The notes under the pieces are model-generated. The model saw nothing but the letters and a program-made list of their open reading frames with translations. It did no database searches and had not been told where the DNA came from. The position numbers and the translations under genes are program-made. From assembly GCA_964482515.1 (NCBI GenBank), contig CAYZXT010000009.1, forward strand, positions 16,251-80,250: a DNA stretch of 64,000 nt, given 5' to 3'. This document shows, in pieces, positions 1-64,000 of this stretch. How positions within the stretch are numbered: position 1 is the first letter of the stretch; every line of letters begins with the position of its first letter. Source of the DNA: an uncultured Elusimicrobia bacterium. Its GTDB lineage: Bacteria > Elusimicrobiota > Elusimicrobia > FEN-1173.

Positions 1-827
1 TTCTCCGACGGCGTAAAGGGGACTTCCTTGCCGTTCAAGATGGTGGTGGAGACCTGGTCGCGCCGCACGGGCGTGCCGGGGATGGAGAGCACCGTCTTGA
101 TGTGCCTTTTGACGAGGTTGGCCGATTCCGCGGCGATGTCCGCGCGGTCCGCGAAGTCGTCGGCCGTCCGCATCGGGGTCAGCATGTCGTAGGAAAAGAA
201 AGTCTCCGTGGAGATGTTCACGGCGGAGTCGATGTTCAGCCGCTTGCTGGAGGCCCAGACGTATTCCCGGTAATTGTAGCGCCGCAGCTCTTTCTTGGTC
301 CTCTTGTCGCGGCAGACCATCTTGGTGTTGACTTTGTAAAGCTGGACGGTCCGGTTGTTGACCTGGACCAGGGGGCCCGGCCCGTTAATGTCGGTGCGCG
401 ACTGGCACTCGCTCCGCTTCGTGGATTTGGCGGCGCTCTTCGCGGGGACCACCTTCTTCAGCGCCTTCGGGATCGGGCGTTCCGTGAAGGTCTTGGTTTT
501 CGGGTCAAGCCGGAATATCGTTTGCAGGTCGTGGCGGTGGATCTCGATCTGGATCGAGCTGTTCTCCTCAAGTTCGGAAAGGGTCTCGATCCGCTTGTTG
601 CCGCCCTGGAGGCTCCGGGCGATGGTGGTCACGTCGAGCCCGTCCGCGTTGAAGGAGTGCACGCGCGTGATCAGGGAGACGGCCTTGGCCGTGTCCGTGG
701 AGGCGGGGATGTCCGAGAGGTGGACCTGGGCTTCGGCGTCCTGGACGTCGGGGCGTATCCGGGAATGGCAGCCGAGAGCGATAAGAAGCGGCAAAAGGAG
801 CGCGGATGTTCGCGTGAAGAACGGCAT
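1..827 (-). CDS. Lipoprotein of unknown function, 5' part only (runs off the window start)
   Basis: My reverse-strand translation from the ATG at 827 gives MPFFTRTSALLLPLLIALGCHS, a classic signal peptide plus LxxC lipobox. There is no in-frame stop before position 1. The forward ORF 102..1736 is its antisense artefact. Confidence 0.45.
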   Translation of the reverse strand, partial: MPFFTRTSALLLPLLIALGCHSRIRPDVQDAEAQVHLSDIPASTDTAKAVSLITRVHSFNADGLDVTTIARSLQGGNKRIETLSELEENSSIQIEIHRHDLQTIFRLDPKTKTFTERPIPKALKKVVPAKSAAKSTKRSECQSRTDINGPGPLVQVNNRTVQLYKVNTKMVCRDKRTKKELRRYNYREYVWASSKRLNIDSAVNISTETFFSYDMLTPMRTADDFADRADIAAESANLVKRHIKTVLSIPGTPVRRDQVSTTILNGKEVPFTPSE

Positions 828-935
828 GGAACGTTTCTGCATATAGGCAGATTATACAACCTTTTCTTTTTCCGCAAGGCCCGGAGGTCCTTTGAAATGC
901 GTGAAATCTCGACTGAAAAAATAAACAAAAACGCG

Positions 936-1196
936 CTATTTCGTGGAGCTCAGCCATTCGCGCATCAGGCGTTTGATCTGCGTCTGGTAGGGCGTGTCCC
1001 GCAAGCGGCAGCGTTCCCGGAAGGTCCGGAGCAAATCCTCCTCCACCTTGAGGCTGATCAGGCGGGTCTTCGCTTTTCCCGGGGCCGCGTGCAACCGGCG
1101 GAACTCGTCGAGGAAAACGGCCACCTGGAACGGCGTCATCTTCCGGCATTGCTCCAGGTATTCCTTGGAAAAATATTGGACGGGCCGCGTCATAGG
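936..1196 (-). CDS. BrnA/CopG-like antitoxin-type small protein (ribbon-helix-helix-like C-terminus)
   Basis: The C-terminal 86 aa of track ORF 936..1667 reads MTRPVQYFSKEY...KTRLISLKVEEDLLRTFRER...YQTQIKRLMREWL, which matches the BrnA-family motif ISxRxxxDxLxxF...YQTxIxxxLR. It overlaps the upstream nucleotidyltransferase gene by a few nt. Confidence 0.5.
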   Translation of the reverse strand, partial: PMTRPVQYFSKEYLEQCRKMTPFQVAVFLDEFRRLHAAPGKAKTRLISLKVEEDLLRTFRERCRLRDTPYQTQIKRLMREWLSSTK

Positions 1197-1684
1197 CTCT
1201 CCAGCGCCTTGACGTCTTCCAGGTCCTGCGGGCGTCCGGCGGCGCGTTTCATGCGGATCAGATCGGGGACCGACAGCACCGGCAGCGACGCGCCTCCCAA
1301 CGGGAGGCGCATGACGGCCATGGACTTCAGGTCGTGGGTGATGATGACGTCGACCAGCTGCGACGGGTCGCTTGGGTTCACGAAGGACCAGGCGACCATG
1401 TTCCGCCGTTTGACGTACTCCTCGCGGAAATTGAACACGTCGGCGGCGGTCACGGGCAGGCGCGGGCGCAGGTTCAGGGAAGCGAGGGCCTTCTCCGCCG
1501 CCAGGAAGTTGTTCTTCGTCACGAGCAGCACCAGGTCCACGTCCACCGTTCCGCGGACGGCCCCGTGTAGGGCCACGGCGCAGCCGCCGGCGACGGCGTA
1601 TTTGACGCCGAAGCTCTTCAGCGCTTTGTCCAGTTCCAGTAAGAGCATATATACCAGTATATACCACCGGGCCCGGCTTGGCAA
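1190..1684 (-). CDS. Nucleotidyltransferase-fold protein (probable minimal-NTase toxin/antitoxin partner)
   Basis: 164-aa ORF with GGCAVALHGAVRGTVDVDLVLL (Gly-rich loop plus D.D, Pol-beta-like NTase signature). It forms a tight pair with the downstream small RHH-like gene. Confidence 0.5.
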   Translation of the reverse strand: MPSRARWYILVYMLLLELDKALKSFGVKYAVAGGCAVALHGAVRGTVDVDLVLLVTKNNFLAAEKALASLNLRPRLPVTAADVFNFREEYVKRRNMVAWSFVNPSDPSQLVDVIITHDLKSMAVMRLPLGGASLPVLSVPDLIRMKRAAGRPQDLEDVKALESL

Positions 1685-1720
1685 GGGGCTTTGGCCGTCG
1701 TCGGAAAATAGGCTTCTGGA

Positions 1721-1746
1721 CCGGTGCCGGAGTTGACAGTCTGACC
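1721..1746. repeat. Copy 1 of a 28-bp TTGACA-containing element (ccggtgccggagttgacagtctgacc)
   Basis: Near-identical copies at 22008-22036 and 23141-23170. All three sit in short intergenic gaps at gene-cassette boundaries. Confidence 0.6.
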
Positions 1747-1785
1747 TTCTGACATCACATCCGGGTTCTCGCTCCCCGCCCCCGA

Positions 1786-1838
1786 ATTCTTCATCCTCCT
1801 TTCAGCGTTTCTTCAGACCCAAGATGTAGTCTCTTCGC
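1786..1838 (+). promoter_or_regulatory. Conserved ORF6N leader, copy A (ttcttcatcctcctttcagcgtttcttcagac...)
   Basis: Similar ~55-bp sequences precede the other two ORF6N copies at 24243-24305 and 26283-26340, with a shared core cctcccaatcttcatcc..ttcttcaga..aaaagtaa. Confidence 0.5.
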
Positions 1839-2375
1839 ATGACGATCCAATCGATCAACGATATCCACCGGATGATTTACCTGATCCGCGGGCGGAAGGT
1901 GATGCTCGACCGCGACTTGGCCGCGCTCTACGGCGTTCCCGTGAAACGGCTGAATGAGCAGGTCCGGCGGAATCGAAAGCGATTTCCGTCCGATTTCAAG
2001 TTTCAGCTCTCAAGGGAAGAGGCGGGTTTTCTAAGGTCGCAAATTGCGACCTTAGAGCCGGGGCGGGGCAAATACAGTAAATATGTGCCGGATGCATTCA
2101 CCGAACATGGGGCCGTCATGTTGGCCAGCGTTTTAAGCAGCCCGCGCGCCATTCAAATGAGTGTTGATGTTGTCCGGGCCTTCATTGAAATGAGGCGAAT
2201 CATTTCTGCAACCCAAGGGTTGGAGGAGAAAATGGCGGCACATGAGAAGAGCATAATTGGCTTAACGAATGACTGCGAAATTTGTTCGAACTTCTCAAGC
2301 CGTTGCTGGAGGCGCCGCCCAAAACACCGGGCACTGTCGGCTTCCGCTAGTTCGGTGCCGGCGTTGATTTATTAA
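1839..2375 (+). CDS. ORF6N-domain protein (KilA-N/ORF6N antirepressor-like DNA-binding family); C-terminus looks divergent
   Basis: IRGRKVMLDRDLAALYGVPVKRLNEQVRRNRKRFPSDFKFQLSREE...FTEHGAVMLASVL is the ORF6N signature. Paralog of 24387..24914. Confidence 0.7.
   Translation: MTIQSINDIHRMIYLIRGRKVMLDRDLAALYGVPVKRLNEQVRRNRKRFPSDFKFQLSREEAGFLRSQIATLEPGRGKYSKYVPDAFTEHGAVMLASVLSSPRAIQMSVDVVRAFIEMRRIISATQGLEEKMAAHEKSIIGLTNDCEICSNFSSRCWRRRPKHRALSASASSVPALIY
2030..2056. repeat. 27-bp perfect palindrome inside ORF6N-1 (tctaaggtcgcaa-a-ttgcgaccttaga)
   Basis: 13-bp arms around one centre base. It encodes the conserved LRSQIATL region. Its core ggtcgcaaattgcgacc recurs at 24338-24354. Confidence 0.8.
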
Positions 2376-2448
2376 CGGGAATTTTCATGATCTAAGTCAT
2401 CCCCCTTTATTCCCTCAATAGTATGATCCGGCCAAATAGGGGGTTGCC

Positions 2449-3063
2449 ATGAAAAATCGCACGCGGCGGGGCGCTTTAATGGCTTTGTTCCTGTTGGGTT
2501 CCACCGGGTTCTTCCAGGCGGCGTGGGCGGGAGGGGCCGATCCGCGGGTCGCGCTCGCCCTCCTGCTGGGGAAGAAGGATCTAAGCACCGCCGACTGGGG
2601 CGTCGTGCTGGACGAGCATGCTTTAGCCGGTTTCGAGTCGGAGTTCTACCTGCGCCGTTATCCCTTCAACCTGGTGGCGGACTACCGGGTGAGCGACGAC
2701 TCCGCCGTCCTCGGCCTGGGGGTGGAAGCGGACACGCGGGAAATCAGCCTGGGCGTGCGGAAACGCTGGCCGCGGGAGGCGAGCTGGTGGGGCGCGCACC
2801 TTTCCGCGGGGCCGGCCTGGGTGGAGGGCCGCCTGCAAACGGCCCGGTTGAACTTCAGCGGGGCGACAATCAATTCGGTGACCGTGGAAGACAAGGACGC
2901 GGCCCCGGGGGTTTGGCTGGGGAGCGGGGCGGAAGTGTATATCGCCAAGACGGTCTTCCTGGGACTGGATCTGCGGTACAGCTACGCCAAGGTCAAACTG
3001 TTCGGCACGGCCGCGAAAGCCGGCGGAACGAGTTACGCCGTGAAGACGGGGGTCCGGTTCTGA
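2449..3063 (+). CDS. Outer membrane beta-barrel protein (OmpW/opacity-like porin family)
   Basis: Signal peptide MKNRTRRGALMALFLLGSTGFFQAAWA, alternating amphipathic strands, and a C-terminal ...VKTGVRF ending in Phe. Confidence 0.55.
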   Translation: MKNRTRRGALMALFLLGSTGFFQAAWAGGADPRVALALLLGKKDLSTADWGVVLDEHALAGFESEFYLRRYPFNLVADYRVSDDSAVLGLGVEADTREISLGVRKRWPREASWWGAHLSAGPAWVEGRLQTARLNFSGATINSVTVEDKDAAPGVWLGSGAEVYIAKTVFLGLDLRYSYAKVKLFGTAAKAGGTSYAVKTGVRF

Positions 3064-3074
3064 CGCGGTCCGGG

Positions 3075-3115
3075 AAATAAAAAACGGCGGCCGACCGCTC
3101 CGCCGTCTTTTCTTT
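3075..3115. terminator. Bidirectional rho-independent terminator
   Basis: aaaaaACGGCGGccgaccgctCCGCCGTcttttctttg: 7-bp GC stem with an A-run before and a T-run after, between convergent genes. Confidence 0.6.
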
Positions 3116-3132
3116 GTGTGAGCGAGGGGATG

Positions 3133-4569
3133 TTATTTCGACGGGGGAGCCTCCGCCGGGACGCTTGTTCCCGACGGCGATGACCCCGTCTTCGGGGCCG
3201 TGGACAGCGCCGCCAATATCCGTTTCTGCGCCGCGGCCGCTTCCTGGGTGCTCACGCCTTCCAGCCCGACGCGGCATTCCCGCAGCGCCGTTTCGTAATC
3301 GCCCAGCCCCTCGTAGGACAGTCCCTTCTGGAAATGGAAATAGGCGATGTCCTTCCGCAGCTCCTCCACCCGCTTGGCCTTGTCCGCCGAAGATGCGTCT
3401 TTTTCCAGGGCGTCCTGGGCGGCGTTGAAGTCCGCGGTGACGATCTTGATCAGGGAATCGTAGCTGTCGATGGCGGACTGGAAATTCTTGTCGTGGAACT
3501 GCGCCAGCGCCAGTCCCTTCCGCACGTCGAACATGTTGGGGTTCCTCGTCAGGGCCTTCTCGAACTCCACGCTCGCTTCGGTGAAATGCCCGAGCATCAG
3601 GTGGGCATGCCCCAGCTTGGCCTGGAGGGCTTCCTTGTTCAGGAAAGTTTTGGAGATTTCGACCTGGAGGAGCTCGATCGCCTTCGTCGCGTCCTTCTTC
3701 GCCTCCTCGGTCTTTCCGAGGGCGGCGTAGATCTGGGCCTCCTTGAAAAGGATGTCGCTGTTGTTCGGGGCGAGGGCCACGGCCTGTTTGATGCTGTTGA
3801 GCGCCTCGGCGTTGTTCCCCTGCTGCTGATAGATCAGCGTGAGGTCCAGGTGAGCGTCCACGACGACGGGCGATCCGGTGTAGTTGGAGGCGACATCTTT
3901 GTATATAGGTACGGCTTTGTCCGACTGGCCGGAAAGCCGCAGTCCCTTCGCTTGGGCGTAGCGGCACCTGGCCGTGTCGGCGAGGCTCACGGACGCGGAC
4001 CAGGCGAAATCCAGCAGGCGCTGGGCCGCCTCGTATTTCCCCAGGGCGACGCCCTCTTCGCCCGCGGCCAGGAGGTCCGCCGAGAGTTTGGAAAGCATCT
4101 TGTCGATTTCCGCGCCGAGGGATTCGTTGCCCGCGAGAAGCTTCTTCATGTCCTTGGCCTGGGCGATGACATCGCCGTACTTTTTGGCTTCGATCAGGTC
4201 CTGGGACAGCTGCAGCTGGGCCGCCACCATCAGTTTGGCGGCGGGGCCGGCGGAGGGCGTGTCGTGGAATTCGTTCAGGACGGCCTGGGCTTTGTCCCTG
4301 GCGGCGGCGAAATCGCCCGCGTCCAGGGTCAGCTTGGCCTGGGACAGCGTAAGAGCGGCCATGCCTTCGCGCCCTTCCTTGACCAGGGCGGGCTCGCGGG
4401 CGGGGTCCTTCTCCATGAGCTCTTTATAGATTTGTTTGGCGTCCTCCACCTTGCCCGCGGCGGCGAGTTTCTCGGCTTTCTTGGCTTTGGAGCTGAGCTC
4501 CGCCCGGGCGGCGGGGACGATCAAGGCGAACAGCATGACGAGGGCGAGCGACTTTTTCAAACCGGGCAT
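3133..4569 (-). CDS. Secreted TPR-repeat protein
   Basis: Signal peptide MPGLKKSLALVMLFALIVPAARA, followed by multiple TPR-like repeats (A/K/E-rich helical repeats, YxxLG motifs). Confidence 0.7.
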   Translation of the reverse strand: MPGLKKSLALVMLFALIVPAARAELSSKAKKAEKLAAAGKVEDAKQIYKELMEKDPAREPALVKEGREGMAALTLSQAKLTLDAGDFAAARDKAQAVLNEFHDTPSAGPAAKLMVAAQLQLSQDLIEAKKYGDVIAQAKDMKKLLAGNESLGAEIDKMLSKLSADLLAAGEEGVALGKYEAAQRLLDFAWSASVSLADTARCRYAQAKGLRLSGQSDKAVPIYKDVASNYTGSPVVVDAHLDLTLIYQQQGNNAEALNSIKQAVALAPNNSDILFKEAQIYAALGKTEEAKKDATKAIELLQVEISKTFLNKEALQAKLGHAHLMLGHFTEASVEFEKALTRNPNMFDVRKGLALAQFHDKNFQSAIDSYDSLIKIVTADFNAAQDALEKDASSADKAKRVEELRKDIAYFHFQKGLSYEGLGDYETALRECRVGLEGVSTQEAAAAQKRILAALSTAPKTGSSPSGTSVPAEAPPSK

Positions 4570-4772
4570 AGATCCTCCTGAAAATATGTGTGATTATGCC
4601 CAAGGATAACCGCCCATGGCCCAAGATGCAAGGCCAAAAAAGGGGGGTGGCGGGCCTCCACAATAATACCCTTTTTCCGTCTGAAAATGCTATCCTCCTG
4701 CTTCCCCGAAGAGCAACGAACTCAATCTAAAATCCAATTTTCGCAGCGGACTTTCTGAAGGATCGGTGAATT

Positions 4773-5738
4773 ATGAGCGCTTCAATTACGGTCATCATGC
4801 CGACGCACAACAACGCCCCCTATCTGGCCGAAGCCGTCGAATCGGCCGCCAGCCAGGGCGTGCCCGGACTGAAGATCATCATCGTCGACGACGGGTCGAC
4901 GGACGATACGCCCCGGGTCGCGGCCGAACTGGTCAAGAAACACGGGCCGGCGACGGTCCATTACCTCCGCAAGGAACAGGGGGGCGTGGCGGCCGCGCGA
5001 AACAGCGCGAGGGCCTTCTGCGACGGGAAATACGTGGCCTTCCTGGACGGGGACGATGTTTGGCTGCCGGGGTCCCTCCGGGTGCGGATCGATTTTTTGG
5101 AAAAAACCCCCGAGGCCGGGTTGGTTTGCGCGGACGCCGAGACGTTCAACGAGAGAGGGATAATCGACGCCTCTTTCTTTGAATCCCGGAAGAGGTTCCG
5201 GAGTTTCGCGGAAGCGGGATTCAAGATCCTCGACATCTTCAACCACATCGTCAGGGTCTGTTTCGTCCTGACCTCGACCGTCGTGGTCCGCCGGGAATGC
5301 CTGGACGCCGTCGGCTGGTTCGATGAATCGCTCAAGGTGGGGGAAGACAAGGAGATGTATTTCAGGATCGCGCGGAAGTTCCGCATCATGGGCCTGCCGG
5401 AGAAAGTCGTGCGGCGGCGCATCCACGGACATAACCTGACCGCCGACCAGGTGCTGTCGCGCACGACCTATGTCGGACTGGTGGAGATGATCCGGAAGAA
5501 GGACCCTGCTTTCTACGAAGAGAACCGGACAAGGTTCCGCCACTGGCTCGGGGCGTTGCACCACGAGTTGGGCTACCAGATGCTGGGAAAGCGCCGTTTC
5601 GCGGAAGCGGCGTCGCGGCAGATCCAGAGCCTTTATTTCCGCCCGTCGGGCCGCGCCGCCTATTATTTAGGCGTGAGCATGGTGGGCCTCCTCGCCGGCG
5701 GAAACATCCTGGAGCGGTTTAGAGTCAGGCCCAATTGA
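4773..5738 (+). CDS. Family 2 glycosyltransferase
   Basis: VIMPTHNNAPYLAEAVESAASQ...IIVDDGSTDDT...FLDGDD: GT-A fold DxD architecture. Confidence 0.8.
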   Translation: MSASITVIMPTHNNAPYLAEAVESAASQGVPGLKIIIVDDGSTDDTPRVAAELVKKHGPATVHYLRKEQGGVAAARNSARAFCDGKYVAFLDGDDVWLPGSLRVRIDFLEKTPEAGLVCADAETFNERGIIDASFFESRKRFRSFAEAGFKILDIFNHIVRVCFVLTSTVVVRRECLDAVGWFDESLKVGEDKEMYFRIARKFRIMGLPEKVVRRRIHGHNLTADQVLSRTTYVGLVEMIRKKDPAFYEENRTRFRHWLGALHHELGYQMLGKRRFAEAASRQIQSLYFRPSGRAAYYLGVSMVGLLAGGNILERFRVRPN

Positions 5739-5779
5739 TCCGCCCCGCCCGAGACGGCGGAAAACGGCGGCGATTTAAA

Positions 5780-5817
5780 TAAAAAGACGGCGGTCGCGCT
5801 GACCCGCCGTCTTTTTG
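5780..5817. terminator. Bidirectional rho-independent terminator
   Basis: aaaaaGACGGCGGtcgcgctgacCCGCCGTCttttt between the GT2 gene (+) and the LemA gene (-). Confidence 0.6.
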
Positions 5818-5834
5818 TCCGCTCGGAGAATCTT

Positions 5835-6410
5835 TTATTCGAAGCTGACCTTGGGCGCGGCCTTGGCCGTTTCCTCCGCCTCGAAGTAGGCGTCGGATTT
5901 CTCAAAGCCGGCGATGCCGGCGATGACGTTGGTCGGGAAGCGCCGCACCGTCACGTTATAGTCGCGGATGACCTGGTTGTAGCGCCGGCGCTCCACGGCG
6001 ATGCGGTTCTCGGTGCCCGCCAGCTCGTCCTGCAGCCGGAGGAAGTTCTCGTTGGCCTTCAGGTCCGGGTAGCGCTCCACCACGATCATGAGGCGGGACA
6101 GCGCGCCTTCCAGTCCCTGGGCGGCCTGGATCTTCGCCTGGGGGGTCTTGGCTTCGCCCCACTGGCTGCGCAGCCGCGTGACTTCCGTCAGGACTTCCTG
6201 TTCATGCTTCGCGTAGCCCTTCACCGTGTTGACCAGGTTCGGGATCAGGTCGTAGCGCCGCTGCAGGACGTTCTCCATCTGCGCCCAGGACTCGGGCACC
6301 GCTTCGTTGAGCGTCACCAGCCGGTTGTATCCCGAAACGCCGCAGCCTCCCAGCAAAACCAGAACGAACAGAATCGATCCCAGGACGATCCAAGACTTCT
6401 TCATTTTCAT
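5835..6410 (-). CDS. lemA: LemA family lipoprotein
   Basis: MKMKKSWIVLGSILFVLVLLGGCGVSGYNRLVTLNEAVPESWAQMENVLQRRYDLIPNLV... is the typical LemA N-terminus with a lipobox. Confidence 0.8.
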   Translation of the reverse strand: MKMKKSWIVLGSILFVLVLLGGCGVSGYNRLVTLNEAVPESWAQMENVLQRRYDLIPNLVNTVKGYAKHEQEVLTEVTRLRSQWGEAKTPQAKIQAAQGLEGALSRLMIVVERYPDLKANENFLRLQDELAGTENRIAVERRRYNQVIRDYNVTVRRFPTNVIAGIAGFEKSDAYFEAEETAKAAPKVSFE

Positions 6411-6422
6411 TTCCTCCGTAAT

Positions 6423-7139
6423 TTAGTTGGTCCGGCCCACCCAGGCGTCCACCGCGTCAACCACCGTTTCCACGGACTTCAGGTAGCGGGCGAACAGCCC
6501 GAGGGCGTCCAGCCCCTTGTCTTTCTTGCCTTGCCTCATTTCATCAATCAGGCGAAATACTTCGTCGTCGAATTCGACGCGCTTCCTCAGCTCCGCCAGC
6601 GCTTCCAGTTTCTTGGCCGGGGGCGTTCCGCCGTGCAGCCGCAGCGCGGCGCGGAACAGCACCAGGAACGTGGAGAGGGAATTCATCAAAAGTTCGCGGA
6701 CCTTGTCTTCCTTGCCCTCCGTCAGGAGGAAGCGCTCCCGCAGCTGCAGCAGCTTGCCCTTGAGCTCGTGCTCCAGCTCGGCACGGAGATGTGCCGGGTT
6801 GATCACGGTGTCGGCCAGCGGATCTTCGCCGAAGAGAATGCGCCGCGTGTCGCGGATGTCGGCCAGCTCGATGGGGAACACGTCCGCCGACGCCCTGAGC
6901 CGGTCCCGGGTGAAGAGCAGGGGCGGCGGGTTGCCGTCCTTGGCCCAGCGGGCCGCGACCTTGGTGATGGACGTCAGCTCCTCCATGCCGAGCTTGTTGA
7001 GCACCGCGAGGATGTTGAAGTTGGACTTCCCGGCCACGTGGTCGCCCGCGGCCGCCGATCCGTACAACACCACGGACCGCAGATTGTTTCCGGCGGCGGC
7101 CCGCAGTTGCTCTGAAAGTTCTTCCGGCGTAAGCGTCAT
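6423..7139 (-). CDS. Hypothetical protein, possibly a degenerate nucleotidyltransferase-like fold, within the LemA/TPM module
   Basis: 238-aa ORF with VVLYGSAAAGDHVAGKSNFNILAV (GS...G loop but no DxD). It lies between the LemA and TPM genes in the same orientation. Confidence 0.4.
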   Translation of the reverse strand: MTLTPEELSEQLRAAAGNNLRSVVLYGSAAAGDHVAGKSNFNILAVLNKLGMEELTSITKVAARWAKDGNPPPLLFTRDRLRASADVFPIELADIRDTRRILFGEDPLADTVINPAHLRAELEHELKGKLLQLRERFLLTEGKEDKVRELLMNSLSTFLVLFRAALRLHGGTPPAKKLEALAELRKRVEFDDEVFRLIDEMRQGKKDKGLDALGLFARYLKSVETVVDAVDAWVGRTN

Positions 7140-7163
7140 CGTCTATCCTCCATGAATAAAATC

Positions 7164-7919
7164 CTACCAGCCGCGGCCGGCGCCCCCGCCTCCGGAGCCG
7201 CCCCCGCCGAACCCGCCGAAGCCCCCGCCGAACCCGCCGTCGCCGAATCCACCGCGCCCGCCCCGTCCGCCGCTCAGGAGCAGCAACAGCAGGAACGGGT
7301 TGCGGATGATGACCGGCGCCAGCACCAGCAGCAGGGCGATGAACAAAAGGTTGGAGAGCCACCCGCCGCGCTTGGATTGCCGGCCCGCCGGCACGCCGCC
7401 GGTGAGCTCGACGCCCCTGTCCCGCGCCACGATCGACGCCACGGCCGACGCGCCCCGCAGGACGCCGCCGGTGTAATCGCCCTTTCTGAAAAAGGGCACC
7501 ATGTGCTTGTCCAGAATTTCGCCGGCGAGCCCGTCCGGCAGGACGCCCTCCAGGCCGTAGCCGGTTTCAATCCGGGCCCGGCGGTCGTCCACGGACACCA
7601 GGATCAAGGCGCCCCGGTCCGTGGCTTTATTGCCGATGCCCCATTTCTCGTAGAGCCCGGCGGCGTAGCTTTCGGGGTCGCTGCCGCCCAGGTCCTTCAC
7701 CGTGACCACGGCGACCTGCGCGTCCGCCTTGGCTTCCAGTTCGGATAAAAGCCCCGAGAGCGCGGCGGCGGCCCGGCCGTCCAGCACCCCGGCCGCGTCG
7801 GTGACGTAGCCCCGCGGGGCGGGATATTCGTCCGCGCGCGCGCCCTCCGCCGGAAAGAATCCGGCGAGGGCGAGCCCTAATAGCGCGGCCGTGAGTTTTT
7901 TGCGGGGCAGGTCGATTTT
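7164..7919 (-). CDS. TPM-domain protein (YgcG-like) with a Gly-rich C-terminal tail; the N-terminus probably extends upstream of the tracked Met at 7787
   Basis: YPAPRGYVTDAAGVLDGRAAAALSGLLSELE..., one TM segment and a GGRGGRGGFGDGGFGGGFGG tail are typical of TPM/YgcG. The in-frame upstream sequence encodes a signal-like KKLTAALLGLALAGFFPAEGARA but no canonical start codon. That points to a non-canonical start or a sequencing error. Confidence 0.55.
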   Translation of the reverse strand, partial: KIDLPRKKLTAALLGLALAGFFPAEGARADEYPAPRGYVTDAAGVLDGRAAAALSGLLSELEAKADAQVAVVTVKDLGGSDPESYAAGLYEKWGIGNKATDRGALILVSVDDRRARIETGYGLEGVLPDGLAGEILDKHMVPFFRKGDYTGGVLRGASAVASIVARDRGVELTGGVPAGRQSKRGGWLSNLLFIALLLVLAPVIIRNPFLLLLLLSGGRGGRGGFGDGGFGGGFGGFGGGGSGGGGAGRGW

Positions 7920-7931
7920 GCTACCGGCTTT

Positions 7932-8459
7932 CTATCGCGGTTTTCCGGGTTTGTCCGGATGCATGGGCCGTTCCACGTTGGACCGGACGGGTCGTTCCGT
8001 CTTCATCCGCTCGGGGCGCTCCATCTTTTCCATCCGCTCGCGCTTCTCGATCCTTTCGCGCTTCGGATGGTCGACGTTCTTCGCGTTCCGGTCCACGGCG
8101 CGTATTTCCTTGTTCAGCTCGCCGAGGCTGAGATCGTATTTCTTTGCGATCTCACCCCAGCCCATGCCGTCGTTACGCAGGGCCATGATCGTGTCCGTGG
8201 TCTGGCCGGACTTCTGGGAGATCGCCAGCAGGTGCGACGCCTCGCCCCAGCCCATTCCCGACGCGCGAAGGTCCTCCACCGTCTTTTTCTCCACGCCGAA
8301 GCGGGTGGACAGTTTCTCCACCTGCTTTTCGGTGATGGCGGGCTCTTGTTTCAGGGTTTCGTCTTTCACGGCGTCGTCGCTCCGGGCGGGCGCGGTCGAA
8401 AGCATGGTTCCCAACAGCAGGAACGAAAACATCACAGCCCGTTTGGTCTTTGAGATCAT
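7932..8459 (-). CDS. Secreted hypothetical protein with two GMGWGE repeats
   Basis: Signal peptide MISKTKRAVMFSFLLLGTMLSTAPARS. The internal duplication is LRASGMGWGEASHLLAIS / LRNDGMGWGEIAKKYDLS. The C-terminus is charged and rich in K/E/R. Confidence 0.45.
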   Translation of the reverse strand: MISKTKRAVMFSFLLLGTMLSTAPARSDDAVKDETLKQEPAITEKQVEKLSTRFGVEKKTVEDLRASGMGWGEASHLLAISQKSGQTTDTIMALRNDGMGWGEIAKKYDLSLGELNKEIRAVDRNAKNVDHPKRERIEKRERMEKMERPERMKTERPVRSNVERPMHPDKPGKPR

Positions 8460-8563
8460 AGGTCATTCTCCTTTGGTTCGGGCATTCCCGAGAATCTTTA
8501 TCCTAGCTATAAGACACCCGAGACCGCAATAAGGTAATTCATTTGATAGGATAGGAAGTCTCC

Positions 8564-9322
8564 ATGAATCGTAGAACAACCATTTCATCCTGTATTAACG
8601 GTCTTATTTTCGTTGCGGTTTTTTTTAGCCCGCTCCGTGGGGAAGAGATGAAGCTCACGCCCAGCCTGGGCTACGAATACGTCACCGGCCTGCACGGTTA
8701 CTACTCCCACGGCGCTACCGGCGGCCTGGCCTTCGCGCTGCCGAACCGCGACCGTTTCTCGGCCTACTTCTCCGTCCTGAAGGACCGGGACTACAGCCGG
8801 ATGCATTCCTTCAACTTCCAATATAAGAAGCGCATGGACCCGGACTGGAAGATCGGCGCTGGGCTGCTGCGCTCCAGCGGAAAAATAAAAGGGAGCGACG
8901 ACGACGGCGATTCGACCTCGCTCGATCTGAAATCCATCCACGCGCTGACGGACGCGATCGAGGGCACTTTGGGGTACCGCTACACGCGCGGTGTCCTGAC
9001 TGTTTTCCAGATGCGCGAAGTCGCGACCGGCGTGTCGGGGACGCGGATCGAGCCCTTCGAGGACCAAAACAAATTCAAGTCCCACACCTTCTCCGGCATT
9101 CTGGACCATTGGGCGCTTCTGGGGACCCGCAGCCTGTTCAGCGCCGTCACCCTGTCCGCCACCTATCACGGCTACGACGATTCCTGGACGCTGACCGAGG
9201 GGATTGAAGCTTCCTACGAATGGATGAAGGATTTGTTCGGAGGCGTCGCCTACACGCTGGCCCAGAACAAGGAGCGCGAAGAGGGCCGGTACGTCAGCTT
9301 CTCTCTCACGAAATACTTTTAG
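8564..9322 (+). CDS. Outer membrane beta-barrel protein of unknown function
   Basis: N-terminal hydrophobic signal, alternating beta-strand pattern, C-terminal ...VSFSLTKYF. Confidence 0.45.
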   Translation: MNRRTTISSCINGLIFVAVFFSPLRGEEMKLTPSLGYEYVTGLHGYYSHGATGGLAFALPNRDRFSAYFSVLKDRDYSRMHSFNFQYKKRMDPDWKIGAGLLRSSGKIKGSDDDGDSTSLDLKSIHALTDAIEGTLGYRYTRGVLTVFQMREVATGVSGTRIEPFEDQNKFKSHTFSGILDHWALLGTRSLFSAVTLSATYHGYDDSWTLTEGIEASYEWMKDLFGGVAYTLAQNKEREEGRYVSFSLTKYF

Positions 9323-9491
9323 TTCCCGACGGGGTTTTTCCGCAAAAAGCCGATCCGTCTCTTTCGTCCATGAAACCTTCGCGCGTTCGGCCGGAAGACC
9401 GACCTTCTGGATTTGGATTAGGGGTAAGGCGGGCGCCCTACCTTTGAAGCTGCGTTTGAACGTCGCGGAACGGAACGTCCTGCGGCGTTTT

Positions 9492-10979
9492 TTATTTTTG
9501 GGGCTTCTTGAGGATGATGTAGGAAACGGCGCAGCGGTTGCGGCGGCGTCCGGCTTCCGTGTCGTTGCCGGCGAGAGGACGTTTTTCGCCGAAGCCCTTG
9601 GCCACCAGGCGCTTCGGGTCGATCTTGTAGTTGTTGATGAGATATTTCCGCACCACGTTGGCGCGGTGGCGCGAGAGCCTCATGTTGAAGCCGGCGGGAC
9701 CGTCGCTGCTGGCGTGGCCCTCGATGAAGGCCTTCGCCTCCGGGTGGGCCTTGAGGAAGGCTGCGATCTTCTTCAAATGGTCGTGCCACTCCGGCCGGAT
9801 CTTGAACTTGTTCTTTTCGAACTGCACGTAGAGGACGGCCTGCGTGCCGGCCGCCTTGACGGCGGTCCAGCCGGCGGGCGGCGAGAGCGTGGGCTTGGGC
9901 GCCGGTTTTGACGGCGCCGCTCCAGGCGGGGGCGTCGCGGGCGCGGGCGGGGCGAAGCCGGGGATGGTCCGCACGGGCGCGGTGGAAATGGCGGGTTCCT
10001 CTTCGTCTCCCATCGCTTCTTCCAGGGCGGCGGCGCTTGCCGTGGACGTTTCGATCATCTCCATGCCGTTCGCGGCGGCGGTGGATTCCGCGATTTCCTC
10101 CGGCTCGGGTTCCTCCTTGACCTGCTTCTTCCTGTAGCCGAAACGGTGGGCGACGAAAACGCTTGTGGCCAGGGCGTGCCATTCGCTCTTGCCCGCGCCC
10201 GCTTTCGCGAAATAGAAATAATCGCCGGACAGCCCGACGGAAAGGTGCCGCGTGACGAAGGACTCGATCCCCAGTCCGGCGCGCCCGGAAATGTTCTTGA
10301 GCGACTTCGAATCCGGGCCGCTCCCGGTCCCGAGCCCGAAGGACACCAGCGGCGTCCACTTCTCCCAGGGCTGCAGCACGCGCGTCGCCGCGAGGTGCAC
10401 GGCCTTGGCGCGGGCCGAACCTTTCATAGAAAGTTCGGCGTAGGAAACCCCGGCGCGCCAGCGCGGGGCCGTCGCGTAGGTGAACCCGCCCTGCCACTGG
10501 GTCTTGCCGTTGGTCGTGCGCTGGACCGCGCGGGGCCCGACGACGCTGACGGCGCCGCCCCCGATCCAGGTCCGCCACTTCGCGTTCGACGGCGGCTCCC
10601 ACTCCGGTTTTTCTTCCTTCCGCTTTTTCTTCTTCGCTTCCAGCGCGGCTTTCTTCTTGGCCTTCGCCGCGGCTTCCTCTTCCTTGCTGAGCGCGGGTTT
10701 CTCCGGCGCGACCGCTTCCTTCTTCACGGGAACCGCGGTTTGCTCCGGCGCGGGAGCATTGTTTTTCTGGAGATCTTTTTTCGCGGGGACCGGGGTCTTC
10801 TCTTGCACGGCGGGAGCGGCCTGGGCGGGCGCGGGCTCCTCGGGCTGTTCGACATCGTCCACCAGGGGCGCCGCGTCCCCGTCCGACGGGTCGAACCATT
10901 CCTCGCCGGTGATGGGCACGTCGAAGGAATCGGATTCGGCGGCGCGGAGCCCGGCGCAGGCGAAGACCGCCAGCAACAT
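9492..10979 (-). CDS. OmpA-family outer membrane protein (beta-barrel plus C-terminal OmpA peptidoglycan-binding domain, with a K/A/E/P-rich low-complexity linker)
   Basis: The C-terminal FEKNKFKIRPEWHDHLKKIAAFLKAHPEAKAFIEGHASSDGPAGFNMRLSRHRANVVRKYL...RRNRC is the OmpA_C motif. Signal MLLAVFACAGLRA starts at the ATG at 10979; an alternative GTG at 11012 is possible. The longer ORFs 9418..11589 and 9492..11294 are over-extended. Confidence 0.7.
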   Translation of the reverse strand: MLLAVFACAGLRAAESDSFDVPITGEEWFDPSDGDAAPLVDDVEQPEEPAPAQAAPAVQEKTPVPAKKDLQKNNAPAPEQTAVPVKKEAVAPEKPALSKEEEAAAKAKKKAALEAKKKKRKEEKPEWEPPSNAKWRTWIGGGAVSVVGPRAVQRTTNGKTQWQGGFTYATAPRWRAGVSYAELSMKGSARAKAVHLAATRVLQPWEKWTPLVSFGLGTGSGPDSKSLKNISGRAGLGIESFVTRHLSVGLSGDYFYFAKAGAGKSEWHALATSVFVAHRFGYRKKQVKEEPEPEEIAESTAAANGMEMIETSTASAAALEEAMGDEEEPAISTAPVRTIPGFAPPAPATPPPGAAPSKPAPKPTLSPPAGWTAVKAAGTQAVLYVQFEKNKFKIRPEWHDHLKKIAAFLKAHPEAKAFIEGHASSDGPAGFNMRLSRHRANVVRKYLINNYKIDPKRLVAKGFGEKRPLAGNDTEAGRRRNRCAVSYIILKKPQK

Positions 10980-11005
10980 TAAGAGGACCGCGCGGCGGAG
11001 GAGGG

Positions 11006-11932
11006 CTACCACAGGCGCTGCCTCCCGAACCGGAGCGTGAGCGAAAGCCGGTGCGTTTGCCCCGCGTCGAAATCGCCCATGGGCACCCAGGCGTAATCCA
11101 TGTCGAAGGTTTCCCAGCGCCAGCCCCAGCCGGCGCTGATCCCCAAAGTGTTGGAGGTCTTCTCGGTGCGCGTGAGGTAGCCGGCGCGGAGGAAGAAGGC
11201 GCCGCGCACGCTGGAGAAGACCTTGTATTCCGAGCCGAGGCTGAAGGCGTTGCCCGCTTCCTGGGAGACGTCGGCGTCGAGGGCCACGATCCACGGCAGC
11301 TTGGGCCGCCAGGACGATCCGATCCGCAGGCTGCGGGGCAGCGGGCTGGCTTCGCGGTCGAACTGCAGCGCCTGGCCCACGTTGCGCACCGACAGCGCCG
11401 CGCCCCAGCGCAGCCGCTGATAGGAAATCCCCGCGTCCGCGGCCATGGCGGCGGCGGTGTCGACGATCTTGGACTGCACCATCTTCCCGGCCACGCCGAA
11501 GGCCAGCCTTCGCCCGAGCGTGTGGCTCCAGCCCACGGCGTAGGCCGTGTCGACGGGGGAGAAGCGCCCGAGCTCCCGGCCCGTGTCATCGGTCCGGCGG
11601 ATGGACGGATAAATCAGGGTCTGGGCGGAGAGCCCGAAGGTCCCGAGGCCCGTGGGGGCCGCGATGGAAAGGGATTGCTGCTGCAGCGAGGCGACGTATG
11701 CGCCGTACATGAAGGAGGCGGAGGGGCTCTTCATGCGGGCCAGCCCCGCCGGGTTCCAGAACATGGCGTTGGAATCATCGACGACGGCGGCCGCGGTCTG
11801 GCCCATGGCCACGTAGCGCGCGCCGACCCCCATGGTCAGGAATTCGAGGGAGGTGGACCCGGCCCCGCCCGCCGCCCGGACGGAGTCCGCCGCGAAGAGC
11901 AGGACGGCGAGGGCGAGGGAAAGGCGGCGCAT
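11006..11932 (-). CDS. PorV/PorQ-family outer membrane protein (T9SS shuttle-like, FadL-type barrel)
   Basis: Signal peptide, then GARYVAMGQTAAAVVDDSNAMFWNPAGLA, which matches the PorV/PorQ N-terminal signature (GxRxxxMGGAxxAxxDDxxAxFWNPAGLA). The C-terminus is aromatic. Confidence 0.55.
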   Translation of the reverse strand: MRRLSLALAVLLFAADSVRAAGGAGSTSLEFLTMGVGARYVAMGQTAAAVVDDSNAMFWNPAGLARMKSPSASFMYGAYVASLQQQSLSIAAPTGLGTFGLSAQTLIYPSIRRTDDTGRELGRFSPVDTAYAVGWSHTLGRRLAFGVAGKMVQSKIVDTAAAMAADAGISYQRLRWGAALSVRNVGQALQFDREASPLPRSLRIGSSWRPKLPWIVALDADVSQEAGNAFSLGSEYKVFSSVRGAFFLRAGYLTRTEKTSNTLGISAGWGWRWETFDMDYAWVPMGDFDAGQTHRLSLTLRFGRQRLW

Positions 11933-11935
11933 CGG

Positions 11936-12868
11936 TTACCTTTGCACGGCGAGCTGCGTCGTGTGCTTCTCGCCGCCGCTGCGCAGGATCGCCAGGTAGA
12001 TGCCGCTGGCGACGAGGGTGCCTTCGTCGTTCCGCGTGTCCCACACCGCGAGCCCGGACGAGTCCGCGGTGAGCTCGCGCACCGCCCGGCCCGTGATCGT
12101 GTAGATTTCAATCTTGGCGCCGGCCGGGATGTTCGTGATCCGCATGATCGTGTCGCCGTTCTTCGGCATGAAGGGGTTGGGGTAGACGAAGGGATCGCCC
12201 ACGCCCGCGCCCGGCAAAACTTCCAGCGCGCGCAGGATCCCGACGGCGGGGGTCTTGACGGTGATCGTATCCGCCGCGGCGTCCCGCGTCGCGTTGTCGA
12301 AGGCGAGCCAGCGCGTTTCCTCCGGCAGGTAGCGCTGCAGGGACAGCCGCGACTCGTCCGTCACGCCGCCCAGCGCGGAGGCGTTGTAGAAGAACTCGTA
12401 GGTGATGGCGCGGCCCGGCGTGGCGACCGGCACGGTCCGGGTGCGGACGCCGATGGGCGTGCCGATGATCTGGTTCGTCCGTGAGACCGCGTCGGGGTAC
12501 GTCGCGGGGATGTCGGCGAGGAAGGTGACGCTCTGGGAGTAGGTCCCCGCCGGGACCGTGATGCAGACGCGGCCGAAGGTACGCTCCAGGCAGAAATAGT
12601 TGTCGACCGTGTTGTCCAGGTCGATGATGTCCGTCGAAATGGATTCGAAGCCGAGCAGCGCCTGCATGAACCCGACGCCGAGGACGTAGTTCCCGGTGGA
12701 GAGTAGGTTGGCGGAAGCGGGCTGGCTGACGCTCGCCGTCAGGCGGTAGGACGCCGACGCCGCCGCTCCGCCGCCGGCTCCCGCGTTCAGGGCGGGCTTG
12801 TTGTCGGCCGCGAAGGCGGGCCCGAACATCAGGGCCGGGAGAATCAGGATCAGAAATAATTTCTTCAT
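11936..12868 (-). CDS. Secreted protein with a T9SS type-A C-terminal sorting domain (CTD)
   Basis: The C-terminal VYPNPFMPKNGDTIMRITNIPAGAKIEIYTITGRAVRELTADSSGLAVWDTRNDEGTLVASGIYLAILRSGGEKHTTQLAVQR matches the Por-secretion CTD pattern (YPNPF...I.I...GR.V......W.G.N..G..VASGIY...). It has an N-terminal signal peptide. Confidence 0.55.
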   Translation of the reverse strand: MKKLFLILILPALMFGPAFAADNKPALNAGAGGGAAASASYRLTASVSQPASANLLSTGNYVLGVGFMQALLGFESISTDIIDLDNTVDNYFCLERTFGRVCITVPAGTYSQSVTFLADIPATYPDAVSRTNQIIGTPIGVRTRTVPVATPGRAITYEFFYNASALGGVTDESRLSLQRYLPEETRWLAFDNATRDAAADTITVKTPAVGILRALEVLPGAGVGDPFVYPNPFMPKNGDTIMRITNIPAGAKIEIYTITGRAVRELTADSSGLAVWDTRNDEGTLVASGIYLAILRSGGEKHTTQLAVQR

Positions 12869-12890
12869 GAAGATCCTATGAAGCGGTCGT

Positions 12891-14150
12891 TTACTTTCCC
12901 GCCGCTTTTTCCAGTTCCGCGACCCGCGCGGAAAGTGCGTCGTGCTCCGCGCTCAGTTCCTTGATCGCGTTCAGCATGCTCCACAAAATCGGATCGCTCC
13001 CGAGGGTCAGGTAGCCGTTGGACGTGGTGCGCACCGCTTCCGGGATCACCTTCTGCACGTCCTGGGCGATGAACCCCACGTTTTCCGCGTCGCTCGGGAT
13101 GCGCAGGGGGTTGTCCGCCTTGTAGCGGTAGCGGACCGGGTTCAGCTGGAGGACTTCCCGCAGGCCGTAGGTGAAGGGCCCGGTGACGTCTTTCAGCCGC
13201 GCGTCGGAAAAGGTCTGCCAGGTCCCGCCGCCCGCCTTGCTGGCGTCGCCGTTGACGCTCAGCGCGAAGTCGGGCGAGACCGTGCCGATGCCGACCCGCC
13301 GGTTGGTGATGACGAAGGTGTCGTCGCCGATGGTCACGTAGGGGTCCGCGCCGTCGATGATGAACCCGCCGGAGCTGATGTGCAGCTTGGCGGCGGGCGT
13401 TGGCGTGCCGATCCCCACCATGCCGCCGGTCACCACGAAGGTGCTGAGCCCGACGCTCATGGCGCTGCCCTGCACCGTGAGGGTGGAAGCGCCCACGAGC
13501 GTCAATTGGGTCGCGTCCACGGGAGGCAGCAGGACGCCCGGCAAAAGCCGGACGAGCTGGTCGGGGCCGTTGAAGGTGTTGCCCTGCATGGTGAAGGTGT
13601 CCGTGTCGATGTCCACGTCCACGCCGTCGGGGTCCGCGCTGACCACGACCTTGAAGCGGTTGGTGAAGTTGATGAAGCTGACGTCCGGGTGGACGTTGCC
13701 GCCGTTCAGCCGGATCCCCAGGGGGTTCAGGAGCCCGGGCAGCGTGGTGACGGAGGAGGGGATGTCGGCGATCTTGTCCCACCGCACCGACAGGGCGCTG
13801 GGGGCCGACGACAACGGGTAGCGCGGTGAGATCACCTGGCCCTCGATGGCCACCTGCAGCCACTTGTCGTCGGAGAAATCGATGGTGCCGAGGGCCTGGT
13901 TGACGGAGCCGAGGAGCACGCTGTAGACGCCGTTCTCGTCCGGCGTCACGGTCTGGGTCTCGGTGAAAAGGGCCGTTCCGCCCGTGGCCGCGCCCCAGAG
14001 GGTGAAGACCACGGACGTGGGCGCCGTGATCGGAATGCCGTCGCCGTCGACCAGCCGGCCCTGGAAGTTGAAGGTCTCCAGCAGCGCGTGGGCGGGCAGC
14101 GCCGCGGCGAAGAGCAGGGAAAAGAAAAGCAGGGATTTGGATAGTCTCAC
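12891..14150 (-). CDS. Secreted tail-fibre-like protein with a C-terminal peptidase S74 intramolecular chaperone autoprocessing domain (paralog 1)
   Basis: The C-terminal GGTWQTFSDARLKDVTGPF...LNPVRYRYKADNPL...VGFIAQDVQKVIPEAV...GYLTLGSDPILWSMLNAIKELSAEHDALSARVAELE is the endosialidase-type S74 CIMCD motif (SDxRxK). Signal MRLSKSLLFFSLLFAAALPAHA. Confidence 0.65.
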   Translation of the reverse strand: MRLSKSLLFFSLLFAAALPAHALLETFNFQGRLVDGDGIPITAPTSVVFTLWGAATGGTALFTETQTVTPDENGVYSVLLGSVNQALGTIDFSDDKWLQVAIEGQVISPRYPLSSAPSALSVRWDKIADIPSSVTTLPGLLNPLGIRLNGGNVHPDVSFINFTNRFKVVVSADPDGVDVDIDTDTFTMQGNTFNGPDQLVRLLPGVLLPPVDATQLTLVGASTLTVQGSAMSVGLSTFVVTGGMVGIGTPTPAAKLHISSGGFIIDGADPYVTIGDDTFVITNRRVGIGTVSPDFALSVNGDASKAGGGTWQTFSDARLKDVTGPFTYGLREVLQLNPVRYRYKADNPLRIPSDAENVGFIAQDVQKVIPEAVRTTSNGYLTLGSDPILWSMLNAIKELSAEHDALSARVAELEKAAGK

Positions 14151-14164
14151 GAAACGGCCTCCGT

Positions 14165-15475
14165 CTAACGATTTCTCAAAAGTTCAAGTTGCGCGATCCG
14201 GGCCTTCAGAGCCTCGTTGCGCGCGCTCATCTCTTTGATCGCGTTCAGCATGCTCCACAAAATGGGGTCGCTCCCGAGGGAGAGATAACCGTTCGGGGCG
14301 TCGCGCACCGCCTCGGGGACCACGTCCCGCACGTCCTGGGCGATGAACCCGATGTTGTCTTTGTCGGACGGCAGGTTCAGGGGGTTCCCCGCCTTGTAGC
14401 GGTAGCGGACGGGGTTCAATCGGAGGACGTCGTCCAGGGAATGGGAAAATGGCCCCGTGACGTCTTTCAGCCGCGCGTCGGAAAAAGTCTGCCAGGTCCC
14501 GCCGCCCGTCTTGCTCGCGTCCCCGTTGACGGCGAGGGTGACGTCCGGCGACGCGGTGCCCATGCCGACGCGCCGGTTGGTGACCACGAAGGTCTGGTCG
14601 TTGATGTTCACGAAGGGATCGGCGCCGTCCAGGATGAACCCGCCGGAGCTGATGTGCAGTTTCGCCAAGGGCGCGGTTCTCCCGACCCCCACCATGCCGC
14701 CGCGCACCGTGAAGTCGTCCCCCGCCACGCTCATGGCGGCGCCCCGCACCGTGAGGGTGGACGCCAGCAGCGTCAGCGACTGCGCGTTCAGGGAAGGCAG
14801 GGCGCCGGCGCCGTTCAGTTGCAGGAGTTGGTTGGACCCGTTGAACGTGTTTCCCTGCAGGGTCGCCGAGGACGAGTTCATCTCAATGTCGATGGTCCAG
14901 TAGGGCGGCCCGAGCGGAGAGGTCTGCGGCGAGAAGATGGTGGAGAAGTTGAGGAACCCAGGGTCCAGGTGGACGGTGGCGCCGTTCAGCTGGACGTAGA
15001 CGTCCCGCTGCAGTCCCGATCCGTAAAGGTGTTGAGGGGGAACGCCCGAGACGGCCTGCCATTCGGCGGAGAGGGCGTTGGGGACCGACGACAGGGACAG
15101 CCGCGGGGCGAGGACCTCTCCCTCCACGTTCACCTCGAGCCAGGTGTCCGATCCGAAGTAGACGCCCGTCAGCGTTTGGTTGAGGGACCCGATGAGGGCG
15201 GTGTAGACCCCGTTGGCGTCGGGGGCGACGGTGTGGGTCTCCGTGTAGACGGCGAACTCCTCCTTTTGCAGCGAAACCTCCGCCGTCGACGACTTCCAGA
15301 GGCTGAAGATCACGGTCCGCGGGGTCGAGACCGGGTCGCCGGCGCTGTCGGTCAGGCGGCCCTGGAAATTGAAATGGGGCGTAAAGGCGGCGGAGGCGGG
15401 GACGGCGAGGGCGAAAAGCGCGAAGAACAACAGCGATTTGGAAATTTTCAAGACGGTATCTCCGGTGTCGCGCAA
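14165..15475 (-). CDS. Secreted tail-fibre-like protein with a C-terminal S74 chaperone domain (paralog 2); TTG start
   Basis: Same architecture and an FSDARLKDVTGPF...LNPVRYRYKAGNPL... C-terminus as 12891..14150. It shares near-identical nucleotide tracts with paralog 1. Confidence 0.65.
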   Translation of the reverse strand: MRDTGDTVLKISKSLLFFALFALAVPASAAFTPHFNFQGRLTDSAGDPVSTPRTVIFSLWKSSTAEVSLQKEEFAVYTETHTVAPDANGVYTALIGSLNQTLTGVYFGSDTWLEVNVEGEVLAPRLSLSSVPNALSAEWQAVSGVPPQHLYGSGLQRDVYVQLNGATVHLDPGFLNFSTIFSPQTSPLGPPYWTIDIEMNSSSATLQGNTFNGSNQLLQLNGAGALPSLNAQSLTLLASTLTVRGAAMSVAGDDFTVRGGMVGVGRTAPLAKLHISSGGFILDGADPFVNINDQTFVVTNRRVGMGTASPDVTLAVNGDASKTGGGTWQTFSDARLKDVTGPFSHSLDDVLRLNPVRYRYKAGNPLNLPSDKDNIGFIAQDVRDVVPEAVRDAPNGYLSLGSDPILWSMLNAIKEMSARNEALKARIAQLELLRNR

Positions 15476-15622
15476 AGTGTGGTCCCCCGGGAAAGCGCCG
15501 GACGGGCGGTTGCGGGGCGAGCTGTATAAATATGTGCCTAGAAATGAATAAATTCAACGATTTGTTGATTTTGTTTGGGGGAGGGGGGCGGCGGGTTCGT
15601 GAATTCGGGAACGAACGGCGGA

Positions 15623-16669
15623 TTACTTTTTTATGTAGACCTGGATTCCTTCGGAGAGGGCGGAGAAGAGGATTTGGAGGGCGTAGCTGAGCAGGGCGAT
15701 CACCACGATCACGATCAGCGTCATCAACTGTTCCATGCCGGCGTAGTTCGACACGAAGATCAACAGGGAAACGAACCCGGCGATCAGGCCCGTGGCCGCC
15801 GACAGCCGGCTGAGGAACCGCAGCATCTCGCTGACCTGCTGCAGGGTGCCGAAGGGGGAGAGGTTCAGCTTCTCGGGCGGGGCGGATTCCTGCAAAACGC
15901 TGCCGCAGGACGTGCAATACCAGGACGCCAGCCCGTTGTTGGCGTGGCAGCGGTCGCAGGTCTTGTGGTCGAGCTTGCCCACGAAGCGGCGCCGGAAGAT
16001 GAAGAAGCGCTCCGCCGTCGCGATGGCCGACCAGAGCGACAGTCCGATGATCCCGCCCAGCACGGCCTCGCTCAGCCGCCGCAGGACCCAGGAATCCATG
16101 GCCACGGTCTGGATCAAATAAACGTGGAACGAGGACCCGAGGTAGGCGCCGATGCCCCCGCCCAGAAACCCGCTGGCCACGCCCCAGAAGATTTTGTCCG
16201 CCCGCTTCTCCCACCAGGCGCTCACGGTGCCGATGGCCGCGCCCGCGATGGCCCAGTAAAGGAAGATCAGCCAGGGGATGAAGTCCGGCCCCAGGCGCGT
16301 CTGCAACAGTTGGAAGATCAGCCCGCCGGCGAGCCCGCCCAGTCCGCCTACCAGCGCGCCCCGGACGGTCTTCGGCGTGGACTCCTCCACCATGCCGTCC
16401 ACCGAACCCAGGAACGCCCCGCCCATGAGCCCCGTCAACCCGTAGATCGAATAGCCCGAGCCCGTCTGCGACAGGATGCGGGCCACCATGGGGATGAAGA
16501 ACCAGGCGATGACGCCGGCGGTCGAGCCCGCGCAGGCGCGGCGCAGGATCCAGTGCAGGTGGCCGCGGAACTTGGCGGCGGCGAAGGAGACGGGGTTGAA
16601 GGCCATGCGGCAGCGGCCGCAGTAGTTCAGCTGGATCGGGTTTTCATGGTCGCAGGAGGGGCATTTCAT
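15623..16669 (-). CDS. Polytopic membrane protein with two zinc-ribbon-like CxxC...CxxC motifs
   Basis: MKCPSCDHENPIQLNYCGRCRM at the N-terminus and CDRCHANNGLASWYCTSCGS internally. Multiple Gly-rich TM helices. Confidence 0.45.
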   Translation of the reverse strand: MKCPSCDHENPIQLNYCGRCRMAFNPVSFAAAKFRGHLHWILRRACAGSTAGVIAWFFIPMVARILSQTGSGYSIYGLTGLMGGAFLGSVDGMVEESTPKTVRGALVGGLGGLAGGLIFQLLQTRLGPDFIPWLIFLYWAIAGAAIGTVSAWWEKRADKIFWGVASGFLGGGIGAYLGSSFHVYLIQTVAMDSWVLRRLSEAVLGGIIGLSLWSAIATAERFFIFRRRFVGKLDHKTCDRCHANNGLASWYCTSCGSVLQESAPPEKLNLSPFGTLQQVSEMLRFLSRLSAATGLIAGFVSLLIFVSNYAGMEQLMTLIVIVVIALLSYALQILFSALSEGIQVYIKK

Positions 16670-16716
16670 CTCGAAGGATTTTTATCATATGCGTTGCCGC
16701 CAGGCAACGTGCCGGT

Positions 16717-16739
16717 CCTTGTCCGCTAGGCATGGTCCC
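16717..16739. repeat. Left copy of a 23-bp direct repeat (ccttgtccgctaggcatggtccc) flanking the YhcG plus S1/P1 nuclease gene pair
   Basis: The right copy ccttgccgctaggcatggtccc lies at 19005-19026. The two differ by one indel and sit 2.29 kb apart, enclosing exactly two genes. Confidence 0.6.
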
Positions 16740-16788
16740 GGTCTGTCGGATGGGATTGTCGGATGGCACAGGCCACGGGACAATTGGT

Positions 16789-16818
16789 AAAATTGTGCAG
16801 CAAGTTGCTGCACAATTT
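16789..16818. promoter_or_regulatory. 30-bp perfect palindrome (aaaattgtgcagcaa-g-ttgctgcacaattt), a candidate operator ~30 bp upstream of yhcG
   Basis: 14-bp perfect arms. It is preceded by a direct repeat tgtcggatgg-gat-tgtcggatgg at 16743-16768. Confidence 0.4.
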
Positions 16819-16847
16819 AAAACTGCCACAGCTTGCGGCAGAATTAG

Positions 16848-17942
16848 GTGAACATTATGCCGCGTCAGAAAAAATCCCATCCAATAGTGAAACAAGCTGC
16901 TTCATCATTTCCGATGCCCGTTGATTTGTTGTCGGACATTCGAGGGTTTATTGAGACAACCCGTTCCCGGACGGCGCAGGCCGTCAATGCCGCATTGGTC
17001 ATGCTCTATTGGCGCATCGGGCGGCGTATCCAAGACGATGTTCTTAAAAACAAGCGGGCCGGTTATGGGGAAGAGATTGTGCAGACACTGTCGACACAAT
17101 TGGTCCCTGAATTCGGGGAGGGATTTGGCAAGCGGGTTCTTTTTCGGATGATTCGGTTCGCCGAGGCTTTCCCGGACGAACAGATTGTGTCGACGCTGTC
17201 GACACAATTGGGATGGTCTCATTTTGTGGAAATCATTCCCTTGGACGATCCGCTCAAGCGGAATTTCTACGCCGAGATGTGTCGGCTGGAGGGCTGGAGC
17301 GTGCGGAAGTTGCGGGAGAAAATCAGCGGGATGCTTTTTGAGCGGACGGCCCTTTCTAAGAAACCCGCCAAACTCGCTGAGTTGGAGCTGAAGAAGCTTC
17401 GCGAAGAGGACAAGCTCACGCCGGACCTGGTTTTCCGGGACCCTTATTTCCTGGATTTTCTCGGTCTTAAAGGTGTGTATCTGGAAAAGGATTTGGAAGC
17501 CGCGATCTTGCGGGAGATGGAGACGTTCATCCTGGAGTTGGGGGCCGGTTTTTCCTTCGTCTCTCGGCAAAAACGCATCCAGATCGGCGGAGAGGATTTT
17601 TATTTGGACCTTTTGTTCTATCACCGTAAACTGCGCCGCCTCGTCGCCGTGGAATTGAAATTGGGGAAGTTTAAACCCCAGTTCAAAGGCCAGATGGAGC
17701 TTTACCTTCGCTGGCTGGACAAGCACGAACGGCAGTCCGGCGAAGAAGCGCCGCTCGGACTCATCCTTTGCGCGGACAAGTCCGACGAACAGGTGGAGTT
17801 GTTGCAACTTGAAAAGAGCGGCATTCGCGTTGCTCAATATATGACTGCCTTGCCGTCTCGAAAGGTATTGGAAAATAAACTCCACCAAGCCATCCGCCAT
17901 GCGCGGGAACGCTTGGAAACCATAAAAGAATCCGGCGATTAG
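16848..17942 (+). CDS. yhcG: YhcG-family nuclease (DUF1016 N-terminal domain plus PD-(D/E)xK restriction-endonuclease-like domain)
   Basis: YWRIGRRIQDD...GYGEEIVQTLSTQL...FG.GF...LF.M..F...F...LSWSH...L and a C-terminal FLDFLGL...GAGFSFVSRQKRIQIGGEDFYLDLLFYHRKLRRLVAVELKLGKF (D-E-K core). Confidence 0.75.
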   Translation: MNIMPRQKKSHPIVKQAASSFPMPVDLLSDIRGFIETTRSRTAQAVNAALVMLYWRIGRRIQDDVLKNKRAGYGEEIVQTLSTQLVPEFGEGFGKRVLFRMIRFAEAFPDEQIVSTLSTQLGWSHFVEIIPLDDPLKRNFYAEMCRLEGWSVRKLREKISGMLFERTALSKKPAKLAELELKKLREEDKLTPDLVFRDPYFLDFLGLKGVYLEKDLEAAILREMETFILELGAGFSFVSRQKRIQIGGEDFYLDLLFYHRKLRRLVAVELKLGKFKPQFKGQMELYLRWLDKHERQSGEEAPLGLILCADKSDEQVELLQLEKSGIRVAQYMTALPSRKVLENKLHQAIRHARERLETIKESGD

Positions 17943-18011
17943 TGACCCCGTTGGCCCGTTTCTTTGGTTACTTTCTTTCGGGCACGCGAAAGAAAGTGAC
18001 ATAATGTCCGC

Positions 18012-18983
18012 ATGCCACCCCCGTGGAAACCGATATTACTTGTCGGGCTATGCCTGATATCCACCGGCGCGGCGCATCCCTGGTCCCGCGCCGGGCATGA
18101 AGCCTCCGCCCTCATCGCCGAAGGCCGCCTCGACCCCGCCACCCAAGCCAAAATCCGCGCGCTCCTCGGGCCCGGCGTCGGGCTGGACGACATCGCCCTC
18201 TGTTCCGACGCCATCAAGCGCCGCTCCGTGAACTGCGCCGGCGCCTTCTTCGTCAAGCGCGCGCCCCACACCAAGGCCTGGCATTACATCGACATCCCCA
18301 TTTCCGACGAACCCGCCGCCGGCGGCCTGCAGCAGTATTGCCCCAACGACGATTGCGTGACGGACCGCATCGCCGACCAAACCAAGGTCCTCAAAGACCC
18401 CGCCGCCCCGCGGCTGGAGAAGCAGGTCGCGCTCATGCACCTGGTCCATTTCGTGGGCGACCTGCACCAGCCGCTGCACTGCGCCGACGACAGGGACGCC
18501 GGCGGCAACGGCAAGAAGGTCTGGTTCATGGCGGGTCCCCGCGCCCGGAAGCCCGCCACCCTCCACCAGCTCTGGGACAACATGGTGGAGAAGGATTCCG
18601 TGCACGACAGGCTGGACGTCCGCGGCCTGGCCCGGTCCCTGGACGGCGCGATCACGGAGGAGGAAGCCGCGGCCTGGGCCAGGGGCTCCACCCACCAATG
18701 GACGATCGAAAGCCACCGCATCGCCCGGAACACGATCTATCCGCAGTACGCGCGGGACAAGGGGAAGGATTTGGGCAAGGACTACCAGGACGCCATGCGC
18801 CCCATCGCCCATGAACAGGTTCAAAAGGCCGGCGTCCGGCTGGCGGTGCTGCTGGACAAGACCCTGGCCGGCGTCACGGTGGAAGACCTCACCCGCGAAG
18901 CCCCGAAGCGGAAGGCGACGCCCGTTCCCACCGGACAAAAACCGCCCAAAGGCGGCGGCCCCATCCCCCTGCCGGGAAGATAG
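18012..18983 (+). CDS. Secreted S1/P1-family nuclease
   Basis: Signal peptide, then WSRAGHEASALIAE...WHYIDIPI...C...ALMHLVHFVGDLHQPLHCADDRDAGGNGKKV...LHQLWD, which are the Zn-ligand motifs of S1/P1 nucleases. Confidence 0.75.
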   Translation: MPPPWKPILLVGLCLISTGAAHPWSRAGHEASALIAEGRLDPATQAKIRALLGPGVGLDDIALCSDAIKRRSVNCAGAFFVKRAPHTKAWHYIDIPISDEPAAGGLQQYCPNDDCVTDRIADQTKVLKDPAAPRLEKQVALMHLVHFVGDLHQPLHCADDRDAGGNGKKVWFMAGPRARKPATLHQLWDNMVEKDSVHDRLDVRGLARSLDGAITEEEAAAWARGSTHQWTIESHRIARNTIYPQYARDKGKDLGKDYQDAMRPIAHEQVQKAGVRLAVLLDKTLAGVTVEDLTREAPKRKATPVPTGQKPPKGGGPIPLPGR

Positions 18984-19004
18984 GTTTTTGATGTCATTCC
19001 GGCG

Positions 19005-19026
19005 CCTTGCCGCTAGGCATGGTCCC
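19005..19026. repeat. Right copy of the direct repeat flanking the YhcG/S1-P1 pair
   Basis: See 16717-16739. Confidence 0.6.
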
Positions 19027-19190
19027 TCTTTGTAAGAAGGGGGGTAGGGTGAGGGTGGGCATTTATCGTGGCACAGCCCGGCCAAATTTCCTAATATGGC
19101 GAAGTGGTTTTCAGACGGAAACAGCGAGGGCGTCTTGAGGGAATCATGGGGCGCGTGAGGTTTGTTTTGGGAAATGATTAGGAGGATTGT

Positions 19191-21977
19191 TTGCCTTTAA
19201 GTTGGAATGAGATTCGTCATCGAGCTATTGGATTTTCACGCGAATGGGCAACGGCTGTGCGTGAAAGATCGGAATCCCAAACTTTTTGGAATGAATTTTT
19301 CCTGGTCTTTGGCTTCCCGCGGAAGAAAGTCGCCCTCTTTGAGGAACCAGTAAAGAAGTTGTCTGGGGAATATGGGTATATCGATCTCATCTGGCCGGGA
19401 ACGTTGTTGGTTGAACATAAGAGTTTCGGTCAAGACTTAAGCAAGGCTGAGTCTCAAGCTTTCCGCTATGCCAGGAGTTTGAACCAAGAGGATTCTCCCC
19501 GCTACATCATCGTTTCGGATTTCGCCCGCATCTCTCTCCACGATTTGGAAGAGGACAAAAGTATTACCTTTCCACTGACTGACTTTCATAAACACATCCA
19601 CGACTTCGCATTTATGTCCGGGTATCAGCAGCATACCTTTCAAGATCAAGATCCTATCAATATCGAAGCCGTCGAAATCATGGGTAAACTCCATGATGTT
19701 CTTGGGGACGGTGGCTACAGCGGCCATAAACTGGAGCGGTTTCTAGTCCGCATTCTTTTTTGCCTCTTCGCAGAGGATACGGGTATTTTCGAACGTGAGG
19801 AATTTCACTTCTTTATACGGAACAGCACCTCCGAGGATGGCTCAGATTTAGGGAACCATCTTGCCCGACTGTTTGACGTCCTAAACACACCAAAAGAAAA
19901 ACGCCAAAAGAACCTCGATGAATCCCTTGCAGATTTACCTTATGTAAATGGGGAACTGTTCGCGGAGAACCTTGGTTTCGCGGACTTCAATAGCGATATG
20001 CGCAATGCGCTTTTGGCCTGCACGCGGTTTGATTGGTCCAAGATATCTCCAGCCATCTTCGGCTCTCTATTCCAAGCGGTAATGGAACCGAAAGAGCGCC
20101 GCCAAATCGGAGCACACTATACCAGCGAGAGGGATATATTGAAAGTTGTTCGGAGTCTATTTCTTGATGATCTCCGCGTAGAATTTGAGGGTATCAAGAG
20201 ATCCACTGGTCAAAGTCGTAAATCTGGATTGAAACGCTTCCATGAAAAAATCTGCGCTTTACGTTTTCTTGATCCGGCCTGTGGTTGCGGTAATTTTCTT
20301 GTTATTACCTACCGTGAACTCCGTGAATTGGAATTGGAAACATTACGGGAGTTGCATCTTACAGGCACCGGTGAGGCAAAAGGATTCCAGCAGGAATTAA
20401 CGCTTGAGGAAGTAAACAGACTATCACTTGTTGATGTGGACCAACTATACGGCATTGAATTGAAGGAATGGCCCGTAAGAATCGCCGAAGTGGCTCTTTG
20501 GTTAATGGATCATCAAATGAACATCAAGGTTTCCGAGACCTTCGGCCAATTGTATCAAAGGCTTCCTCTGAAGAAACGTCCCAACATCGTGCAAGGTAAC
20601 GCTTTACGAATGGATTGGAAAGAAGTCATTCCCCCAGAGAAATGCAGTTACATCCTTGGGAACCCGCCATTTGTGGGGGCCATGTATATGGAGCCAGAGC
20701 AACGGCACGATATGCTGCTTGCAGCGAATAATTTAAATGGTGTTGGTGTTTTGGATTATGTTTCGGCATGGTATTTTGTCGCTTCGGGCTATGTAACGGG
20801 GACAAAAATAAGAGTTGGTTTTGTTTCAACCAACTCGATTACACAAGGCGAGCAGGCGGGAATTTTATGGTCTGAACTGTTTAATCGGGGAGTGAAGATT
20901 CATTTTGCACATCGGCCATTCGCCTGGGATAGTGAGGCCAGAGGAAAGGCTCATGTTCACGTTGTGATAATAGGATTTGGTGTTTTCGACATCCCGGCAA
21001 AAATAATATTTGATTATGATGCTAATCCCGGGAAACCAATCTTGTCGCAGGTTCGTAATATTAATCCTTATTTAGTTGAGGGCATGGACATTTGCATTCG
21101 TAATCGAAGTGAGCCGATTTGTAATGTTCCCAAAATGGCTTGGGGAAGCCAGCCTCGGGATGGGGGAAATTTCCTGATGAGTTCCGAGGGAAAAAAGGAT
21201 CTATTACGTAAGGAACCTGCTGCAATAAAATGGATTAGACCATTCATGGGGGCTGAAGAGTTTTTAAATGGCGTAGAACGATGGTGCCTTTGGTTGGTGG
21301 GTATTCAGCCGCAAGAACTTAACAGCCTTGTTGAAGTCAAAAATAGAGTTGAAGGTGTAAAGCAAATGCGTCTTTCTAGTAAAGCGGAAGCGACCCGAAA
21401 AAAAGCGAGCACACCAACATTATTTGCCCAAATTGCACAGCCAAACTCTGATTATCTTCTGGTCCCATTGGTAAGTTCTGAACGCCGTTCAATTATTCCA
21501 TTTGGCTTCATGTCCAAAGAGGTTATTGCCAGCAATCTTTGTTGCATAGTTTCGGATGCTACGCCATATCATTTCGGAATACTCTCATCGTCTATGCATA
21601 TGGCCTGGGTTCGTCAGATTTGTGGTAGGCTCGAATCTCGTTACAGGTATTCAAAGGATATCGTCTACAACAATTACCCTTGGCCGCAAAATCCGACGGA
21701 CAAACAGAAAGTCGCGGTGGAAGAGGCGGCGCAAAACGTCTTGGACGTCCGAAAGGAATATTCAAAATCCACGTTGGCCGATCTTTACGATCCACTGTCC
21801 ATGCCGCCGAAGCTTGTCAAGGCTCACGCGAACTTAGACCGGGTTGTTGACCTTTGCTATCGCAAGGAATCGTTCACCAGCGAACGCCAGCGCGTGGAAT
21901 ATCTTTTCAATTTATATGAGCGATTGACCGAACCGTTGGTTGCTATGTCTAGTCGGAAAAAGCGAACCAAGACTTAG
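19191..21977 (+). CDS. MmeI-family Type IIL (IIG) restriction-modification enzyme, single-chain (endonuclease, N6-adenine methyltransferase and specificity)
   Basis: 928 aa, about MmeI size. N-terminal YIDLIWPGTLLVEHKS (D...ExK nuclease motif, as in MmeI IDLFWKGKLLVEMKS). Methyltransferase motif I FLDPACGCGNFL and motif IV LGNPPFVG. TTG start with a taGGAGGa SD. The region is clearly more AT-rich than its surroundings. Confidence 0.75.
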   Translation: MPLSWNEIRHRAIGFSREWATAVRERSESQTFWNEFFLVFGFPRKKVALFEEPVKKLSGEYGYIDLIWPGTLLVEHKSFGQDLSKAESQAFRYARSLNQEDSPRYIIVSDFARISLHDLEEDKSITFPLTDFHKHIHDFAFMSGYQQHTFQDQDPINIEAVEIMGKLHDVLGDGGYSGHKLERFLVRILFCLFAEDTGIFEREEFHFFIRNSTSEDGSDLGNHLARLFDVLNTPKEKRQKNLDESLADLPYVNGELFAENLGFADFNSDMRNALLACTRFDWSKISPAIFGSLFQAVMEPKERRQIGAHYTSERDILKVVRSLFLDDLRVEFEGIKRSTGQSRKSGLKRFHEKICALRFLDPACGCGNFLVITYRELRELELETLRELHLTGTGEAKGFQQELTLEEVNRLSLVDVDQLYGIELKEWPVRIAEVALWLMDHQMNIKVSETFGQLYQRLPLKKRPNIVQGNALRMDWKEVIPPEKCSYILGNPPFVGAMYMEPEQRHDMLLAANNLNGVGVLDYVSAWYFVASGYVTGTKIRVGFVSTNSITQGEQAGILWSELFNRGVKIHFAHRPFAWDSEARGKAHVHVVIIGFGVFDIPAKIIFDYDANPGKPILSQVRNINPYLVEGMDICIRNRSEPICNVPKMAWGSQPRDGGNFLMSSEGKKDLLRKEPAAIKWIRPFMGAEEFLNGVERWCLWLVGIQPQELNSLVEVKNRVEGVKQMRLSSKAEATRKKASTPTLFAQIAQPNSDYLLVPLVSSERRSIIPFGFMSKEVIASNLCCIVSDATPYHFGILSSSMHMAWVRQICGRLESRYRYSKDIVYNNYPWPQNPTDKQKVAVEEAAQNVLDVRKEYSKSTLADLYDPLSMPPKLVKAHANLDRVVDLCYRKESFTSERQRVEYLFNLYERLTEPLVAMSSRKKRTKT

Positions 21978-22007
21978 ATCAAAAAGGTGTTTTTATGAAA
22001 AAGAAAC

Positions 22008-22036
22008 CGGTACCGGAGTTGACAGATTGACAATCA
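22008..22036. repeat. Copy 2 of the TTGACA-containing element (ccggtaccggagttgacagattgacaatc)
   Basis: Sits immediately after the MmeI-like stop codon. See 1721-1746. Confidence 0.6.
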
Positions 22037-22077
22037 GGTTCAGTACTAGATTTGATTTGTTGAAGGAGCCCCCGCAA

Positions 22078-22212
22078 TGAAAACCAAAAAGCCCCTCTGC
22101 CAAGCCATCAACACGAAAGGGAAGAAGTGCATTGTCCCTGCCGTGCCCGGCAGCAAATTCTCACCTTCCTACAGACAGGTGCCACGGCTAGCGCCGACGG
22201 GTTTCCGACATA
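22078..22212 (+). CDS. Hypothetical 44-aa basic peptide (MKTKKPLCQAINTKGKKCIVPAV...)
   Basis: Short ORF not in the track. It contains a copy of the 21-bp repeat acaggtgccacggctagcgcc also found inside 23199..24242. Coding status is uncertain. Confidence 0.2.
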
Positions 22213-22369
22213 AGAAGAAATAACTGTCCTTTTCTCCCGTTATTCCCAGCCCGTTTCCCTAAAACTTCAGATTAAATCCCGCTAAGCTCCAGATTCTTCC
22301 TCTATGATGAGGTGAGATATGGTTCTTGATGGTCGTTCACATATATGTTAACCTTGAGGAGATGGCGGC

Positions 22370-22792
22370 GTGAGCACTCATTCTGAGAAGCGGAATTGCG
22401 TGCTTTATTCCGGCCGGTTCTATTCGGCCGAATGGTATTACAGGGAGGACGGCGGGATGCCGGCTCTCGAATATTATCGGGAACTCCCTATCCATGATCG
22501 AGTGCGGCTATTACAGATCATTAAGCACCTGTGCGACGCTCCCTACGGGACAATCCTTCCCGTGACGCTTTACAGGATCGAAGATCGGGAAAACAAGATT
22601 TACGCGTTTAAGCCGAGGGACGAGCGATTCTTCAGTTTTACGATGGAGGGCGCAAGGGTCATCGTTACGAACGCTTACCGCAAGCATTCACAACAGATGA
22701 CCAAGGCGGATCTGGAGTCCTTGAAAACAGCTGTTCGCTATCGGAACGATTATTTGAGGCGCCTGAAAGAGGGGACATATTATGAAGGCTAA
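22370..22792 (+). CDS. Gp49-like (HigB/RelE superfamily) type II toxin
   Basis: GTG start with a GAGGAG SD. WYYREDGGMPALEYYRELPIHDRVRLLQIIKHL... and C-terminal ARVIVTNAYRKHSQQMTKADLESLKTAV fit the phage Gp49/HigB-type toxin pattern (W.V.YY...; IVLLH.F.KK.QKTP..EI). Confidence 0.6.
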   Translation: MSTHSEKRNCVLYSGRFYSAEWYYREDGGMPALEYYRELPIHDRVRLLQIIKHLCDAPYGTILPVTLYRIEDRENKIYAFKPRDERFFSFTMEGARVIVTNAYRKHSQQMTKADLESLKTAVRYRNDYLRRLKEGTYYEG

Positions 22793-23132
22793 AAAGAAAA
22801 TCAAAAAGGCAAAGAGCACCTTTGATCGGGAAATGGAAAACCCGGAATTCAGGAATCTTTTCGAGGAATCTTGGCCCGCCTTCCAAGTGGAAGTCCAGCT
22901 GCTGAAAGCCTTGGAAGGCAAGCAATGGTCCTATTCCGACCTCGCGAAGGTATTGCACACGCAGAAGAGCGCCATTTCGCGCGACCTGAAAGGCGGCGGC
23001 ATTCGGTCTGCTTCCATCACGCGGATCGCGAAGATGGCGGAAGCCCTGGGAATGAGATTTATCCCGTTCTGCGTCTCCGAGAAGAAGGCGAGGGAAATTC
23101 TTCCCGCTATCAAGAAACTCCTGGCCGCGTAA
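22782..23132 (+). CDS. HTH (XRE-like) antitoxin partner
   Basis: Overlaps the toxin gene by 11 nt. WSYSDLAKVLHTQKSAISRDLKGGGIRSASITRIAKMAEALGMRF is an HTH motif. Confidence 0.6.
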   Translation: MKAKKKIKKAKSTFDREMENPEFRNLFEESWPAFQVEVQLLKALEGKQWSYSDLAKVLHTQKSAISRDLKGGGIRSASITRIAKMAEALGMRFIPFCVSEKKAREILPAIKKLLAA

Positions 23133-23140
23133 TAGGGATT

Positions 23141-23170
23141 CGTGCCGGAGTTGACACGTTGACAATCGAC
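23141..23170. repeat. Copy 3 of the TTGACA-containing element (cgtgccggagttgacacgttgacaatcgacc)
   Basis: Lies between the antitoxin stop and the DUF1016-SNase start. It could also act as a -35 region. Confidence 0.6.
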
Positions 23171-23198
23171 CAGCCTATTCTTTAAGTACAATACCTCC

Positions 23199-24242
23199 AT
23201 GCCGAAAGAATCCATCCCCTCGGTCGCCCATCCCGCCTACGCCAAGCTCCGTTCCGCCGTCCACAAAACCCTCCTCCTCGGTCAGAAACAAATCGAACAA
23301 GCCAAAGTCCGTACCTACTACGAAACCGGAAAACACATCCAAGAACATATCGCCCGCTACGGTTCGCGCTCCGAGCATTACGGCGCTCAAGTGGTGGAGA
23401 AGCTTTCGGTTGATTTGGGGATTAGCACCCGGGTCTTGCGGCAGTGTGTGCAGTTCGCCCGGAACTTCAAGATTGTGAACGCGCGTTCACAATCTTTGCC
23501 GGCCCAATTGCCTTGGACGCATTACCGTCAACTGATGACCATTCCGGATGAGGACGCGCGGATTTCCCTGATGAAAAGGGCCGAGAAGTCCGAATGGAGC
23601 GAACGCCAGCTGGCGGAGAAGATCCGCCTTGAGGTGCGAGAAGCAAAGTCCCCGTCAACCAACGGCGGGCATAGTTCAATGGTAGAAAAGAAGTATCCCA
23701 AGCTCATTCCCAAGCGCGGCGAGCTTTACACGTACCGCCTCATTGCGCCGGAAGCGGTTGATGGCGAAGCGGGTCTGTGGATTGATTTGGGTTTCCAGGT
23801 GCGGCGCACCTTTCCACAAACAGGTGCCATGGCTAGCGCCAAGGGCGGACAGATCGTGGAATCCAAAAAGACGGGGGAAATCTATTCCGCGGTCCCGTCC
23901 AAGCGGACGGAGGCGGACTTGTTCACCTTCCAGGCGCCGGTGGAGCGGGTGGTGGACGGCGACACGCTGATCGTGAACGTCGACCTGGGGTTCGACACGG
24001 GCGTGCGGCAATACCTGCGGTTGCGCGGCATCAATTGCCCGGAGCTGGACACGCCGGAGGGCAAGCGGGCCAAGGCCTTCGTGGAAAAGGAATTGGGGAA
24101 AGCGCGGCGGATCATCCTGACGAGCTCCCGGTCCGACAAGTACGACCGCTACCTGGCGGACGTGTTTATTGAGTCCACCAACGGCGAACGATATCTGAAC
24201 CAGGCGCTGCTGGACGAAGGCCTCGCGGTCCGGATGGAATAG
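23199..24242 (+). CDS. Fusion nuclease: DUF1016 (YhcG N-terminal) domain plus staphylococcal-nuclease-like (SNase/thermonuclease) domain
   Basis: The N-terminal VRTYYETGKHIQEHI...GAQVVEKLSVDLGIS...LRQCVQFARNF...LPWTHYRQLMTIPDEDAR...WSERQL resembles the YhcG N-domain. The C-terminal VERVVDGDTLIVNVDLGFDTGVRQYLRLRGINCPELDTPEGKRAKAFVEKELGKARRIILTS...DKYDRYLADVFIE...NQALLDEGLA resembles SNase. There is an internal partial duplication: AVDGEAGLWIDLGFQVRRTF resembles VVDGDTLIVNVDLGFDTGVRQY. Confidence 0.7.
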   Translation: MPKESIPSVAHPAYAKLRSAVHKTLLLGQKQIEQAKVRTYYETGKHIQEHIARYGSRSEHYGAQVVEKLSVDLGISTRVLRQCVQFARNFKIVNARSQSLPAQLPWTHYRQLMTIPDEDARISLMKRAEKSEWSERQLAEKIRLEVREAKSPSTNGGHSSMVEKKYPKLIPKRGELYTYRLIAPEAVDGEAGLWIDLGFQVRRTFPQTGAMASAKGGQIVESKKTGEIYSAVPSKRTEADLFTFQAPVERVVDGDTLIVNVDLGFDTGVRQYLRLRGINCPELDTPEGKRAKAFVEKELGKARRIILTSSRSDKYDRYLADVFIESTNGERYLNQALLDEGLAVRME

Positions 24243-24305
24243 CCCTCCCAATCTTCATCCCTCCTTCAGTCGTTCTTCAGACTTAAAAAGTAATCTCTCC
24301 TCCAT
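24243..24305 (+). promoter_or_regulatory. Conserved ORF6N leader, copy B
   Basis: agccctcccaatcttcatccctccttcagtcgttcttcagacttaaaaagtaatctctcctcc, about 80% identical to copy C at 26283-26340. Confidence 0.5.
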
Positions 24306-24337
24306 GAATTGTGCATGATGAATGGGAGGACTAGAGG

Positions 24338-24354
24338 TGGTCGCAAATTGCGAC
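24338..24354. repeat. 17-bp palindrome ggtcgcaa-a-ttgcgacc upstream of ORF6N-2 (the same core as the intragenic palindrome of ORF6N-1)
   Basis: Exact match to 2036-2052. It sits ~35 bp upstream of the probable ORF6N-2 start. Confidence 0.7.
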
Positions 24355-24386
24355 CGCCTTCGACCACTCAAATTCTTGGAGGTTTT

Positions 24387-24914
24387 ATGCGAGCTGTAAT
24401 GAAAACCGAACACATTCAATCGATGATATTCCTGATTCGCGGGCGCAAGGTCATGTTGGACCGTGATTTGGCGGCGCTTTATGGCATTGCCACAAAGGTC
24501 CTTAAGCAGGCTGTTAAGCGGAATCATTTGCGATTCCCGGAGGATTTCATGTTTGAACTGTCTGCGGAAGAGCAGTCAAATTGGAGGTCACAATTTGTGA
24601 CCTCCAATTCTTCCCTGAATAAGGGACTCCGGTGGCGTTCAATGGCATTCACTGAGTATGGTGTGGCCATGCTTTCCGGCGTTCTGAAAAGTGAAAGGGC
24701 CGTTCAGGTTAATATCGCCATCGTTCGGGCATTTATCGACATGCGGCGGATGATTTCGGAAACACGAGGGTTGGCGGAGAAATTGGCGGAGCATGAGAAA
24801 AAGATCGGGGGACTGGCGAACGATGTCCGGCATATGTTCGACCTGCTACAGCCGTTGCTGGATGGACCCACTAAAAAACCCGGGAAGATCGGGTTCGGAA
24901 TGCGACAGATTTAG
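24387..24914 (+). CDS. ORF6N-domain protein (full length)
   Basis: MKTEHIQSMIFLIRGRKVMLDRDLAALYGIATKVLKQAVKRNHLRFPEDFMFELSAEEQSNWRSQFVTSNSS...[35 protein letters not shown]. The track ORF starts at 24309; the start was chosen at the ATG four nt after GGAGG. Confidence 0.7.
   Translation: MRAVMKTEHIQSMIFLIRGRKVMLDRDLAALYGIATKVLKQAVKRNHLRFPEDFMFELSAEEQSNWRSQFVTSNSSLNKGLRWRSMAFTEYGVAMLSGVLKSERAVQVNIAIVRAFIDMRRMISETRGLAEKLAEHEKKIGGLANDVRHMFDLLQPLLDGPTKKPGKIGFGMRQI
24579..24609. repeat. 31-bp perfect palindrome inside ORF6N-2 (aattggaggtcacaa-t-ttgtgacctccaatt)
   Basis: 15-bp arms. It sits at the position homologous to the ORF6N-1 palindrome, encoding NWRSQFVTSNS. The core ggtcAcaa/ttgTgacc differs from the ggtcGcaa/ttgCgacc of ORF6N-1 by a compensatory base-pair change. 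Confidence 0.8.
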
Positions 24915-25570
24915 CGGGCGATGAGGGCGTTGTACGCCCGGATGGCGGCGTAGGCGTCGTTGGCGGCGTAGAGGAGTTGCAGTTCGCTGAGGATCGGGAG
25001 CCCCCAGTTGGACGTGCCCTGCTTTTTGGATTTGAGGAAGCGTTGTTTGAAGAGCAGCGCGATGCCCACCTTGGAGCCCACGCCGCGGCCGAAGCCCTTT
25101 TCGGCGAAGAGCGTTTCGAGGTCCACCACGCCGTGGGGCTCGACGCGCAGTTTCTTGCGGATGCGCGACAGGTCGTCCCCCAGGCCGAAACCCACTTTTT
25201 TGAGGCTCTTAAAAGAGATGAGTTCGGCGGCGGCCTGGCGGCATTCCGGCTGGTTCAGCATGAACACGTAGCCGCGCGTGGCGGTGGCGAACTGGACGAC
25301 GTGGGGGCCGGTGGAGACCTGTCCTTTATGGAAGGTGGGTTTGGATTCGGTGTCGAAGCCCACCACGCTTTCGGCCGCGAGCTCCTTGAACGCCCGCTGC
25401 GCGAGGGCCGGCGTGTTCACCGCGAGGATGTCCCCGCGGCGCAGGGCGTGGAACGGCGGAAGGGCCGCCATTTCCTCGCGCGTGGGCCAGTGGGCCGGGC
25501 GCTGGCGGTTCGGGACGCGCGGCGGCGCGGAGGGTTTGAACAGTTTTTTGAGCCAGCGGCGGATGACCAA
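24911..25570 (-). CDS. 3'-5' exonuclease domain protein (RNase D / WRN-exo-like, DEDDy family)
   Basis: VVGFDTESKPTF...VVQFATATRGYVFML...KKVGFGLGDDLSRI...VVDLETL...SNWGLPILSELQLLYAANDAYAA carries the Exo I-III motifs. Confidence 0.65.
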   Translation of the reverse strand: MVIRRWLKKLFKPSAPPRVPNRQRPAHWPTREEMAALPPFHALRRGDILAVNTPALAQRAFKELAAESVVGFDTESKPTFHKGQVSTGPHVVQFATATRGYVFMLNQPECRQAAAELISFKSLKKVGFGLGDDLSRIRKKLRVEPHGVVDLETLFAEKGFGRGVGSKVGIALLFKQRFLKSKKQGTSNWGLPILSELQLLYAANDAYAAIRAYNALIAR

Positions 25571-25576
25571 GGGGGA

Positions 25577-26212
25577 TTACGGTTTCCGGAACAGCGAGGC
25601 GTCCACCGGGCCGGGGGTGAACTCGACGGCTTCCTCGGTCCGCCGGAAGACGGTGGTGTTGGCCTGGGAGGAGTGCAAAACGATTTCGGCCTTCAGGACC
25701 GCGCCCGTCTCGGCGTCCACCCAGGCGTCGACGCTGCGCACGGAGTCCGGCAATTTCACCTTGGCGTGGTAGCGCCGGGCCTTGCGGCCCGCCACTGTTT
25801 CGGTCTCGCCCGCCTCGCCGGTGTAGGCCTTCCGCCAGAAGCGGATCTCGTGGAGCTCCGCCTCCGTGGGTTTGTGGGAATACTCGGAGGGCTCCGTGGC
25901 GTGCGCGCCGTCGGGCGAAGGGGCGTAGACGATCTTTTCGAACAGGGTCTCGCCGTCGAAGAACCGCGTCACCTTGTATTCGGCGGGGGGCGCCATGAAG
26001 CGGTCCTCCCGCGCGTCGGCCTCGGTGCGGAAGCGCTTCCCGTCGGTGTGGATCCTGACGCGCTCCGCGGTTTTCGTGCCGGCCGTTTCGTTCTCCCGGA
26101 TGACCGTCCAGGTGCCGCTGAAGGGCGAGTCCTGGACGCGGCTGGGCGAGCATTTCTTGAGCAGGAAAGCGAAGGCGGCGACGGCGAGGACGGCCAGGAG
26201 CAGGTTCTTCAT
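25577..26212 (-). CDS. Secreted/lipoprotein hypothetical protein
   Basis: Signal MKNLLLAVLAVAAFAFLLKKCS. No recognisable catalytic motif. Confidence 0.4.
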   Translation of the reverse strand: MKNLLLAVLAVAAFAFLLKKCSPSRVQDSPFSGTWTVIRENETAGTKTAERVRIHTDGKRFRTEADAREDRFMAPPAEYKVTRFFDGETLFEKIVYAPSPDGAHATEPSEYSHKPTEAELHEIRFWRKAYTGEAGETETVAGRKARRYHAKVKLPDSVRSVDAWVDAETGAVLKAEIVLHSSQANTTVFRRTEEAVEFTPGPVDASLFRKP

Positions 26213-26282
26213 GGCCTGATTGTAAGAAACAACCGCCGCCGGTTCAAGGGCGGAGATTCACCCGACCCGCTTCCGAGGCCTT

Positions 26283-26340
26283 CCTCCCAATCTTCATCCT
26301 CCCTCCCGCGGTTCTTCAGAATCAAAAAGTAACCTTTCCT
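26283..26340 (+). promoter_or_regulatory. Conserved ORF6N leader, copy C
   Basis: cttcctcccaatcttcatcctccctcccgcggttcttcagaatcaaaaagtaacctttcctgcgg. Confidence 0.5.
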
Positions 26341-26530
26341 GCGGTTCCCGGAAGATTTCGCATTTCGCCTGAATAAAGAGGAATATGAGTCTTTAAGATT
26401 CCAAACTGGAATCTTAAAGAGAGGACAGCACGCCAAGTATCTGCCATTGGTATTCACTGAGCAAGGCGTTGCCATGCTCTCGAGCGTTCTCCGGAGCAAA
26501 CAGGCGGTTCAAGTGAACATCGCCATCATG
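26341..26530 (+). pseudogene. Truncated ORF6N-domain gene fragment (third paralog)
   Basis: My in-frame translation gives [64 protein letters not shown]. It lacks the N-terminal IRG(Q/R)KVMLD half and has no proper start or stop. It contains the 31-bp palindrome 26390-26420 (tctttaagattcca-aac-tggaatcttaaaga). Confidence 0.5.
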
Positions 26531-26577
26531 CGAGTTCCCCTACTCCCTTGATAGTAAGTAGCTTATAAACTACACTT

Positions 26578-26925
26578 ATGGAGGCCGGGTTGGAAATCAA
26601 ACCCCTGAAGATTGAATATTATTACGCGAGGGATGGCCGGGTTCCCTATAGGGAATGGTTTTATTCCTTGAAAGATATGAAAACCCGGCAGATTATCATT
26701 GCACGCTTAACGCGGGTGGAGCGGGGATTGTTGGGAGATTCTAAGTCCATTGGTTCGGGCGTTCATGAACTCCGGATTGATAAAGGACCAGGATATCGTA
26801 TTTATTTTGGACGACAGGGCGATCACGTCATCCTGCTTTTATTAGGCGGCACTAAGAGCAGCCAAAGGAAAGACATTGAAAAAGCCCATGATTATTGGGT
26901 GGATTATTTAAGGAGACAAGGATGA
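26578..26925 (+). CDS. Addiction-module killer protein (RelE/ParE superfamily, TIGR02683-like)
   Basis: YREWFYSL...RLTRVERGLLGDSKSIGSGVHELRIDKGPGYRIYFGRQGDHVILLLLGGTKSSQRKDIEKAHDYWVDY. Confidence 0.7.
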   Translation: MEAGLEIKPLKIEYYYARDGRVPYREWFYSLKDMKTRQIIIARLTRVERGLLGDSKSIGSGVHELRIDKGPGYRIYFGRQGDHVILLLLGGTKSSQRKDIEKAHDYWVDYLRRQG

Positions 26926-27236
26926 AGAAGCCCACGTACCATGAAGATCTCATTGAAAGCTTGAAGGACCCTAAATACGCCTTGGGGTATCTGAACGCCT
27001 GTTTGGAAGATGAGGACGAAGGGGTGTTCCTCCTGGCATTGAAGCATGTGGCCGAAGCCCATGGCGGGTTGAGCGGACTGGCGAAGAAAACGGGATTGAA
27101 CCGGGAACATCTTTTTCGAATGTTGTCCAAGAACGGGAATCCGCGCCTGGAAAACCTGCGGCAGGTGGCCGGCGCGTTCGGGTGGAAGATCCGCTTCGTG
27201 GAGATGAAATCCCCGAAACTGCGCCGCGCCGCTTAA
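26922..27236 (+). CDS. Addiction-module antidote protein (HTH, TIGR02684-like)
   Basis: ATGA overlap with the toxin gene and an AGGAGA SD. LEDEDEGVFLLALKHVAEAHGGLSGLAKKTGLNREHLFRMLSKNGNPRLENLRQVAGAFG. Confidence 0.65.
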   Translation: MKKPTYHEDLIESLKDPKYALGYLNACLEDEDEGVFLLALKHVAEAHGGLSGLAKKTGLNREHLFRMLSKNGNPRLENLRQVAGAFGWKIRFVEMKSPKLRRAA

Positions 27237-27253
27237 GCCCCGCCCGGTTTCCG

Positions 27254-27451
27254 TCAGATTTCGAACTTGTGCCGTCCCACCAGCACGCTCTCCGCGTGCT
27301 CGATCCGGTAGGCCCCCGGGTCCCGCAGGAATTCCGCCTTGCACTCCGGGCTGCAGAAATAAACCGTCCAGCCGCCGGAGAGCGTTTGTTCCGTGTGCAG
27401 CGCGAAATCGAGCTGTCGTCCGCAAACAGGGTCTTTGACCATGGCGATCAC
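27254..27451 (-). CDS. YHS/TRASH-domain small metal-binding protein
   Basis: DPVCGRQLD...TVYFCSPECKAEFLRDPGAY fits the YHS motif (DPVCGM...Y.G..YYFCS..C...F). Confidence 0.55.
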   Translation of the reverse strand: MIAMVKDPVCGRQLDFALHTEQTLSGGWTVYFCSPECKAEFLRDPGAYRIEHAESVLVGRHKFEI

Positions 27452-27604
27452 CTCTGGAAAAAAATCGAAGGGGGGTCCTGTTGATTGGTGGGAAAGCGTG
27501 GGGGCGTCTCTACTTCTAGTTTAGCAAACCCGCCGGGGGATTGGTCGCCTGGACATAAGTTGTTTTCCGGGCAAGACTTATCCGCGAGTTCTATAATACT
27601 CCCC

Positions 27605-28528
27605 ATGCCCTCGAGCCGCACGTTTCAAAGGATGGTTTTGCTGGCCGCTTTCTTCGCGTCCGCGCCCGGATTTGTCTTCGCGGCGCCGGAGGAAGCGTCG
27701 ACCGCCGAACGGCAGCGGCACCACCAGCTGGGCGTCGACGTGGGGTCCGACGTCGATCCCGACATCCTGTCGCCCTCCGCGCCCCAGGGCCTCGACCGCC
27801 GCTTCGAGTGGGACTACCGCTTCGTGATCAGGGAAGATCGGGCGGGCGTCAACGCCCAATACCACAATCCCAAACGCCTTCAAAAACTCAGCTTCAGCTA
27901 CCGCCAACGCATGGACTTCCCCAGTCGCGCGGGGCTGGGCCCGACGCGAAACCGCCTGTACAAATCCCTCGGCCAGAAGACGCGCTCGCGGGACGTGAGC
28001 GGCTACGTGGCGGGATCCGCCTTGGTGTTGAACCCCTATTGGGGGATCAGCCTGGTGCACGACGAATATGTGAAAGACAACGCCAACGAGCTTTTCAACC
28101 AGCACGCCACGACCCTTGGGCTGGGCTACAGTCCCCTGGGCGACAACCGGGGCCGGCCCTGGAGCTACACCATTGATCCTTCCGTGACCTACGCGCGGTT
28201 CCACGGGCTCAAACCGGTGCCCAACCAGCATTGGGAAAGCTTCGGCTATTCCCTCGGATCAAGCTTCTATTACGGCCTCGACTGGGTCCGCGTTCCCCTC
28301 GGGCGGTCGTTCAAATTGGACCGCCTGAAGCTGAGCGTGTCCGTGTCCGACGCCGAGGTTTCGGACTTCGCGATCAACGGGGGCGTCGACCTGACGGCCT
28401 ACGCCACCCGCCACATCAAGCTGAAGCTGGGCGTCGAAAACAGCTACACGCCCGAAACGGGGAAGCATTCCTTCCGCCTGCGCGCGGGGCTGAGCCTGCG
28501 GCTGACCTGGTCCGACCTGAACTTCTGA
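27605..28528 (+). CDS. Outer membrane beta-barrel protein (DUF481-like)
   Basis: Signal MPSSRTFQRMVLLAAFFASAPGFVFAAPE. C-terminal ...LRLTWSDLNF. A TATAAT at 27592-27597 lies only ~7 nt before this ATG, so the mRNA may be leaderless. The track ORF begins at TTG 27485. Confidence 0.5.
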   Translation: MPSSRTFQRMVLLAAFFASAPGFVFAAPEEASTAERQRHHQLGVDVGSDVDPDILSPSAPQGLDRRFEWDYRFVIREDRAGVNAQYHNPKRLQKLSFSYRQRMDFPSRAGLGPTRNRLYKSLGQKTRSRDVSGYVAGSALVLNPYWGISLVHDEYVKDNANELFNQHATTLGLGYSPLGDNRGRPWSYTIDPSVTYARFHGLKPVPNQHWESFGYSLGSSFYYGLDWVRVPLGRSFKLDRLKLSVSVSDAEVSDFAINGGVDLTAYATRHIKLKLGVENSYTPETGKHSFRLRAGLSLRLTWSDLNF

Positions 28529-28539
28529 CGATAAACACT

Positions 28540-28563
28540 GTTGCCGCATCGTGCGGCTTTTGG
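28540..28563 (+). terminator. Rho-independent terminator after the OMP gene
   Basis: GCCGCAtcgTGCGGCttttgg. Confidence 0.45.
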
Positions 28564-28634
28564 TATCTTTCCTCCGTGCCGTCCATCCCCGGCCCGACTC
28601 TCCCCACTCAAAAGAAAATGGAACCCATCTAAAC

Positions 28635-29531
28635 ATGCAAAACCGACACCAAGACGATAACGAACGCCGGTTCTACGCCGGACAAGCCGTCGATCCCTCG
28701 CCCCGCATCCGCCTCGAAGACGGCAGCTCGGAGCTGACCATGCGCGCCATGGACCTGGTGAGCCCCATCGGCATGGGGCAGCGCGGCTACATCGTCGCGC
28801 CGCCGGGTTCCGGCAAGACCACTTTCCTCAAGCACATCTGCAACGCCGTGGCGAAGTCCCACCCGGAGATCAAGCTTTACTGCCTGCTGATCAACGAGCG
28901 GCCGGAGGAAGTGACGGACTTCAAGCGGAGCGTGACGGCCGAAGTGCGGGCGTCGTCCTCCGACGAGAGCTACGAGCACCACGCGCAGATGGCGGACGCG
29001 CTGATGCGGCAGGCCATCCGCGAGGCGGGCGAGGGGAAAAACGTGATGATCGTGATCGATTCGCTGACGCGGCTGGCGCGGGTGCACAACGCGCAGCGGC
29101 ATTCCAGCGGGCGCACCATGTCCGGCGGCCTGGACTCCGGGGCGCTGGAAATCCCGCGGCGGATCTTCGGCGCGGCGCGGAAGATCGAGAACGGCGGTTC
29201 CCTGACGATCCTGGCGACGGTGCTCGTGGAGACCGGCAGCCGAATGGACGACGTGATCTTCGAGGAGTTCAAGGGCACGGGCAACATGGAAATATTTCTG
29301 TCGCGGGAGATGTCCAGCCTGCGGATCTTCCCGGCGGTGGACATCGCCAAGAGCGGCACCCGCAAGGAAGAGCTGCTGTTCGACGCCGACGAGCTCGACG
29401 CGGTGCGGAAACTGCGCCGGGCGCTGTCCCAGATGAAGCCCGTGGACGCGGCGCGGGAGCTCGTCGACCAGTTGAAAAGCTATCCCACCAACAAGGCGTT
29501 CCTCGCCGCGGTCAAAAGCTCCGGGATTTAA
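28635..29531 (+). CDS. rho: Rho-like hexameric ATPase: Rho C-terminal (RecA-type) domain only, lacking the N-terminal RNA-binding domain
   Basis: MDLVSPIGMGQRGYIVAPPGSGKTTFLKHICNAVAKSHPEIKLYCLLINERPEEVTDFKRSV...VMIVIDSLTRLARVHN...ENGGSLTILATVLVETGSRMDDVIFEEFKGTGNMEIFLSREMSSLRIFPAVDIAKSGTRKEELLF aligns almost residue-for-residue with the E. coli Rho Q-loop, P-loop and R-loop region. Only ~45 aa precede the IGxGQRG motif; full-length Rho has ~150. Confidence 0.75.
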   Translation: MQNRHQDDNERRFYAGQAVDPSPRIRLEDGSSELTMRAMDLVSPIGMGQRGYIVAPPGSGKTTFLKHICNAVAKSHPEIKLYCLLINERPEEVTDFKRSVTAEVRASSSDESYEHHAQMADALMRQAIREAGEGKNVMIVIDSLTRLARVHNAQRHSSGRTMSGGLDSGALEIPRRIFGAARKIENGGSLTILATVLVETGSRMDDVIFEEFKGTGNMEIFLSREMSSLRIFPAVDIAKSGTRKEELLFDADELDAVRKLRRALSQMKPVDAARELVDQLKSYPTNKAFLAAVKSSGI

Positions 29532-29554
29532 CCCTCCGAAACGGCAAACCTGCC

Positions 29555-30085
29555 ATGGAACTCAAAAGCGTCGCGGCAACCCTGAAGCGATGGGGGATGA
29601 TCGTCCTCGGCGCGTCGGTCATATTTTCATTTTGCGCGGGCATCGTGACGATGCTCGGCGCGGTCAACGAATTGCGCCTGATGAAGGCGGCCCGCTCCTG
29701 GGAAGGGCGTCCCGGGATCATCCGGGTGTCCTACGCGCGCGAACTCCGGGGCCCCGCCGTCAAGAAACCCCGTTGGAAGGTGGAAGCGGCGGGGGATTAC
29801 GCCGACGGATCGGGGTCCTTCGCCGTCATGCGTTTGGCGTACGGGTTCGGCAACGGCGGCGGCACGCGGAGGCGCGGCGCGGAAGCGGCGGCGAAGCGTT
29901 ATCCTCCGGGGACGGAACTGACGGTCTATCCCGCGCCCGGACGTCCGAAATGGGTTGTCCTGGACAACGACCCGCCCGCGCGGCTCACGTACGCCGGGCT
30001 GTTGGCGGGGTTCGCGGGGGCGCTGCTGCCTTTTATTTTGTTCTTCCTGGGAACTTTCCGGCGCCGGGCCCGTTCTCAGGGATGA
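29555..30085 (+). CDS. Membrane protein (DUF3592-like, two TM helices flanking a beta domain)
   Basis: N- and C-terminal TM helices. The central region is RVSYARELRGPAVKKPRWKVEAAGDY. Confidence 0.4.
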   Translation: MELKSVAATLKRWGMIVLGASVIFSFCAGIVTMLGAVNELRLMKAARSWEGRPGIIRVSYARELRGPAVKKPRWKVEAAGDYADGSGSFAVMRLAYGFGNGGGTRRRGAEAAAKRYPPGTELTVYPAPGRPKWVVLDNDPPARLTYAGLLAGFAGALLPFILFFLGTFRRRARSQG

Positions 30086-30115
30086 TATACCTCACATTCT
30101 AATTTAGGTATTCTC

Positions 30116-30144
30116 TTGACAAGAATAATGTTTCCTGGTATAAA
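30116..30144 (+). promoter_or_regulatory. Sigma70-type promoter of the hspR-hsp20 operon, with an overlapping 11-bp palindrome
   Basis: TTGACA (30116-30121), a 17-nt spacer, then TATAAA(AT) (30139-30146). The palindrome TCTTGaCAAGA overlaps the -35 and is a possible HspR operator. Confidence 0.55.
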
Positions 30145-30168
30145 ATAACCGTCGCCAGGAGGCGGGCC

Positions 30169-30501
30169 ATGGGCAGGGTCGCGGTCTATTCGGTTTCGGT
30201 GGTCAAGCGGGAGAGGAACACTCCGGTCTACAACATCGGCGTGATGTCGCGGCTGACCGGGCTTCCCGTGCACACGCTGCGGTGGATCGAGCAGCAGGGG
30301 CTGATCTCCCCGTTCCGGACCGACGGAAACCAAAGGCTCTTTTCGGAGGAGGATGCGGACTTGATCCAGCGGATCCGCGAGTTGATGGACCAGCACGTCA
30401 ACCTGCCGGGGATTCGGATCATCCTCCAGCTGAAGACGGGAAAAGCCGGGGCTTCCCGGCCGGCGCAGAAAACAAAACGGCCAGCCCGACCGCCCAAGTA
30501 G
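30169..30501 (+). CDS. hspR: MerR-family heat-shock repressor HspR
   Basis: YNIGVMSRLTGLPVHTLRWIEQQGLISPFRTDGNQRLFSEEDADLIQRIRELMDQHVNLPGIRIIL. GGAGG SD 7 nt upstream of the ATG. Confidence 0.65.
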   Translation: MGRVAVYSVSVVKRERNTPVYNIGVMSRLTGLPVHTLRWIEQQGLISPFRTDGNQRLFSEEDADLIQRIRELMDQHVNLPGIRIILQLKTGKAGASRPAQKTKRPARPPK

Positions 30502-30573
30502 GGTCTATATTTTTTTACCGCATAAATGGCACTCGCGTCGCGTGAGTGCCAGAACAAAAAGGAGGTAACCGCC

Positions 30574-31005
30574 ATGCTGTTAGCAGAACTCACCAACAAA
30601 ATCTGGGATCCGCTTGAGGCCGTCAGCCAGATCCGCAACGAGATGAACCGGATGTTCCGGGAGAGGACCGGGTTCCCGGCCTTCCCCGCCTTGAACATTT
30701 GGGCGGGCGAAAACCAGGCCGTCGTCACGGCCGAGATGCCGGGCGTCGATCCCCAGGACATCGACATATCCGTGGAGGAGAACGTCCTCTATTTGTCGGG
30801 CTCCCGGAAATGGGACGAGCCGAAGGCGGAAGACGTCGTCCATCGGGTCGAATGTCCCAACGGTTCTTTCAGCCGCACGCTGAAGCTGCCGTTCCGCGTG
30901 GACGCGGATCGCATCCAGGCGACCTGTTCCAAGGGCGTCCTCACCGTCGTCTTGCCGCGCGCGGAGCAGGACAAGCCGAAAAAAATCCAAGTGAAAGCGG
31001 CCTAA
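30574..31005 (+). CDS. Hsp20/alpha-crystallin small heat-shock protein
   Basis: AGGAGG SD before the ATG at 30574. NIWAGENQAVVTAEMPGVDPQDIDISVEENVLYLSGSRK...FSRTLKLP...GVLTVVLPR. Confidence 0.75.
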   Translation: MLLAELTNKIWDPLEAVSQIRNEMNRMFRERTGFPAFPALNIWAGENQAVVTAEMPGVDPQDIDISVEENVLYLSGSRKWDEPKAEDVVHRVECPNGSFSRTLKLPFRVDADRIQATCSKGVLTVVLPRAEQDKPKKIQVKAA

Positions 31006-31028
31006 AAGCCGGAAGGAGGAGATGAGTT

Positions 31029-31421
31029 ATGTCCAACAATATGACCGTGCAGCAAAGCCAGGAAACCCAGCCCGTCCGGGCGGAGCGGAAGGTGTTCGTG
31101 CCCGCCGTGAACATCTACGAGACGAAGGAAAACATCGTGCTCATGGCGGACATGCCGGGCGTGGATGAAAACAGTGTCGACATCACGCTGGAGAACGACG
31201 TGCTGACCGTGCAGGGACGGTCGTCGGTGGAGGCGCCCCGGGGGCTTGAGCCGGCCTACGCCGAGTATTCCTCGGGCGACTACCGCCGCTCCTTCACGCT
31301 CTCGGCGAACCAGATCAACCGGGACGGCATCGAGGCCGCGCTGAAGAACGGCGTGCTGAAGGTGACGCTGCCCAAGACCGAGGCCGTGAAGCCGAAGAAG
31401 ATCGCGGTGAGGGTGGAATAG
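31029..31421 (+). CDS. Hsp20/alpha-crystallin small heat-shock protein (second copy)
   Basis: VNIYETKENIVLMADMPGVDENSVDITLENDVLTVQG...FTLSANQINRDGIEAALKNGVLKVTLPK. Confidence 0.75.
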   Translation: MSNNMTVQQSQETQPVRAERKVFVPAVNIYETKENIVLMADMPGVDENSVDITLENDVLTVQGRSSVEAPRGLEPAYAEYSSGDYRRSFTLSANQINRDGIEAALKNGVLKVTLPKTEAVKPKKIAVRVE

Positions 31422-31445
31422 GGCCCGCGCGCCGGCGCCAAAAGA

Positions 31446-31482
31446 AAAGACCCCGCTGCCGAGGCACGGGGTCTTTTTTTAT
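31446..31482. terminator. Bidirectional rho-independent terminator
   Basis: aaaagaaaaGACCCCGctgccgaggcaCGGGGTCttttttt. Confidence 0.65.
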
Positions 31483-31527
31483 AAGCGGCGCTTCAACGAA
31501 TCTTTATGGCGACGGGCGGTTTGACGC

Positions 31528-31935
31528 TCAGGGGCCGTAGACGGTCCTGATCCGGCAGCGGAGCTCGAAGCCGCAGGGTTCCTTGGAGCCGTCGAACAGG
31601 GTCTCCATGCAAGTGCCCCGGCTTTCCGAAGAGGTCTCTCCGCCCTCGATGACGGACTTGATCTTGCCGGCGAGGTCGAAGGACCCGTGCCCGCAGCGTC
31701 CGGGGCAGGGGACGGTGAAATCGCACTGGTCCCCGGGAGTGTAGACGCGCGTCTGGTTGTCCATCAAATGTTGCTGCGGCGTGCGGAACTCCAGGTCCAC
31801 GGTCAATTTCTGGACGGAGGGATACCGCTCGCGGAGCGGTCCGATGGAGCGCGCCATCTTCTCGCGCATCACCTTCTGCTCGTTCTTGTTGGGGCCGGCG
31901 GGGGCCCGGCGTTTCTTTTTAAACGGTTGCGCCAT
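31528..31935 (-). CDS. Hypothetical protein with a Cys-rich motif (CDFTVPCPGRCGHGSFD)
   Basis: 135-aa ORF with GC3-rich codons. No family recognised. Confidence 0.35.
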   Translation of the reverse strand: MAQPFKKKRRAPAGPNKNEQKVMREKMARSIGPLRERYPSVQKLTVDLEFRTPQQHLMDNQTRVYTPGDQCDFTVPCPGRCGHGSFDLAGKIKSVIEGGETSSESRGTCMETLFDGSKEPCGFELRCRIRTVYGP

Positions 31936-31962
31936 GTCTCGTGTCTTCCTATCTCTTGAGTT

Positions 31963-33207
31963 TTACTTCCACCGTCGCCGGTGTTGTTGTGGTTTCTGGT
32001 GCTGATGGTGTCCGTGGGAAGAATGCCGGTTGTGGTGCTGCCCCGGGCGGCTGGAGGACGCGTTCACGGGCAGCCTGGGCGGGTTGTTGTACCGGAAGTC
32101 CGGCACCACGGCCCGCGGGAAGACGACCCGGATGAACCGCTCGATGGCCTTCAGGAAACTTTCCTCCGACGGATCGTAGAGCGTGATGGCGTCGCCCACG
32201 CCGTAGGCCCGGGCGGTGCGTCCGACCCGGTGGACGTAGTCCTCGGGGTGGCGGGGCACGTCGAAGTTCACCACGTGGCTGATGTGGCGCACGTCGATGC
32301 CGCGCGCCGCGATGTCGGTGGCCACCAGGATCTGCGTGCGGCCGTGGCGGAAATCCTCCATGGCGGTGACGCGCTGGTTCTGGGACCTGTTGGAGTGCAG
32401 CGTGCCGACGCGGTAGCCCTTTTGCTGGAGCCGCTTCGCCACCTTGTCCGCGCCGTGCTTGGTCCGCATGAACACCAGGACCGATTTCATTTCCGTGGAA
32501 GACAGCAGCGTTTCCAAGAGCTCGAACTTCTGCGATTGGATCACGGGGTAGGCGATCTGGGCGATGCCCTCGGCCACCGTGGTCGGCTTGGAGATCTGGA
32601 TGCGCAGCGGGTTGTGCATGGCGAAGGCCGCGATGCGCTCGATCTCGTCGTGGAGCGTGGCGGAGAAAAGCTGCGTCTGCCGCTGTTTCGGGACGCGGCC
32701 CAGGATGGCCTTGATGTCCGGCAGGAAACCCATGTCGAGCATGCGGTCCGCTTCGTCGAGGATCAGGTGTTCCACGCGGTCCAGGTTGAAACTGCCGCGC
32801 TTCAGGTGATCGAGGAGGCGTCCGGGCGTGGCGACCAGAATGCCGGCGCCGTGCCGAACCGCCGAGACCTGGGGCCCGTATCCCACGCCGCCGATGACCA
32901 CGGCGACTTTCATGTGGGTGAACTTGGCGCATTCCCTCACCGTCTGCTCGACTTGCGCCGCGAGCTCCCGCGTGGGGACCAGGATCAGCGCCCGGAGCCC
33001 GGGCTTCGGGTTCTTGAGGAGATGGTTCAGGAGGGGGAGCGTGAAGGCCGCGGTCTTTCCGCCGCCGGTCTGGGCGCAGCCGAGGATGTCGCGGCCTTCC
33101 AGCGCCGACGGGATCGCCTGCGTTTGGATGGGGGTCGGTTCCTTGAACCCCATGGCGCCGACGGCGCGCACGAGGTCGTGATGAAGTCCTAGTTTTTGAA
33201 ATGGCAT
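31963..33207 (-). CDS. rhlE: DEAD-box ATP-dependent RNA helicase (RhlE-like)
   Basis: Q-motif FKEPTPIQ, motif I AQTGGGKT, PTRELA, DEAD in LILDEADRMLDMGF, SAT, HRVGRTAR. Basic His/Gln-rich C-terminal tail. Confidence 0.85.
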   Translation of the reverse strand: MPFQKLGLHHDLVRAVGAMGFKEPTPIQTQAIPSALEGRDILGCAQTGGGKTAAFTLPLLNHLLKNPKPGLRALILVPTRELAAQVEQTVRECAKFTHMKVAVVIGGVGYGPQVSAVRHGAGILVATPGRLLDHLKRGSFNLDRVEHLILDEADRMLDMGFLPDIKAILGRVPKQRQTQLFSATLHDEIERIAAFAMHNPLRIQISKPTTVAEGIAQIAYPVIQSQKFELLETLLSSTEMKSVLVFMRTKHGADKVAKRLQQKGYRVGTLHSNRSQNQRVTAMEDFRHGRTQILVATDIAARGIDVRHISHVVNFDVPRHPEDYVHRVGRTARAYGVGDAITLYDPSEESFLKAIERFIRVVFPRAVVPDFRYNNPPRLPVNASSSRPGQHHNRHSSHGHHQHQKPQQHRRRWK

Positions 33208-33231
33208 AGTGTCTGTGTGTTGGACCGGGGC

Positions 33232-33723
33232 CTACCAGCGCTCGGATCCACCTCCGTCGTTGCCGCCGCGTCGTCCGCCGTCCCGCCGCCCGCCGCGTCC
33301 GCCTCCGCGTCCACCGCGACCGCCTCCGCGTTCGCCGCCGCCGAACCCGCCGAAGCCACCGCCGCCCTGGCCGCCGCGATCGCCGAAGTCGCCGCCTTGT
33401 CCGCCGCGCCCTCCGCCGAAACCGCCGCCACCACCGCGTCCGCCGCCGAACCCGCCCCCGCCGCCGAAGCTGCGCTTCTCCATGGGACGGGCCTCATTGA
33501 CCACCAGGGTCCGCGATCCCATGGGGCTGCCGTGCATTTTTTGGATGGCCGTCGCCGCGTTTTCGTCCGACGTGATTTCCACGAACCCGAAGCCCTTGGA
33601 GCGCCCGGTCTCACGGTCCATGATCAGCTGTACTTTTCCCAACGGGCCAAATGGTTTAAACATCTCGAGCAGCTGGTCTTCGGTCACGTCGTAGGGCAGG
33701 CTGCCGACAAATAATTTTTTCAT
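33232..33723 (-). CDS. RRM-type RNA-binding protein with a Gly/Arg-rich tail
   Basis: RNP2 KLFVGSL and RNP1 KGFGFVE, then a C-terminal GGGGFGGGRGG repeat. Confidence 0.8.
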   Translation of the reverse strand: MKKLFVGSLPYDVTEDQLLEMFKPFGPLGKVQLIMDRETGRSKGFGFVEITSDENAATAIQKMHGSPMGSRTLVVNEARPMEKRSFGGGGGFGGGRGGGGGFGGGRGGQGGDFGDRGGQGGGGFGGFGGGERGGGRGGRGGGRGGRRDGGRRGGNDGGGSERW

Positions 33724-33869
33724 TTAATTCTCCTTTAAAAACGAAAACCGCAAAGGCCAAGGCCGTCGCGGTTGGTCCAATCCTATTTTTTAATGTGAGC
33801 GGCCAAGGCCGCCTTGTCTTTCACGGGGACATTCTAGCTTTTAAGTCGGAGGTCCGATAGGGGAGCGGA

Positions 33870-35024
33870 TTAATAGGCGAAGGCGATGCCGGCGCCGAGG
33901 TAGCGCACGTCGAGCTGGTAAAACTGTCCGTGTGGGTAATGGCCTTCGTAATATTCCAGCAGCACCTGGAAGGAGCGGGTTTCCTTGTAGGGACTGGTGA
34001 ACATCATCCCGGCCTTGACGCTGAAGTCCTGGTCCCAGCCCGTCTCTTCCCAGGATTGGACGCCGGCGCCGGCGATGAAACGGGCCCGCCGCCAGCCGGC
34101 CGGCGCTCCGCGGTATTCGATCCCGTATTGGTAGCGGTCTCGCCCGAGCGGCGTCTGCGACGAAACGATGCGCGACGGACCGCCGTAGGCGCGCAGGCCT
34201 TTCCAGTCGTAGGAGAGCAGGGTCTCCAGCTCCTCGTAGCTGATGTTGATCCGGGGCCCGACGGAGATGGGCTGGGGCAGGAGGAGGAATTCGTCCCCGA
34301 GGTGTGACGACTGGTGGAAGATCCGCGCGCGGGCGGACCATCCCCGGCGGCGGACGCTGAGCGGGAAGCCGACGATGTAGTCCGCGTTGAGCAGGTCCTT
34401 CGAGTAGGTGTGCATGTTGAAGATCGCGAAGACCGCGGCGCTGACGCCGAACTGCACGCCGTCCCCTTCGTGGCGGCGGCTGCGGAGACGGACCAGGCCG
34501 AAATTCTCGCCGAACCCCACCGCCGCGAAATTGAAGGAGCCGAAACCGGTGCGCAGCCGCTGCATCGTGGTGTGGAAGCGCGGCTGCTTCGGGTCGGCCA
34601 GGGGCGCGAGGAAAACGTCTCCGCGGGGAAAACCGATCCAGCGCTTTCCGGGACGCGCCTCGTTCCAGTCGGCCCAGGAGCTCCATCGGGAATATTTTTT
34701 CGGGTTGACGACAAGGAGGTCGACCACGTCTTCGACGCCGTCGAAGGATTCGATCTCCTTGGCGATCGCGCGGCCGACCTGCTCGGACTCCACGGTGCCC
34801 GTGAGAGTGACCGTGCCGTCGTCCGCCTTCACTTCGATCTGGCCCGGGGCGACGGCGCGGGAATGCCGCAGCCACGATTCGACGTACCCGCGGATGTAGC
34901 CGTCGGAATAATCGACGGATTTATTTTTTTGCGCGGCCGAAGATATGGACGGGAATGTCCCGCAGAGGAGCAAAGACAAAACGATGCTCGCCGAAACGAA
35001 AAGGATTGCTTTGATCCTGTTCAT
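33870..35024 (-). CDS. Secreted BON-domain protein with a C-terminal DUF1207-like beta-rich domain
   Basis: Signal peptide, then a BON-like GYVESWL...IEVKADDGTVTLTGTVESEQVGRAIAKEIESFDGVEDVVDLLVV. C-terminus ...GAGIAFAY. Confidence 0.5.
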   Translation of the reverse strand: MNRIKAILFVSASIVLSLLLCGTFPSISSAAQKNKSVDYSDGYIRGYVESWLRHSRAVAPGQIEVKADDGTVTLTGTVESEQVGRAIAKEIESFDGVEDVVDLLVVNPKKYSRWSSWADWNEARPGKRWIGFPRGDVFLAPLADPKQPRFHTTMQRLRTGFGSFNFAAVGFGENFGLVRLRSRRHEGDGVQFGVSAAVFAIFNMHTYSKDLLNADYIVGFPLSVRRRGWSARARIFHQSSHLGDEFLLLPQPISVGPRINISYEELETLLSYDWKGLRAYGGPSRIVSSQTPLGRDRYQYGIEYRGAPAGWRRARFIAGAGVQSWEETGWDQDFSVKAGMMFTSPYKETRSFQVLLEYYEGHYPHGQFYQLDVRYLGAGIAFAY

Positions 35025-35198
35025 GCGGATCCTCCGATGGAAATCCTAGCTTAATAAAAACCGCTTGGTCGAGGCGTTTTTAATTCCGCAAAATATTTCG
35101 CGCAAAAAATGATTGATGTGGAGTAAAATGTTTTTTTAATGATAAGATCATGTGAGAAGCGAATATTCTCAATGCCGAAAACCAAGGAGGCTCAGTTC

Positions 35199-35258
35199 AT
35201 GGCAAAAAAGAAAGCAAAATCGAAAAAGAAAAAGAAATCCGGAAAAAAACGTAAATAG
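35199..35258 (+). CDS. Candidate 19-aa lysine-rich micro-ORF (MAKKKAKSKKKKKSGKKRK)
   Basis: AAGGAGG (35184-35190) lies 8 nt upstream of the ATG. It is followed by a GC hairpin at 35268-35312. Not in the track (below 60 aa). Coding status is speculative. Confidence 0.25.
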   Translation: MAKKKAKSKKKKKSGKKRK

Positions 35259-35680
35259 CTATTTTCTTCTCCGTCGGGGACGGGCCGGAGCGGCGGCGTT
35301 CGTCGCTCCGCCCGTCCTTGGACGGAAGTTTTGATCCCGCCCCGTTCATTCTTCGCTCGATATAGTCCCGAACCGATTTCCATGAAATGATTTCCCCTTT
35401 CGCCTTTATGCCGGCGCGCCCGTCCCATTTTATCGGCGATGAGCCCGGTCGCGAATGACACCGAGGGGCGCCGTGAACCGGGACATCACTCAGGGTCGCT
35501 GGAAACGGCGGATGCGAGATGGGGAAAACCGCCGATCATGAAAGCCGTTCCGCCTCGGCGCGGAGTGGTTTTTTGACTTGGAACCAATCCGCTCCTCTCG
35601 CTGTTACCTATATAAGGACCACTTCAGATGGGGGAATTCAGCGGCCCTTTCCTGATATCTCAAAATAGAAGGAGAACACA

Positions 35681-36334
35681 ATGTCCCAAGCCTTGCAGAA
35701 TGCCTACGCCTCCTATAAAGTCCGGCAGGACCTTAAGCCGAAAGGGTTGGATGGATTGTCGGAAAAACTGATCGACCAGCATTGGAAACTCTATGAGGGG
35801 TACGTGACCAACACGAACCTTCTCAATAAATTGATATGGGATGCGGCGGACGCGAACGAGGAATTGAACAACGCGAAGCACGCCGAGATCCAAAGGCGCC
35901 TCGGGTTCGAATACAACGGGATGGTCCTGCATGAATATTATTTCGGCGCGCTGAAGAAAGGCGCCGGGGAGAGGCCCTCCTCTTCCGCGGCGTCGAAGTT
36001 CGCGGAGGATTTCGGCGGGTTCGACCGCTGGAAGAAGCAGTTCACCGAGATCGGCAAAATGAGGGGCGTGGGTTGGGCCGTCTTGAATTACGACCCGTCC
36101 CTGGGCCGGCTGAACAATTTCTGGATAACGGACCATGAGGTGGGAAACATCGCAGGGTTCGTTCCCATCCTGGTCATGGACGTGTGGGAACACGCCTACG
36201 TGCTGGATTACGGAGCGTCCGCCGCGCCGGGAGCGGGAAGGGCGGCGTATTTGGAGGCGTACTTCAGGAACATAGACTGGGAGACGGTCGCGGCCCGGCT
36301 CGAGGCCGCTCGCGCGCAAAAGCCGTCGCGATAG
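35681..36334 (+). CDS. Fe/Mn superoxide dismutase family protein (N-terminal His ligand apparently replaced)
   Basis: C-terminal GWAVLNYDP...VMDVWEHAYVLDYG is the SOD D/H ligand motif. The N-terminal LIDQHWKLYEGYV appears where IHHTKHHQTYV is expected. Confidence 0.65.
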   Translation: MSQALQNAYASYKVRQDLKPKGLDGLSEKLIDQHWKLYEGYVTNTNLLNKLIWDAADANEELNNAKHAEIQRRLGFEYNGMVLHEYYFGALKKGAGERPSSSAASKFAEDFGGFDRWKKQFTEIGKMRGVGWAVLNYDPSLGRLNNFWITDHEVGNIAGFVPILVMDVWEHAYVLDYGASAAPGAGRAAYLEAYFRNIDWETVAARLEAARAQKPSR

Positions 36335-36480
36335 AGATAGGGCCCCGCGCCGGCGGAAAGTTTCATCCAGGCCGTGGAATCCCTGGACCCCGCGAAGGAT
36401 TCGGCGATCGCCAGATGAAGGTTCTCCCGCCCGGCGCGTCGTTCCGCGAGGGATGTCCGCCAATAAGTTAAAATAACCGC

Positions 36481-37581
36481 ATGGATCCCAATCCCGCCGG
36501 ATCGAAGTGGAAAATCATCCAGCTGCTGCGCCGCTATCACAACGTCGCGCTGTTCCTCGGCGGGTTCATCTTCGACGCCGTGACGATCGTGCGCATCGAC
36601 TCCTGGCTGGACATCATGCTGCAGTTCGTGTATCTGCTGGCCTTGACGATAATCCTCGTCCTTCAATACCGTGAAAGCAAAGACGCCTGGCGTCCCAAGC
36701 GCTTCTTCTCGCGGATCTGGCGGTACAACGTCGAGGTACTGCATTTTCTGTACGGCGGTTTGCTGAGCGCCTACACGATCCTCTACTTCAAGAGCAGTTC
36801 CGGCTCTCGCCCCATCGTCTTCTTCCTGCTGATCGTCATCCTGCTCATCGTCAACGAAATGCCCCAGATCCGGAAATACGGCCACCGGCTGCGGCTGGGG
36901 CTTTACGCCTTTTGCCTGGCCTCTTACATGATCTACCTGGTGCCGATCCTGGTCGGCAGCATGGGCCCCTTCGTTTTTGTTTTGTCCCTGGCCCTGGCGG
37001 GGATCATGGTCTGGATCGTGGCCGGGATCCTGGCGCGGGGAACGGAAGACGCCCATCAAACGCGGGGACGGCTCTTCGCGCCCGCCGGCGCGGTCCTGGT
37101 CCTCATCGCCTTGTTTTACATGTTCCGGTTGATTCCGCCCGTGCCCCTCTCCGTCCAGTTCGCCGGGATTTACCACGCGGTGGAAAAGTCGCCGGAAGGA
37201 TACGTGCTTAAGACGCCCCGTCCGCCCTGGTACCGGTTCTGGCGGAAGCAGTCGCGGCCGTTCCTGGCGAGGCCGGGGGATTCGATCATGTACTTCGTGA
37301 GGATCTACGCGCCCTCGCGCTTCCGCCACAACGTGCGGATCCGCTGGCTGTACCGGCAGAACGGGAAGTACGTCACGAGCGACGTCATGCCGCTGTCCGT
37401 CATCGGAGGGCGGATGGCGGGCTTTCGCGGCTACGCGGGCAAGGCGAATTACAGTCCGGGGAAATGGCGCGTGGTGGCCGAAACCGACGACGGCCGCGCC
37501 ATCGGTTCGGTGTCGTTCCTGGTGGAGCCGGACGGGAGCGTCCACGAGAGGGAGTGGCTCGTCCTTCGGGACAGGAGCTGA
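36481..37581 (+). CDS. Polytopic membrane protein with a C-terminal soluble domain (DUF2914-like)
   Basis: 6-7 TM helices, then RFRHNVRIRWLYRQNGKYVTSDVM.... Confidence 0.45.
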   Translation: MDPNPAGSKWKIIQLLRRYHNVALFLGGFIFDAVTIVRIDSWLDIMLQFVYLLALTIILVLQYRESKDAWRPKRFFSRIWRYNVEVLHFLYGGLLSAYTILYFKSSSGSRPIVFFLLIVILLIVNEMPQIRKYGHRLRLGLYAFCLASYMIYLVPILVGSMGPFVFVLSLALAGIMVWIVAGILARGTEDAHQTRGRLFAPAGAVLVLIALFYMFRLIPPVPLSVQFAGIYHAVEKSPEGYVLKTPRPPWYRFWRKQSRPFLARPGDSIMYFVRIYAPSRFRHNVRIRWLYRQNGKYVTSDVMPLSVIGGRMAGFRGYAGKANYSPGKWRVVAETDDGRAIGSVSFLVEPDGSVHEREWLVLRDRS

Positions 37582-37755
37582 TTATTTTATTTCGAAGGTG
37601 ACGTAGGCCCAGCGAAAGGCGAGGACGGCGAGGCCGAGCATGAAGGCCGCCAGTAGGACCGAGAGGAAAGACATCCAGGCGCGGCAGCGGGAGCAGTAGG
37701 GCAGGGACAATTCCTGCCAGAGCCACATCCCCGCGTGGAACGGCCCCAGCGCCAT
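37582..37755 (-). CDS. Candidate 57-aa membrane peptide (MALGPFHAGMWLWQELSLPYCSRCRAWMSFLSVLLAAFMLGLAVLAFRWAYVTFEIK)
   Basis: Reverse-strand ORF found manually. It has strong GC3 bias and one TM segment, and abuts the stop of the convergent gene. Not in the track (below 60 aa). Confidence 0.25.
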   Translation of the reverse strand: MALGPFHAGMWLWQELSLPYCSRCRAWMSFLSVLLAAFMLGLAVLAFRWAYVTFEIK

Positions 37756-37786
37756 GGCGCCGGGAAGTTTAATAAAAACAGGGACC

Positions 37787-37813
37787 CTGCGATCCTCGCC
37801 TGCGGCGAGGATT
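37787..37813. terminator. Hairpin plus T-run terminator
   Basis: CCTCGCCtgcgGCGAGGattttttt. Confidence 0.45.
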
Positions 37814-37859
37814 TTTTTACAGCGTCCGCATATGTTTATGGCATGGGCCTCGGTCGTTG

Positions 37860-38219
37860 TCAGGCCTCGACGATGGTGGAAAATCCGCCGTAGGTCATGC
37901 GGTTCACGTCGAAGGGCATTTCCTTCATGTCCCCCATTTTCTCCATCTCCTTCATCACTTTGGCGTTGACGCGGTCGCGGTGTGCCCGCGATTTGTAAAC
38001 GATGTAGGCGAAGATCACGGTTTCACCGGGCTTGGCCTTCGCCAGGCGGGGGAACGGAAGACCGCACCCCGGCTGCACCCTAAAGTCTTCGCCGACGCAC
38101 TCCTTGTAATCCAGCGCGCCGTGTTTCATCCACGCTTTTTTACCAAACTCTGCCATGCGCTTGTAGGCTTTCAGGTTTTTCCTGGGAATGGGAATGACGA
38201 ATCCATCGACGTATGACAT
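37860..38219 (-). CDS. DUF1428-family protein
   Basis: MSYVDGFVIPIPRKNLKAYKRMAEFGKKAWMKHGALDYKECVGED.... Confidence 0.55.
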   Translation of the reverse strand: MSYVDGFVIPIPRKNLKAYKRMAEFGKKAWMKHGALDYKECVGEDFRVQPGCGLPFPRLAKAKPGETVIFAYIVYKSRAHRDRVNAKVMKEMEKMGDMKEMPFDVNRMTYGGFSTIVEA

Positions 38220-38255
38220 GGGAATCCCTCCGATCAGTTAATTGAGGCCAATTCT

Positions 38256-38663
38256 CTAATTGGTTGCTTTCTTCCGCCGCATCAACGCGTCGAGGCTCCA
38301 GGCGCCGCCGCCGTGGGCCGCGTAGAGGAGGAATATGAAGCAGAACAGGACCGCCGGTTCGCCCTGGTTCTGGATCGGCCAGAAGCCGCTGGGCTGGTGG
38401 AACTGGAAATAGGCGACGGCCATTTCGCCGGAGATGATGAAGGCGACGGGCCGCGTGAAGAGCCCGAGAAGCAACATTGCGCCGCCGACCAGCTCCAACA
38501 GTCCGCCGATCCCCATCTGGGACATCAGCGCGGGCTTTCCCCCGAACTGCGCGGGGACGCCGCCGAACCAGTTGAGGACCTTCATGCCGCCCGCCTGCAT
38601 GAACAAAAGCCCGGAAACGAAGCGCAGCAGGAAGAACGTGATTTTATTCGCTTTTTCCATCAT
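38256..38663 (-). CDS. DoxX-family membrane protein
   Basis: FFLLRFVSGLLFMQAGGMKV...GGLLELVGGAMLLLGLFTRP. Confidence 0.7.
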   Translation of the reverse strand: MMEKANKITFFLLRFVSGLLFMQAGGMKVLNWFGGVPAQFGGKPALMSQMGIGGLLELVGGAMLLLGLFTRPVAFIISGEMAVAYFQFHQPSGFWPIQNQGEPAVLFCFIFLLYAAHGGGAWSLDALMRRKKATN

Positions 38664-38719
38664 GATTGACTTCTCCTTGTGGGGATGGTATTTACCGCCG
38701 TTCGTGGGAACGCTGCGGC

Positions 38720-39262
38720 TTACGACCGCTCTGCGCCGGATTCCACCAGCGTTTTCATCTGGGCCAGGCCCTTATCGAAATCGCCGCCGACCATCTTGTC
38801 CATGTCCATGACCAGGTGGACGGCCTTCGCCATGAAGTTGTTTTTTCCGGACATGGCCCAGGTCACGACGGTTTGGTTGCCCTCGGGGACGAAGGTGAAT
38901 TCCGTTTCGTTGCTGGCGGAGAAGGGCTTCAGAAATACGAGCCGGATGCGGACGAGCTCGGGCGCGCGGCTTTCCGTGATCGTCATGCTCCCTTCTCCGA
39001 CCTTTTTGTTGCCGGCCCAGGCGTAGGACGCGCCCACGCCGGACTCCGGGCCGGTGAAGGTTTTCTTCATGCCCGGGTCCAGCTTCTCCCAGGGCGACCA
39101 GCCGGCCCAATTCCGAAAATCGTTCACTTGTTCGAACACCGCTTCCGGCGGGGCGGATATCGTCGTGGCGCGCGCGACCCGGAACTCGTCGGGCTGCAGC
39201 CTTACGATTATGGTGATGATGGCGGCGATCACCAGGAGGGCGATCACTATTTTTTTAAACAT
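38720..39262 (-). CDS. SRPBCC (polyketide cyclase/START-like) protein with an N-terminal TM anchor
   Basis: Start taken at the ATG at 39262 (MFKKIVIALLVIAAIITIIV) with GGAGG upstream. APPEAVFEQVNDFRNWAGWSPW.... The 337-aa track ORF is over-extended. Confidence 0.55.
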   Translation of the reverse strand: MFKKIVIALLVIAAIITIIVRLQPDEFRVARATTISAPPEAVFEQVNDFRNWAGWSPWEKLDPGMKKTFTGPESGVGASYAWAGNKKVGEGSMTITESRAPELVRIRLVFLKPFSASNETEFTFVPEGNQTVVTWAMSGKNNFMAKAVHLVMDMDKMVGGDFDKGLAQMKTLVESGAERS

Positions 39263-39392
39263 GGAGCCTCCATATTTTATGGATGAGATTTTTGCGCAAA
39301 TTATCAGCCCGGACCCATTGACGTGGCCAACCTCGACTATGATACTCAAGAATTGCGGGGGGCCGAAAGAGGGAATTAGGTAGAATGCTGCC

Positions 39393-40253
39393 ATGCCTTC
39401 GTTTCCGGGAATGAGATATGTTTTTCGATGGACGCTTTTAGGCGCATTGGTCGTTTTTGCGGCGGCCGGTTTGGCCGGAGGCGGAGAGCTGAGCGTGGCG
39501 TTCATCGATTGCGGCCGCGGCGACGCGATCCTCATCCGGACGCCGGCGGGGGAGAATGTTTTGCTGGATGCCGGCCCGTCTCCCCAACAGGCCCGCCGCG
39601 AGGGCCGTCCCGGGGCGGTGCGGAAGTATCTCCGCAAAGCGGGCGTCAGGCGTTTGGACGCGGCCATCCTTTCGCACGGACACCCCGACCACGCCGGCGG
39701 ATTTTCCTCCGTCATCCGGTCCTTTCCCGTCAAAAACTTCTACGAGTCCGGGCGCGCGGACGTTTCTCCCGAGTATCGAGGCCTTCAGCGTACTCTGCGG
39801 CGAAAAGAGATCCGGCGCGTCCTGGTCAAAGCGGGCGACGTCGTCAATTTGGACACATCCGTCGACATCCAGGTGCTTTGGCCGGACGAGACGCCTCCGG
39901 GCGGCGACCTGAACGACAATTCCCTCGTGATCAGGCTGACCTACGGGGAGACGTCCGTCCTTTTTCCGGGGGACGTGGGCGCTGGAGCGGAGGAAGCGTT
40001 GGTCCGGCGGTACGGCGAATCTTTGGAAAGCGGGGTCCTGAAAGTCCCCCATCACGGGCTGGGTTCCTCCGCCTCGGCCGGTTTCCTCCTGAGCGTCAAA
40101 CCGGAAATCGCGGTCATCTGCATCGGCGGCGGAGTCCAGCCGGACGCGGCGATTCTGGAACGTTTGAGTGAATCCGGCGCGCGGGTTTATCGGACGGACC
40201 AGGCAGGGACGGTCCGGGTCGTCTCCGACGGAAAAACTTGGGAGGTCCGGTGA
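39393..40253 (+). CDS. MBL-fold metallo-hydrolase, ComEC C-terminal-domain-like, secreted
   Basis: FIDCGRGDAILIRTP...LLDAG...LSHGHPDHAGG...VPHHG. Confidence 0.7.
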   Translation: MPSFPGMRYVFRWTLLGALVVFAAAGLAGGGELSVAFIDCGRGDAILIRTPAGENVLLDAGPSPQQARREGRPGAVRKYLRKAGVRRLDAAILSHGHPDHAGGFSSVIRSFPVKNFYESGRADVSPEYRGLQRTLRRKEIRRVLVKAGDVVNLDTSVDIQVLWPDETPPGGDLNDNSLVIRLTYGETSVLFPGDVGAGAEEALVRRYGESLESGVLKVPHHGLGSSASAGFLLSVKPEIAVICIGGGVQPDAAILERLSESGARVYRTDQAGTVRVVSDGKTWEVR

Positions 40254-40777
40254 CGCCGGAGCGCCGTTCGCTTTTTTTCGCCTGGGCGGCGGCCGGTTAC
40301 CTCGCCCTGATTTATTCGACGCTGGGCGCGATGCGGGATATTCAGCTGGTTTTTCAGAAAACGGCCGGCGCGCTGGCGTCTTCGATCATCAACGCCGCGA
40401 TCCTTTTGTGCGGAGGGATCCTGTTGTGGGGGCGGCGCGTGGTTCTCCGGTCTCAACGGCGGTGGATCTGGGCGCTGCTGGTGGGGGCGGGTTATATCGC
40501 CGCGTCGCGATGGCTCCCCGTTTCGGAGGAGAAGTTTCACTTGGTCCAGTACGGTTTTTTGTCGTTCCTCGTCACGGAGTCCCTTCGGGGACGCGCCGCG
40601 CCCTGGGCCCGGCACGCGATGTCCTTTGCGATCGTATGCCTCGCCGGGACCCTGGACGAAGCTATCCAGTATTTCCTTCCGAACCGCGTCGGCGACGTCC
40701 GCGATGTGATCATTAATTTCGTGTCCGCCGGGCTGGCCCAGGGGGCCCTGGCGATTTTGGATTCCGATAAAAAATAA
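40250..40777 (+). CDS. VanZ-family membrane protein
   Basis: GTG start overlapping the upstream TGA. ...GTLDEAIQYFLPNRVGDVRDVIINFVSAGLAQG. Confidence 0.5.
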   Translation: MTPERRSLFFAWAAAGYLALIYSTLGAMRDIQLVFQKTAGALASSIINAAILLCGGILLWGRRVVLRSQRRWIWALLVGAGYIAASRWLPVSEEKFHLVQYGFLSFLVTESLRGRAAPWARHAMSFAIVCLAGTLDEAIQYFLPNRVGDVRDVIINFVSAGLAQGALAILDSDKK

Positions 40778-40872
40778 TTTAGCGACACGGTTTTACCGAC
40801 GGAAAACAGGGTATAATACCTGTTCTTTGTGCAGAATAAATCCGATGTAACGGGAATCCTCAAAGAGGCGTC

Positions 40873-41940
40873 ATGCTAATGAAGGCGGATCAAACCAATC
40901 CTTCCGTTGACCTTGAGTGGGAACAGGCCATAGAAAACTGTTCCTACGCGACATTTTTCCATACCCGCGCCTGGGCGCGCATTTTGGTGGCTGGTTTCGG
41001 CCGGTTGTTCCACCCCTCGCCGAAAATCATTCCGCTGGGGCAGGGGAAGCGCGGCATTCTTCCGTTGATGGAGACCGAGTATCAAGGGAAAGGTTTTTTC
41101 CGGGCTCTTCACGCCGGCGCCCTGGGTGTGTATGGCGGACCCCTTTTGCCTGACGGCGGTGCTCCGAGGGTCGTAAAAGAAATACTCTCCGGGTTACATT
41201 CCGCACAAACGTCAAACGTGTTTATTTTTGGAAACCCATACGCGCCCAGTGAATTTCAAAATCTCTGGGAAGATCCGCGCCGAGTTGTCCAATTCACGCA
41301 GATTGTCGATTTTCAAGGCATGCGAGACGAAAATGACCTCTTTTCCATCTATTCCAAGAGCGTGAGGAAGAGGATCCGGGCGGTTCCTGAGACCCGCTAC
41401 GTGGTGCGCCCGGCGGCGTCAATCGAAGACGTGCGCTCCGTGGAACGAATATATCGAGAGAGGTTGGCTCAATGGGGCGATCGCGCCACGAATTCTCATC
41501 CACTCAGCCTATTCGAAGCTATTTATAATTTGGGCGGGGAAGCCGCCAGGATTTGGATCGTTGAGAGCGGCGGTGAAATCGTGGCCGGCAATGTCAATTT
41601 TTATTTCCGAAACACCTGCGTCGATTGGCTTCATATTTGCAATAAAGATCACCTCCCGATGGGCTTAAGTCATTATTTTACCCATTGGTTGGTCCGGGAC
41701 GCCTGGTCCCGCGGTTATTCTGTTTATGATTTCAATCCCAGCGGTGGCCATGAGGGCGTGGTTGCTTTCAAGCGCAGCTTCGGTGCTGTTGAAAAACCGT
41801 TCAGCGGATATTCGTGGGGGGGAAGTTACTTGTACCAAATGTTTAATAAGATGTCGTTTCTGCGGACTCGCTACCTGGCCTCGGCGATTCCCTACGTCGG
41901 TGAAGATTTAGGGGTCTTTCAGTTGCTCACAATGGGATAA
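40873..41940 (+). CDS. FemAB-like / GNAT-fold acyltransferase (Acetyltransf_6-type)
   Basis: 355 aa. The C-terminal GGEIVAGNVNFYFRNTCVDWLHICNKDHLPMGLSHYFTHWLVRDAWSRGYSVYDFNPSG matches the FemX/BioF2-like pattern. Confidence 0.5.
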   Translation: MLMKADQTNPSVDLEWEQAIENCSYATFFHTRAWARILVAGFGRLFHPSPKIIPLGQGKRGILPLMETEYQGKGFFRALHAGALGVYGGPLLPDGGAPRVVKEILSGLHSAQTSNVFIFGNPYAPSEFQNLWEDPRRVVQFTQIVDFQGMRDENDLFSIYSKSVRKRIRAVPETRYVVRPAASIEDVRSVERIYRERLAQWGDRATNSHPLSLFEAIYNLGGEAARIWIVESGGEIVAGNVNFYFRNTCVDWLHICNKDHLPMGLSHYFTHWLVRDAWSRGYSVYDFNPSGGHEGVVAFKRSFGAVEKPFSGYSWGGSYLYQMFNKMSFLRTRYLASAIPYVGEDLGVFQLLTMG

Positions 41941-41959
41941 AAGATTCAAGCGACCGTAA

Positions 41960-42000
41960 AACAAAAGGCGTCCCCCGCGAGGAGGACGCCTTTTGTTTTA
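41960..42000. terminator. Bidirectional rho-independent terminator
   Basis: aaacaaaaGGCGTCCcccgcgaggaGGACGCCttttgtttt. Confidence 0.65.
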
Positions 42001-42011
42001 ATACGCTTGTG

Positions 42012-42521
42012 TTAAGCCGGCTGTTTGAGCGCGTTCAGTGCGGCGTCGTAGTTGGGCTCCTGGGTGATTTCCGGGACCTGTTCGGTGTAGACGACTTTGC
42101 CGCTCTCGTTGAGTATGACCACGGCACGGGACAGGAGCCCCGCCATGGGGCCGTCGGCGATGCGCGCGCCGTAGGCCGTTCCAAAGGAAGAATCGCGCAG
42201 CTCGGACGTCGTGATCACGTTGTTAATGCCTTCGGCGCCGCAGAACCGCTTCAGCGCGAAGGGAAGGTCGCGGGAGACCCCGAGGATGACGGTGTTGTTC
42301 AGCTTCGCGGCCTCCTGGTTGAACTTGCGCACGGACGCGGCGCAGACGCCGGTGTCGATGCTGGGGAATATGTTCAGGATGACCTTCTTGCCGGCGAAGT
42401 CCTTCAAGCTGACGTCGGACAGGTCGGCCTTGGTGAGTCTAAAGTCGGGCGCCGCGGATCCGGTCGCGGGAAGGTTCCCGGCGGTGTTGATCATGTTTCC
42501 TTTGAGTTTGATCTGGGCCAT
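42012..42521 (-). CDS. tpx: Thiol peroxidase Tpx (atypical 2-Cys peroxiredoxin)
   Basis: [45 protein letters not shown]...[15 protein letters not shown]. Confidence 0.85.
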
Positions 42522-42616
42522 ATTTTCTCCTTGGGGATGAGGTAACTTTACCTGAATTATATACTTTGCGGACCGGCGGCGTAAGCGGCTTTGGAAAGTG
42601 TTTTTTTATATATGAT

Positions 42617-43171
42617 ATGCCCATGGACGTACTAATATTTTCTTCGGAAAGCGGCATGCGGACGCTGGGCGTCTTGCCGCTGCTTTTTTTTGCGGCCATG
42701 GTATGGACCCATTGGCGAAAGGGAAAGATCTCGGAGTGTCTGTGGATGTGCCACGTCTCGAACCTCCTCCTGGCCGCGGGGATGCTGTTCGATCAGCCGG
42801 TTTTGATCCAGGCGGCCACGCCGTGGCTCATCCTGGGCGTCCCTCTCTGGATTTTGGACATGCTCTTTTCCCGCTCCCTGATCCCCGCTTCGGTCGTGTC
42901 CCACGCCGGCGGGACGGCGGTGGGCCTGTTCGCCCTCAGCCACGCCGGCGCCCGTCCTTCCATGTGGCTGTCCTCTTTTGTTTTTTATCTCGCCATGCAG
43001 CTTGTTTCCCGCTGGCTGACCCCGCACCACCTCAACGTCAATCTCTCGCAGCGGACCTATGATGAAGTCCGGGGATATTTCCCGAATTACGGCGTTTTTT
43101 GGGTTTCCGCCACCGGCCTGACGGCGGTCGTCCTTTGGGGCCTTTCCTATGTATTGAACCGTTGTTTCTGA
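42617..43171 (+). CDS. Hypothetical polytopic membrane protein
   Basis: Start MPMDVLIF chosen over the track's 42566. 5-6 TM helices. Confidence 0.4.
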   Translation: MPMDVLIFSSESGMRTLGVLPLLFFAAMVWTHWRKGKISECLWMCHVSNLLLAAGMLFDQPVLIQAATPWLILGVPLWILDMLFSRSLIPASVVSHAGGTAVGLFALSHAGARPSMWLSSFVFYLAMQLVSRWLTPHHLNVNLSQRTYDEVRGYFPNYGVFWVSATGLTAVVLWGLSYVLNRCF

Positions 43172-43184
43172 TGGGGAAAGTTCG

Positions 43185-43640
43185 GTGACCCGGAACCCCT
43201 ATAAACGCGACCCCGGCGAGACGCCCTATACCCCGCCGGGCGGGCTCCCCTCCGTGACCCCGCCTTCCGCCGACATCTACGCGGCCATGGGGGAGGACAA
43301 CATCTTCCGCTTGTGCGAGGATTTCTATTCCGCCCTCGAAAAGACCGAGATCCGCCCCATGTTCCCGGAGGACATGAAGGAAGCGTCGAAGAGGCTGGCG
43401 GCGTTCCTGGTTTTCCGTTTGGGCGGGCCGCCCCTCTACCAACAACGCCACGGCCAGCCCATGCTCCGGGGGCGGCACATGCCCTTCCGGATAGATGAAA
43501 AATCCCGCCTGATCTGGCTGACGGCTTTTCGGGAGATATTGGTCGTCGCACAGGAAAAATATAAATTCCCCAAGGAACACCTGCCCGGATTCCTGGATTT
43601 CCTGGAGAAATTTTCCTTCTGGATGGTGAACGCCGCCTAG
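43185..43640 (+). CDS. Bacterial truncated-hemoglobin-like globin (Bac_globin family)
   Basis: IYAAMGEDNIFRLCEDFYSALEKTEIRPMFPEDM...RLAAFLVFRLGGPPLYQQRHGQPMLRGRHMPFRIDEKSRLIWLTAF. Confidence 0.5.
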   Translation: MTRNPYKRDPGETPYTPPGGLPSVTPPSADIYAAMGEDNIFRLCEDFYSALEKTEIRPMFPEDMKEASKRLAAFLVFRLGGPPLYQQRHGQPMLRGRHMPFRIDEKSRLIWLTAFREILVVAQEKYKFPKEHLPGFLDFLEKFSFWMVNAA

Positions 43641-43667
43641 CTGAAAACGGTGTAGGATTTCTCGAAT

Positions 43668-43706
43668 AAAAAAAGGCTGTGCCGCCCGAAGCGACACAGC
43701 CTTTTA
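43668..43706. terminator. Bidirectional rho-independent terminator
   Basis: aaaaaaaGGCTGTGccgcccgaagcgaCACAGCCttttat. Confidence 0.55.
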
Positions 43707-43728
43707 TATTGAACGGCGGCTTGTTGAA

Positions 43729-45651
43729 TTAGAAGGACGCCCTGACGCCGAGGGTGACGGTGCGGCCCGCGGTTCCGTAGCTGAACACCTGCTGATATTC
43801 TTTGTCGGCCAGGTTTTCGACGCGCCCGAACAGCCGGAGATAGGGAAGGACTTGATAGGACGTCCCCAGGTTTATGAGGGTGTAGGAACCGAGCACGACC
43901 CTTTGGGACGGGAAGCCGGTGAAGTCCGTATCGAAACGGCGTCCCACGAAGACGCCATCGAGGTGGACGTTCCCTTTGGTGGAAAAATCATAATCCACGG
44001 AAGCGCCGGACTGGTTCCGCGGGCGGCGGATCAGCCGGTCGCCCGTGGAGACGTCCTCCGCGTGGGTGATGGTGTGGTTGGCCCGCAGCGTGAGCCCGTC
44101 CATGGGGCGGCAGCGTGCCGTGAACTCCCATCCGCGGGTCATGGCCCTGTCCCGGTTCGCGTATTGGCCCAAACCGCCCAGAGCCGCGGCGTCGAAGTCG
44201 ATGAGGTCTTCGAAGTCATTGCGGAAGAACGTCGCGCCGATGGAGCTACGCCCGCCGTAGAATTCCTGCTCTACGCCGGCGTCCCATCCTTTGCTTCTCT
44301 CCGGATCCAGGTTTGCGTTCCCGTAGAGAGAAAACAACTGGTAGAGGGACGGCGCTTTGAAGCCCGTTCCGTAGGTGCCCTTCACTTTCGTGTATTGAAG
44401 GGGCCAGTAAGCCGCGGTGGCGCGATAGGTCCCGACGGAACCGAAGCGGCTGTGTTTGTCCACGCGGCCCCCCACCGTGCCGAAGAAGGAATCGCCCACT
44501 TTGAGCTGGTCCTGTGCGTAGAAGCCGTTGGTGTACGCCGTTTCCCGGTCGAAGCTGCTGACGAAGGGGCCGAAGAAACTGGTGGAGACGGAATCGAACC
44601 GGCCGATCTCCTGTTCGAGGTCCGCGCCCAGGGTCAGCGTGTTGAACTTCACGAAGCGGAAGTCGTGCTGCCAATCCTGCTTGATGATGCTGCTTTTGTA
44701 GGCGGCGTGGAGCGAGTCCAGCGGGTGCGCCGCGTCGGTGAAGTCGTCATAGTTCCGGTCGTGGTGCGTGATGGAAAACCCGATCTTCTGGTCCCAGATG
44801 TCATCGAACAGAGACAGTTGTCCCTGGCCGCGGGCAAAGATCTCGCGCACGTCGGCGACATAGTTGGGATCGTCCTGCCCGGAGCTGTCGTCAAGATTAT
44901 TGTGAGACGCGTTGTAGCGCGACGTGAAGTCGATGGATGAGTTTTTCGTAGGGACGAAGCCGAGCCGCGCTGAGGCCGACGTGTTGCCGTAGCGGTCCGT
45001 CTCGCTGTTGCCGCGGGAGTCGTCGGCTTGGGAAAAACCGGCGGTATCGAAGCGGGACGCCTGCACGGCGTAGTTCACTTTCTCGGTGCCGCCTCTGATG
45101 CCTGCCTGCTCGCGGGAGGTCTGGTAGGTCCCGCCCTCATACTGGACGAACCCCTGCGGAGCGCCCACGCCTTTCTTGGTGATGATGTTGATCACGCCGC
45201 CCATGGCGTCGGAGCCGTACAGGGTGCTCTGGGGGCCGCGAATGATTTCGATCCTCTCGATGTTGTCCACGCTCAGGTGCGCGAGGTCGAAGAAGCGGCT
45301 GGTGGTGCTGGGGTCGCCGGTTTCGATGCCGTCGATCATGATCAGTGTGTGGCCCGAGTCGGCGCCGCGGATGAAGACGGAAGAGGGGCTGCCCACTCCG
45401 CCTGACTGGACCGTGTTGAGGGCGGGTTGAATGCGGAGCAGGTCGAGGACGTGGGTCTTCTGGCTGTTCTGGATGTCTTTTTGGTCGATGACGCTTACGG
45501 CGCTGGCGATATCCCGTTCCGAGGTCTCCAGCCGCGTGGCGGAGACGAGCAGGGCCGCGCTGACGATCGTGGGATCGAAGGCGTGGCTGGGAGCGGATAG
45601 GGCGAGAGTGATGGCTACGGATAGGATGGCGGAAAGTCTTTGACGGCGCAT
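43729..45651 (-). CDS. TonB-dependent outer membrane receptor (BtuB-like)
   Basis: Start MRRQRLSAILSVAITLALSAPSHA at 45651. The TonB box region is DPTIVSAAL. Plug motifs IRGADSGHTLIMIDGIETGDP and IEIIRGPQSTLYGSDAMGGVINIITKKG. C-terminal ...TLGVRASF. Confidence 0.8.
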   Translation of the reverse strand: MRRQRLSAILSVAITLALSAPSHAFDPTIVSAALLVSATRLETSERDIASAVSVIDQKDIQNSQKTHVLDLLRIQPALNTVQSGGVGSPSSVFIRGADSGHTLIMIDGIETGDPSTTSRFFDLAHLSVDNIERIEIIRGPQSTLYGSDAMGGVINIITKKGVGAPQGFVQYEGGTYQTSREQAGIRGGTEKVNYAVQASRFDTAGFSQADDSRGNSETDRYGNTSASARLGFVPTKNSSIDFTSRYNASHNNLDDSSGQDDPNYVADVREIFARGQGQLSLFDDIWDQKIGFSITHHDRNYDDFTDAAHPLDSLHAAYKSSIIKQDWQHDFRFVKFNTLTLGADLEQEIGRFDSVSTSFFGPFVSSFDRETAYTNGFYAQDQLKVGDSFFGTVGGRVDKHSRFGSVGTYRATAAYWPLQYTKVKGTYGTGFKAPSLYQLFSLYGNANLDPERSKGWDAGVEQEFYGGRSSIGATFFRNDFEDLIDFDAAALGGLGQYANRDRAMTRGWEFTARCRPMDGLTLRANHTITHAEDVSTGDRLIRRPRNQSGASVDYDFSTKGNVHLDGVFVGRRFDTDFTGFPSQRVVLGSYTLINLGTSYQVLPYLRLFGRVENLADKEYQQVFSYGTAGRTVTLGVRASF

Positions 45652-45689
45652 TGGAATTCTCCTTGTTCCCCCCGAGGGGATATGAAATA

Positions 45690-45915
45690 AAAAACCCACT
45701 TCCAACGCGGAAATGGGTAACGGAGAATCAAACGCCGTAGATGCCGGCGGCCTCCCTATAAATAGGAACAACGCTACCGGCGAGCCCTTCCCGCGAAGGA
45801 AAATCTACCTTTTAGTCGACCGGACTTAGACGCGTTTGCGCGCGCCCATTACCGTTGCGGGGCAGTCCCGGAATCACACCGGGTTCCTCTAAAAGGGAGT
45901 GAGCGAAAGAACTGG
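45690..45915 (-). ncRNA. Candidate cobalamin (AdoCbl) riboswitch in the 5' leader of the TonB-dependent receptor gene
   Basis: Reverse-strand RNA reads AGAGGAACCCGGUGUGAUUCCGGGACUGCCCCGCAACGGUAAUGGG (forward 45845-45890). This resembles the conserved Cbl-riboswitch core (GGAA.CCGGUG.GAAUCCGG.ACGGCCCCGC.ACUGUAA). It sits in a ~440-nt leader with AAGGAG 5 nt before the AUG. Confidence 0.5.
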
Positions 45916-46001
45916 CCTGAGTATGAGAAATTAATCGGCGGGTGTAAAGTAAAAATAATTGGAACTGTTTTGTGGATAGGGGCGTTCCCTTAATTTCAAG
46001 C

Positions 46002-46031
46002 TTGACAGGTGGCGCGGCTGACTTCTATAGT
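46002..46031 (+). promoter_or_regulatory. Candidate sigma70 promoter for the tolC-RND operon
   Basis: TTGACA (46002-46007), an 18-nt spacer, then TATAGT (46026-46031). Confidence 0.4.
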
Positions 46032-46088
46032 AGTGTTTCGTTTCTTCCACTGAATGAGACGCTAAAACCCGTTCACTCATAACAACAC

Positions 46089-47408
46089 ATGAAGCAATCC
46101 CCCATGGCGCACGCGCGTACAATATATGGATTCGTCATTTTACTTGCCCTTTTGGGAGCGGCGTCCTTTGGGTTCGGGGCTGCTCCGGCGGGTCCGTCCC
46201 CGGTCACGCTCCGCCAATGTTACGAATGGGCGAAGGCGCGGAACGAGGACCTCAAGATCCGGCAGGAAGACATCGTCCAGTCCAAGGCCCGCGCCCGCGC
46301 GGCCCTGGGCGGCGCCTATCCCAGCGTGGACTGGAAATGGACGGACACCTGGCAGGACCCCAAGGGCGTGGACAAGCTCGAGTCCCGGGGGTTCAGCGGG
46401 TTCGTGGAAAAGAGCCAAATCGATTCCCGGTTTTCCGTCAACCAGCCGATTTTCTCCGGGTTGAGGGAATTTTCCGCCTACAAGGGGTTCAAGCGGGAAA
46501 GCGCCAAGAACGCGCTGCTGCTGGAAAGGGCCGACAAAGAACTTTTCGCCAGGACGGCCGACGTTTTCTACACGGTGGTGCTGCATGAGACCGACCGGGA
46601 AAACACCGAGGCCTCGCTCCGCCTGGCCCAGGACCGCGTCAAGGACCTGGGCCGGTTCAAGCGCCTGGGCAAGGCCCGGGACAGCGAAGTGTTCACGGCC
46701 GAGGCCCACGCCGCCGCGCTCAAGGCCCGCCTGCAGCAGATCCAGTCCCGCCTCGGCTCCGCCCGCGAGGAGCTTTCCTATTTAACCGGCCAGGACCTCT
46801 CCACCCTTCCGATTTTGGACGAAATCCCCAACCCGCCGGACGTCAGCGACCTGGACGCATTCCTGGTCCAGGGGAAGAACCGCACGGACCTGCAGGCCCA
46901 GCGGGAAGACGTCGCCGCGCGCCGGCTCCGGATCCGGTACGAGAAGGGGTCCTATTGGCCGAGCGTGGACGTGACCGGGAATTATTACACGCAGCGGGCC
47001 ACCTTCCTCGAAGACATTCAGTGGGACGTGATCCTGGCGCTGGAGGTCCCGCTTTTCCAGGGGGGAGCGGTTTCGGCCCGCGTGAAGGAAGCCACCGCCG
47101 CCTATCGCCAGTCGATCCTCACGCTGCAGGCCATGGAGCGCGAAGTCTATCACTCCATCCGGCAGACCCACGGCGAACTCCTTGCCGCCATGCGGGAAAC
47201 CCAATCCTTGGAAGAGGCCTCCGCGGCCGCGCAAAAAAGTTATGACGCGCTGCTGGACGAATACAAGCTGGGCCTGGTCACGAACCTGGACGTCCTGCAG
47301 GCCCTCGACCTGTTGCAGGCCCAGAACAGCGCCCGCGACGCGGCCCGCGTCAACATGAAGATGTTGTTCATCCGGCTCAACGTCACCGTGGAGAAAATGG
47401 CGTCATGA
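46089..47408 (+). CDS. TolC-family outer membrane efflux protein
   Basis: Signal peptide, then the two-repeat OEP architecture (LTLRQCYEWAKARNEDLK...). 439 aa. Confidence 0.8.
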   Translation: MKQSPMAHARTIYGFVILLALLGAASFGFGAAPAGPSPVTLRQCYEWAKARNEDLKIRQEDIVQSKARARAALGGAYPSVDWKWTDTWQDPKGVDKLESRGFSGFVEKSQIDSRFSVNQPIFSGLREFSAYKGFKRESAKNALLLERADKELFARTADVFYTVVLHETDRENTEASLRLAQDRVKDLGRFKRLGKARDSEVFTAEAHAAALKARLQQIQSRLGSAREELSYLTGQDLSTLPILDEIPNPPDVSDLDAFLVQGKNRTDLQAQREDVAARRLRIRYEKGSYWPSVDVTGNYYTQRATFLEDIQWDVILALEVPLFQGGAVSARVKEATAAYRQSILTLQAMEREVYHSIRQTHGELLAAMRETQSLEEASAAAQKSYDALLDEYKLGLVTNLDVLQALDLLQAQNSARDAARVNMKMLFIRLNVTVEKMAS

Positions 47409-50400
47409 GACTTTCCGACATATCCATCAAGAACCCCGTCTTCGCCTGGATGCTGATGATCGGCATGATCCTGTTCGGGATCATCGGCTTCACGCAGATC
47501 GGCAAGAGCATGCTGCCGGACGTGGATTTCCCGGTGCTCACCATCTCCACGAAATGGGAAGGCGCCTCGCCCGAGGTGATGGAGACGGAAGTGGTGGACA
47601 CGATCGAAGACTCCATGACGTCGGTGAAGGGCGTCAAGAAGATTTCGTCCGTCACCCGCCAGGGCCAGGCCATGATCACCATCGAGTTCGAGCTCAAGAC
47701 CGACGTGGACGTGGCGCTCCAGGAAGTGCAGAGCAAGATCTCCCAGACCCAGTACGAGCTTCCCAAGGACATGGACCCGCCGATCATCAGCAAGATCAAC
47801 CCCGACGACCAGCCGTTCATGTGGATCTCCCTCTCCGGCGACCGCCCGGTGCGGGACATGATGGAGTACGTCAACGACGACCTGAAGGACAAGTTCACCA
47901 CCATCCCGGGCGTGGGCGACATCTTCCTGGGCGGGTTCATCGAACCGTCCGTCCGCGTCTGGCTCGATCCGGAAAAGATGCGCCAGCGCGAGATCACCGT
48001 GGACGACGTCCTCGCCGCTCTGCGCAACGAGCACACCGAGCTTCCGGCGGGATATCTGGCCACCCAGGAAAAAGAATGGAACCTGCGGGTCATGGGCGAA
48101 GCCCAGAGCCTCGAAGATTTGGAGAACCTCATCATTTCGGACCGGAGCGGCCGGCCCATCTACACGCCGTTCCGCTTGAAGGACGTCGCGGAGATCGAGG
48201 ACGGGCTGTCCGATCCCCGCGGCATGTCGCGTGTCAACGCGCGCCCGGCGGTCGGGCTCGGGATCCTGAAACAGCGCAACGCGAACATGGTGGACGTGGG
48301 CACGCGGGTCAAGGCGCGGGTCGAGGAACTGCAAAGCACCCTGCCCAAGGGGATGATCCTGGCCGTCAACTACGACGGGACCAAGTTCGTCGAAGACTCG
48401 ACCGAGGAACTGAACTTCAACCTCATCCTGGCCGCGGTCCTCACGTCCCTCATCTGCTGGCTGTTCCTCGGGTCCTGGAGCTCGGCGGTCAACATCATCC
48501 TGGCGATCCCCACGTCGATCCTGGCGACCTTCATCGTCCTCTATTTCCTCGGCTACACGCAGAACACCTTCACGCTGCTCGGGCTGACGCTCGTCATCGG
48601 CATCGTGGTGGACGACGCCATCATGGTGCTGGAGAACATCGTGCGCCACCGCGAGGAGGGGGAGTCCCAGGTCCACGCCGCCCTCCTGGGCGCGCGGGAG
48701 ATCTATTTCCCGGCCATGGCCGCGTCCGTGGCCATCCTGGCGATCTTCGTGCCGGTGCTGTTCGTCAAAGGCGTGATCGGCAAATACTTCATGCAGTTCG
48801 GCGTCACGATCTCGGCGGCCGTCATGTTCTCGCTGCTGGAGGCGCTGACGCTGGCGCCCATGCGCTGCGCGCAGTTCCTGAAGGTCGGCGAGCACCGCGG
48901 GCCGTCGAAATGGGTGGACAACGCCGTGGAGTGGATGACCGTGAAGTACAAGCAGGTCCTGTCCTGGATATTCGATCCGGCCGCCGCCGGCCACGGGCCC
49001 CGGAACGTCCCGACGAAGACGTATTCGTTCTTCATGACGCTCGTCCTGGCCGCCATCGCCCTCGGCGCCGGTCTGGCGTTGAACGCCGGGATCTTCATGG
49101 CCGGGCTGAAACTTTTCCACGTCGAAAAACCGATGCCGTGGGCCGTGGGCCTGGCCGTGGCACACATGATGTTCTGGCCGGTCTTCGTTTCCTGGAGGCA
49201 CCATCGCTTCAGCCTCTGGAAGCCCTACTGGGGTTTCTTCACCGCGATCTATCGCCACATGACGGACCGCCCAGTCGTGATCGTGACCGCGGCATCGTTC
49301 ATCTTCCTCGCGTCGCTGTCGCTCTTCGGGGTCATTAAAAAGGAACTGATGCCGTCCCAGGACCAGAGCATGCTCCTGGTCTCGCTCGAAACGCCCGTGG
49401 GGTCGTCCCTCCAATTCACCGACGATACCTTCAAGAAAGCCGAGGACTACATCCTGAAGCGCGGCGAGGTGGAGCGCTACTACACGGCGGTGGGCGGTTT
49501 TGAGGGCGGAGAGATCAACTCCGGCATGATCTTCGTCACTTTGAAGCAGCCGAAGGAACGCCCGGTCCCGCAGGGGCGCAAGAAGCCGTTTTCCCAGTCG
49601 GAACTGATGGCCGAGTTCCGGCGCGACCTGGGCGCGATCCAGGGCGTTTCGAAGGCGTTGTTGATCGACCTTTCGCAGGGCGGCAATGACGCGGGCAGCG
49701 GTTTCCCCGTCGAGTTCACCCTTCAGGGGCGCGACTGGGGCCAGCTGGCCGACCTCAGCGAAAAGTTGCAGGAAAAGATGAAGGCGTCGGGCATGATGGT
49801 GGACGTGAACTCGAACTACAAGCTCGGCATGCCGGAGGTGCAGATCTGGCCCGACCGGCAGGAAGCCGCGCTCCGCGGCGTGAGCGTCGCCTCCATCGGC
49901 AACGCGGTGAACGCGACCCTGGGCGGCGTCCGCGCCGGAAAGTTTTCCAAGGGCGGCCACCGCAACGACATCCGCGTGCGCTTCAAGCCCGTCGACCGGA
50001 CGAAGAAGGAAGACATCGGCAAGATTTTGGTCCGGAACAACCGCGGCCAGGTCGTGCCGCTGCCTCAGGTCGTGAACGTGACCGAGAAGCAGAGCCTGCT
50101 CAGCATCACGCGGCAGAACCGTTCCCGCGCCATCACGCTCTACGCCAACGTCGCCCCGGGGAAATCCCAGGCCGAGGCACTGGCGGCGGTGAAGCAGATG
50201 GGGAAGGAGCTTCCCGAGGGCGTCCGGCTCGTCCCGTCGGGCGCGGCCGAGACGTTCCAGGAGGCCTTCGTGGGCCTCGTGTTCGCGCTGGTCCTGGGGG
50301 TCATCGTGGCCTACATGGTCCTGGGCGCGCAGTTCAACAGTTTCATCCACCCCGTTTTGGTTTTGATCGCCCTGCCCTTCAGCGTCACGGGCGCGGTTCT

Positions 50401-50821
50401 GGCCCTGGTGATCGGGAACCAGTCCCTCAACATGTTCAGCATGATCGGCCTCGTGCTTTTGATGGGCATCGTGAAGAAGAACTCCATTTTGCTGGTGGAC
50501 TTCACCAACGAGCGGCGGAAGAAAGGCCTTTCCGTCACGGACGCTTTGGTCGACGCCTGCCCGATCCGGCTGCGGCCCATCGTCATGACCTCCGTCGCGA
50601 CGATCTCCGCCGCCATACCGCCCGCCCTGGCGCTCGGCCCCGGCGCCGAGACCCGCGTGCCCATGGCGCTGGTGATCATCGGGGGCGTGGCCGTCTCCGC
50701 GTTCCTCACTCTCTTCGTCGTCCCCTGCGCCTACAGCCTCATGGCCCACCTGGAATCGCACAAACACGACAAGCAGCTGAAGGAAGCCCTACGCGAACTG
50801 GGCGAGCTCCCGCCCGCCTAG
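47405..50821 (+). CDS. RND-family efflux transporter (AcrB/HAE1-type inner membrane pump)
   Basis: 1138 aa with 12 TM helices and two large periplasmic loops. ATGA overlap with the upstream gene. GLVLLMGIVKKNSILLVDF is the conserved TM motif. Confidence 0.9.
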   Translation: MRLSDISIKNPVFAWMLMIGMILFGIIGFTQIGKSMLPDVDFPVLTISTKWEGASPEVMETEVVDTIEDSMTSVKGVKKISSVTRQGQAMITIEFELKTDVDVALQEVQSKISQTQYELPKDMDPPIISKINPDDQPFMWISLSGDRPVRDMMEYVNDDLKDKFTTIPGVGDIFLGGFIEPSVRVWLDPEKMRQREITVDDVLAALRNEHTELPAGYLATQEKEWNLRVMGEAQSLEDLENLIISDRSGRPIYTPFRLKDVAEIEDGLSDPRGMSRVNARPAVGLGILKQRNANMVDVGTRVKARVEELQSTLPKGMILAVNYDGTKFVEDSTEELNFNLILAAVLTSLICWLFLGSWSSAVNIILAIPTSILATFIVLYFLGYTQNTFTLLGLTLVIGIVVDDAIMVLENIVRHREEGESQVHAALLGAREIYFPAMAASVAILAIFVPVLFVKGVIGKYFMQFGVTISAAVMFSLLEALTLAPMRCAQFLKVGEHRGPSKWVDNAVEWMTVKYKQVLSWIFDPAAAGHGPRNVPTKTYSFFMTLVLAAIALGAGLALNAGIFMAGLKLFHVEKPMPWAVGLAVAHMMFWPVFVSWRHHRFSLWKPYWGFFTAIYRHMTDRPVVIVTAASFIFLASLSLFGVIKKELMPSQDQSMLLVSLETPVGSSLQFTDDTFKKAEDYILKRGEVERYYTAVGGFEGGEINSGMIFVTLKQPKERPVPQGRKKPFSQSELMAEFRRDLGAIQGVSKALLIDLSQGGNDAGSGFPVEFTLQGRDWGQLADLSEKLQEKMKASGMMVDVNSNYKLGMPEVQIWPDRQEAALRGVSVASIGNAVNATLGGVRAGKFSKGGHRNDIRVRFKPVDRTKKEDIGKILVRNNRGQVVPLPQVVNVTEKQSLLSITRQNRSRAITLYANVAPGKSQAEALAAVKQMGKELPEGVRLVPSGAAETFQEAFVGLVFALVLGVIVAYMVLGAQFNSFIHPVLVLIALPFSVTGAVLALVIGNQSLNMFSMIGLVLLMGIVKKNSILLVDFTNERRKKGLSVTDALVDACPIRLRPIVMTSVATISAAIPPALALGPGAETRVPMALVIIGGVAVSAFLTLFVVPCAYSLMAHLESHKHDKQLKEALRELGELPPA

Positions 50822-50934
50822 CCGGCTTCCCATCCATTACGGGCCGCGACGCCTTTCCGACGGAGGTTTGACATCGTCGACGGAAAGCTGTCTAATGTAC
50901 TGGACAAAGGTTCGACCTATTCGCCGACAAGAAC

Positions 50935-50971
50935 GCCCAGGGAGGTGGTTTGTCCTGGGTTTGTTTTATTT
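50935..50971 (+). terminator. Rho-independent terminator after the RND gene
   Basis: CCCAGGgaggtggtttgtCCTGGGtttgttttatttt. Confidence 0.55.
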
Positions 50972-51005
50972 TCAGGCGGCGGAACAATTTGATGCGGAGG
51001 AATGA

Positions 51006-52400
51006 ATGCGTCCCTTTCGGATGAGAAGTCTGCTCGACAGCCTGTTGTTTCTGGGGATCGCCACCGCCCTCAATTACGCCTGGCTGATCAACAACCCCGC
51101 TTTCCGCGATTGGCCCTGGCACCCGTACCTGATGATCATCGCCCTCATCGGTTTGTTCTACGGCTTCTGGGAAAGCCTCGCCTGTCTCTGCCTCTGCGCC
51201 CTGTTCTATACCACGCAGTTGACGGTCCTGGGCATGCCTCTGGAGGCGATCTTCGCCGGCCAGGACGCCCGGAACCTTTTCGCTTTCCTTCTGGCTTCTC
51301 TTTTCTTCGGCGAAACGGGCGAGCTTTACAGACGGAACATCGAAATGTCCCGCGAACGCGCCCTCGCGGCCGAGGCCGCGAAGAACAAAACCGCCGACGA
51401 GAACCAAAGCCTTTGGGAAGTCAACCGCGAGCTGCAGGAGCGCGTGCGTTTCATGGAGTCCCACCTGACCACGCTGCGGGAGACGTCGGACCGGCTTCAG
51501 TCGCTTGACGAGCGGAATGTCCTGGACGGCGCGCTGGAATTCCTGATGAAGATGACCGGGGCCGAGGGCGTGTCCCTGTATCTGCTGGACGGGAAGAACA
51601 ACGCTTTCTGGCGGCAGGCATCTATCGGCAAATCCCCTGAGCCGGCGAACCCGGTTTCCGTCCCCGCCGATGCGTTCCCGTTCAACCGGCTCATGCAGAA
51701 GCCGGCCGTCTATTCCGTGCGCGAAAAACCGGACCGCGCGGGCGGCGGGTCCGCATTGAGGTGGATGGCCGCCATGCCGCTGCTGCGGCGGGGCATGCCG
51801 GAAGGCGTCTTCTTCGTGGAGACCATGCCGCTCCTCCGTTTGACCGAGCAGCTTTTACAGGACATGGAAGCCGTTTCCGAGGTCGTCAACCGCTGCGTGG
51901 CCAACGCGCAGGTCTTCCAGGCTAAGACCGAGTCCGCCCCGGCGGGCGGCGTGCTTGTGTCCGGGGACCTGTTCCGCGATCTCGTCGATAAGGAACTGAT
52001 GCGGACCCGCCGCCATAAATCCGCGGCCAGCCTTTTGAGTTTCCGGATCAACGGTTACGAAGGCCTGCGCGAAAGGATGGGCGAGGACGTGGCGCGCTTC
52101 ATCCTCGACCGCGTCATTCAGATCGCCGGCAGGAACAAACGACAGACCGATGTGCTTTGCCACCTCGGCGCGGGACAATTTTCCATGCTCATGCCACACA
52201 CATCGCCGGACCAGATCCATCCCTTCATTTACCGGACGCGGGAAGAAACGGCCCAGCTCCCCCTGGACGGTTCATCCGAAGAGCGCGTCGGCCTTTCCTT
52301 CGGCGTCTACGGCCTGGACGAAAAAACCAGCGACGCCGTGGACGTCATCCAGGGCGCGGAGCGCATGCTGAAGGAATCCTTCGAAGGCGGGAACAACTAG
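51006..52400 (+). CDS. pelD: PelD-like membrane c-di-GMP receptor (TM, GAF, degenerate GGDEF)
   Basis: Four N-terminal TM helices, a coiled-coil, a GAF-like region, and a C-terminal GGDEF-like fold with GAGQF in place of GGDEF. It heads a cluster with PelF/PelG homologs. Confidence 0.5.
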   Translation: MRPFRMRSLLDSLLFLGIATALNYAWLINNPAFRDWPWHPYLMIIALIGLFYGFWESLACLCLCALFYTTQLTVLGMPLEAIFAGQDARNLFAFLLASLFFGETGELYRRNIEMSRERALAAEAAKNKTADENQSLWEVNRELQERVRFMESHLTTLRETSDRLQSLDERNVLDGALEFLMKMTGAEGVSLYLLDGKNNAFWRQASIGKSPEPANPVSVPADAFPFNRLMQKPAVYSVREKPDRAGGGSALRWMAAMPLLRRGMPEGVFFVETMPLLRLTEQLLQDMEAVSEVVNRCVANAQVFQAKTESAPAGGVLVSGDLFRDLVDKELMRTRRHKSAASLLSFRINGYEGLRERMGEDVARFILDRVIQIAGRNKRQTDVLCHLGAGQFSMLMPHTSPDQIHPFIYRTREETAQLPLDGSSEERVGLSFGVYGLDEKTSDAVDVIQGAERMLKESFEGGNN

Positions 52401-52415
52401 AAGGCCAATTCATCC

Positions 52416-53081
52416 ATGACGGCCCAAACCCCCACCCTTAAAACCCATAAAAAGATGGGATTGGACATCCTGCCCTACCGGATCCTCGTGCGGCACTGGA
52501 GCCCGAAAGAGCGCATGCGTTTGAACCAGGCGCTTTACGACAGCGGCCACGCCGAGGCGAGTCGGATCCTGCACGAATCCCTGGGCGCGCGGGAAGAGCC
52601 GGTCCGTCTGTTCGCGGCCCAGGCCCTGGAGTTCATCTCGACGCGGCGCTTCGCGGCCATCGAGTCCCTGCGCGCGGCGCTGCGCAAGACGCCGAACGAC
52701 GCGTCCCTTCGCCTGGAGATCGCCGACCGGTTGAAAGAGTACGCGGAGGAAGGCGTTTTCGTGGATTCGATCCGCCACCATTTTTTCCGCGAAGCCGCGG
52801 AGCATTTGTCTTTGGCCCTGGCGAAATCGCCGGAGGCGCCGGCTTTCCTGTTCCGGCTCGGAGAGCTCCATTTCCTTTTGGGCGAGAACGCGGCGGCCGC
52901 GGAACCGCTGGAAAAAATCCTCCCCGACGCCGATGAATATCCCCGGGCCCGCTGGCTGTTGGCGGAGATCGCGTTTAAAGAGGGTCGGATCGATGCTGTC
53001 CGGGCCGAATGCGCGCGGCTGTCCGGTTTCGCGATGCCGCCGGAGATCCATCGGGCGGTTCAGCATTGGAAGGCCCAATGA
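52416..53081 (+). CDS. TPR-repeat protein (PelE-like, or a PelB TPR part)
   Basis: 221 aa of TPR-like helical repeats. ATGA overlap with the next gene. Confidence 0.5.
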   Translation: MTAQTPTLKTHKKMGLDILPYRILVRHWSPKERMRLNQALYDSGHAEASRILHESLGAREEPVRLFAAQALEFISTRRFAAIESLRAALRKTPNDASLRLEIADRLKEYAEEGVFVDSIRHHFFREAAEHLSLALAKSPEAPAFLFRLGELHFLLGENAAAAEPLEKILPDADEYPRARWLLAEIAFKEGRIDAVRAECARLSGFAMPPEIHRAVQHWKAQ

Positions 53082-54298
53082 GCGGCTCCTTCGCCCGCCA
53101 ACGCCGCTGGATCGGTTTTTCCGCGTTCTTCGCCGCGAGCCTGCTGCTTCCCTGGTCCCTGCGCACGCTTTTCTCCCAGCCGTCCGGTCCGCTCGCGGAG
53201 CGGCGGGAATTCCCGCCCGAGCAACCCGTCTGGGGCGATCCTTCCGGCGACGCCGAATCCGTCCGCGCGCGAAATTTCGAAAACAATCTGGCCTGGGTCC
53301 GCGGCGGCACGACCGAGGTCCCGTACGATGGGATCATCGGTCCGCCGGGCGATGGGGCGGAGGATGGATCCGCCGATGCGTCCGGGGCGGCGGACCCCGC
53401 CGTCGCGGAAGTCCTCTCCCCGGGGATATACGCCGCCTACATGCGATCCTGGGACAGCCTGGACATCGTCCGCCGGCGCGACGAGCTGGGGATCTATATT
53501 TATCCGTCTCCCCGGACGCGCCTGGAAGCTTACGTCAGCCGCCACCGTTTCACCGACGACGCCGACGCGATCGAAGGGCACGGCGGCGGGCTGCGGGCGG
53601 CGCAGATCGTCGGCGACCGCGTCTTCCTGGAAGAGGGGATCGGCGTCAACGGCTACGACGGGATCCGCCGGTCGGTCGAAGGGTACGCGCGGGCCGGCTA
53701 TTCGCCGCGGGAAAACCTTTTCCTCAGTTTGGACGCGCGGGTGGAGGACGTGTGGGAGCGCCTGCCCAATATCCGCGACGGGCTCCGTTTGTGGAGCGTC
53801 TCTCCCTATCTGTATTTCTCCTTCCTGACGAACTATTGGGTTTCCGGCTATTGGTCCCTGGGGTATTTCAGCGACCACAACTTCCGCCAGGTGCTCGAGG
53901 GCGAGCTGGGGCGTTTCCTTTCGCGCAAGATCGGGCTCAGCGTTTCGGGCGGCGTGCAGACCTACCAGTTCCGCGAGCCGCGCGGCACCTATTGGACGCC
54001 GTCCTATTACCAATATCTTTTCGGCCGCGTGCGCCTGTCGAAGAATTTCGAAAGCGACATCTGGGAACGCCGCGCGCGGGAGAACTTCCCTCGCCGGATC
54101 GGCTACCTGGCCGAGTACACCGCGGGCACGACCGAAAACCGCGACTTCGACCAGACCCTCCGCGGCGGCCTCTCCTTCCGCCTGTTCGACCGTTGGATCC
54201 TGCGGGCCGAGGCCTACCATCTGAACGCCAACGCGCGGTTCACGTCGGACAACTATTATGAGAACCGCATCGACGGGAGGATCGATTTTGAGTTTTAG
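53078..54298 (+). CDS. Outer membrane beta-barrel protein (candidate PelB-porin-like exporter)
   Basis: Signal MSGSFARQRRWIGFSAFFAASLLLPWS. The C-terminal half is rich in Y/W/F and ends ...GRIDFEF. Confidence 0.45.
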   Translation: MSGSFARQRRWIGFSAFFAASLLLPWSLRTLFSQPSGPLAERREFPPEQPVWGDPSGDAESVRARNFENNLAWVRGGTTEVPYDGIIGPPGDGAEDGSADASGAADPAVAEVLSPGIYAAYMRSWDSLDIVRRRDELGIYIYPSPRTRLEAYVSRHRFTDDADAIEGHGGGLRAAQIVGDRVFLEEGIGVNGYDGIRRSVEGYARAGYSPRENLFLSLDARVEDVWERLPNIRDGLRLWSVSPYLYFSFLTNYWVSGYWSLGYFSDHNFRQVLEGELGRFLSRKIGLSVSGGVQTYQFREPRGTYWTPSYYQYLFGRVRLSKNFESDIWERRARENFPRRIGYLAEYTAGTTENRDFDQTLRGGLSFRLFDRWILRAEAYHLNANARFTSDNYYENRIDGRIDFEF

Positions 54299-54362
54299 AA
54301 ATCAGGGACTAAGAGAATTTTATCCGCTCCTGCTCCCTCTCCCTGGAGGGGAGAGGGTCGGG

Positions 54363-56531
54363 GTGAGGGGAGTCTTACGGGCGGTCCTTGGTATCGTATT
54401 GCTTGTCTCATTCTTAACCGCACGTGTCGACGCTTTTCCCTCCTCCCCCGACGGATGGCAGGAGATCAAGCGCCGCGTGCTCGTCCTCTACAAAAGCTCC
54501 GAAGGCGATCGTCCGGACTTCAACCGCGCCGCCGGATTGCTGGAGCAGCCCCTCGACAGCCTGGGCCTCGTGGCGGATTATTACGATATCGACGCCGGGT
54601 TCCCGTCGGAGGAAGCGATGTCGCCCTACCGCGGCGTGGTGACCTTCTTCAACGGTCCGTCGATGAAAAATCCGGAAGCCTACGCGGACTGGTTCGCCGG
54701 GCAGGTCCGCGCCGGCCGGCGCATGGTCGTCTTCGGCGATTACGGCGCGTTCACGGACCGCGGGACGGACCGCTTCATCGCGCACAAGGACGTCAACCGG
54801 GCCTTCGGCGCCCTCGGGCTGGAGTATGACGGCTTCTGGGAAGAGCGGACGGGGAACCTCGTGCTGCGGAGCGTCGACAACGAATTCATGGCCTTCGAAG
54901 AGCCCGTCCACGAGAAGGAGCTGAACGAATACATCCTGGTCCGTTCCCGGAACCCGGCCAACCGCGTTTTTCTCTCGGTCGCCCGCGCCGACATGGACGA
55001 CAGCGACAGCGCCTTGGCCGTGGCCACGCCCTGGGGCGGTTATGCCTTTTCGCCGCTCATGCTTTATGACTACCGTCAGGGCGACGTCGCCAAGCAGCGC
55101 TGGCATCTGGACCCCTACAAATTCCTCGCGGAAGCGCTCGGCCTCGGGGACGAGCCGCGGATGGACGCGGCGAGCCTGAACGGCCGCCGGCTGTGGATGG
55201 CGCAGGCGGACGGGGACGGGTTCACGACCTCCGCGCCGGCCAACCGGTTGGCGTCGGAGAACATTCTGGCGGTCCTGAAAAAATATTCGCTGCCCGTCAC
55301 GGCTTCCGTCATCACGGGCGAGCTGGAGGACAATCCCAGGGCCAGGGACGTGGCCCGCGCCGTGTTCGCGCTGCCGAACGCGGAACCGGCGAGCCATTCC
55401 GAGACGCACCCCGTGGATTGGCTGGCCGAGGGCGTCGATCTGAAAAAGGAAATCACGGGTTCCGTCGAAAAGATCGAGACGGACCTTTTGCCAGAGGAGA
55501 AAGAAGTCCGCGTCTTCGCTTGGACCGGCTGGTGTAATCCGGGGATTGAAGCCATGAAAACGGCCCAGGCCGCGGGTCTGGTCACCATGAACGGCCTGCA
55601 AACCACCAACGGGTTCGTGAACCGCTTCGACGCGCTTTATCCGTCCCGCACCTACCTTTCCCCGCTCGTCCGCCGGGTGGGGGATTTCATTCAGTTGAAC
55701 CACCGCGCCGTGAATGATTACGACCTTGCACGGGAATGGAAGAGCCCGGGCGAATACCGGCACATCATCGAGACTTTCCAGGGGACCGTCCGCAACCCGG
55801 AGATCCCCGTCCACGTTTATTTCCACTGGTACAGCGGGGCCGACGTCGCGTCGCTCGCCGCCTTGGACCGGGTATTCCGCTGGAGCGCTTCCCAGGAGAT
55901 CAGCCCCGTCTTCGTCTCGGACTATGCCGACATCGTGACGGACTTCCGTGGCGCGCGGATTTGGCGTTCCGGCCCGGGGCGGTTCATCGTCCGCAACAAC
56001 GGCCATTGCCGCACCGTGGTGTTTTCATCCACGACCTCCGCTGTCGACATGGAACGGTCCAGAGGCGTCCTGGGTTATGCGCCGCGCTTCGGCCAGCTGT
56101 ATGTTTTCCTGGACGAAGGCCGCGAGCATGAGATCGTTCTGACGGAAGAGGAAACGTCCGCTCCGCGCGTGGTATCGGCCTCGGGCTGGCTGGAGAATTG
56201 GAAAGTCGACGGCAGCCGTTATTCTTTCGACATGAGGGCCTACGGTCCGGCGACCGTGACGCTTGCAGGCTTGAACGGTTATTATACGGTGAGCGTCCGT
56301 CCCGAAAAGCGGGCCAAGTCCGTTTCCTATCAAAGGTTCACGCGTAAGACGGAGGACGGCCTTCTCGTTTTGGAATTTTCCGCCGCCGGGCTTTCGCACA
56401 TGACGGTGGAACCGACGGGCGCCGTTTATGCCATGGCGCAGGTGGCGAGCGTCCCCCTGGTGGCGGGGTTCACGTCGATCTACGCGTTTTGGTTTTTATG
56501 GCTGGCGAAGAAACGGCGGAGGGGCCTGTGA
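54363..56531 (+). CDS. Large secreted polysaccharide-deacetylase-like protein (CE4 / NodB-type motifs; PelA deacetylase-domain analog)
   Basis: GTG start with GGAGG upstream and signal VRGVLRAVLGIVLLVSFLTARVDA. QADGDGFTT resembles CE4 motif 1 (TFDDG). ASHSETHP matches CE4 motif 2 (H-S/T-x-x-H-P). The track ORF start at 54258 overlaps the previous gene. Confidence 0.45.
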   Translation: MRGVLRAVLGIVLLVSFLTARVDAFPSSPDGWQEIKRRVLVLYKSSEGDRPDFNRAAGLLEQPLDSLGLVADYYDIDAGFPSEEAMSPYRGVVTFFNGPSMKNPEAYADWFAGQVRAGRRMVVFGDYGAFTDRGTDRFIAHKDVNRAFGALGLEYDGFWEERTGNLVLRSVDNEFMAFEEPVHEKELNEYILVRSRNPANRVFLSVARADMDDSDSALAVATPWGGYAFSPLMLYDYRQGDVAKQRWHLDPYKFLAEALGLGDEPRMDAASLNGRRLWMAQADGDGFTTSAPANRLASENILAVLKKYSLPVTASVITGELEDNPRARDVARAVFALPNAEPASHSETHPVDWLAEGVDLKKEITGSVEKIETDLLPEEKEVRVFAWTGWCNPGIEAMKTAQAAGLVTMNGLQTTNGFVNRFDALYPSRTYLSPLVRRVGDFIQLNHRAVNDYDLAREWKSPGEYRHIIETFQGTVRNPEIPVHVYFHWYSGADVASLAALDRVFRWSASQEISPVFVSDYADIVTDFRGARIWRSGPGRFIVRNNGHCRTVVFSSTTSAVDMERSRGVLGYAPRFGQLYVFLDEGREHEIVLTEEETSAPRVVSASGWLENWKVDGSRYSFDMRAYGPATVTLAGLNGYYTVSVRPEKRAKSVSYQRFTRKTEDGLLVLEFSAAGLSHMTVEPTGAVYAMAQVASVPLVAGFTSIYAFWFLWLAKKRRRGL

Positions 56532-57943
56532 GGAAAAAGATTTGCTTGATCCTGGAGGGGACCTATCCCTACGTGCGCGGCGGCGTGGGCATGTGGGCCC
56601 ACGACCTGATCCGCCGCTCGCCGCAGCATGACTTCACGGTCGTGGCCGTGACGGATTCGCCCAAGGGTCCGCGGGATGTCCTCTACGAGCTTCCGCCCTA
56701 CGTGCTTGACGTCGTCACAGTGAACCTGAACAAAAAGCTGCCTTCGACCTTGACGGCGACGGCCGCCCCGCGCACTTCCGACAGCGGGCGCTTGGCCCTC
56801 GGCATCGTGGAGACGCTCAAGGAAATGGAAGCGGGCGATTTCAGCGGGCTGGAACGCCTCGTCCAGGAGTGCGACCGGACGACCTTCGCGTTCGCGGACC
56901 TCCTTTTCAACGAAGCGCTCTGGAAGCAATTCGTCGGATACGCTTCACGGCTGGACGGGGAAAACCCCTTCGCGGGATTGTTCTGGACCTGGCAGGTCCT
57001 CTTCGAGACCACGGCGCGGCTGCTGCGCGCGCCCATTCCGGAGGCGGACGTCTACCACAGTGCGTCGACGGGCTACGCGGGGCTGCTCGCCTGCCTGGCG
57101 AAGGTCCGGACCGGCAAGCCCTTCGTCCTTTCCGAGCACGGGCTCTATCTCCAGGAGCGCCAGATGGAACTGGCTTTCCACGGCGTCCTGCGCGGCGCCC
57201 AACGGGAGTTCGTCGAAGGATTTTTCTCCGGCGTGAGCCGCTGGTGCTACGGGCTGGCGGACGAGATCACCTCGCTCTGCGGACCGATCCGCGAGCACCA
57301 GATTTCCCTCGGCGCGGCCCCCGCGAAGACGTTCATCGTCCCCAACGGGATCAACGTGCAGCGCTTCGCTTCCCTGCCGCGCGTCGCGCACGAAGGTTTC
57401 CACATCGGCTTGGTGGGCCGGGTGGCGCCGGTGAAGGACGTGAAGCTGCTCATCTTCGCGGCCAAGGAGCTTTTGTCGCGGATCCCGGAGCTGCGCGTTT
57501 CCATCGCGGGCCCCTCCGCGGACCCCGGCTATTTCCGCGAATGCCAGGAACTGGTTGCGCGGCTCGGCTTGGAGCGCGTGGTGCGCTTCCTGGGTTTCGT
57601 CGACGCGGCGCGGCTCTATCCGGAGCTGGACATGCTGGTGCTCTGCAGCCTGAAGGAAGTGCAGCCCCTGGCCGTTTTGGAAGCCATGGCCGCGCGCATC
57701 CCGGTGGTGGCGACCCAGAGCGGCGGCATTCCGGAGATCCTGGGCGGCATCGGCGCGCTCGTGCCGCCCCGGAACCTGGACGCGCTGGTGAAAACCATCC
57801 GGCGCGTGTACGAGGACAAGGCGATGCGCGAGGTGATGGTGCGCCTGGGCTTCGAGCGGGTCTCCTCGACCTACGCGCACGAAAAAAGTTTGGACCAGTT
57901 CCACCGTTTCTACGCGGCGACGGAACCCGTGGTCCGGGGATAA
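56528..57943 (+). CDS. pelF: PelF-like GT4 glycosyltransferase (N-terminal DUF3492 domain)
   Basis: KKICLILEGTYPYVRGGVGMWAHDLIRRSP resembles the PelF/DUF3492 N-terminus. The C-terminal GT4 region is GFVDAARLYPELDMLVLCSLKEVQPLAVLEAMAARIPVVATQSGGIPEIL. GTG start overlapping the upstream TGA. Confidence 0.7.
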   Translation: MRKKICLILEGTYPYVRGGVGMWAHDLIRRSPQHDFTVVAVTDSPKGPRDVLYELPPYVLDVVTVNLNKKLPSTLTATAAPRTSDSGRLALGIVETLKEMEAGDFSGLERLVQECDRTTFAFADLLFNEALWKQFVGYASRLDGENPFAGLFWTWQVLFETTARLLRAPIPEADVYHSASTGYAGLLACLAKVRTGKPFVLSEHGLYLQERQMELAFHGVLRGAQREFVEGFFSGVSRWCYGLADEITSLCGPIREHQISLGAAPAKTFIVPNGINVQRFASLPRVAHEGFHIGLVGRVAPVKDVKLLIFAAKELLSRIPELRVSIAGPSADPGYFRECQELVARLGLERVVRFLGFVDAARLYPELDMLVLCSLKEVQPLAVLEAMAARIPVVATQSGGIPEILGGIGALVPPRNLDALVKTIRRVYEDKAMREVMVRLGFERVSSTYAHEKSLDQFHRFYAATEPVVRG

Positions 57944-57952
57944 GGGGACACC

Positions 57953-59383
57953 ATGGCGGGCGTCGGCATCGAACTGCAGGCATCGTTCCTGAAGCGGCGG
58001 AGTTATCTCCGACTCCTGAAAATTTTCGGCTACGCCACCTCTCTGGCCGGCGGGCCGTGGCTGGTGGCCAGCATCACGGTGGCGCTGCTCTGCGTCTTCG
58101 GGATCAAGCAATATTCCTGGCATGAGATGACGCTCTTCGCCGTGGTCGTGATGTACGCCTTCGCGGGCTCGGTCCTCTTCGTCAGTCCCTTCGCCCTTTC
58201 CTTCGGGCGCTACCTGGCGGACCAGACCTTCGTCGGGCGGCTGAACCAGCGGCGGATGTTCCTGCTGCTCGAGGCCGTGATCGTGCCGCTCGCGGCGGTG
58301 ACGGGGTACTTCGCGGCGCGGCATTTCCTGCCGGACAGCGTGGTCCACGCCAGCGCTTACCGCCTCCTGGCCGCGGCGCTCTTCACGTTTCTCGCGGGGC
58401 TTTGGCCGGTGATGACCTACCTTGATTTCCGGCGTCGGCTGTCGCATCCGATGATCGCCTTCGTGGCCGGATCGCTTGCCGCCCTGGCGAGCTCCTGGTG
58501 GTTCCGGCGATACCTCGACTCCACCGGCTACATGGCCGGGTTCACGTTGGGCATGGGCCTGATCTACGCCGCGCTTTTCTTTTCCGCGCTTCACCGCCCG
58601 GTGGGAGCCGCCCGCGATCTGAAAGCCGAAAAACCTTATCTCGAGGCGGCGCGGCCCAAGTTCGCGGCCCTGATCCTCATCGGCGTCTTCTACAACCTCG
58701 GCATCTGGATGGATAAGTTCGTGATCTGGTCCACGCGCGGGACCGTCGTGTGGCCCGAGAGCCCGCTGCGCGTCCTGCACGTCTACGACATCGCCACCTT
58801 CATGGCCTACCTGCTCCTGATCCCGGGCATCGCCTATTTCCTCCTGGTGGTGGAATCTTCCTTCTACGAAAAATTCCGCGAATACCTCGCCGGCCTGGAG
58901 AGCGATCCCTATCATGAGGTCGAGGAAAAGCGGGCCGGCCTGGTGCGCGGCTTGTTCCGCCAGGCGGCGTACCTCGCCGAACTGCAGGCCATCCTAACGG
59001 TGATCGCGTTTTTCATCGGGCCCGCGCTCTTCCGCACGCTCGGATTACCCGCGGAGGGCGTCCCGATCTACCGCGTGCTCATCTGGGCCGCGTCGTTCCA
59101 GGTGATGTTGTGGATGGGGATCCTCCTGTTGCTTTATTTCGAGTTCCGGCGCGAGGCGTTGCTCGCGGCGGTCGGTTTTTGTTTCGCCAACACCGTTTTG
59201 ACATATGCCAGTCTGAATTCTCCCGGCTGGGTTTTAGGCTGGGGGTACGCGTTGTCTGCGCTGGCCGCCGGCGTCTTCAGCCTATGGGCGCTGCACGTAC
59301 GTCTTAAGGACCTCCACCGGCATATTTTCCGGCTGCACTTCGTGGAGCCCCCGCCGGTCCTCGATGAGAGCGCGCAAGGCTAA
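57953..59383 (+). CDS. pelG: PelG-like polysaccharide exporter (PST/MATE-like, 12 TM)
   Basis: MAGVGIELQASFLKRRSYLRLLKIFGYATSLAGGPWLVAS closely parallels the PelG N-terminus. 476 aa, polytopic. Confidence 0.65.
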   Translation: MAGVGIELQASFLKRRSYLRLLKIFGYATSLAGGPWLVASITVALLCVFGIKQYSWHEMTLFAVVVMYAFAGSVLFVSPFALSFGRYLADQTFVGRLNQRRMFLLLEAVIVPLAAVTGYFAARHFLPDSVVHASAYRLLAAALFTFLAGLWPVMTYLDFRRRLSHPMIAFVAGSLAALASSWWFRRYLDSTGYMAGFTLGMGLIYAALFFSALHRPVGAARDLKAEKPYLEAARPKFAALILIGVFYNLGIWMDKFVIWSTRGTVVWPESPLRVLHVYDIATFMAYLLLIPGIAYFLLVVESSFYEKFREYLAGLESDPYHEVEEKRAGLVRGLFRQAAYLAELQAILTVIAFFIGPALFRTLGLPAEGVPIYRVLIWAASFQVMLWMGILLLLYFEFRREALLAAVGFCFANTVLTYASLNSPGWVLGWGYALSALAAGVFSLWALHVRLKDLHRHIFRLHFVEPPPVLDESAQG

Positions 59384-60314
59384 ACTCGCCGCGGCGTTCC
59401 TGTTTTGCGCTTCGCACCTCGCGGCGGCGCATCCGGCCGCCTCAACTCCTACCCAAAACGCCCCGTCCGACAAACCGGGACCACGACTAGCGTCGACGGC
59501 CTTCGCCTGTTATTACGGCTACGGCCGCCTCGAGGAACTGAAAAATTACCGCCTCGTCGTCCTCCAGCCCTCCGCCTATAATCCGTCCGATATCGCCGCG
59601 CTCAAAGAAGCGGGCGTCACCGTGCTCGCGTACATTTCCCTCGGCGAGGACGAGGAGCTGCGCCGCGGCAACGGGCGCGGCCCCGGCGGCTGGGCGGATT
59701 GGTATCTGGACGAGTTCAAGGGGGCCGGGTTCGCGTACCCGGGCCCGGACGGACAGCCGGACAAGCACGCCGCCTGGGGCTCCTACTACGTGGACCCATC
59801 CCGTTCCGGTTGGAGGAAGCGCGCGCTTCAATCGGCCGAACGATTTAAATCCGTATTTGGGTTCGACGGTCTTTTCTTGGACACGATGCTTCTCCCGCGG
59901 GACGCCTTCCGCGAAAAGACCGAGCGGCGGATGGACAAGGGAATGAAGCGCCTGCTGGCGGAGCTGCGGCGGGATTGGCCCGGCGGATACTTTTTGGGGA
60001 ACAATGCCTGGGAGTTTTTAGAACAGGAGAAGTTGCTCAACGGCGTCATGCTGGAGAGCGCCCTGGGGGAAGACCCCTCCGGCTTCCAAAAGATCGGCCG
60101 TCTGGTCAAAGAGGTTCAGCAATTGAGGCCCTTGGACGCGTTCCTCCTGGAAACAATTTCTCCCGGAGCGGGGGCGAAGGCGGACGCCGTCTGCGCGACT
60201 GCCGATCTCCTGGGTTTTTCGGCCGCCCTCTACTCAGACGACGAGGCAGGCCGGTCGCTGACTGTTTTTCCGTGGAAGACGTGCGGCCCGGGTCCATCCG
60301 CGTTAAAGCGGTGA
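59364..60314 (+). CDS. GH114-like glycoside hydrolase (PelA hydrolase-domain analog), secreted
   Basis: Signal peptide, then FACYYGYGRLEELKNYRLVVLQP...DIAALKEAGVTVLAYISLGEDEE, a TIM-barrel GH114-type pattern. Overlaps the pelG end by 20 nt. Confidence 0.5.
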   Translation: MRARKAKLAAAFLFCASHLAAAHPAASTPTQNAPSDKPGPRLASTAFACYYGYGRLEELKNYRLVVLQPSAYNPSDIAALKEAGVTVLAYISLGEDEELRRGNGRGPGGWADWYLDEFKGAGFAYPGPDGQPDKHAAWGSYYVDPSRSGWRKRALQSAERFKSVFGFDGLFLDTMLLPRDAFREKTERRMDKGMKRLLAELRRDWPGGYFLGNNAWEFLEQEKLLNGVMLESALGEDPSGFQKIGRLVKEVQQLRPLDAFLLETISPGAGAKADAVCATADLLGFSAALYSDDEAGRSLTVFPWKTCGPGPSALKR

Positions 60315-60434
60315 CGCTATCTCATTCACTGTAACCGGTCGGCTTTACGAGGGTCATATCACTGTATAATAAAAGGATCGAGAAAGTTTTTTTCGAACAC
60401 TAAACCTTGTGCGGTTCACCCGTTCAAGCGTTTT

Positions 60435-61088
60435 GTGTTGTTTCCTATGAGAGGAATTGTGGACATTTCTGACATAAAAGACGTCTCCGATAAGCAGTTA
60501 GTGGCCGAGGCTCAAAACGGCCAAGAGAGAGCTTTTAGCCGTTTGCAGCAAAGATATCAGGCATCGCTCTTCATTATGGTTTTTCGCCATCTCGGACATC
60601 GGGAAGAGGCGGAAGACGTCGTACAACAGTCCTTCTTGAAAGCCTATCAGCACATCAACGATTTCCGCGGCGAATCTAAATTTTATACATGGCTGTACAC
60701 CATCGCGTTGAACCTTAGCCGCAACCACATACGCCAGCGCCACAGCCGCCGGACGGTTTCTTTGGACGATATGAGTTCCCAGTATGACGGTCCTCCGCCT
60801 CAGTGGATCGAAAAAGGGCCTACTCCGGAAGAGGAAGCCGACCGCCATGCCGACCTTGAAGCCATCCGGGATTCCTTGGAGTGTTTGGGGGAGGAGCAAA
60901 GGACGATCTTCGTTTGGCATTATTTCCAGCAGCTTTCGTTGGATGAGGTCGCCCGGCGCCTCGGCCGTCCCGTGGGGACCGTCAAGGTCTATCTCCATCG
61001 GGCCCGTAAGACAATTTATAAGGCCTTGACCGGCAATGGAGGGAACAAGAAATTTAAAAGCATTCTGTTTGTTGAAAGGACATCTTAG
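60435..61088 (+). CDS. ECF-type sigma-70 family sigma factor
   Basis: Region 2 FLKAYQHINDFRGESKFYTWLYTIALNLSRNHIR. Region 4 EEQRTIFVWHYFQQLSLDEVARRLGRPVGTVKVYLHRARKTIY. Confidence 0.8.
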   Translation: MLFPMRGIVDISDIKDVSDKQLVAEAQNGQERAFSRLQQRYQASLFIMVFRHLGHREEAEDVVQQSFLKAYQHINDFRGESKFYTWLYTIALNLSRNHIRQRHSRRTVSLDDMSSQYDGPPPQWIEKGPTPEEEADRHADLEAIRDSLECLGEEQRTIFVWHYFQQLSLDEVARRLGRPVGTVKVYLHRARKTIYKALTGNGGNKKFKSILFVERTS

Positions 61089-61153
61089 TCCCATAGATGT
61101 AATTTTATCGTCGCAGGCGTGTCGAATAAACGGGTTTCAAGGAGCGTATTCGG

Positions 61154-61306
61154 ATGAGTCGAGTCTGGATCATAAGTTTCCTCGCCCTGATCGCCGTCTT
61201 TTTGCCGGTATGGTCGTACAGCCAGAATTGGGGTTATCAGGCCAGCGCCGGTATCGGAGCAATTTTTCTTATCTTCCTGCTCTTGAACAAGTTTCACGTT
61301 ATATGA
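61154..61306 (+). CDS. DUF3309-family small membrane protein (50 aa)
   Basis: MSRVWIISFLALIAVFLPVWSYSQNWGYQASAGIGAIFLIFLLLNKFHVI matches the DUF3309 pattern (P.W.YS..WGY...G..G). AAGGAG SD. Not in the track. Confidence 0.5.
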   Translation: MSRVWIISFLALIAVFLPVWSYSQNWGYQASAGIGAIFLIFLLLNKFHVI

Positions 61307-61326
61307 CGCTATTTTAGGACGATATC

Positions 61327-63306
61327 ATGAATGGACTTTCTCCCCTAACCGAACGGCCAAGCAACCCGATCTCCTCCCCGCTGCTTCAAAAAAGCCTTTC
61401 CGGGTTTTTATTGAAGCCCATCCTGCGATCCGCGGCGCTGTCGAACCGTTTGACCACGACCGGAAGCTCTCTGGCCGTGGGCGTGAGCGTCGCTGTTCTG
61501 ATCGGGCATGCTTTGCCGACGTATTGGCAAACGTTCATCTGGTGGATAGGCCGGCCGACGGTTTTGTCCTCGATAGCTTTCATCCTTCTTGGCTTAACGC
61601 TTATTCTTGAGAATAAGCGGTTGGTTCGGCGTGATTTTTTGCTCGTCGGCGTGGGGACCTTCGTCAGCGGTTTTGTTTTTCTGCATCCATGGCTCAGGAC
61701 GTTGGCTCAAAACGGGTCGCTGCCGGGCTGGGAAAAATATTTTTACCCTGGAGCGTTGACCTACAAACTCGCTGAAAGCTATTTTTCCGTCGCGGCCCTT
61801 TTCCTGTTCGGCCTTTGTCTGGCGCTTTGCCGCATGGTCACGCGTCGCCATACCCGGTTGGGGGACTACATGGGCGCGGTGCTTGTGTGCCTCGGCATGA
61901 TCCATACCCTTTTCTTCCTTGGGTATTTATACGGAAAGCCGTCCTTCATCGGGGGGAATTTAGTGGCGCCGCCTTTTCCAAGCGTGTTATCGACGGGCTT
62001 CTTGACTTTGGCCCTCTTGGGGCGGCTCGGCCCGGGCTATTTCCCCATGCGGCCTATGGTGGGCCCCACCATCCCCGCCGTTCTTCTCCGTAAGTTTCTT
62101 CCCGTCACGCTGGCCGCGGTCCTCATATACTCGTTTTCCCGGGAAAGCCTTTTGGTGTTTCTGTCTCCCGCTGTCGCCACGTTCATCACTCTGCTTCTTT
62201 CCCTGATGATCGTTGTTTTCCTCGTGATGAAGTCTTCCGCCGTTCTAAGCGCCGAGCTTGGGGACGCGTTGAAGGAAACGGAGCAAAGGTTCAGGCATTT
62301 GGTCAGCAGCCTGAAAGATCACGGCATGTCGTTGACGGACCAGTACGGGCAGATCCTTTTGTGGAACGTCGGAGCGGAGCGATTGACGGGATACGACGCT
62401 TCCGAAGTCGTGGGGGAACAGCTTACCCGCCTGTTGCGGAGCCCGGGCCACGCGCTGGAAAGCGCGCTGGCGCGCGCCCGGGAAAATAAAAGCTCGATGA
62501 TCCAAAGCTGGATCGAACGGAACGACGGAACGTTGTTTTGGGCGGAAATCATGATCAGCGCCTTGCCAGACGAGGAGGGGCAAACGCAGGCGTACTCCGT
62601 GGTGATCCGTGATTTTACGGAGCGGAAAAAAGCGGACGAGAAGCTTCAGGCGTCGTTGCGCGAGAAAGAAGCCATGCTCAAGGAAATACACCACCGCGTC
62701 AAAAACAACCTGCAGGTGATCTCCAGCCTGCTGCGCCTGCAGTCGGAAAAAGCCCACGATAAGGAAACATTGGCGCTTTTCCAGGACAGCCAGGAGCGCG
62801 TCCGGTCCATGGCCATGGTCCACGAATATCTCTATCAGTCCAACGATCTGGCCAGGATCGATTTTCGGGGATATGTCACCAGTTTGGTCCGAAATCTGTG
62901 CCGCTCCTACGGGTATACAACGGTCGATGATAGGTTTCAGATCCATGTCGATGAGGCGCTATTGAATTTGGACATCGCGGTTCCCTGCGGACTCATTTTG
63001 ACTGAATTGGTTTCCAACGCTTTGAAGTATGCGTATTCAAGCGATAAGCAAGGCCCGATCCGTGTGAGCTTCCGCAACATATCGGACAACGCCTATGAGT
63101 TGACGGTGGCGGACGAAGGCGTTGGTTTGCCGAAAGAATTCGACATGGAAAACGCTTCATCCCTGGGCTTGCGGTTGGTCCACATCCTGACGGAGCAGTT
63201 GCATGGCCAGATACGGCTGGGAACCGGCAATGGGACGAAATTTATCATCTCGTTCAAGAGACCTGAGGAAAACATTGAGAGTCTTGGAGGAAATAAAAAT
63301 GCCTGA
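61327..63306 (+). CDS. Membrane sensor histidine kinase (TM region, PAS, HisKA_2/HWE-type dimerisation domain, HATPase)
   Basis: 8 or more TM helices, a PAS region, an H-box EIHHRVKNNLQVISSLLRLQ, and an ATPase region with the ELVSNALKYA N-box and GLGL G-box. Confidence 0.75.
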   Translation: MNGLSPLTERPSNPISSPLLQKSLSGFLLKPILRSAALSNRLTTTGSSLAVGVSVAVLIGHALPTYWQTFIWWIGRPTVLSSIAFILLGLTLILENKRLVRRDFLLVGVGTFVSGFVFLHPWLRTLAQNGSLPGWEKYFYPGALTYKLAESYFSVAALFLFGLCLALCRMVTRRHTRLGDYMGAVLVCLGMIHTLFFLGYLYGKPSFIGGNLVAPPFPSVLSTGFLTLALLGRLGPGYFPMRPMVGPTIPAVLLRKFLPVTLAAVLIYSFSRESLLVFLSPAVATFITLLLSLMIVVFLVMKSSAVLSAELGDALKETEQRFRHLVSSLKDHGMSLTDQYGQILLWNVGAERLTGYDASEVVGEQLTRLLRSPGHALESALARARENKSSMIQSWIERNDGTLFWAEIMISALPDEEGQTQAYSVVIRDFTERKKADEKLQASLREKEAMLKEIHHRVKNNLQVISSLLRLQSEKAHDKETLALFQDSQERVRSMAMVHEYLYQSNDLARIDFRGYVTSLVRNLCRSYGYTTVDDRFQIHVDEALLNLDIAVPCGLILTELVSNALKYAYSSDKQGPIRVSFRNISDNAYELTVADEGVGLPKEFDMENASSLGLRLVHILTEQLHGQIRLGTGNGTKFIISFKRPEENIESLGGNKNA

Positions 63307-64000
63307 TGAAAAAATATTTATCGTGGAAGATGAAAGGATAGTCGCGGAGGATTTAAAAAGAATGCTCGAGCGGCTCGGGTATAAAGTGGTCGGCAGCGCG
63401 GTCAATGGGGCGGACGCCATTCGTCAGGTTGAAGCGAGCAGGCCGGATCTGGTCCTCATGGATATCCGGATCCAGGGCGCCATGGACGGTATTGAAGTGG
63501 CCGAACACATCTACACGCATTTCGATATCCCCGTAAGCTATCTAACCGCTTACGCTGACGAAACGACGCTGGAGCGCGCCAAAGCCACCATGCCCTTTGG
63601 ATATATATTAAAGCCGTTCGAAGAGCGGAATCTAAAAACAACCATCGAGCTGGCCCTGTATAGGCACCAGATGGACTCGATGTTGAAAGGGCTGGAGAAT
63701 TGGCACGCGGCCGCCTTGCAGGACTTGAGTGAAGCCGTTGTTGCGGCGGATACTCAGGGGCGAATAATGTTTATAAACAGGGAGGCGGAAACCTTGATGG
63801 GGCGTTCGCTGGATCAGGTGTACGGAAAATTTTTAGACCAGTTCGTGACATTCCGCGGGACCGGCGGGGCAGAATCGGAAGCTTTGGTTGAGCGGTCGGG
63901 CCGGAAGATCGTTTTGCGGGCCACTTGCACAACGATCAAAGCCGCCAACGGGCGCGCGACAGGTTCTGCCTGGGTTATTAAGGAAGCGGCCCCGTCCGTT
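63299..64000 (+). CDS. Response regulator receiver with a C-terminal PAS domain, partial (runs off the window end)
   Basis: IFIVEDERIVAEDL...DLVLMDIRIQGAMDGIEVA...YLTAY. The phospho-acceptor Asp lies in LMDI. 8-nt overlap with the kinase gene. Confidence 0.75.
   Translation, partial: MPDEKIFIVEDERIVAEDLKRMLERLGYKVVGSAVNGADAIRQVEASRPDLVLMDIRIQGAMDGIEVAEHIYTHFDIPVSYLTAYADETTLERAKATMPFGYILKPFEERNLKTTIELALYRHQMDSMLKGLENWHAAALQDLSEAVVAADTQGRIMFINREAETLMGRSLDQVYGKFLDQFVTFRGTGGAESEALVERSGRKIVLRATCTTIKAANGRATGSAWVIKEAAPSV

Follow-up and report, generated by a model that had tools for sequence, protein, structure and literature searches.

A seven-gene operon for a probable Pel-type exopolysaccharide with a split PelA and a predicted stand-alone outer-membrane pore

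At positions 51006-60314 (+ strand) of the window (the whole 64,000-nucleotide stretch of DNA that was analysed), we identified an operon of seven genes for a biofilm polysaccharide of the Pel type. The locus is assigned to the Pel type because profile, structure and synteny evidence all agree. Its layout is uncommon, with a stand-alone outer-membrane pore, no PelC, a PelE without membrane anchor and a split PelA. We consider it highly probable that this is a c-di-GMP-gated, synthase-dependent operon which, in a variant layout, would direct formation of a Pel-type (GalNAc/GalN-rich) exopolysaccharide (EPS) in a diderm host. The host is taken to be diderm because TolC-like, RND, TonB-dependent receptor and OmpA-family genes are present in the same window. 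The seven same-strand ORFs are tightly packed in the order pelD, pelE-like, porin, pelA (deacetylase), pelF, pelG and pelA (hydrolase), and the features of the locus are as follows:

50869..50897, + strand: candidate operon promoter of sigma-70-like type (TTGACA, 17 nt, TCTAAT), read by eye, low confidence
51006..52400, + strand: pelD-like gene, 464 aa (Pfam, hhalign, family HMM)
52140..52181, + strand: PelD I-site and degenerate active site (R379-Q-T-D382, five residues, G388-A-G-Q-F392)
52416..53081, + strand: pelE-like gene, 221 aa, soluble HEAT/TPR-like (hhalign to PelE)
53078..54298, + strand: predicted stand-alone outer-membrane porin, 406 aa (AF2 model, Foldseek)
54363..56531, + strand: pelA deacetylase (PelA_DA), 722 aa (phmmer, hhalign to PelA)
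56528..57943, + strand: pelF, 471 aa, GT4 with DUF3492 N-terminal domain (NCBIfam, Pfam)
57953..59383, + strand: pelG, 476 aa, polytopic inner-membrane protein (PF16933)
59364..60314, + strand: pelA hydrolase (PelA_H), 316 aa (phmmer, hhalign, signal peptide)

The pelE-like and porin genes overlap by ATGA (53078-53081) and the PelA_DA gene and pelF by GTGA (56528-56531). The overlap between pelG and the PelA_H gene is 20 nt, and the remaining intergenic gaps in the operon are 9-15 nt. Judged from the sequence, translation is coupled, or almost coupled, across all seven genes. The GTG starts of the PelA_DA gene (54363) and pelF (56528) follow the public gene call; the longest ORF of the former begins at ATG 54258 and a longer ORF of the latter at 56489. 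The candidate promoter was passed over by the promoter scan because position 2 of its -10 hexamer is a C. A hairpin followed by a U-run is located at ~50938-50975, between the candidate promoter and the pelD start. The operon leader folds no better than shuffled sequence (z 0.36) and gave no Rfam match.

The presence of PelD, PelF and PelG, which the initial annotation had listed in its proposed Pel-like locus, was supported by profile matches. PelF, the predicted polymerase, scored 276.4 bits against the NCBIfam equivalog NF038011 (cut-off 100) and 208.6 bits against PF11997 (DUF3492), and is 31% identical over its full length to PelF of Caballeronia and of Cetobacterium. PelG, predicted to be the exporter across the inner membrane, contains about 12 hydrophobic segments, matches PF16933 end to end (298.1 bits, cut-off 29) and is 29% identical to PelG of Caballeronia. 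The possibility, named with the proposal as one that would refute it, that these two proteins are a generic GT4 enzyme and flippase was examined and did not hold, as both fall within Pel families.

In the PelD-like protein, TM helices at the N-terminus are followed by a coiled-coil linker and then by a GAF domain (GAF_3, 27.6 bits) and a degenerate GGDEF domain (46.6 bits). With the thresholds used, its hydrophobic segments lie within residues 9-79, and a further one near 89-103 was judged by eye. Canonical proteobacterial examples of Pel proteins were those of Caballeronia (L009), Paraburkholderia (L010), Azonexus (L011) and Cupriavidus (L013). In hhalign, the PelD-like protein matched canonical PelD at 90.8% (E 1.2e-6), with 348 aligned columns that take in the TM region, and the HMM of the window PelD family matched PelD of Cetobacterium (E 4e-23). 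The absence of an obvious RxxD I-site had been reported for this protein, and its dependence on c-di-GMP had been doubted. R379-Q-T-D382 is in fact present at the canonical position, followed by GAGQF (G388-F392) where GG(D/E)EF is expected, and the second arginine, R410, is encoded at 52233-52235. In diguanylate cyclase 3IGN the aligned counterpart of the motif is RQSD...GGEEF, and R379, D382 and R410 align to R-x-x-D and the downstream R of canonical PelD and are invariant in three orthologues (37-38% identity). As the I-site is present and conserved, the sequence gives no grounds for doubting a dependence on c-di-GMP, and the protein is a predicted c-di-GMP receptor.

The deacetylase and hydrolase of PelA are encoded by separate genes flanking pelFG, as had been suggested, and the catalytic residues are kept in both. 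PelA_DA corresponds to PelA minus the hydrolase domain. Its signal peptide is followed by three domains (alpha/beta, esterase and beta-rich), a TM anchor at the C-terminus and, after the anchor, KKRRRGL; among orthologues this TM segment occurs only in the three from porin-type loci. A phmmer search matched PelA_DA to residues ~256-872 of the P. thermotolerans PelA chain (9CGY, E 4e-40), no solved structure besides PelA was matched at E<=1, and hhalign to canonical PelA gave 100%. Residues D283, D285, H345, H349 and H488 are invariant among orthologues and correspond to PaPelA D528, D530, H600, H604 and H761 (PMC12022489), while Q281 stands at the equivalent of PaPelA H526, where the orthologues keep His. 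The earlier description as a CE4-type deacetylase is right about the deacetylase and loose about CE4: this is a PelA-type three-domain enzyme, a type termed CE21 in the PelA structure paper (PMC12022489). PelA_H is predicted to act in the periplasm as an endo-alpha-1,4-N-acetylgalactosaminidase-like enzyme (GH166/GH114-like type). It matched the crystal structure of the PelA hydrolase domain (5TCB, phmmer E 2.3e-11) and residues 47-217 of canonical PelA (hhalign 98.4%), scored 26.4 bits against Pfam GH114 (cut-off 27), and its invariant D173 and E231 align to PaPelA D160 and E218.

Identity to characterised Pel proteins is only 26-31%, and divergent pel operons may make different polymers, as a published caution states (PMC7112194), so the locus might use Pel-like machinery to make a non-Pel polymer, e.g. 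a different amino-sugar glycan. However, the B. cereus locus is about equally divergent, with PelDEFG homologues that share 19-33% sequence similarity with those of P. aeruginosa (PMC13254593), and yet makes a Pel-like polymer (PMC7112168). A gene for UDP-GalNAc 4-epimerase (galE) does not adjoin the locus, which would also fit a different polymer, but PelF scores above the equivalog threshold and the locus encodes both modifying enzymes of PelA type, in which the catalytic residues of the GalNAc-specific enzymes are kept. A non-Pel product is therefore considered unlikely, and a Pel-type polymer remains the preferred reading.

The 221-aa protein encoded after PelD has TPR/HEAT Pfam matches, and the initial annotation had regarded it and the porin as the two parts of a split PelB. 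In such a fission, the product of 52416-53081 would be a TPR protein of the periplasm, that of 53078-54298 a porin, and the two would jointly do the job of PelB. This would suit the ATGA overlap of the two genes, which is real; a TPR protein and a porin are likewise encoded separately in the case of AlgK and AlgE, and a split PelB has been described from aquatic thermophiles (PMC7112194). Against this, hhalign matched the PelE-like alignment to canonical PelE at 97.3% (E 1.7e-11; collinear over 188 columns, query 31-223 to template 141-334) and to PelB at only 4%. A tblastn search of the whole window with Caballeronia PelE gave its best match within 52416-53081 (E 0.017). The gene directly follows pelD, the position of pelE in both proteobacterial and Gram-positive operons. 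Neither a signal peptide nor a TM or hydrophobic segment was found in five orthologues, and the protein should therefore remain cytoplasmic, which excludes a role as periplasmic scaffold; in canonical PelE about three hydrophobic segments are seen. A PelB fission is thus very improbable, and the 221-aa protein is best described, on the basis of these alignments, as a homologue of the C-terminal soluble domain of PelE without the N-terminal membrane segments. Consequently, no periplasmic TPR scaffold is encoded at 51006-60314. A pelC gene, not evident in the initial annotation either, was absent.

The separate outer-membrane barrel gene proposed earlier, with 16-18 strands expected, was supported by an AF2 model built on a 7-sequence alignment. 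In the 406-aa protein, a signal peptide and ~80 aa of acidic disordered linker precede a barrel at ~112-406, and the C-terminal residue is Phe; the modelled barrel has 16 strands (pLDDT about 85 over 112-406), with strands 7 and 8 separated by a short helix. In Foldseek the top PDB match was PgaA (4Y25, E 1.4e-12, TM 0.74 by target), with PelB of PelBC (9H80_M, E 2.2e-10, rmsd 4.2) and BcsC (6TZK/9B8A) also among the top matches. These are what we take to be the three known 16-stranded synthase-dependent EPS porins. No match to Pfam, NCBIfam or PDB sequences was obtained for the protein, and sequence homology to PelB, PgaA or BcsC was not detectable (hhalign 1.5-2.6%; no PDB profile match).

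Beta-barrels are structurally alike in general, and this one is not related in sequence to any known EPS porin; it could accordingly be a general porin or unrelated outer-membrane protein embedded by chance, with the polymer exiting otherwise or staying periplasmic or cell-bound. The Foldseek ranking is nevertheless specific: all matches at 4.2-5.6 A rmsd are EPS porins (ranks 1-3, 5 and 7), whereas other barrels align at >8.8 A. A crude count of lumen-facing residues (16 acidic, 14 basic) revealed no clear PelB-like anionic bias, which is compatible with a general porin, but the gene is translationally coupled and keeps its operon position in five divergent lineages. Moreover, the barrel family, unlike a general porin family, is very rare: 1.84 billion cluster representatives contain only 6 relatives. 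Its most distant member (P0013) again adjoins a polysaccharide synthase, being flanked by a KaiC-REC-GGDEF protein and a processive GT2 synthase in what is, by these neighbours, another synthase-type EPS locus. Chance embedding thus appears quite improbable, and we favour an EPS porin. The same architecture as a whole is found again in at least four further, divergent lineages from metagenomes, and the gene order is shared by L005/L006, L007, L015 and L016 at a protein identity of only 30-46%.

From these data we infer how the polymer, its sugar composition included, could be made and which proteins would interact. Binding of c-di-GMP to the I-site (R379/D382/R410) on the catalytically dead GGDEF domain of membrane-bound PelD would lead to recruitment and activation of the GT4 polymerase PelF by PelD, the soluble cytoplasmic PelE-like adaptor and PelG. 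The chain would cross the inner membrane via PelG and be partly de-N-acetylated in the periplasm by the PelA-type deacetylase, which would be held at the inner membrane by its C-terminal TM anchor and not docked on PelB TPRs. Export would proceed through the stand-alone 16-stranded porin with its PgaA/PelB/BcsC fold, without TPR domain or PelC ring, and the separate secreted PelA-type hydrolase may trim or regulate the polymer.

With the P. aeruginosa-type pelABCDEFG operon the window locus shares homologous PelD, PelF, PelG and PelE soluble domain, the c-di-GMP I-site in PelD, PelA esterase and hydrolase modules of proteobacterial type with the same catalytic residues and, according to the model, a 16-stranded exporter barrel. 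It differs in the order (D-E-porin-A_DA-F-G-A_H instead of A-B-C-D-E-F-G), the division of PelA over two genes flanking pelFG, the missing PelC, a porin with neither TPR domain nor sequence similarity to PelB, a PelE without membrane segments and the C-terminal TM anchor on PelA_DA.

The gene order resembles more the Gram-positive pelDEA(DA)FG type with an inserted porin. Bacillus cereus ATCC 10987 carries pelDEA(DA)FG plus pelA(H) (Whitfield et al., 2020, PMC7112168), and the two loci have in common the core order D, E, A_DA, F, G, a monofunctional membrane-tethered PelA_DA, a separate PelA_H gene at the locus edge, the RxxD I-site in PelD and the lack of both PelB TPR and PelC. In contrast to B. 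cereus, the window host is diderm and has a porin gene between pelE and pelA_DA, its PelE-like protein lacks a TM segment and its PelA_DA is anchored C-terminally instead of N-terminally. For the esterase, the greatest similarity is to PelA of proteobacteria, whereas B. cereus PelA_DA founded the separate family CE26 (PMC13254593).

The barrel resembles the C-terminal porins of PgaA, BcsC and PelB, its best structural matches, in predicted fold, strand number and aromatic C-terminal residue, and its helix between strands 7 and 8 lies where the Plug-I helix of PelB sits. To our knowledge, in each of those porins the barrel is fused to a long TPR domain in the periplasm, whereas the window barrel, with no detectable sequence-level relationship to them, stands alone and is preceded only by the acidic disordered linker. 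AlgE, the alginate porin, is likewise encoded by its own gene without fused TPR; it ranks only 27th among the structural matches and has 18 strands instead of the 16 modelled here, and its partner is the periplasmic TPR lipoprotein AlgK, encoded by a separate gene, whereas the window locus encodes no exported TPR partner.

The plasmid pel locus of Cetobacterium somerae (Fusobacteriota, L017) differs in gene order (A_H, D, A_DA, hypothetical protein, F, G), in its shorter PelD (403 aa compared to 464 aa) and in its DUF2194-type PelA_DA, which is undetected by the window family HMM. After pelG it encodes a 305-aa protein with a signal peptide, ending in ...EYVF, which may be a stand-alone outer-membrane barrel as well but shows no similarity to the window barrel family. 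It is a Gram-positive-type pel locus in a host that is likewise diderm, and among annotated relatives its PelD stands nearest to the window PelD.

Seven ORFs lying head to tail on the + strand (51006-60314), all with high third-position GC, make up the pel-type locus:

51006-52400 (+), pelD (464 aa), separated from the next gene by a 15-nt gap
52416-53081 (+), pelE-like gene (221 aa), sharing an ATGA overlap with the next gene
53078-54298 (+), stand-alone porin gene (406 aa)
54363-56531 (+), pelA_DA, the deacetylase part of PelA, sharing a GTGA overlap with pelF
56528-57943 (+), pelF, separated from pelG by a 9-nt gap
57953-59383 (+), pelG, overlapping the next gene by 20 nt
59364-60314 (+), pelA_H, the hydrolase part of PelA (316 aa)

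Start sites follow the public gene calls for metagenomic contigs of identical sequence (Logan SRR14787577/8 and a 91 kb NCBI contig), which place the start of pelA_DA at GTG 54363 (722 aa) and that of pelF at GTG 56528 (471 aa). A scan for consensus promoters and terminators inside the operon gave nothing above background. The pelD leader had no match in an Rfam scan, and thus no c-di-GMP riboswitch, and its folding was no more stable than that of shuffled sequences.

Pel is among the most widespread biofilm polysaccharides, and the canonical product is a partially deacetylated α-1,4-GalNAc. [quoted passage not shown] PelF scored 276.4 bits with the NCBIfam equivalog NF038011 (cut-off 100) and, in its DUF3492 N-terminal domain, 208.6 bits with PF11997, and has the properties of a GT4 glycosyltransferase. 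PelG scored 298.1 bits with PF16933 (cut-off 29) over the complete profile (1-452 of 452) and has those of a polytopic inner-membrane exporter. The observation itself is real and goes well beyond what chance would give. Family-based annotation misses or mis-annotates the locus, in which the porin, PelD and PelE lack specific family matches. A scan of the genome contigs with PelF gave two GT4 loci only (L001 and L002), both unrelated.

PelA is encoded by two genes, one on either side of pelFG. PelA_DA matched the solved PelA of P. thermotolerans (9CGY, E 4e-40, chain residues ~256-872) as well as the canonical PelA profile (100% probability, columns 297-930), and these match ranges indicate a PelA without the N-terminal hydrolase domain. 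Residues D283, D285, H345, H349 and H488 are invariant in five homologues; their equivalents in PaPelA (D528, D530, H600, H604 and H761) are the catalytic base, the metal triad and the catalytic acid (PMC12022489). PelA_DA thus keeps the catalytic Asp, the metal triad and the catalytic His of a PelA deacetylase. PelA_H matched the crystal structure of the PelA hydrolase domain (5TCB, E 2.3e-11), and its D173 and E231 align with the catalytic carboxylates D160 and E218, as expected for a putative GH166 hydrolase with catalytic Asp and Glu that has a gene of its own here. Given both matches and the retained catalytic residues, the split of PelA around pelFG, already proposed in the initial annotation, is real. 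At position 281 of PelA_DA (codon 55203-55205), Gln is found in the window copy only and His in all four homologues aligned; the equivalent residue of PaPelA, H526, has been proposed to position the catalytic base.

A C-terminal TM helix followed by a basic tail is present on PelA_DA in all three orthologues from porin-type loci and on none of the four PelA relatives outside this architecture (P0004, P0005, P0006 and P0007). P0004 and P0006 are encoded beside large TPR proteins, and P0005 is of the fused hydrolase-deacetylase type. This distribution suggests that the C-terminal anchor substitutes for docking of PelA on the TPR domain of PelB. Another pel-like architecture is found on contig L008 (4913-17063), which carries another PelA_DA lineage (P0006), without a C-terminal anchor; after it come two large TPR proteins, a response regulator, two proteins of unknown kind, a HEAT protein of 647 aa and PelF. 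On an Azospirillum oryzae plasmid (L012, 449-3684), PelA is present as two overlapping ORFs (hydrolase 449-1408, deacetylase 1069-3684), which may be a true split of the gene or stem from a frameshift in the record.

The two genes following pelD had been interpreted as the TPR and porin parts of a PelB split over two genes, an interpretation that proved wrong. The family of the 221-aa protein, whose gene lies in the pelE position directly after pelD, matched an alignment of four canonical PelE proteins with 97.3% probability (E 1.7e-11), in a collinear alignment that begins at residue ~31, extends to the C-terminus and covers PelE columns 141-334. Canonical PelB, which has a long TPR array and served as a control for repeat-driven false matches, reached 4%. 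When Caballeronia PelE was used in a tblastn search of the whole 64-kb window, the best match fell inside the same gene. The about three N-terminal hydrophobic segments of canonical PelE (four proteins) are missing in the window clade: none was found in the 221-aa protein or in its orthologues (five orthologues of the clade), so the protein should stay cytoplasmic. Fission of PelB was rejected on the match to PelE, the lack of a hydrophobic segment and the gene position, and the pair is better described as a PelE-like protein and a TPR-less porin. No exported or periplasmic TPR protein is encoded in the pel locus. Reviews disagree on a cytoplasmic role of the PelE repeat domain, and a soluble, anchor-less PelE supports such a role.

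The porin begins with a signal peptide, ends in Phe and contains an acidic, disordered region of ~80 residues, and its N-terminal linker carries a conserved AIFP...PPEEP motif. It had no sequence match in Pfam, NCBIfam or PDB, even as a profile (PDB profile search, E ≤ 10), and a comparison with PelB by hhalign gave a non-significant 1.5-2.6%. Word-indexed homologue searches with the barrel, alone or as a profile, yielded nothing useful, and an exhaustive representative search identified six relatives among 1.84 billion cluster representatives. The AlphaFold model of the barrel had a pLDDT of 36 when made from the single sequence and of ~85 over residues 112-406 when made with a seven-sequence alignment. 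The latter model has 16 strands, in agreement with the 16-18 foreseen in the initial annotation, and a short helix between strands 7 and 8. In a Foldseek search of the PDB, the PgaA barrel ranked first (4Y25, E 1.4e-12, TM 0.74 by target length), followed by PelB of the PelBC complex (9H80_M, E 2.2e-10, rmsd 4.2 Å), with BcsC (6TZK) also among the top matches; every other barrel aligned at >8.8 Å rmsd. To our knowledge, the 16-stranded exporters known for synthase-dependent polysaccharides are precisely these three, PelB, PgaA and BcsC.

The helix between strands 7 and 8 contains a near-invariant WERL motif with an invariant Arg (R228) in the barrel family of the window, and in PelB the Plug-I helix is located between the same strands (PMC12141448), a parallel that is suggestive only. 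Among the lumen-facing residues of the barrel, a crude count gave 16 acidic and 14 basic ones, with no clear anionic bias of the kind known from PelB. As modelled, the protein would adopt the 16-stranded EPS porin fold with a pore-occluding helix. Sequence homology to PelB, PgaA or BcsC is not detectable in the window porin, and PelB carries a TPR domain fused to its 16-stranded porin, whereas the window porin has no TPR domain. Since the sequence and profile searches and the comparison with PelB were negative, the PelB-like assignment comes entirely from predicted structure and synteny: the porin is predicted to work like the PelB porin, membership in the PelB family not being demonstrable. 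On contig L014 (1-4455), the gene of the most distant barrel relative (P0013, 321 aa) has that of a KaiC-like ATPase/REC/degenerate-GGDEF protein on one side and that of a processive GT2 synthase on the other, with a 63-aa ORF after the latter. A small synthase-dependent EPS locus that has not been described before and brings a TPR-less porin of its own may be represented here, and the position of P0013 beside a GT2 synthase ties the barrel family to polysaccharide synthases more generally.

PelC is an outer-membrane lipoprotein that forms a dodecameric ring, and in P. aeruginosa both PelC and the interaction between the PelB TPR domain and PelA are considered essential. That pelC was not evident, as first noted, was borne out. 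The best tblastn match of Caballeronia PelC in the window had an E-value of 0.15 and lay in an unrelated gene, which excludes a pelC elsewhere in the window by this search, and there is no lipoprotein gene in the operon of the window or of the related loci L005, L007 and L016.

PelD has hydrophobic helices at its N-terminus, followed by a coiled-coil stretch and by GAF and GGDEF domains. Plain sequence searches reached neither the solved PelD chains nor the Pfam PelD_GGDEF model, and the relationship to canonical PelD is therefore remote; hhalign with an alignment of canonical PelD (four proteins from proteobacterial megaplasmids) gave 90.8% probability over 348 columns, the membrane part included. 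The GG(D/E)EF motif is replaced by GAGQF in the window and by GNGRL or GSGRF in orthologues, which indicates that the GGDEF domain is catalytically dead, and a role of PelD as an active diguanylate cyclase was rejected because these motifs have no catalytic acidic residues. The initial annotation had missed an RxxD motif in PelD. Such a motif, R379-Q-T-D382, is present five residues upstream of GAGQF; it aligns with the RQSD I-site of the diguanylate cyclase 3IGN and with the RxxD of canonical PelD, and it is invariant in PelD orthologues of only 37-38% identity, as is R410, 28 residues after D382. With TM helices, a GAF domain, a degenerate GGDEF domain and an intact I-site motif, PelD is predicted to bind c-di-GMP.

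The same seven genes in the same order were found on an NCBI MAG contig (L005, also L006) and on an ENA contig (L007), the PelA_DA copies of L005 and L007 being 44-46% identical to that of the window. Two shorter contigs (L015 and L016) carry, in the same order, a PelD-like or GGDEF gene, a PelE-like gene, the barrel gene and the gene that follows it, which has a weak deacetylase-like match in L016 and is a cut-off ORF without assignment in L015. A gene for a DUF2914 protein follows the pel locus within ~1 kb in L005 (15934-17016) and directly in L007 (9234-10349), but lies ~14 kb upstream of it in the window (36481-37581, + strand). A loose functional association of this protein with the pel locus is possible.

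Upstream, the locus is flanked by TolC-like and RND genes. The TolC-like gene overlaps the RND permease gene (46089-50821, + strand), and no membrane-fusion-protein gene was evident beside this pair; the permease is 1138 aa long versus ~1020 aa for the Pfam model, which it matched in two stretches. Between the RND gene and pelD lie 184 nt that contain a hairpin (CCCAGG...CCTGGG followed by a U-run, 50938-50975, + strand) downstream of a TTGACA-17-TCTAAT element; the hairpin may terminate transcription of the RND unit or attenuate that of the pel operon. Downstream, an ECF sigma factor and a PAS histidine kinase are encoded in DNA of lower GC (60435-63306). They were rejected as members of the pel locus, as neither is conserved beside it in L005 or L007 and the GC content falls there.

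Elsewhere in the window, a TonB-dependent receptor gene (43729-45771, - strand) is immediately preceded by a cobalamin riboswitch (RF00174, 45762-45922, - strand, 32.7 bits with a gathering score of 31.5), and the two look like a BtuB-like B12 uptake unit. The region ~19000-27000 has a GC content of 0.45-0.57 versus ~0.62 elsewhere. A restriction-modification enzyme of the MmeI family, complete with its five MmeI domains (19191-21977, + strand), is encoded there, as are small genes reminiscent of toxin-antitoxin or phage-related ones, and the region is probably a mobile defence island. Two paralogues in tandem (12891-14150 and 14165-15475, both - strand) begin with signal-like N-termini and end in a Peptidase_S74 (endosialidase chaperone) domain, which is known from phage tail fibres and some surface fibres, and are followed by a 310-aa secreted protein without a family match. 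No tRNA genes were found in the window.

The passage of Pel across the periplasm and outer membrane is still being worked out, and the PelBC structure reportedly dates only from 2025. The most interesting aspect of the locus is the apparent export without a TPR scaffold or PelC, via a rare porin unrelated in sequence to PelB. Tentatively, and with somewhat less than even confidence, we propose that the clade has a minimal diderm Pel system in which outer-membrane export proceeds without a periplasmic TPR scaffold or a PelC ring. If so, the exporter would belong to a previously undescribed porin family that is very rare, stand-alone and 16-stranded, PelA_DA would be held in the inner membrane by its tail and take over the PelA-positioning role of the PelB TPR domain, and PelE would be reduced to a soluble cytoplasmic adaptor. 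Given the distant porin relative at a GT2-type synthase locus, the family could be a modular TPR-less exporter shared by different synthase-dependent polysaccharide systems. A conserved diderm lineage without PelC and the PelB TPR domain would define the minimal needs for Pel export, and the locus is a natural test of which parts of the canonical Pel machine are dispensable.

Rearranged pelA genes, pelB fission and Gram-positive pel operons have been described (PMC7112194; PMC7112168; PMC7890745). The window locus shares with the Gram-positive pelDEA(DA)FG operons the core order D, E, A_DA, F, G and a separate A_H (PMC7112168; PMC7890745), but differs in its diderm host and in the porin gene inserted after pelE. 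A monoderm host is contradicted by the outer-membrane barrel in the locus and by the TolC-like, TonB-dependent receptor and OmpA-family proteins encoded in the window. The Gram-positive type has a monofunctional, membrane-tethered PelA_DA; that of the window is also TM-anchored, but C-terminally. On a plasmid of the diderm Cetobacterium somerae (Fusobacteriota; plasmid p1, L017, 3785-13019), a Gram-positive-type layout comprises PelA_H, a GAF-only PelD (403 aa), a DUF2194 PelA_DA, a 292-aa membrane protein, PelF and an unusually long PelG (703 aa). These genes are followed by one for a 305-aa signal-peptide protein ending in ...CGFEYVF that looks like an outer-membrane barrel, and this locus may represent an independent solution to the same problem. 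In Paraburkholderia graminis, a stand-alone PelA_H-like gene follows pelG beside a canonical operon: plasmid pPHS1_P (L010, 14415-18268) has pelABCDEFG, then an endo-alpha-1,4-polygalactosaminidase gene, galE and glmS, so an extra hydrolase gene after pelG is not unique to the clade of the window. The modules of the window locus form a mosaic, with PelD (TM and GAF) nearer to the Cetobacterium type, PelA_DA and PelA_H nearer to proteobacterial PelA, and PelF and PelG about equidistant from both. The locus could be an evolutionary intermediate between the monoderm and the proteobacterial pel architectures.
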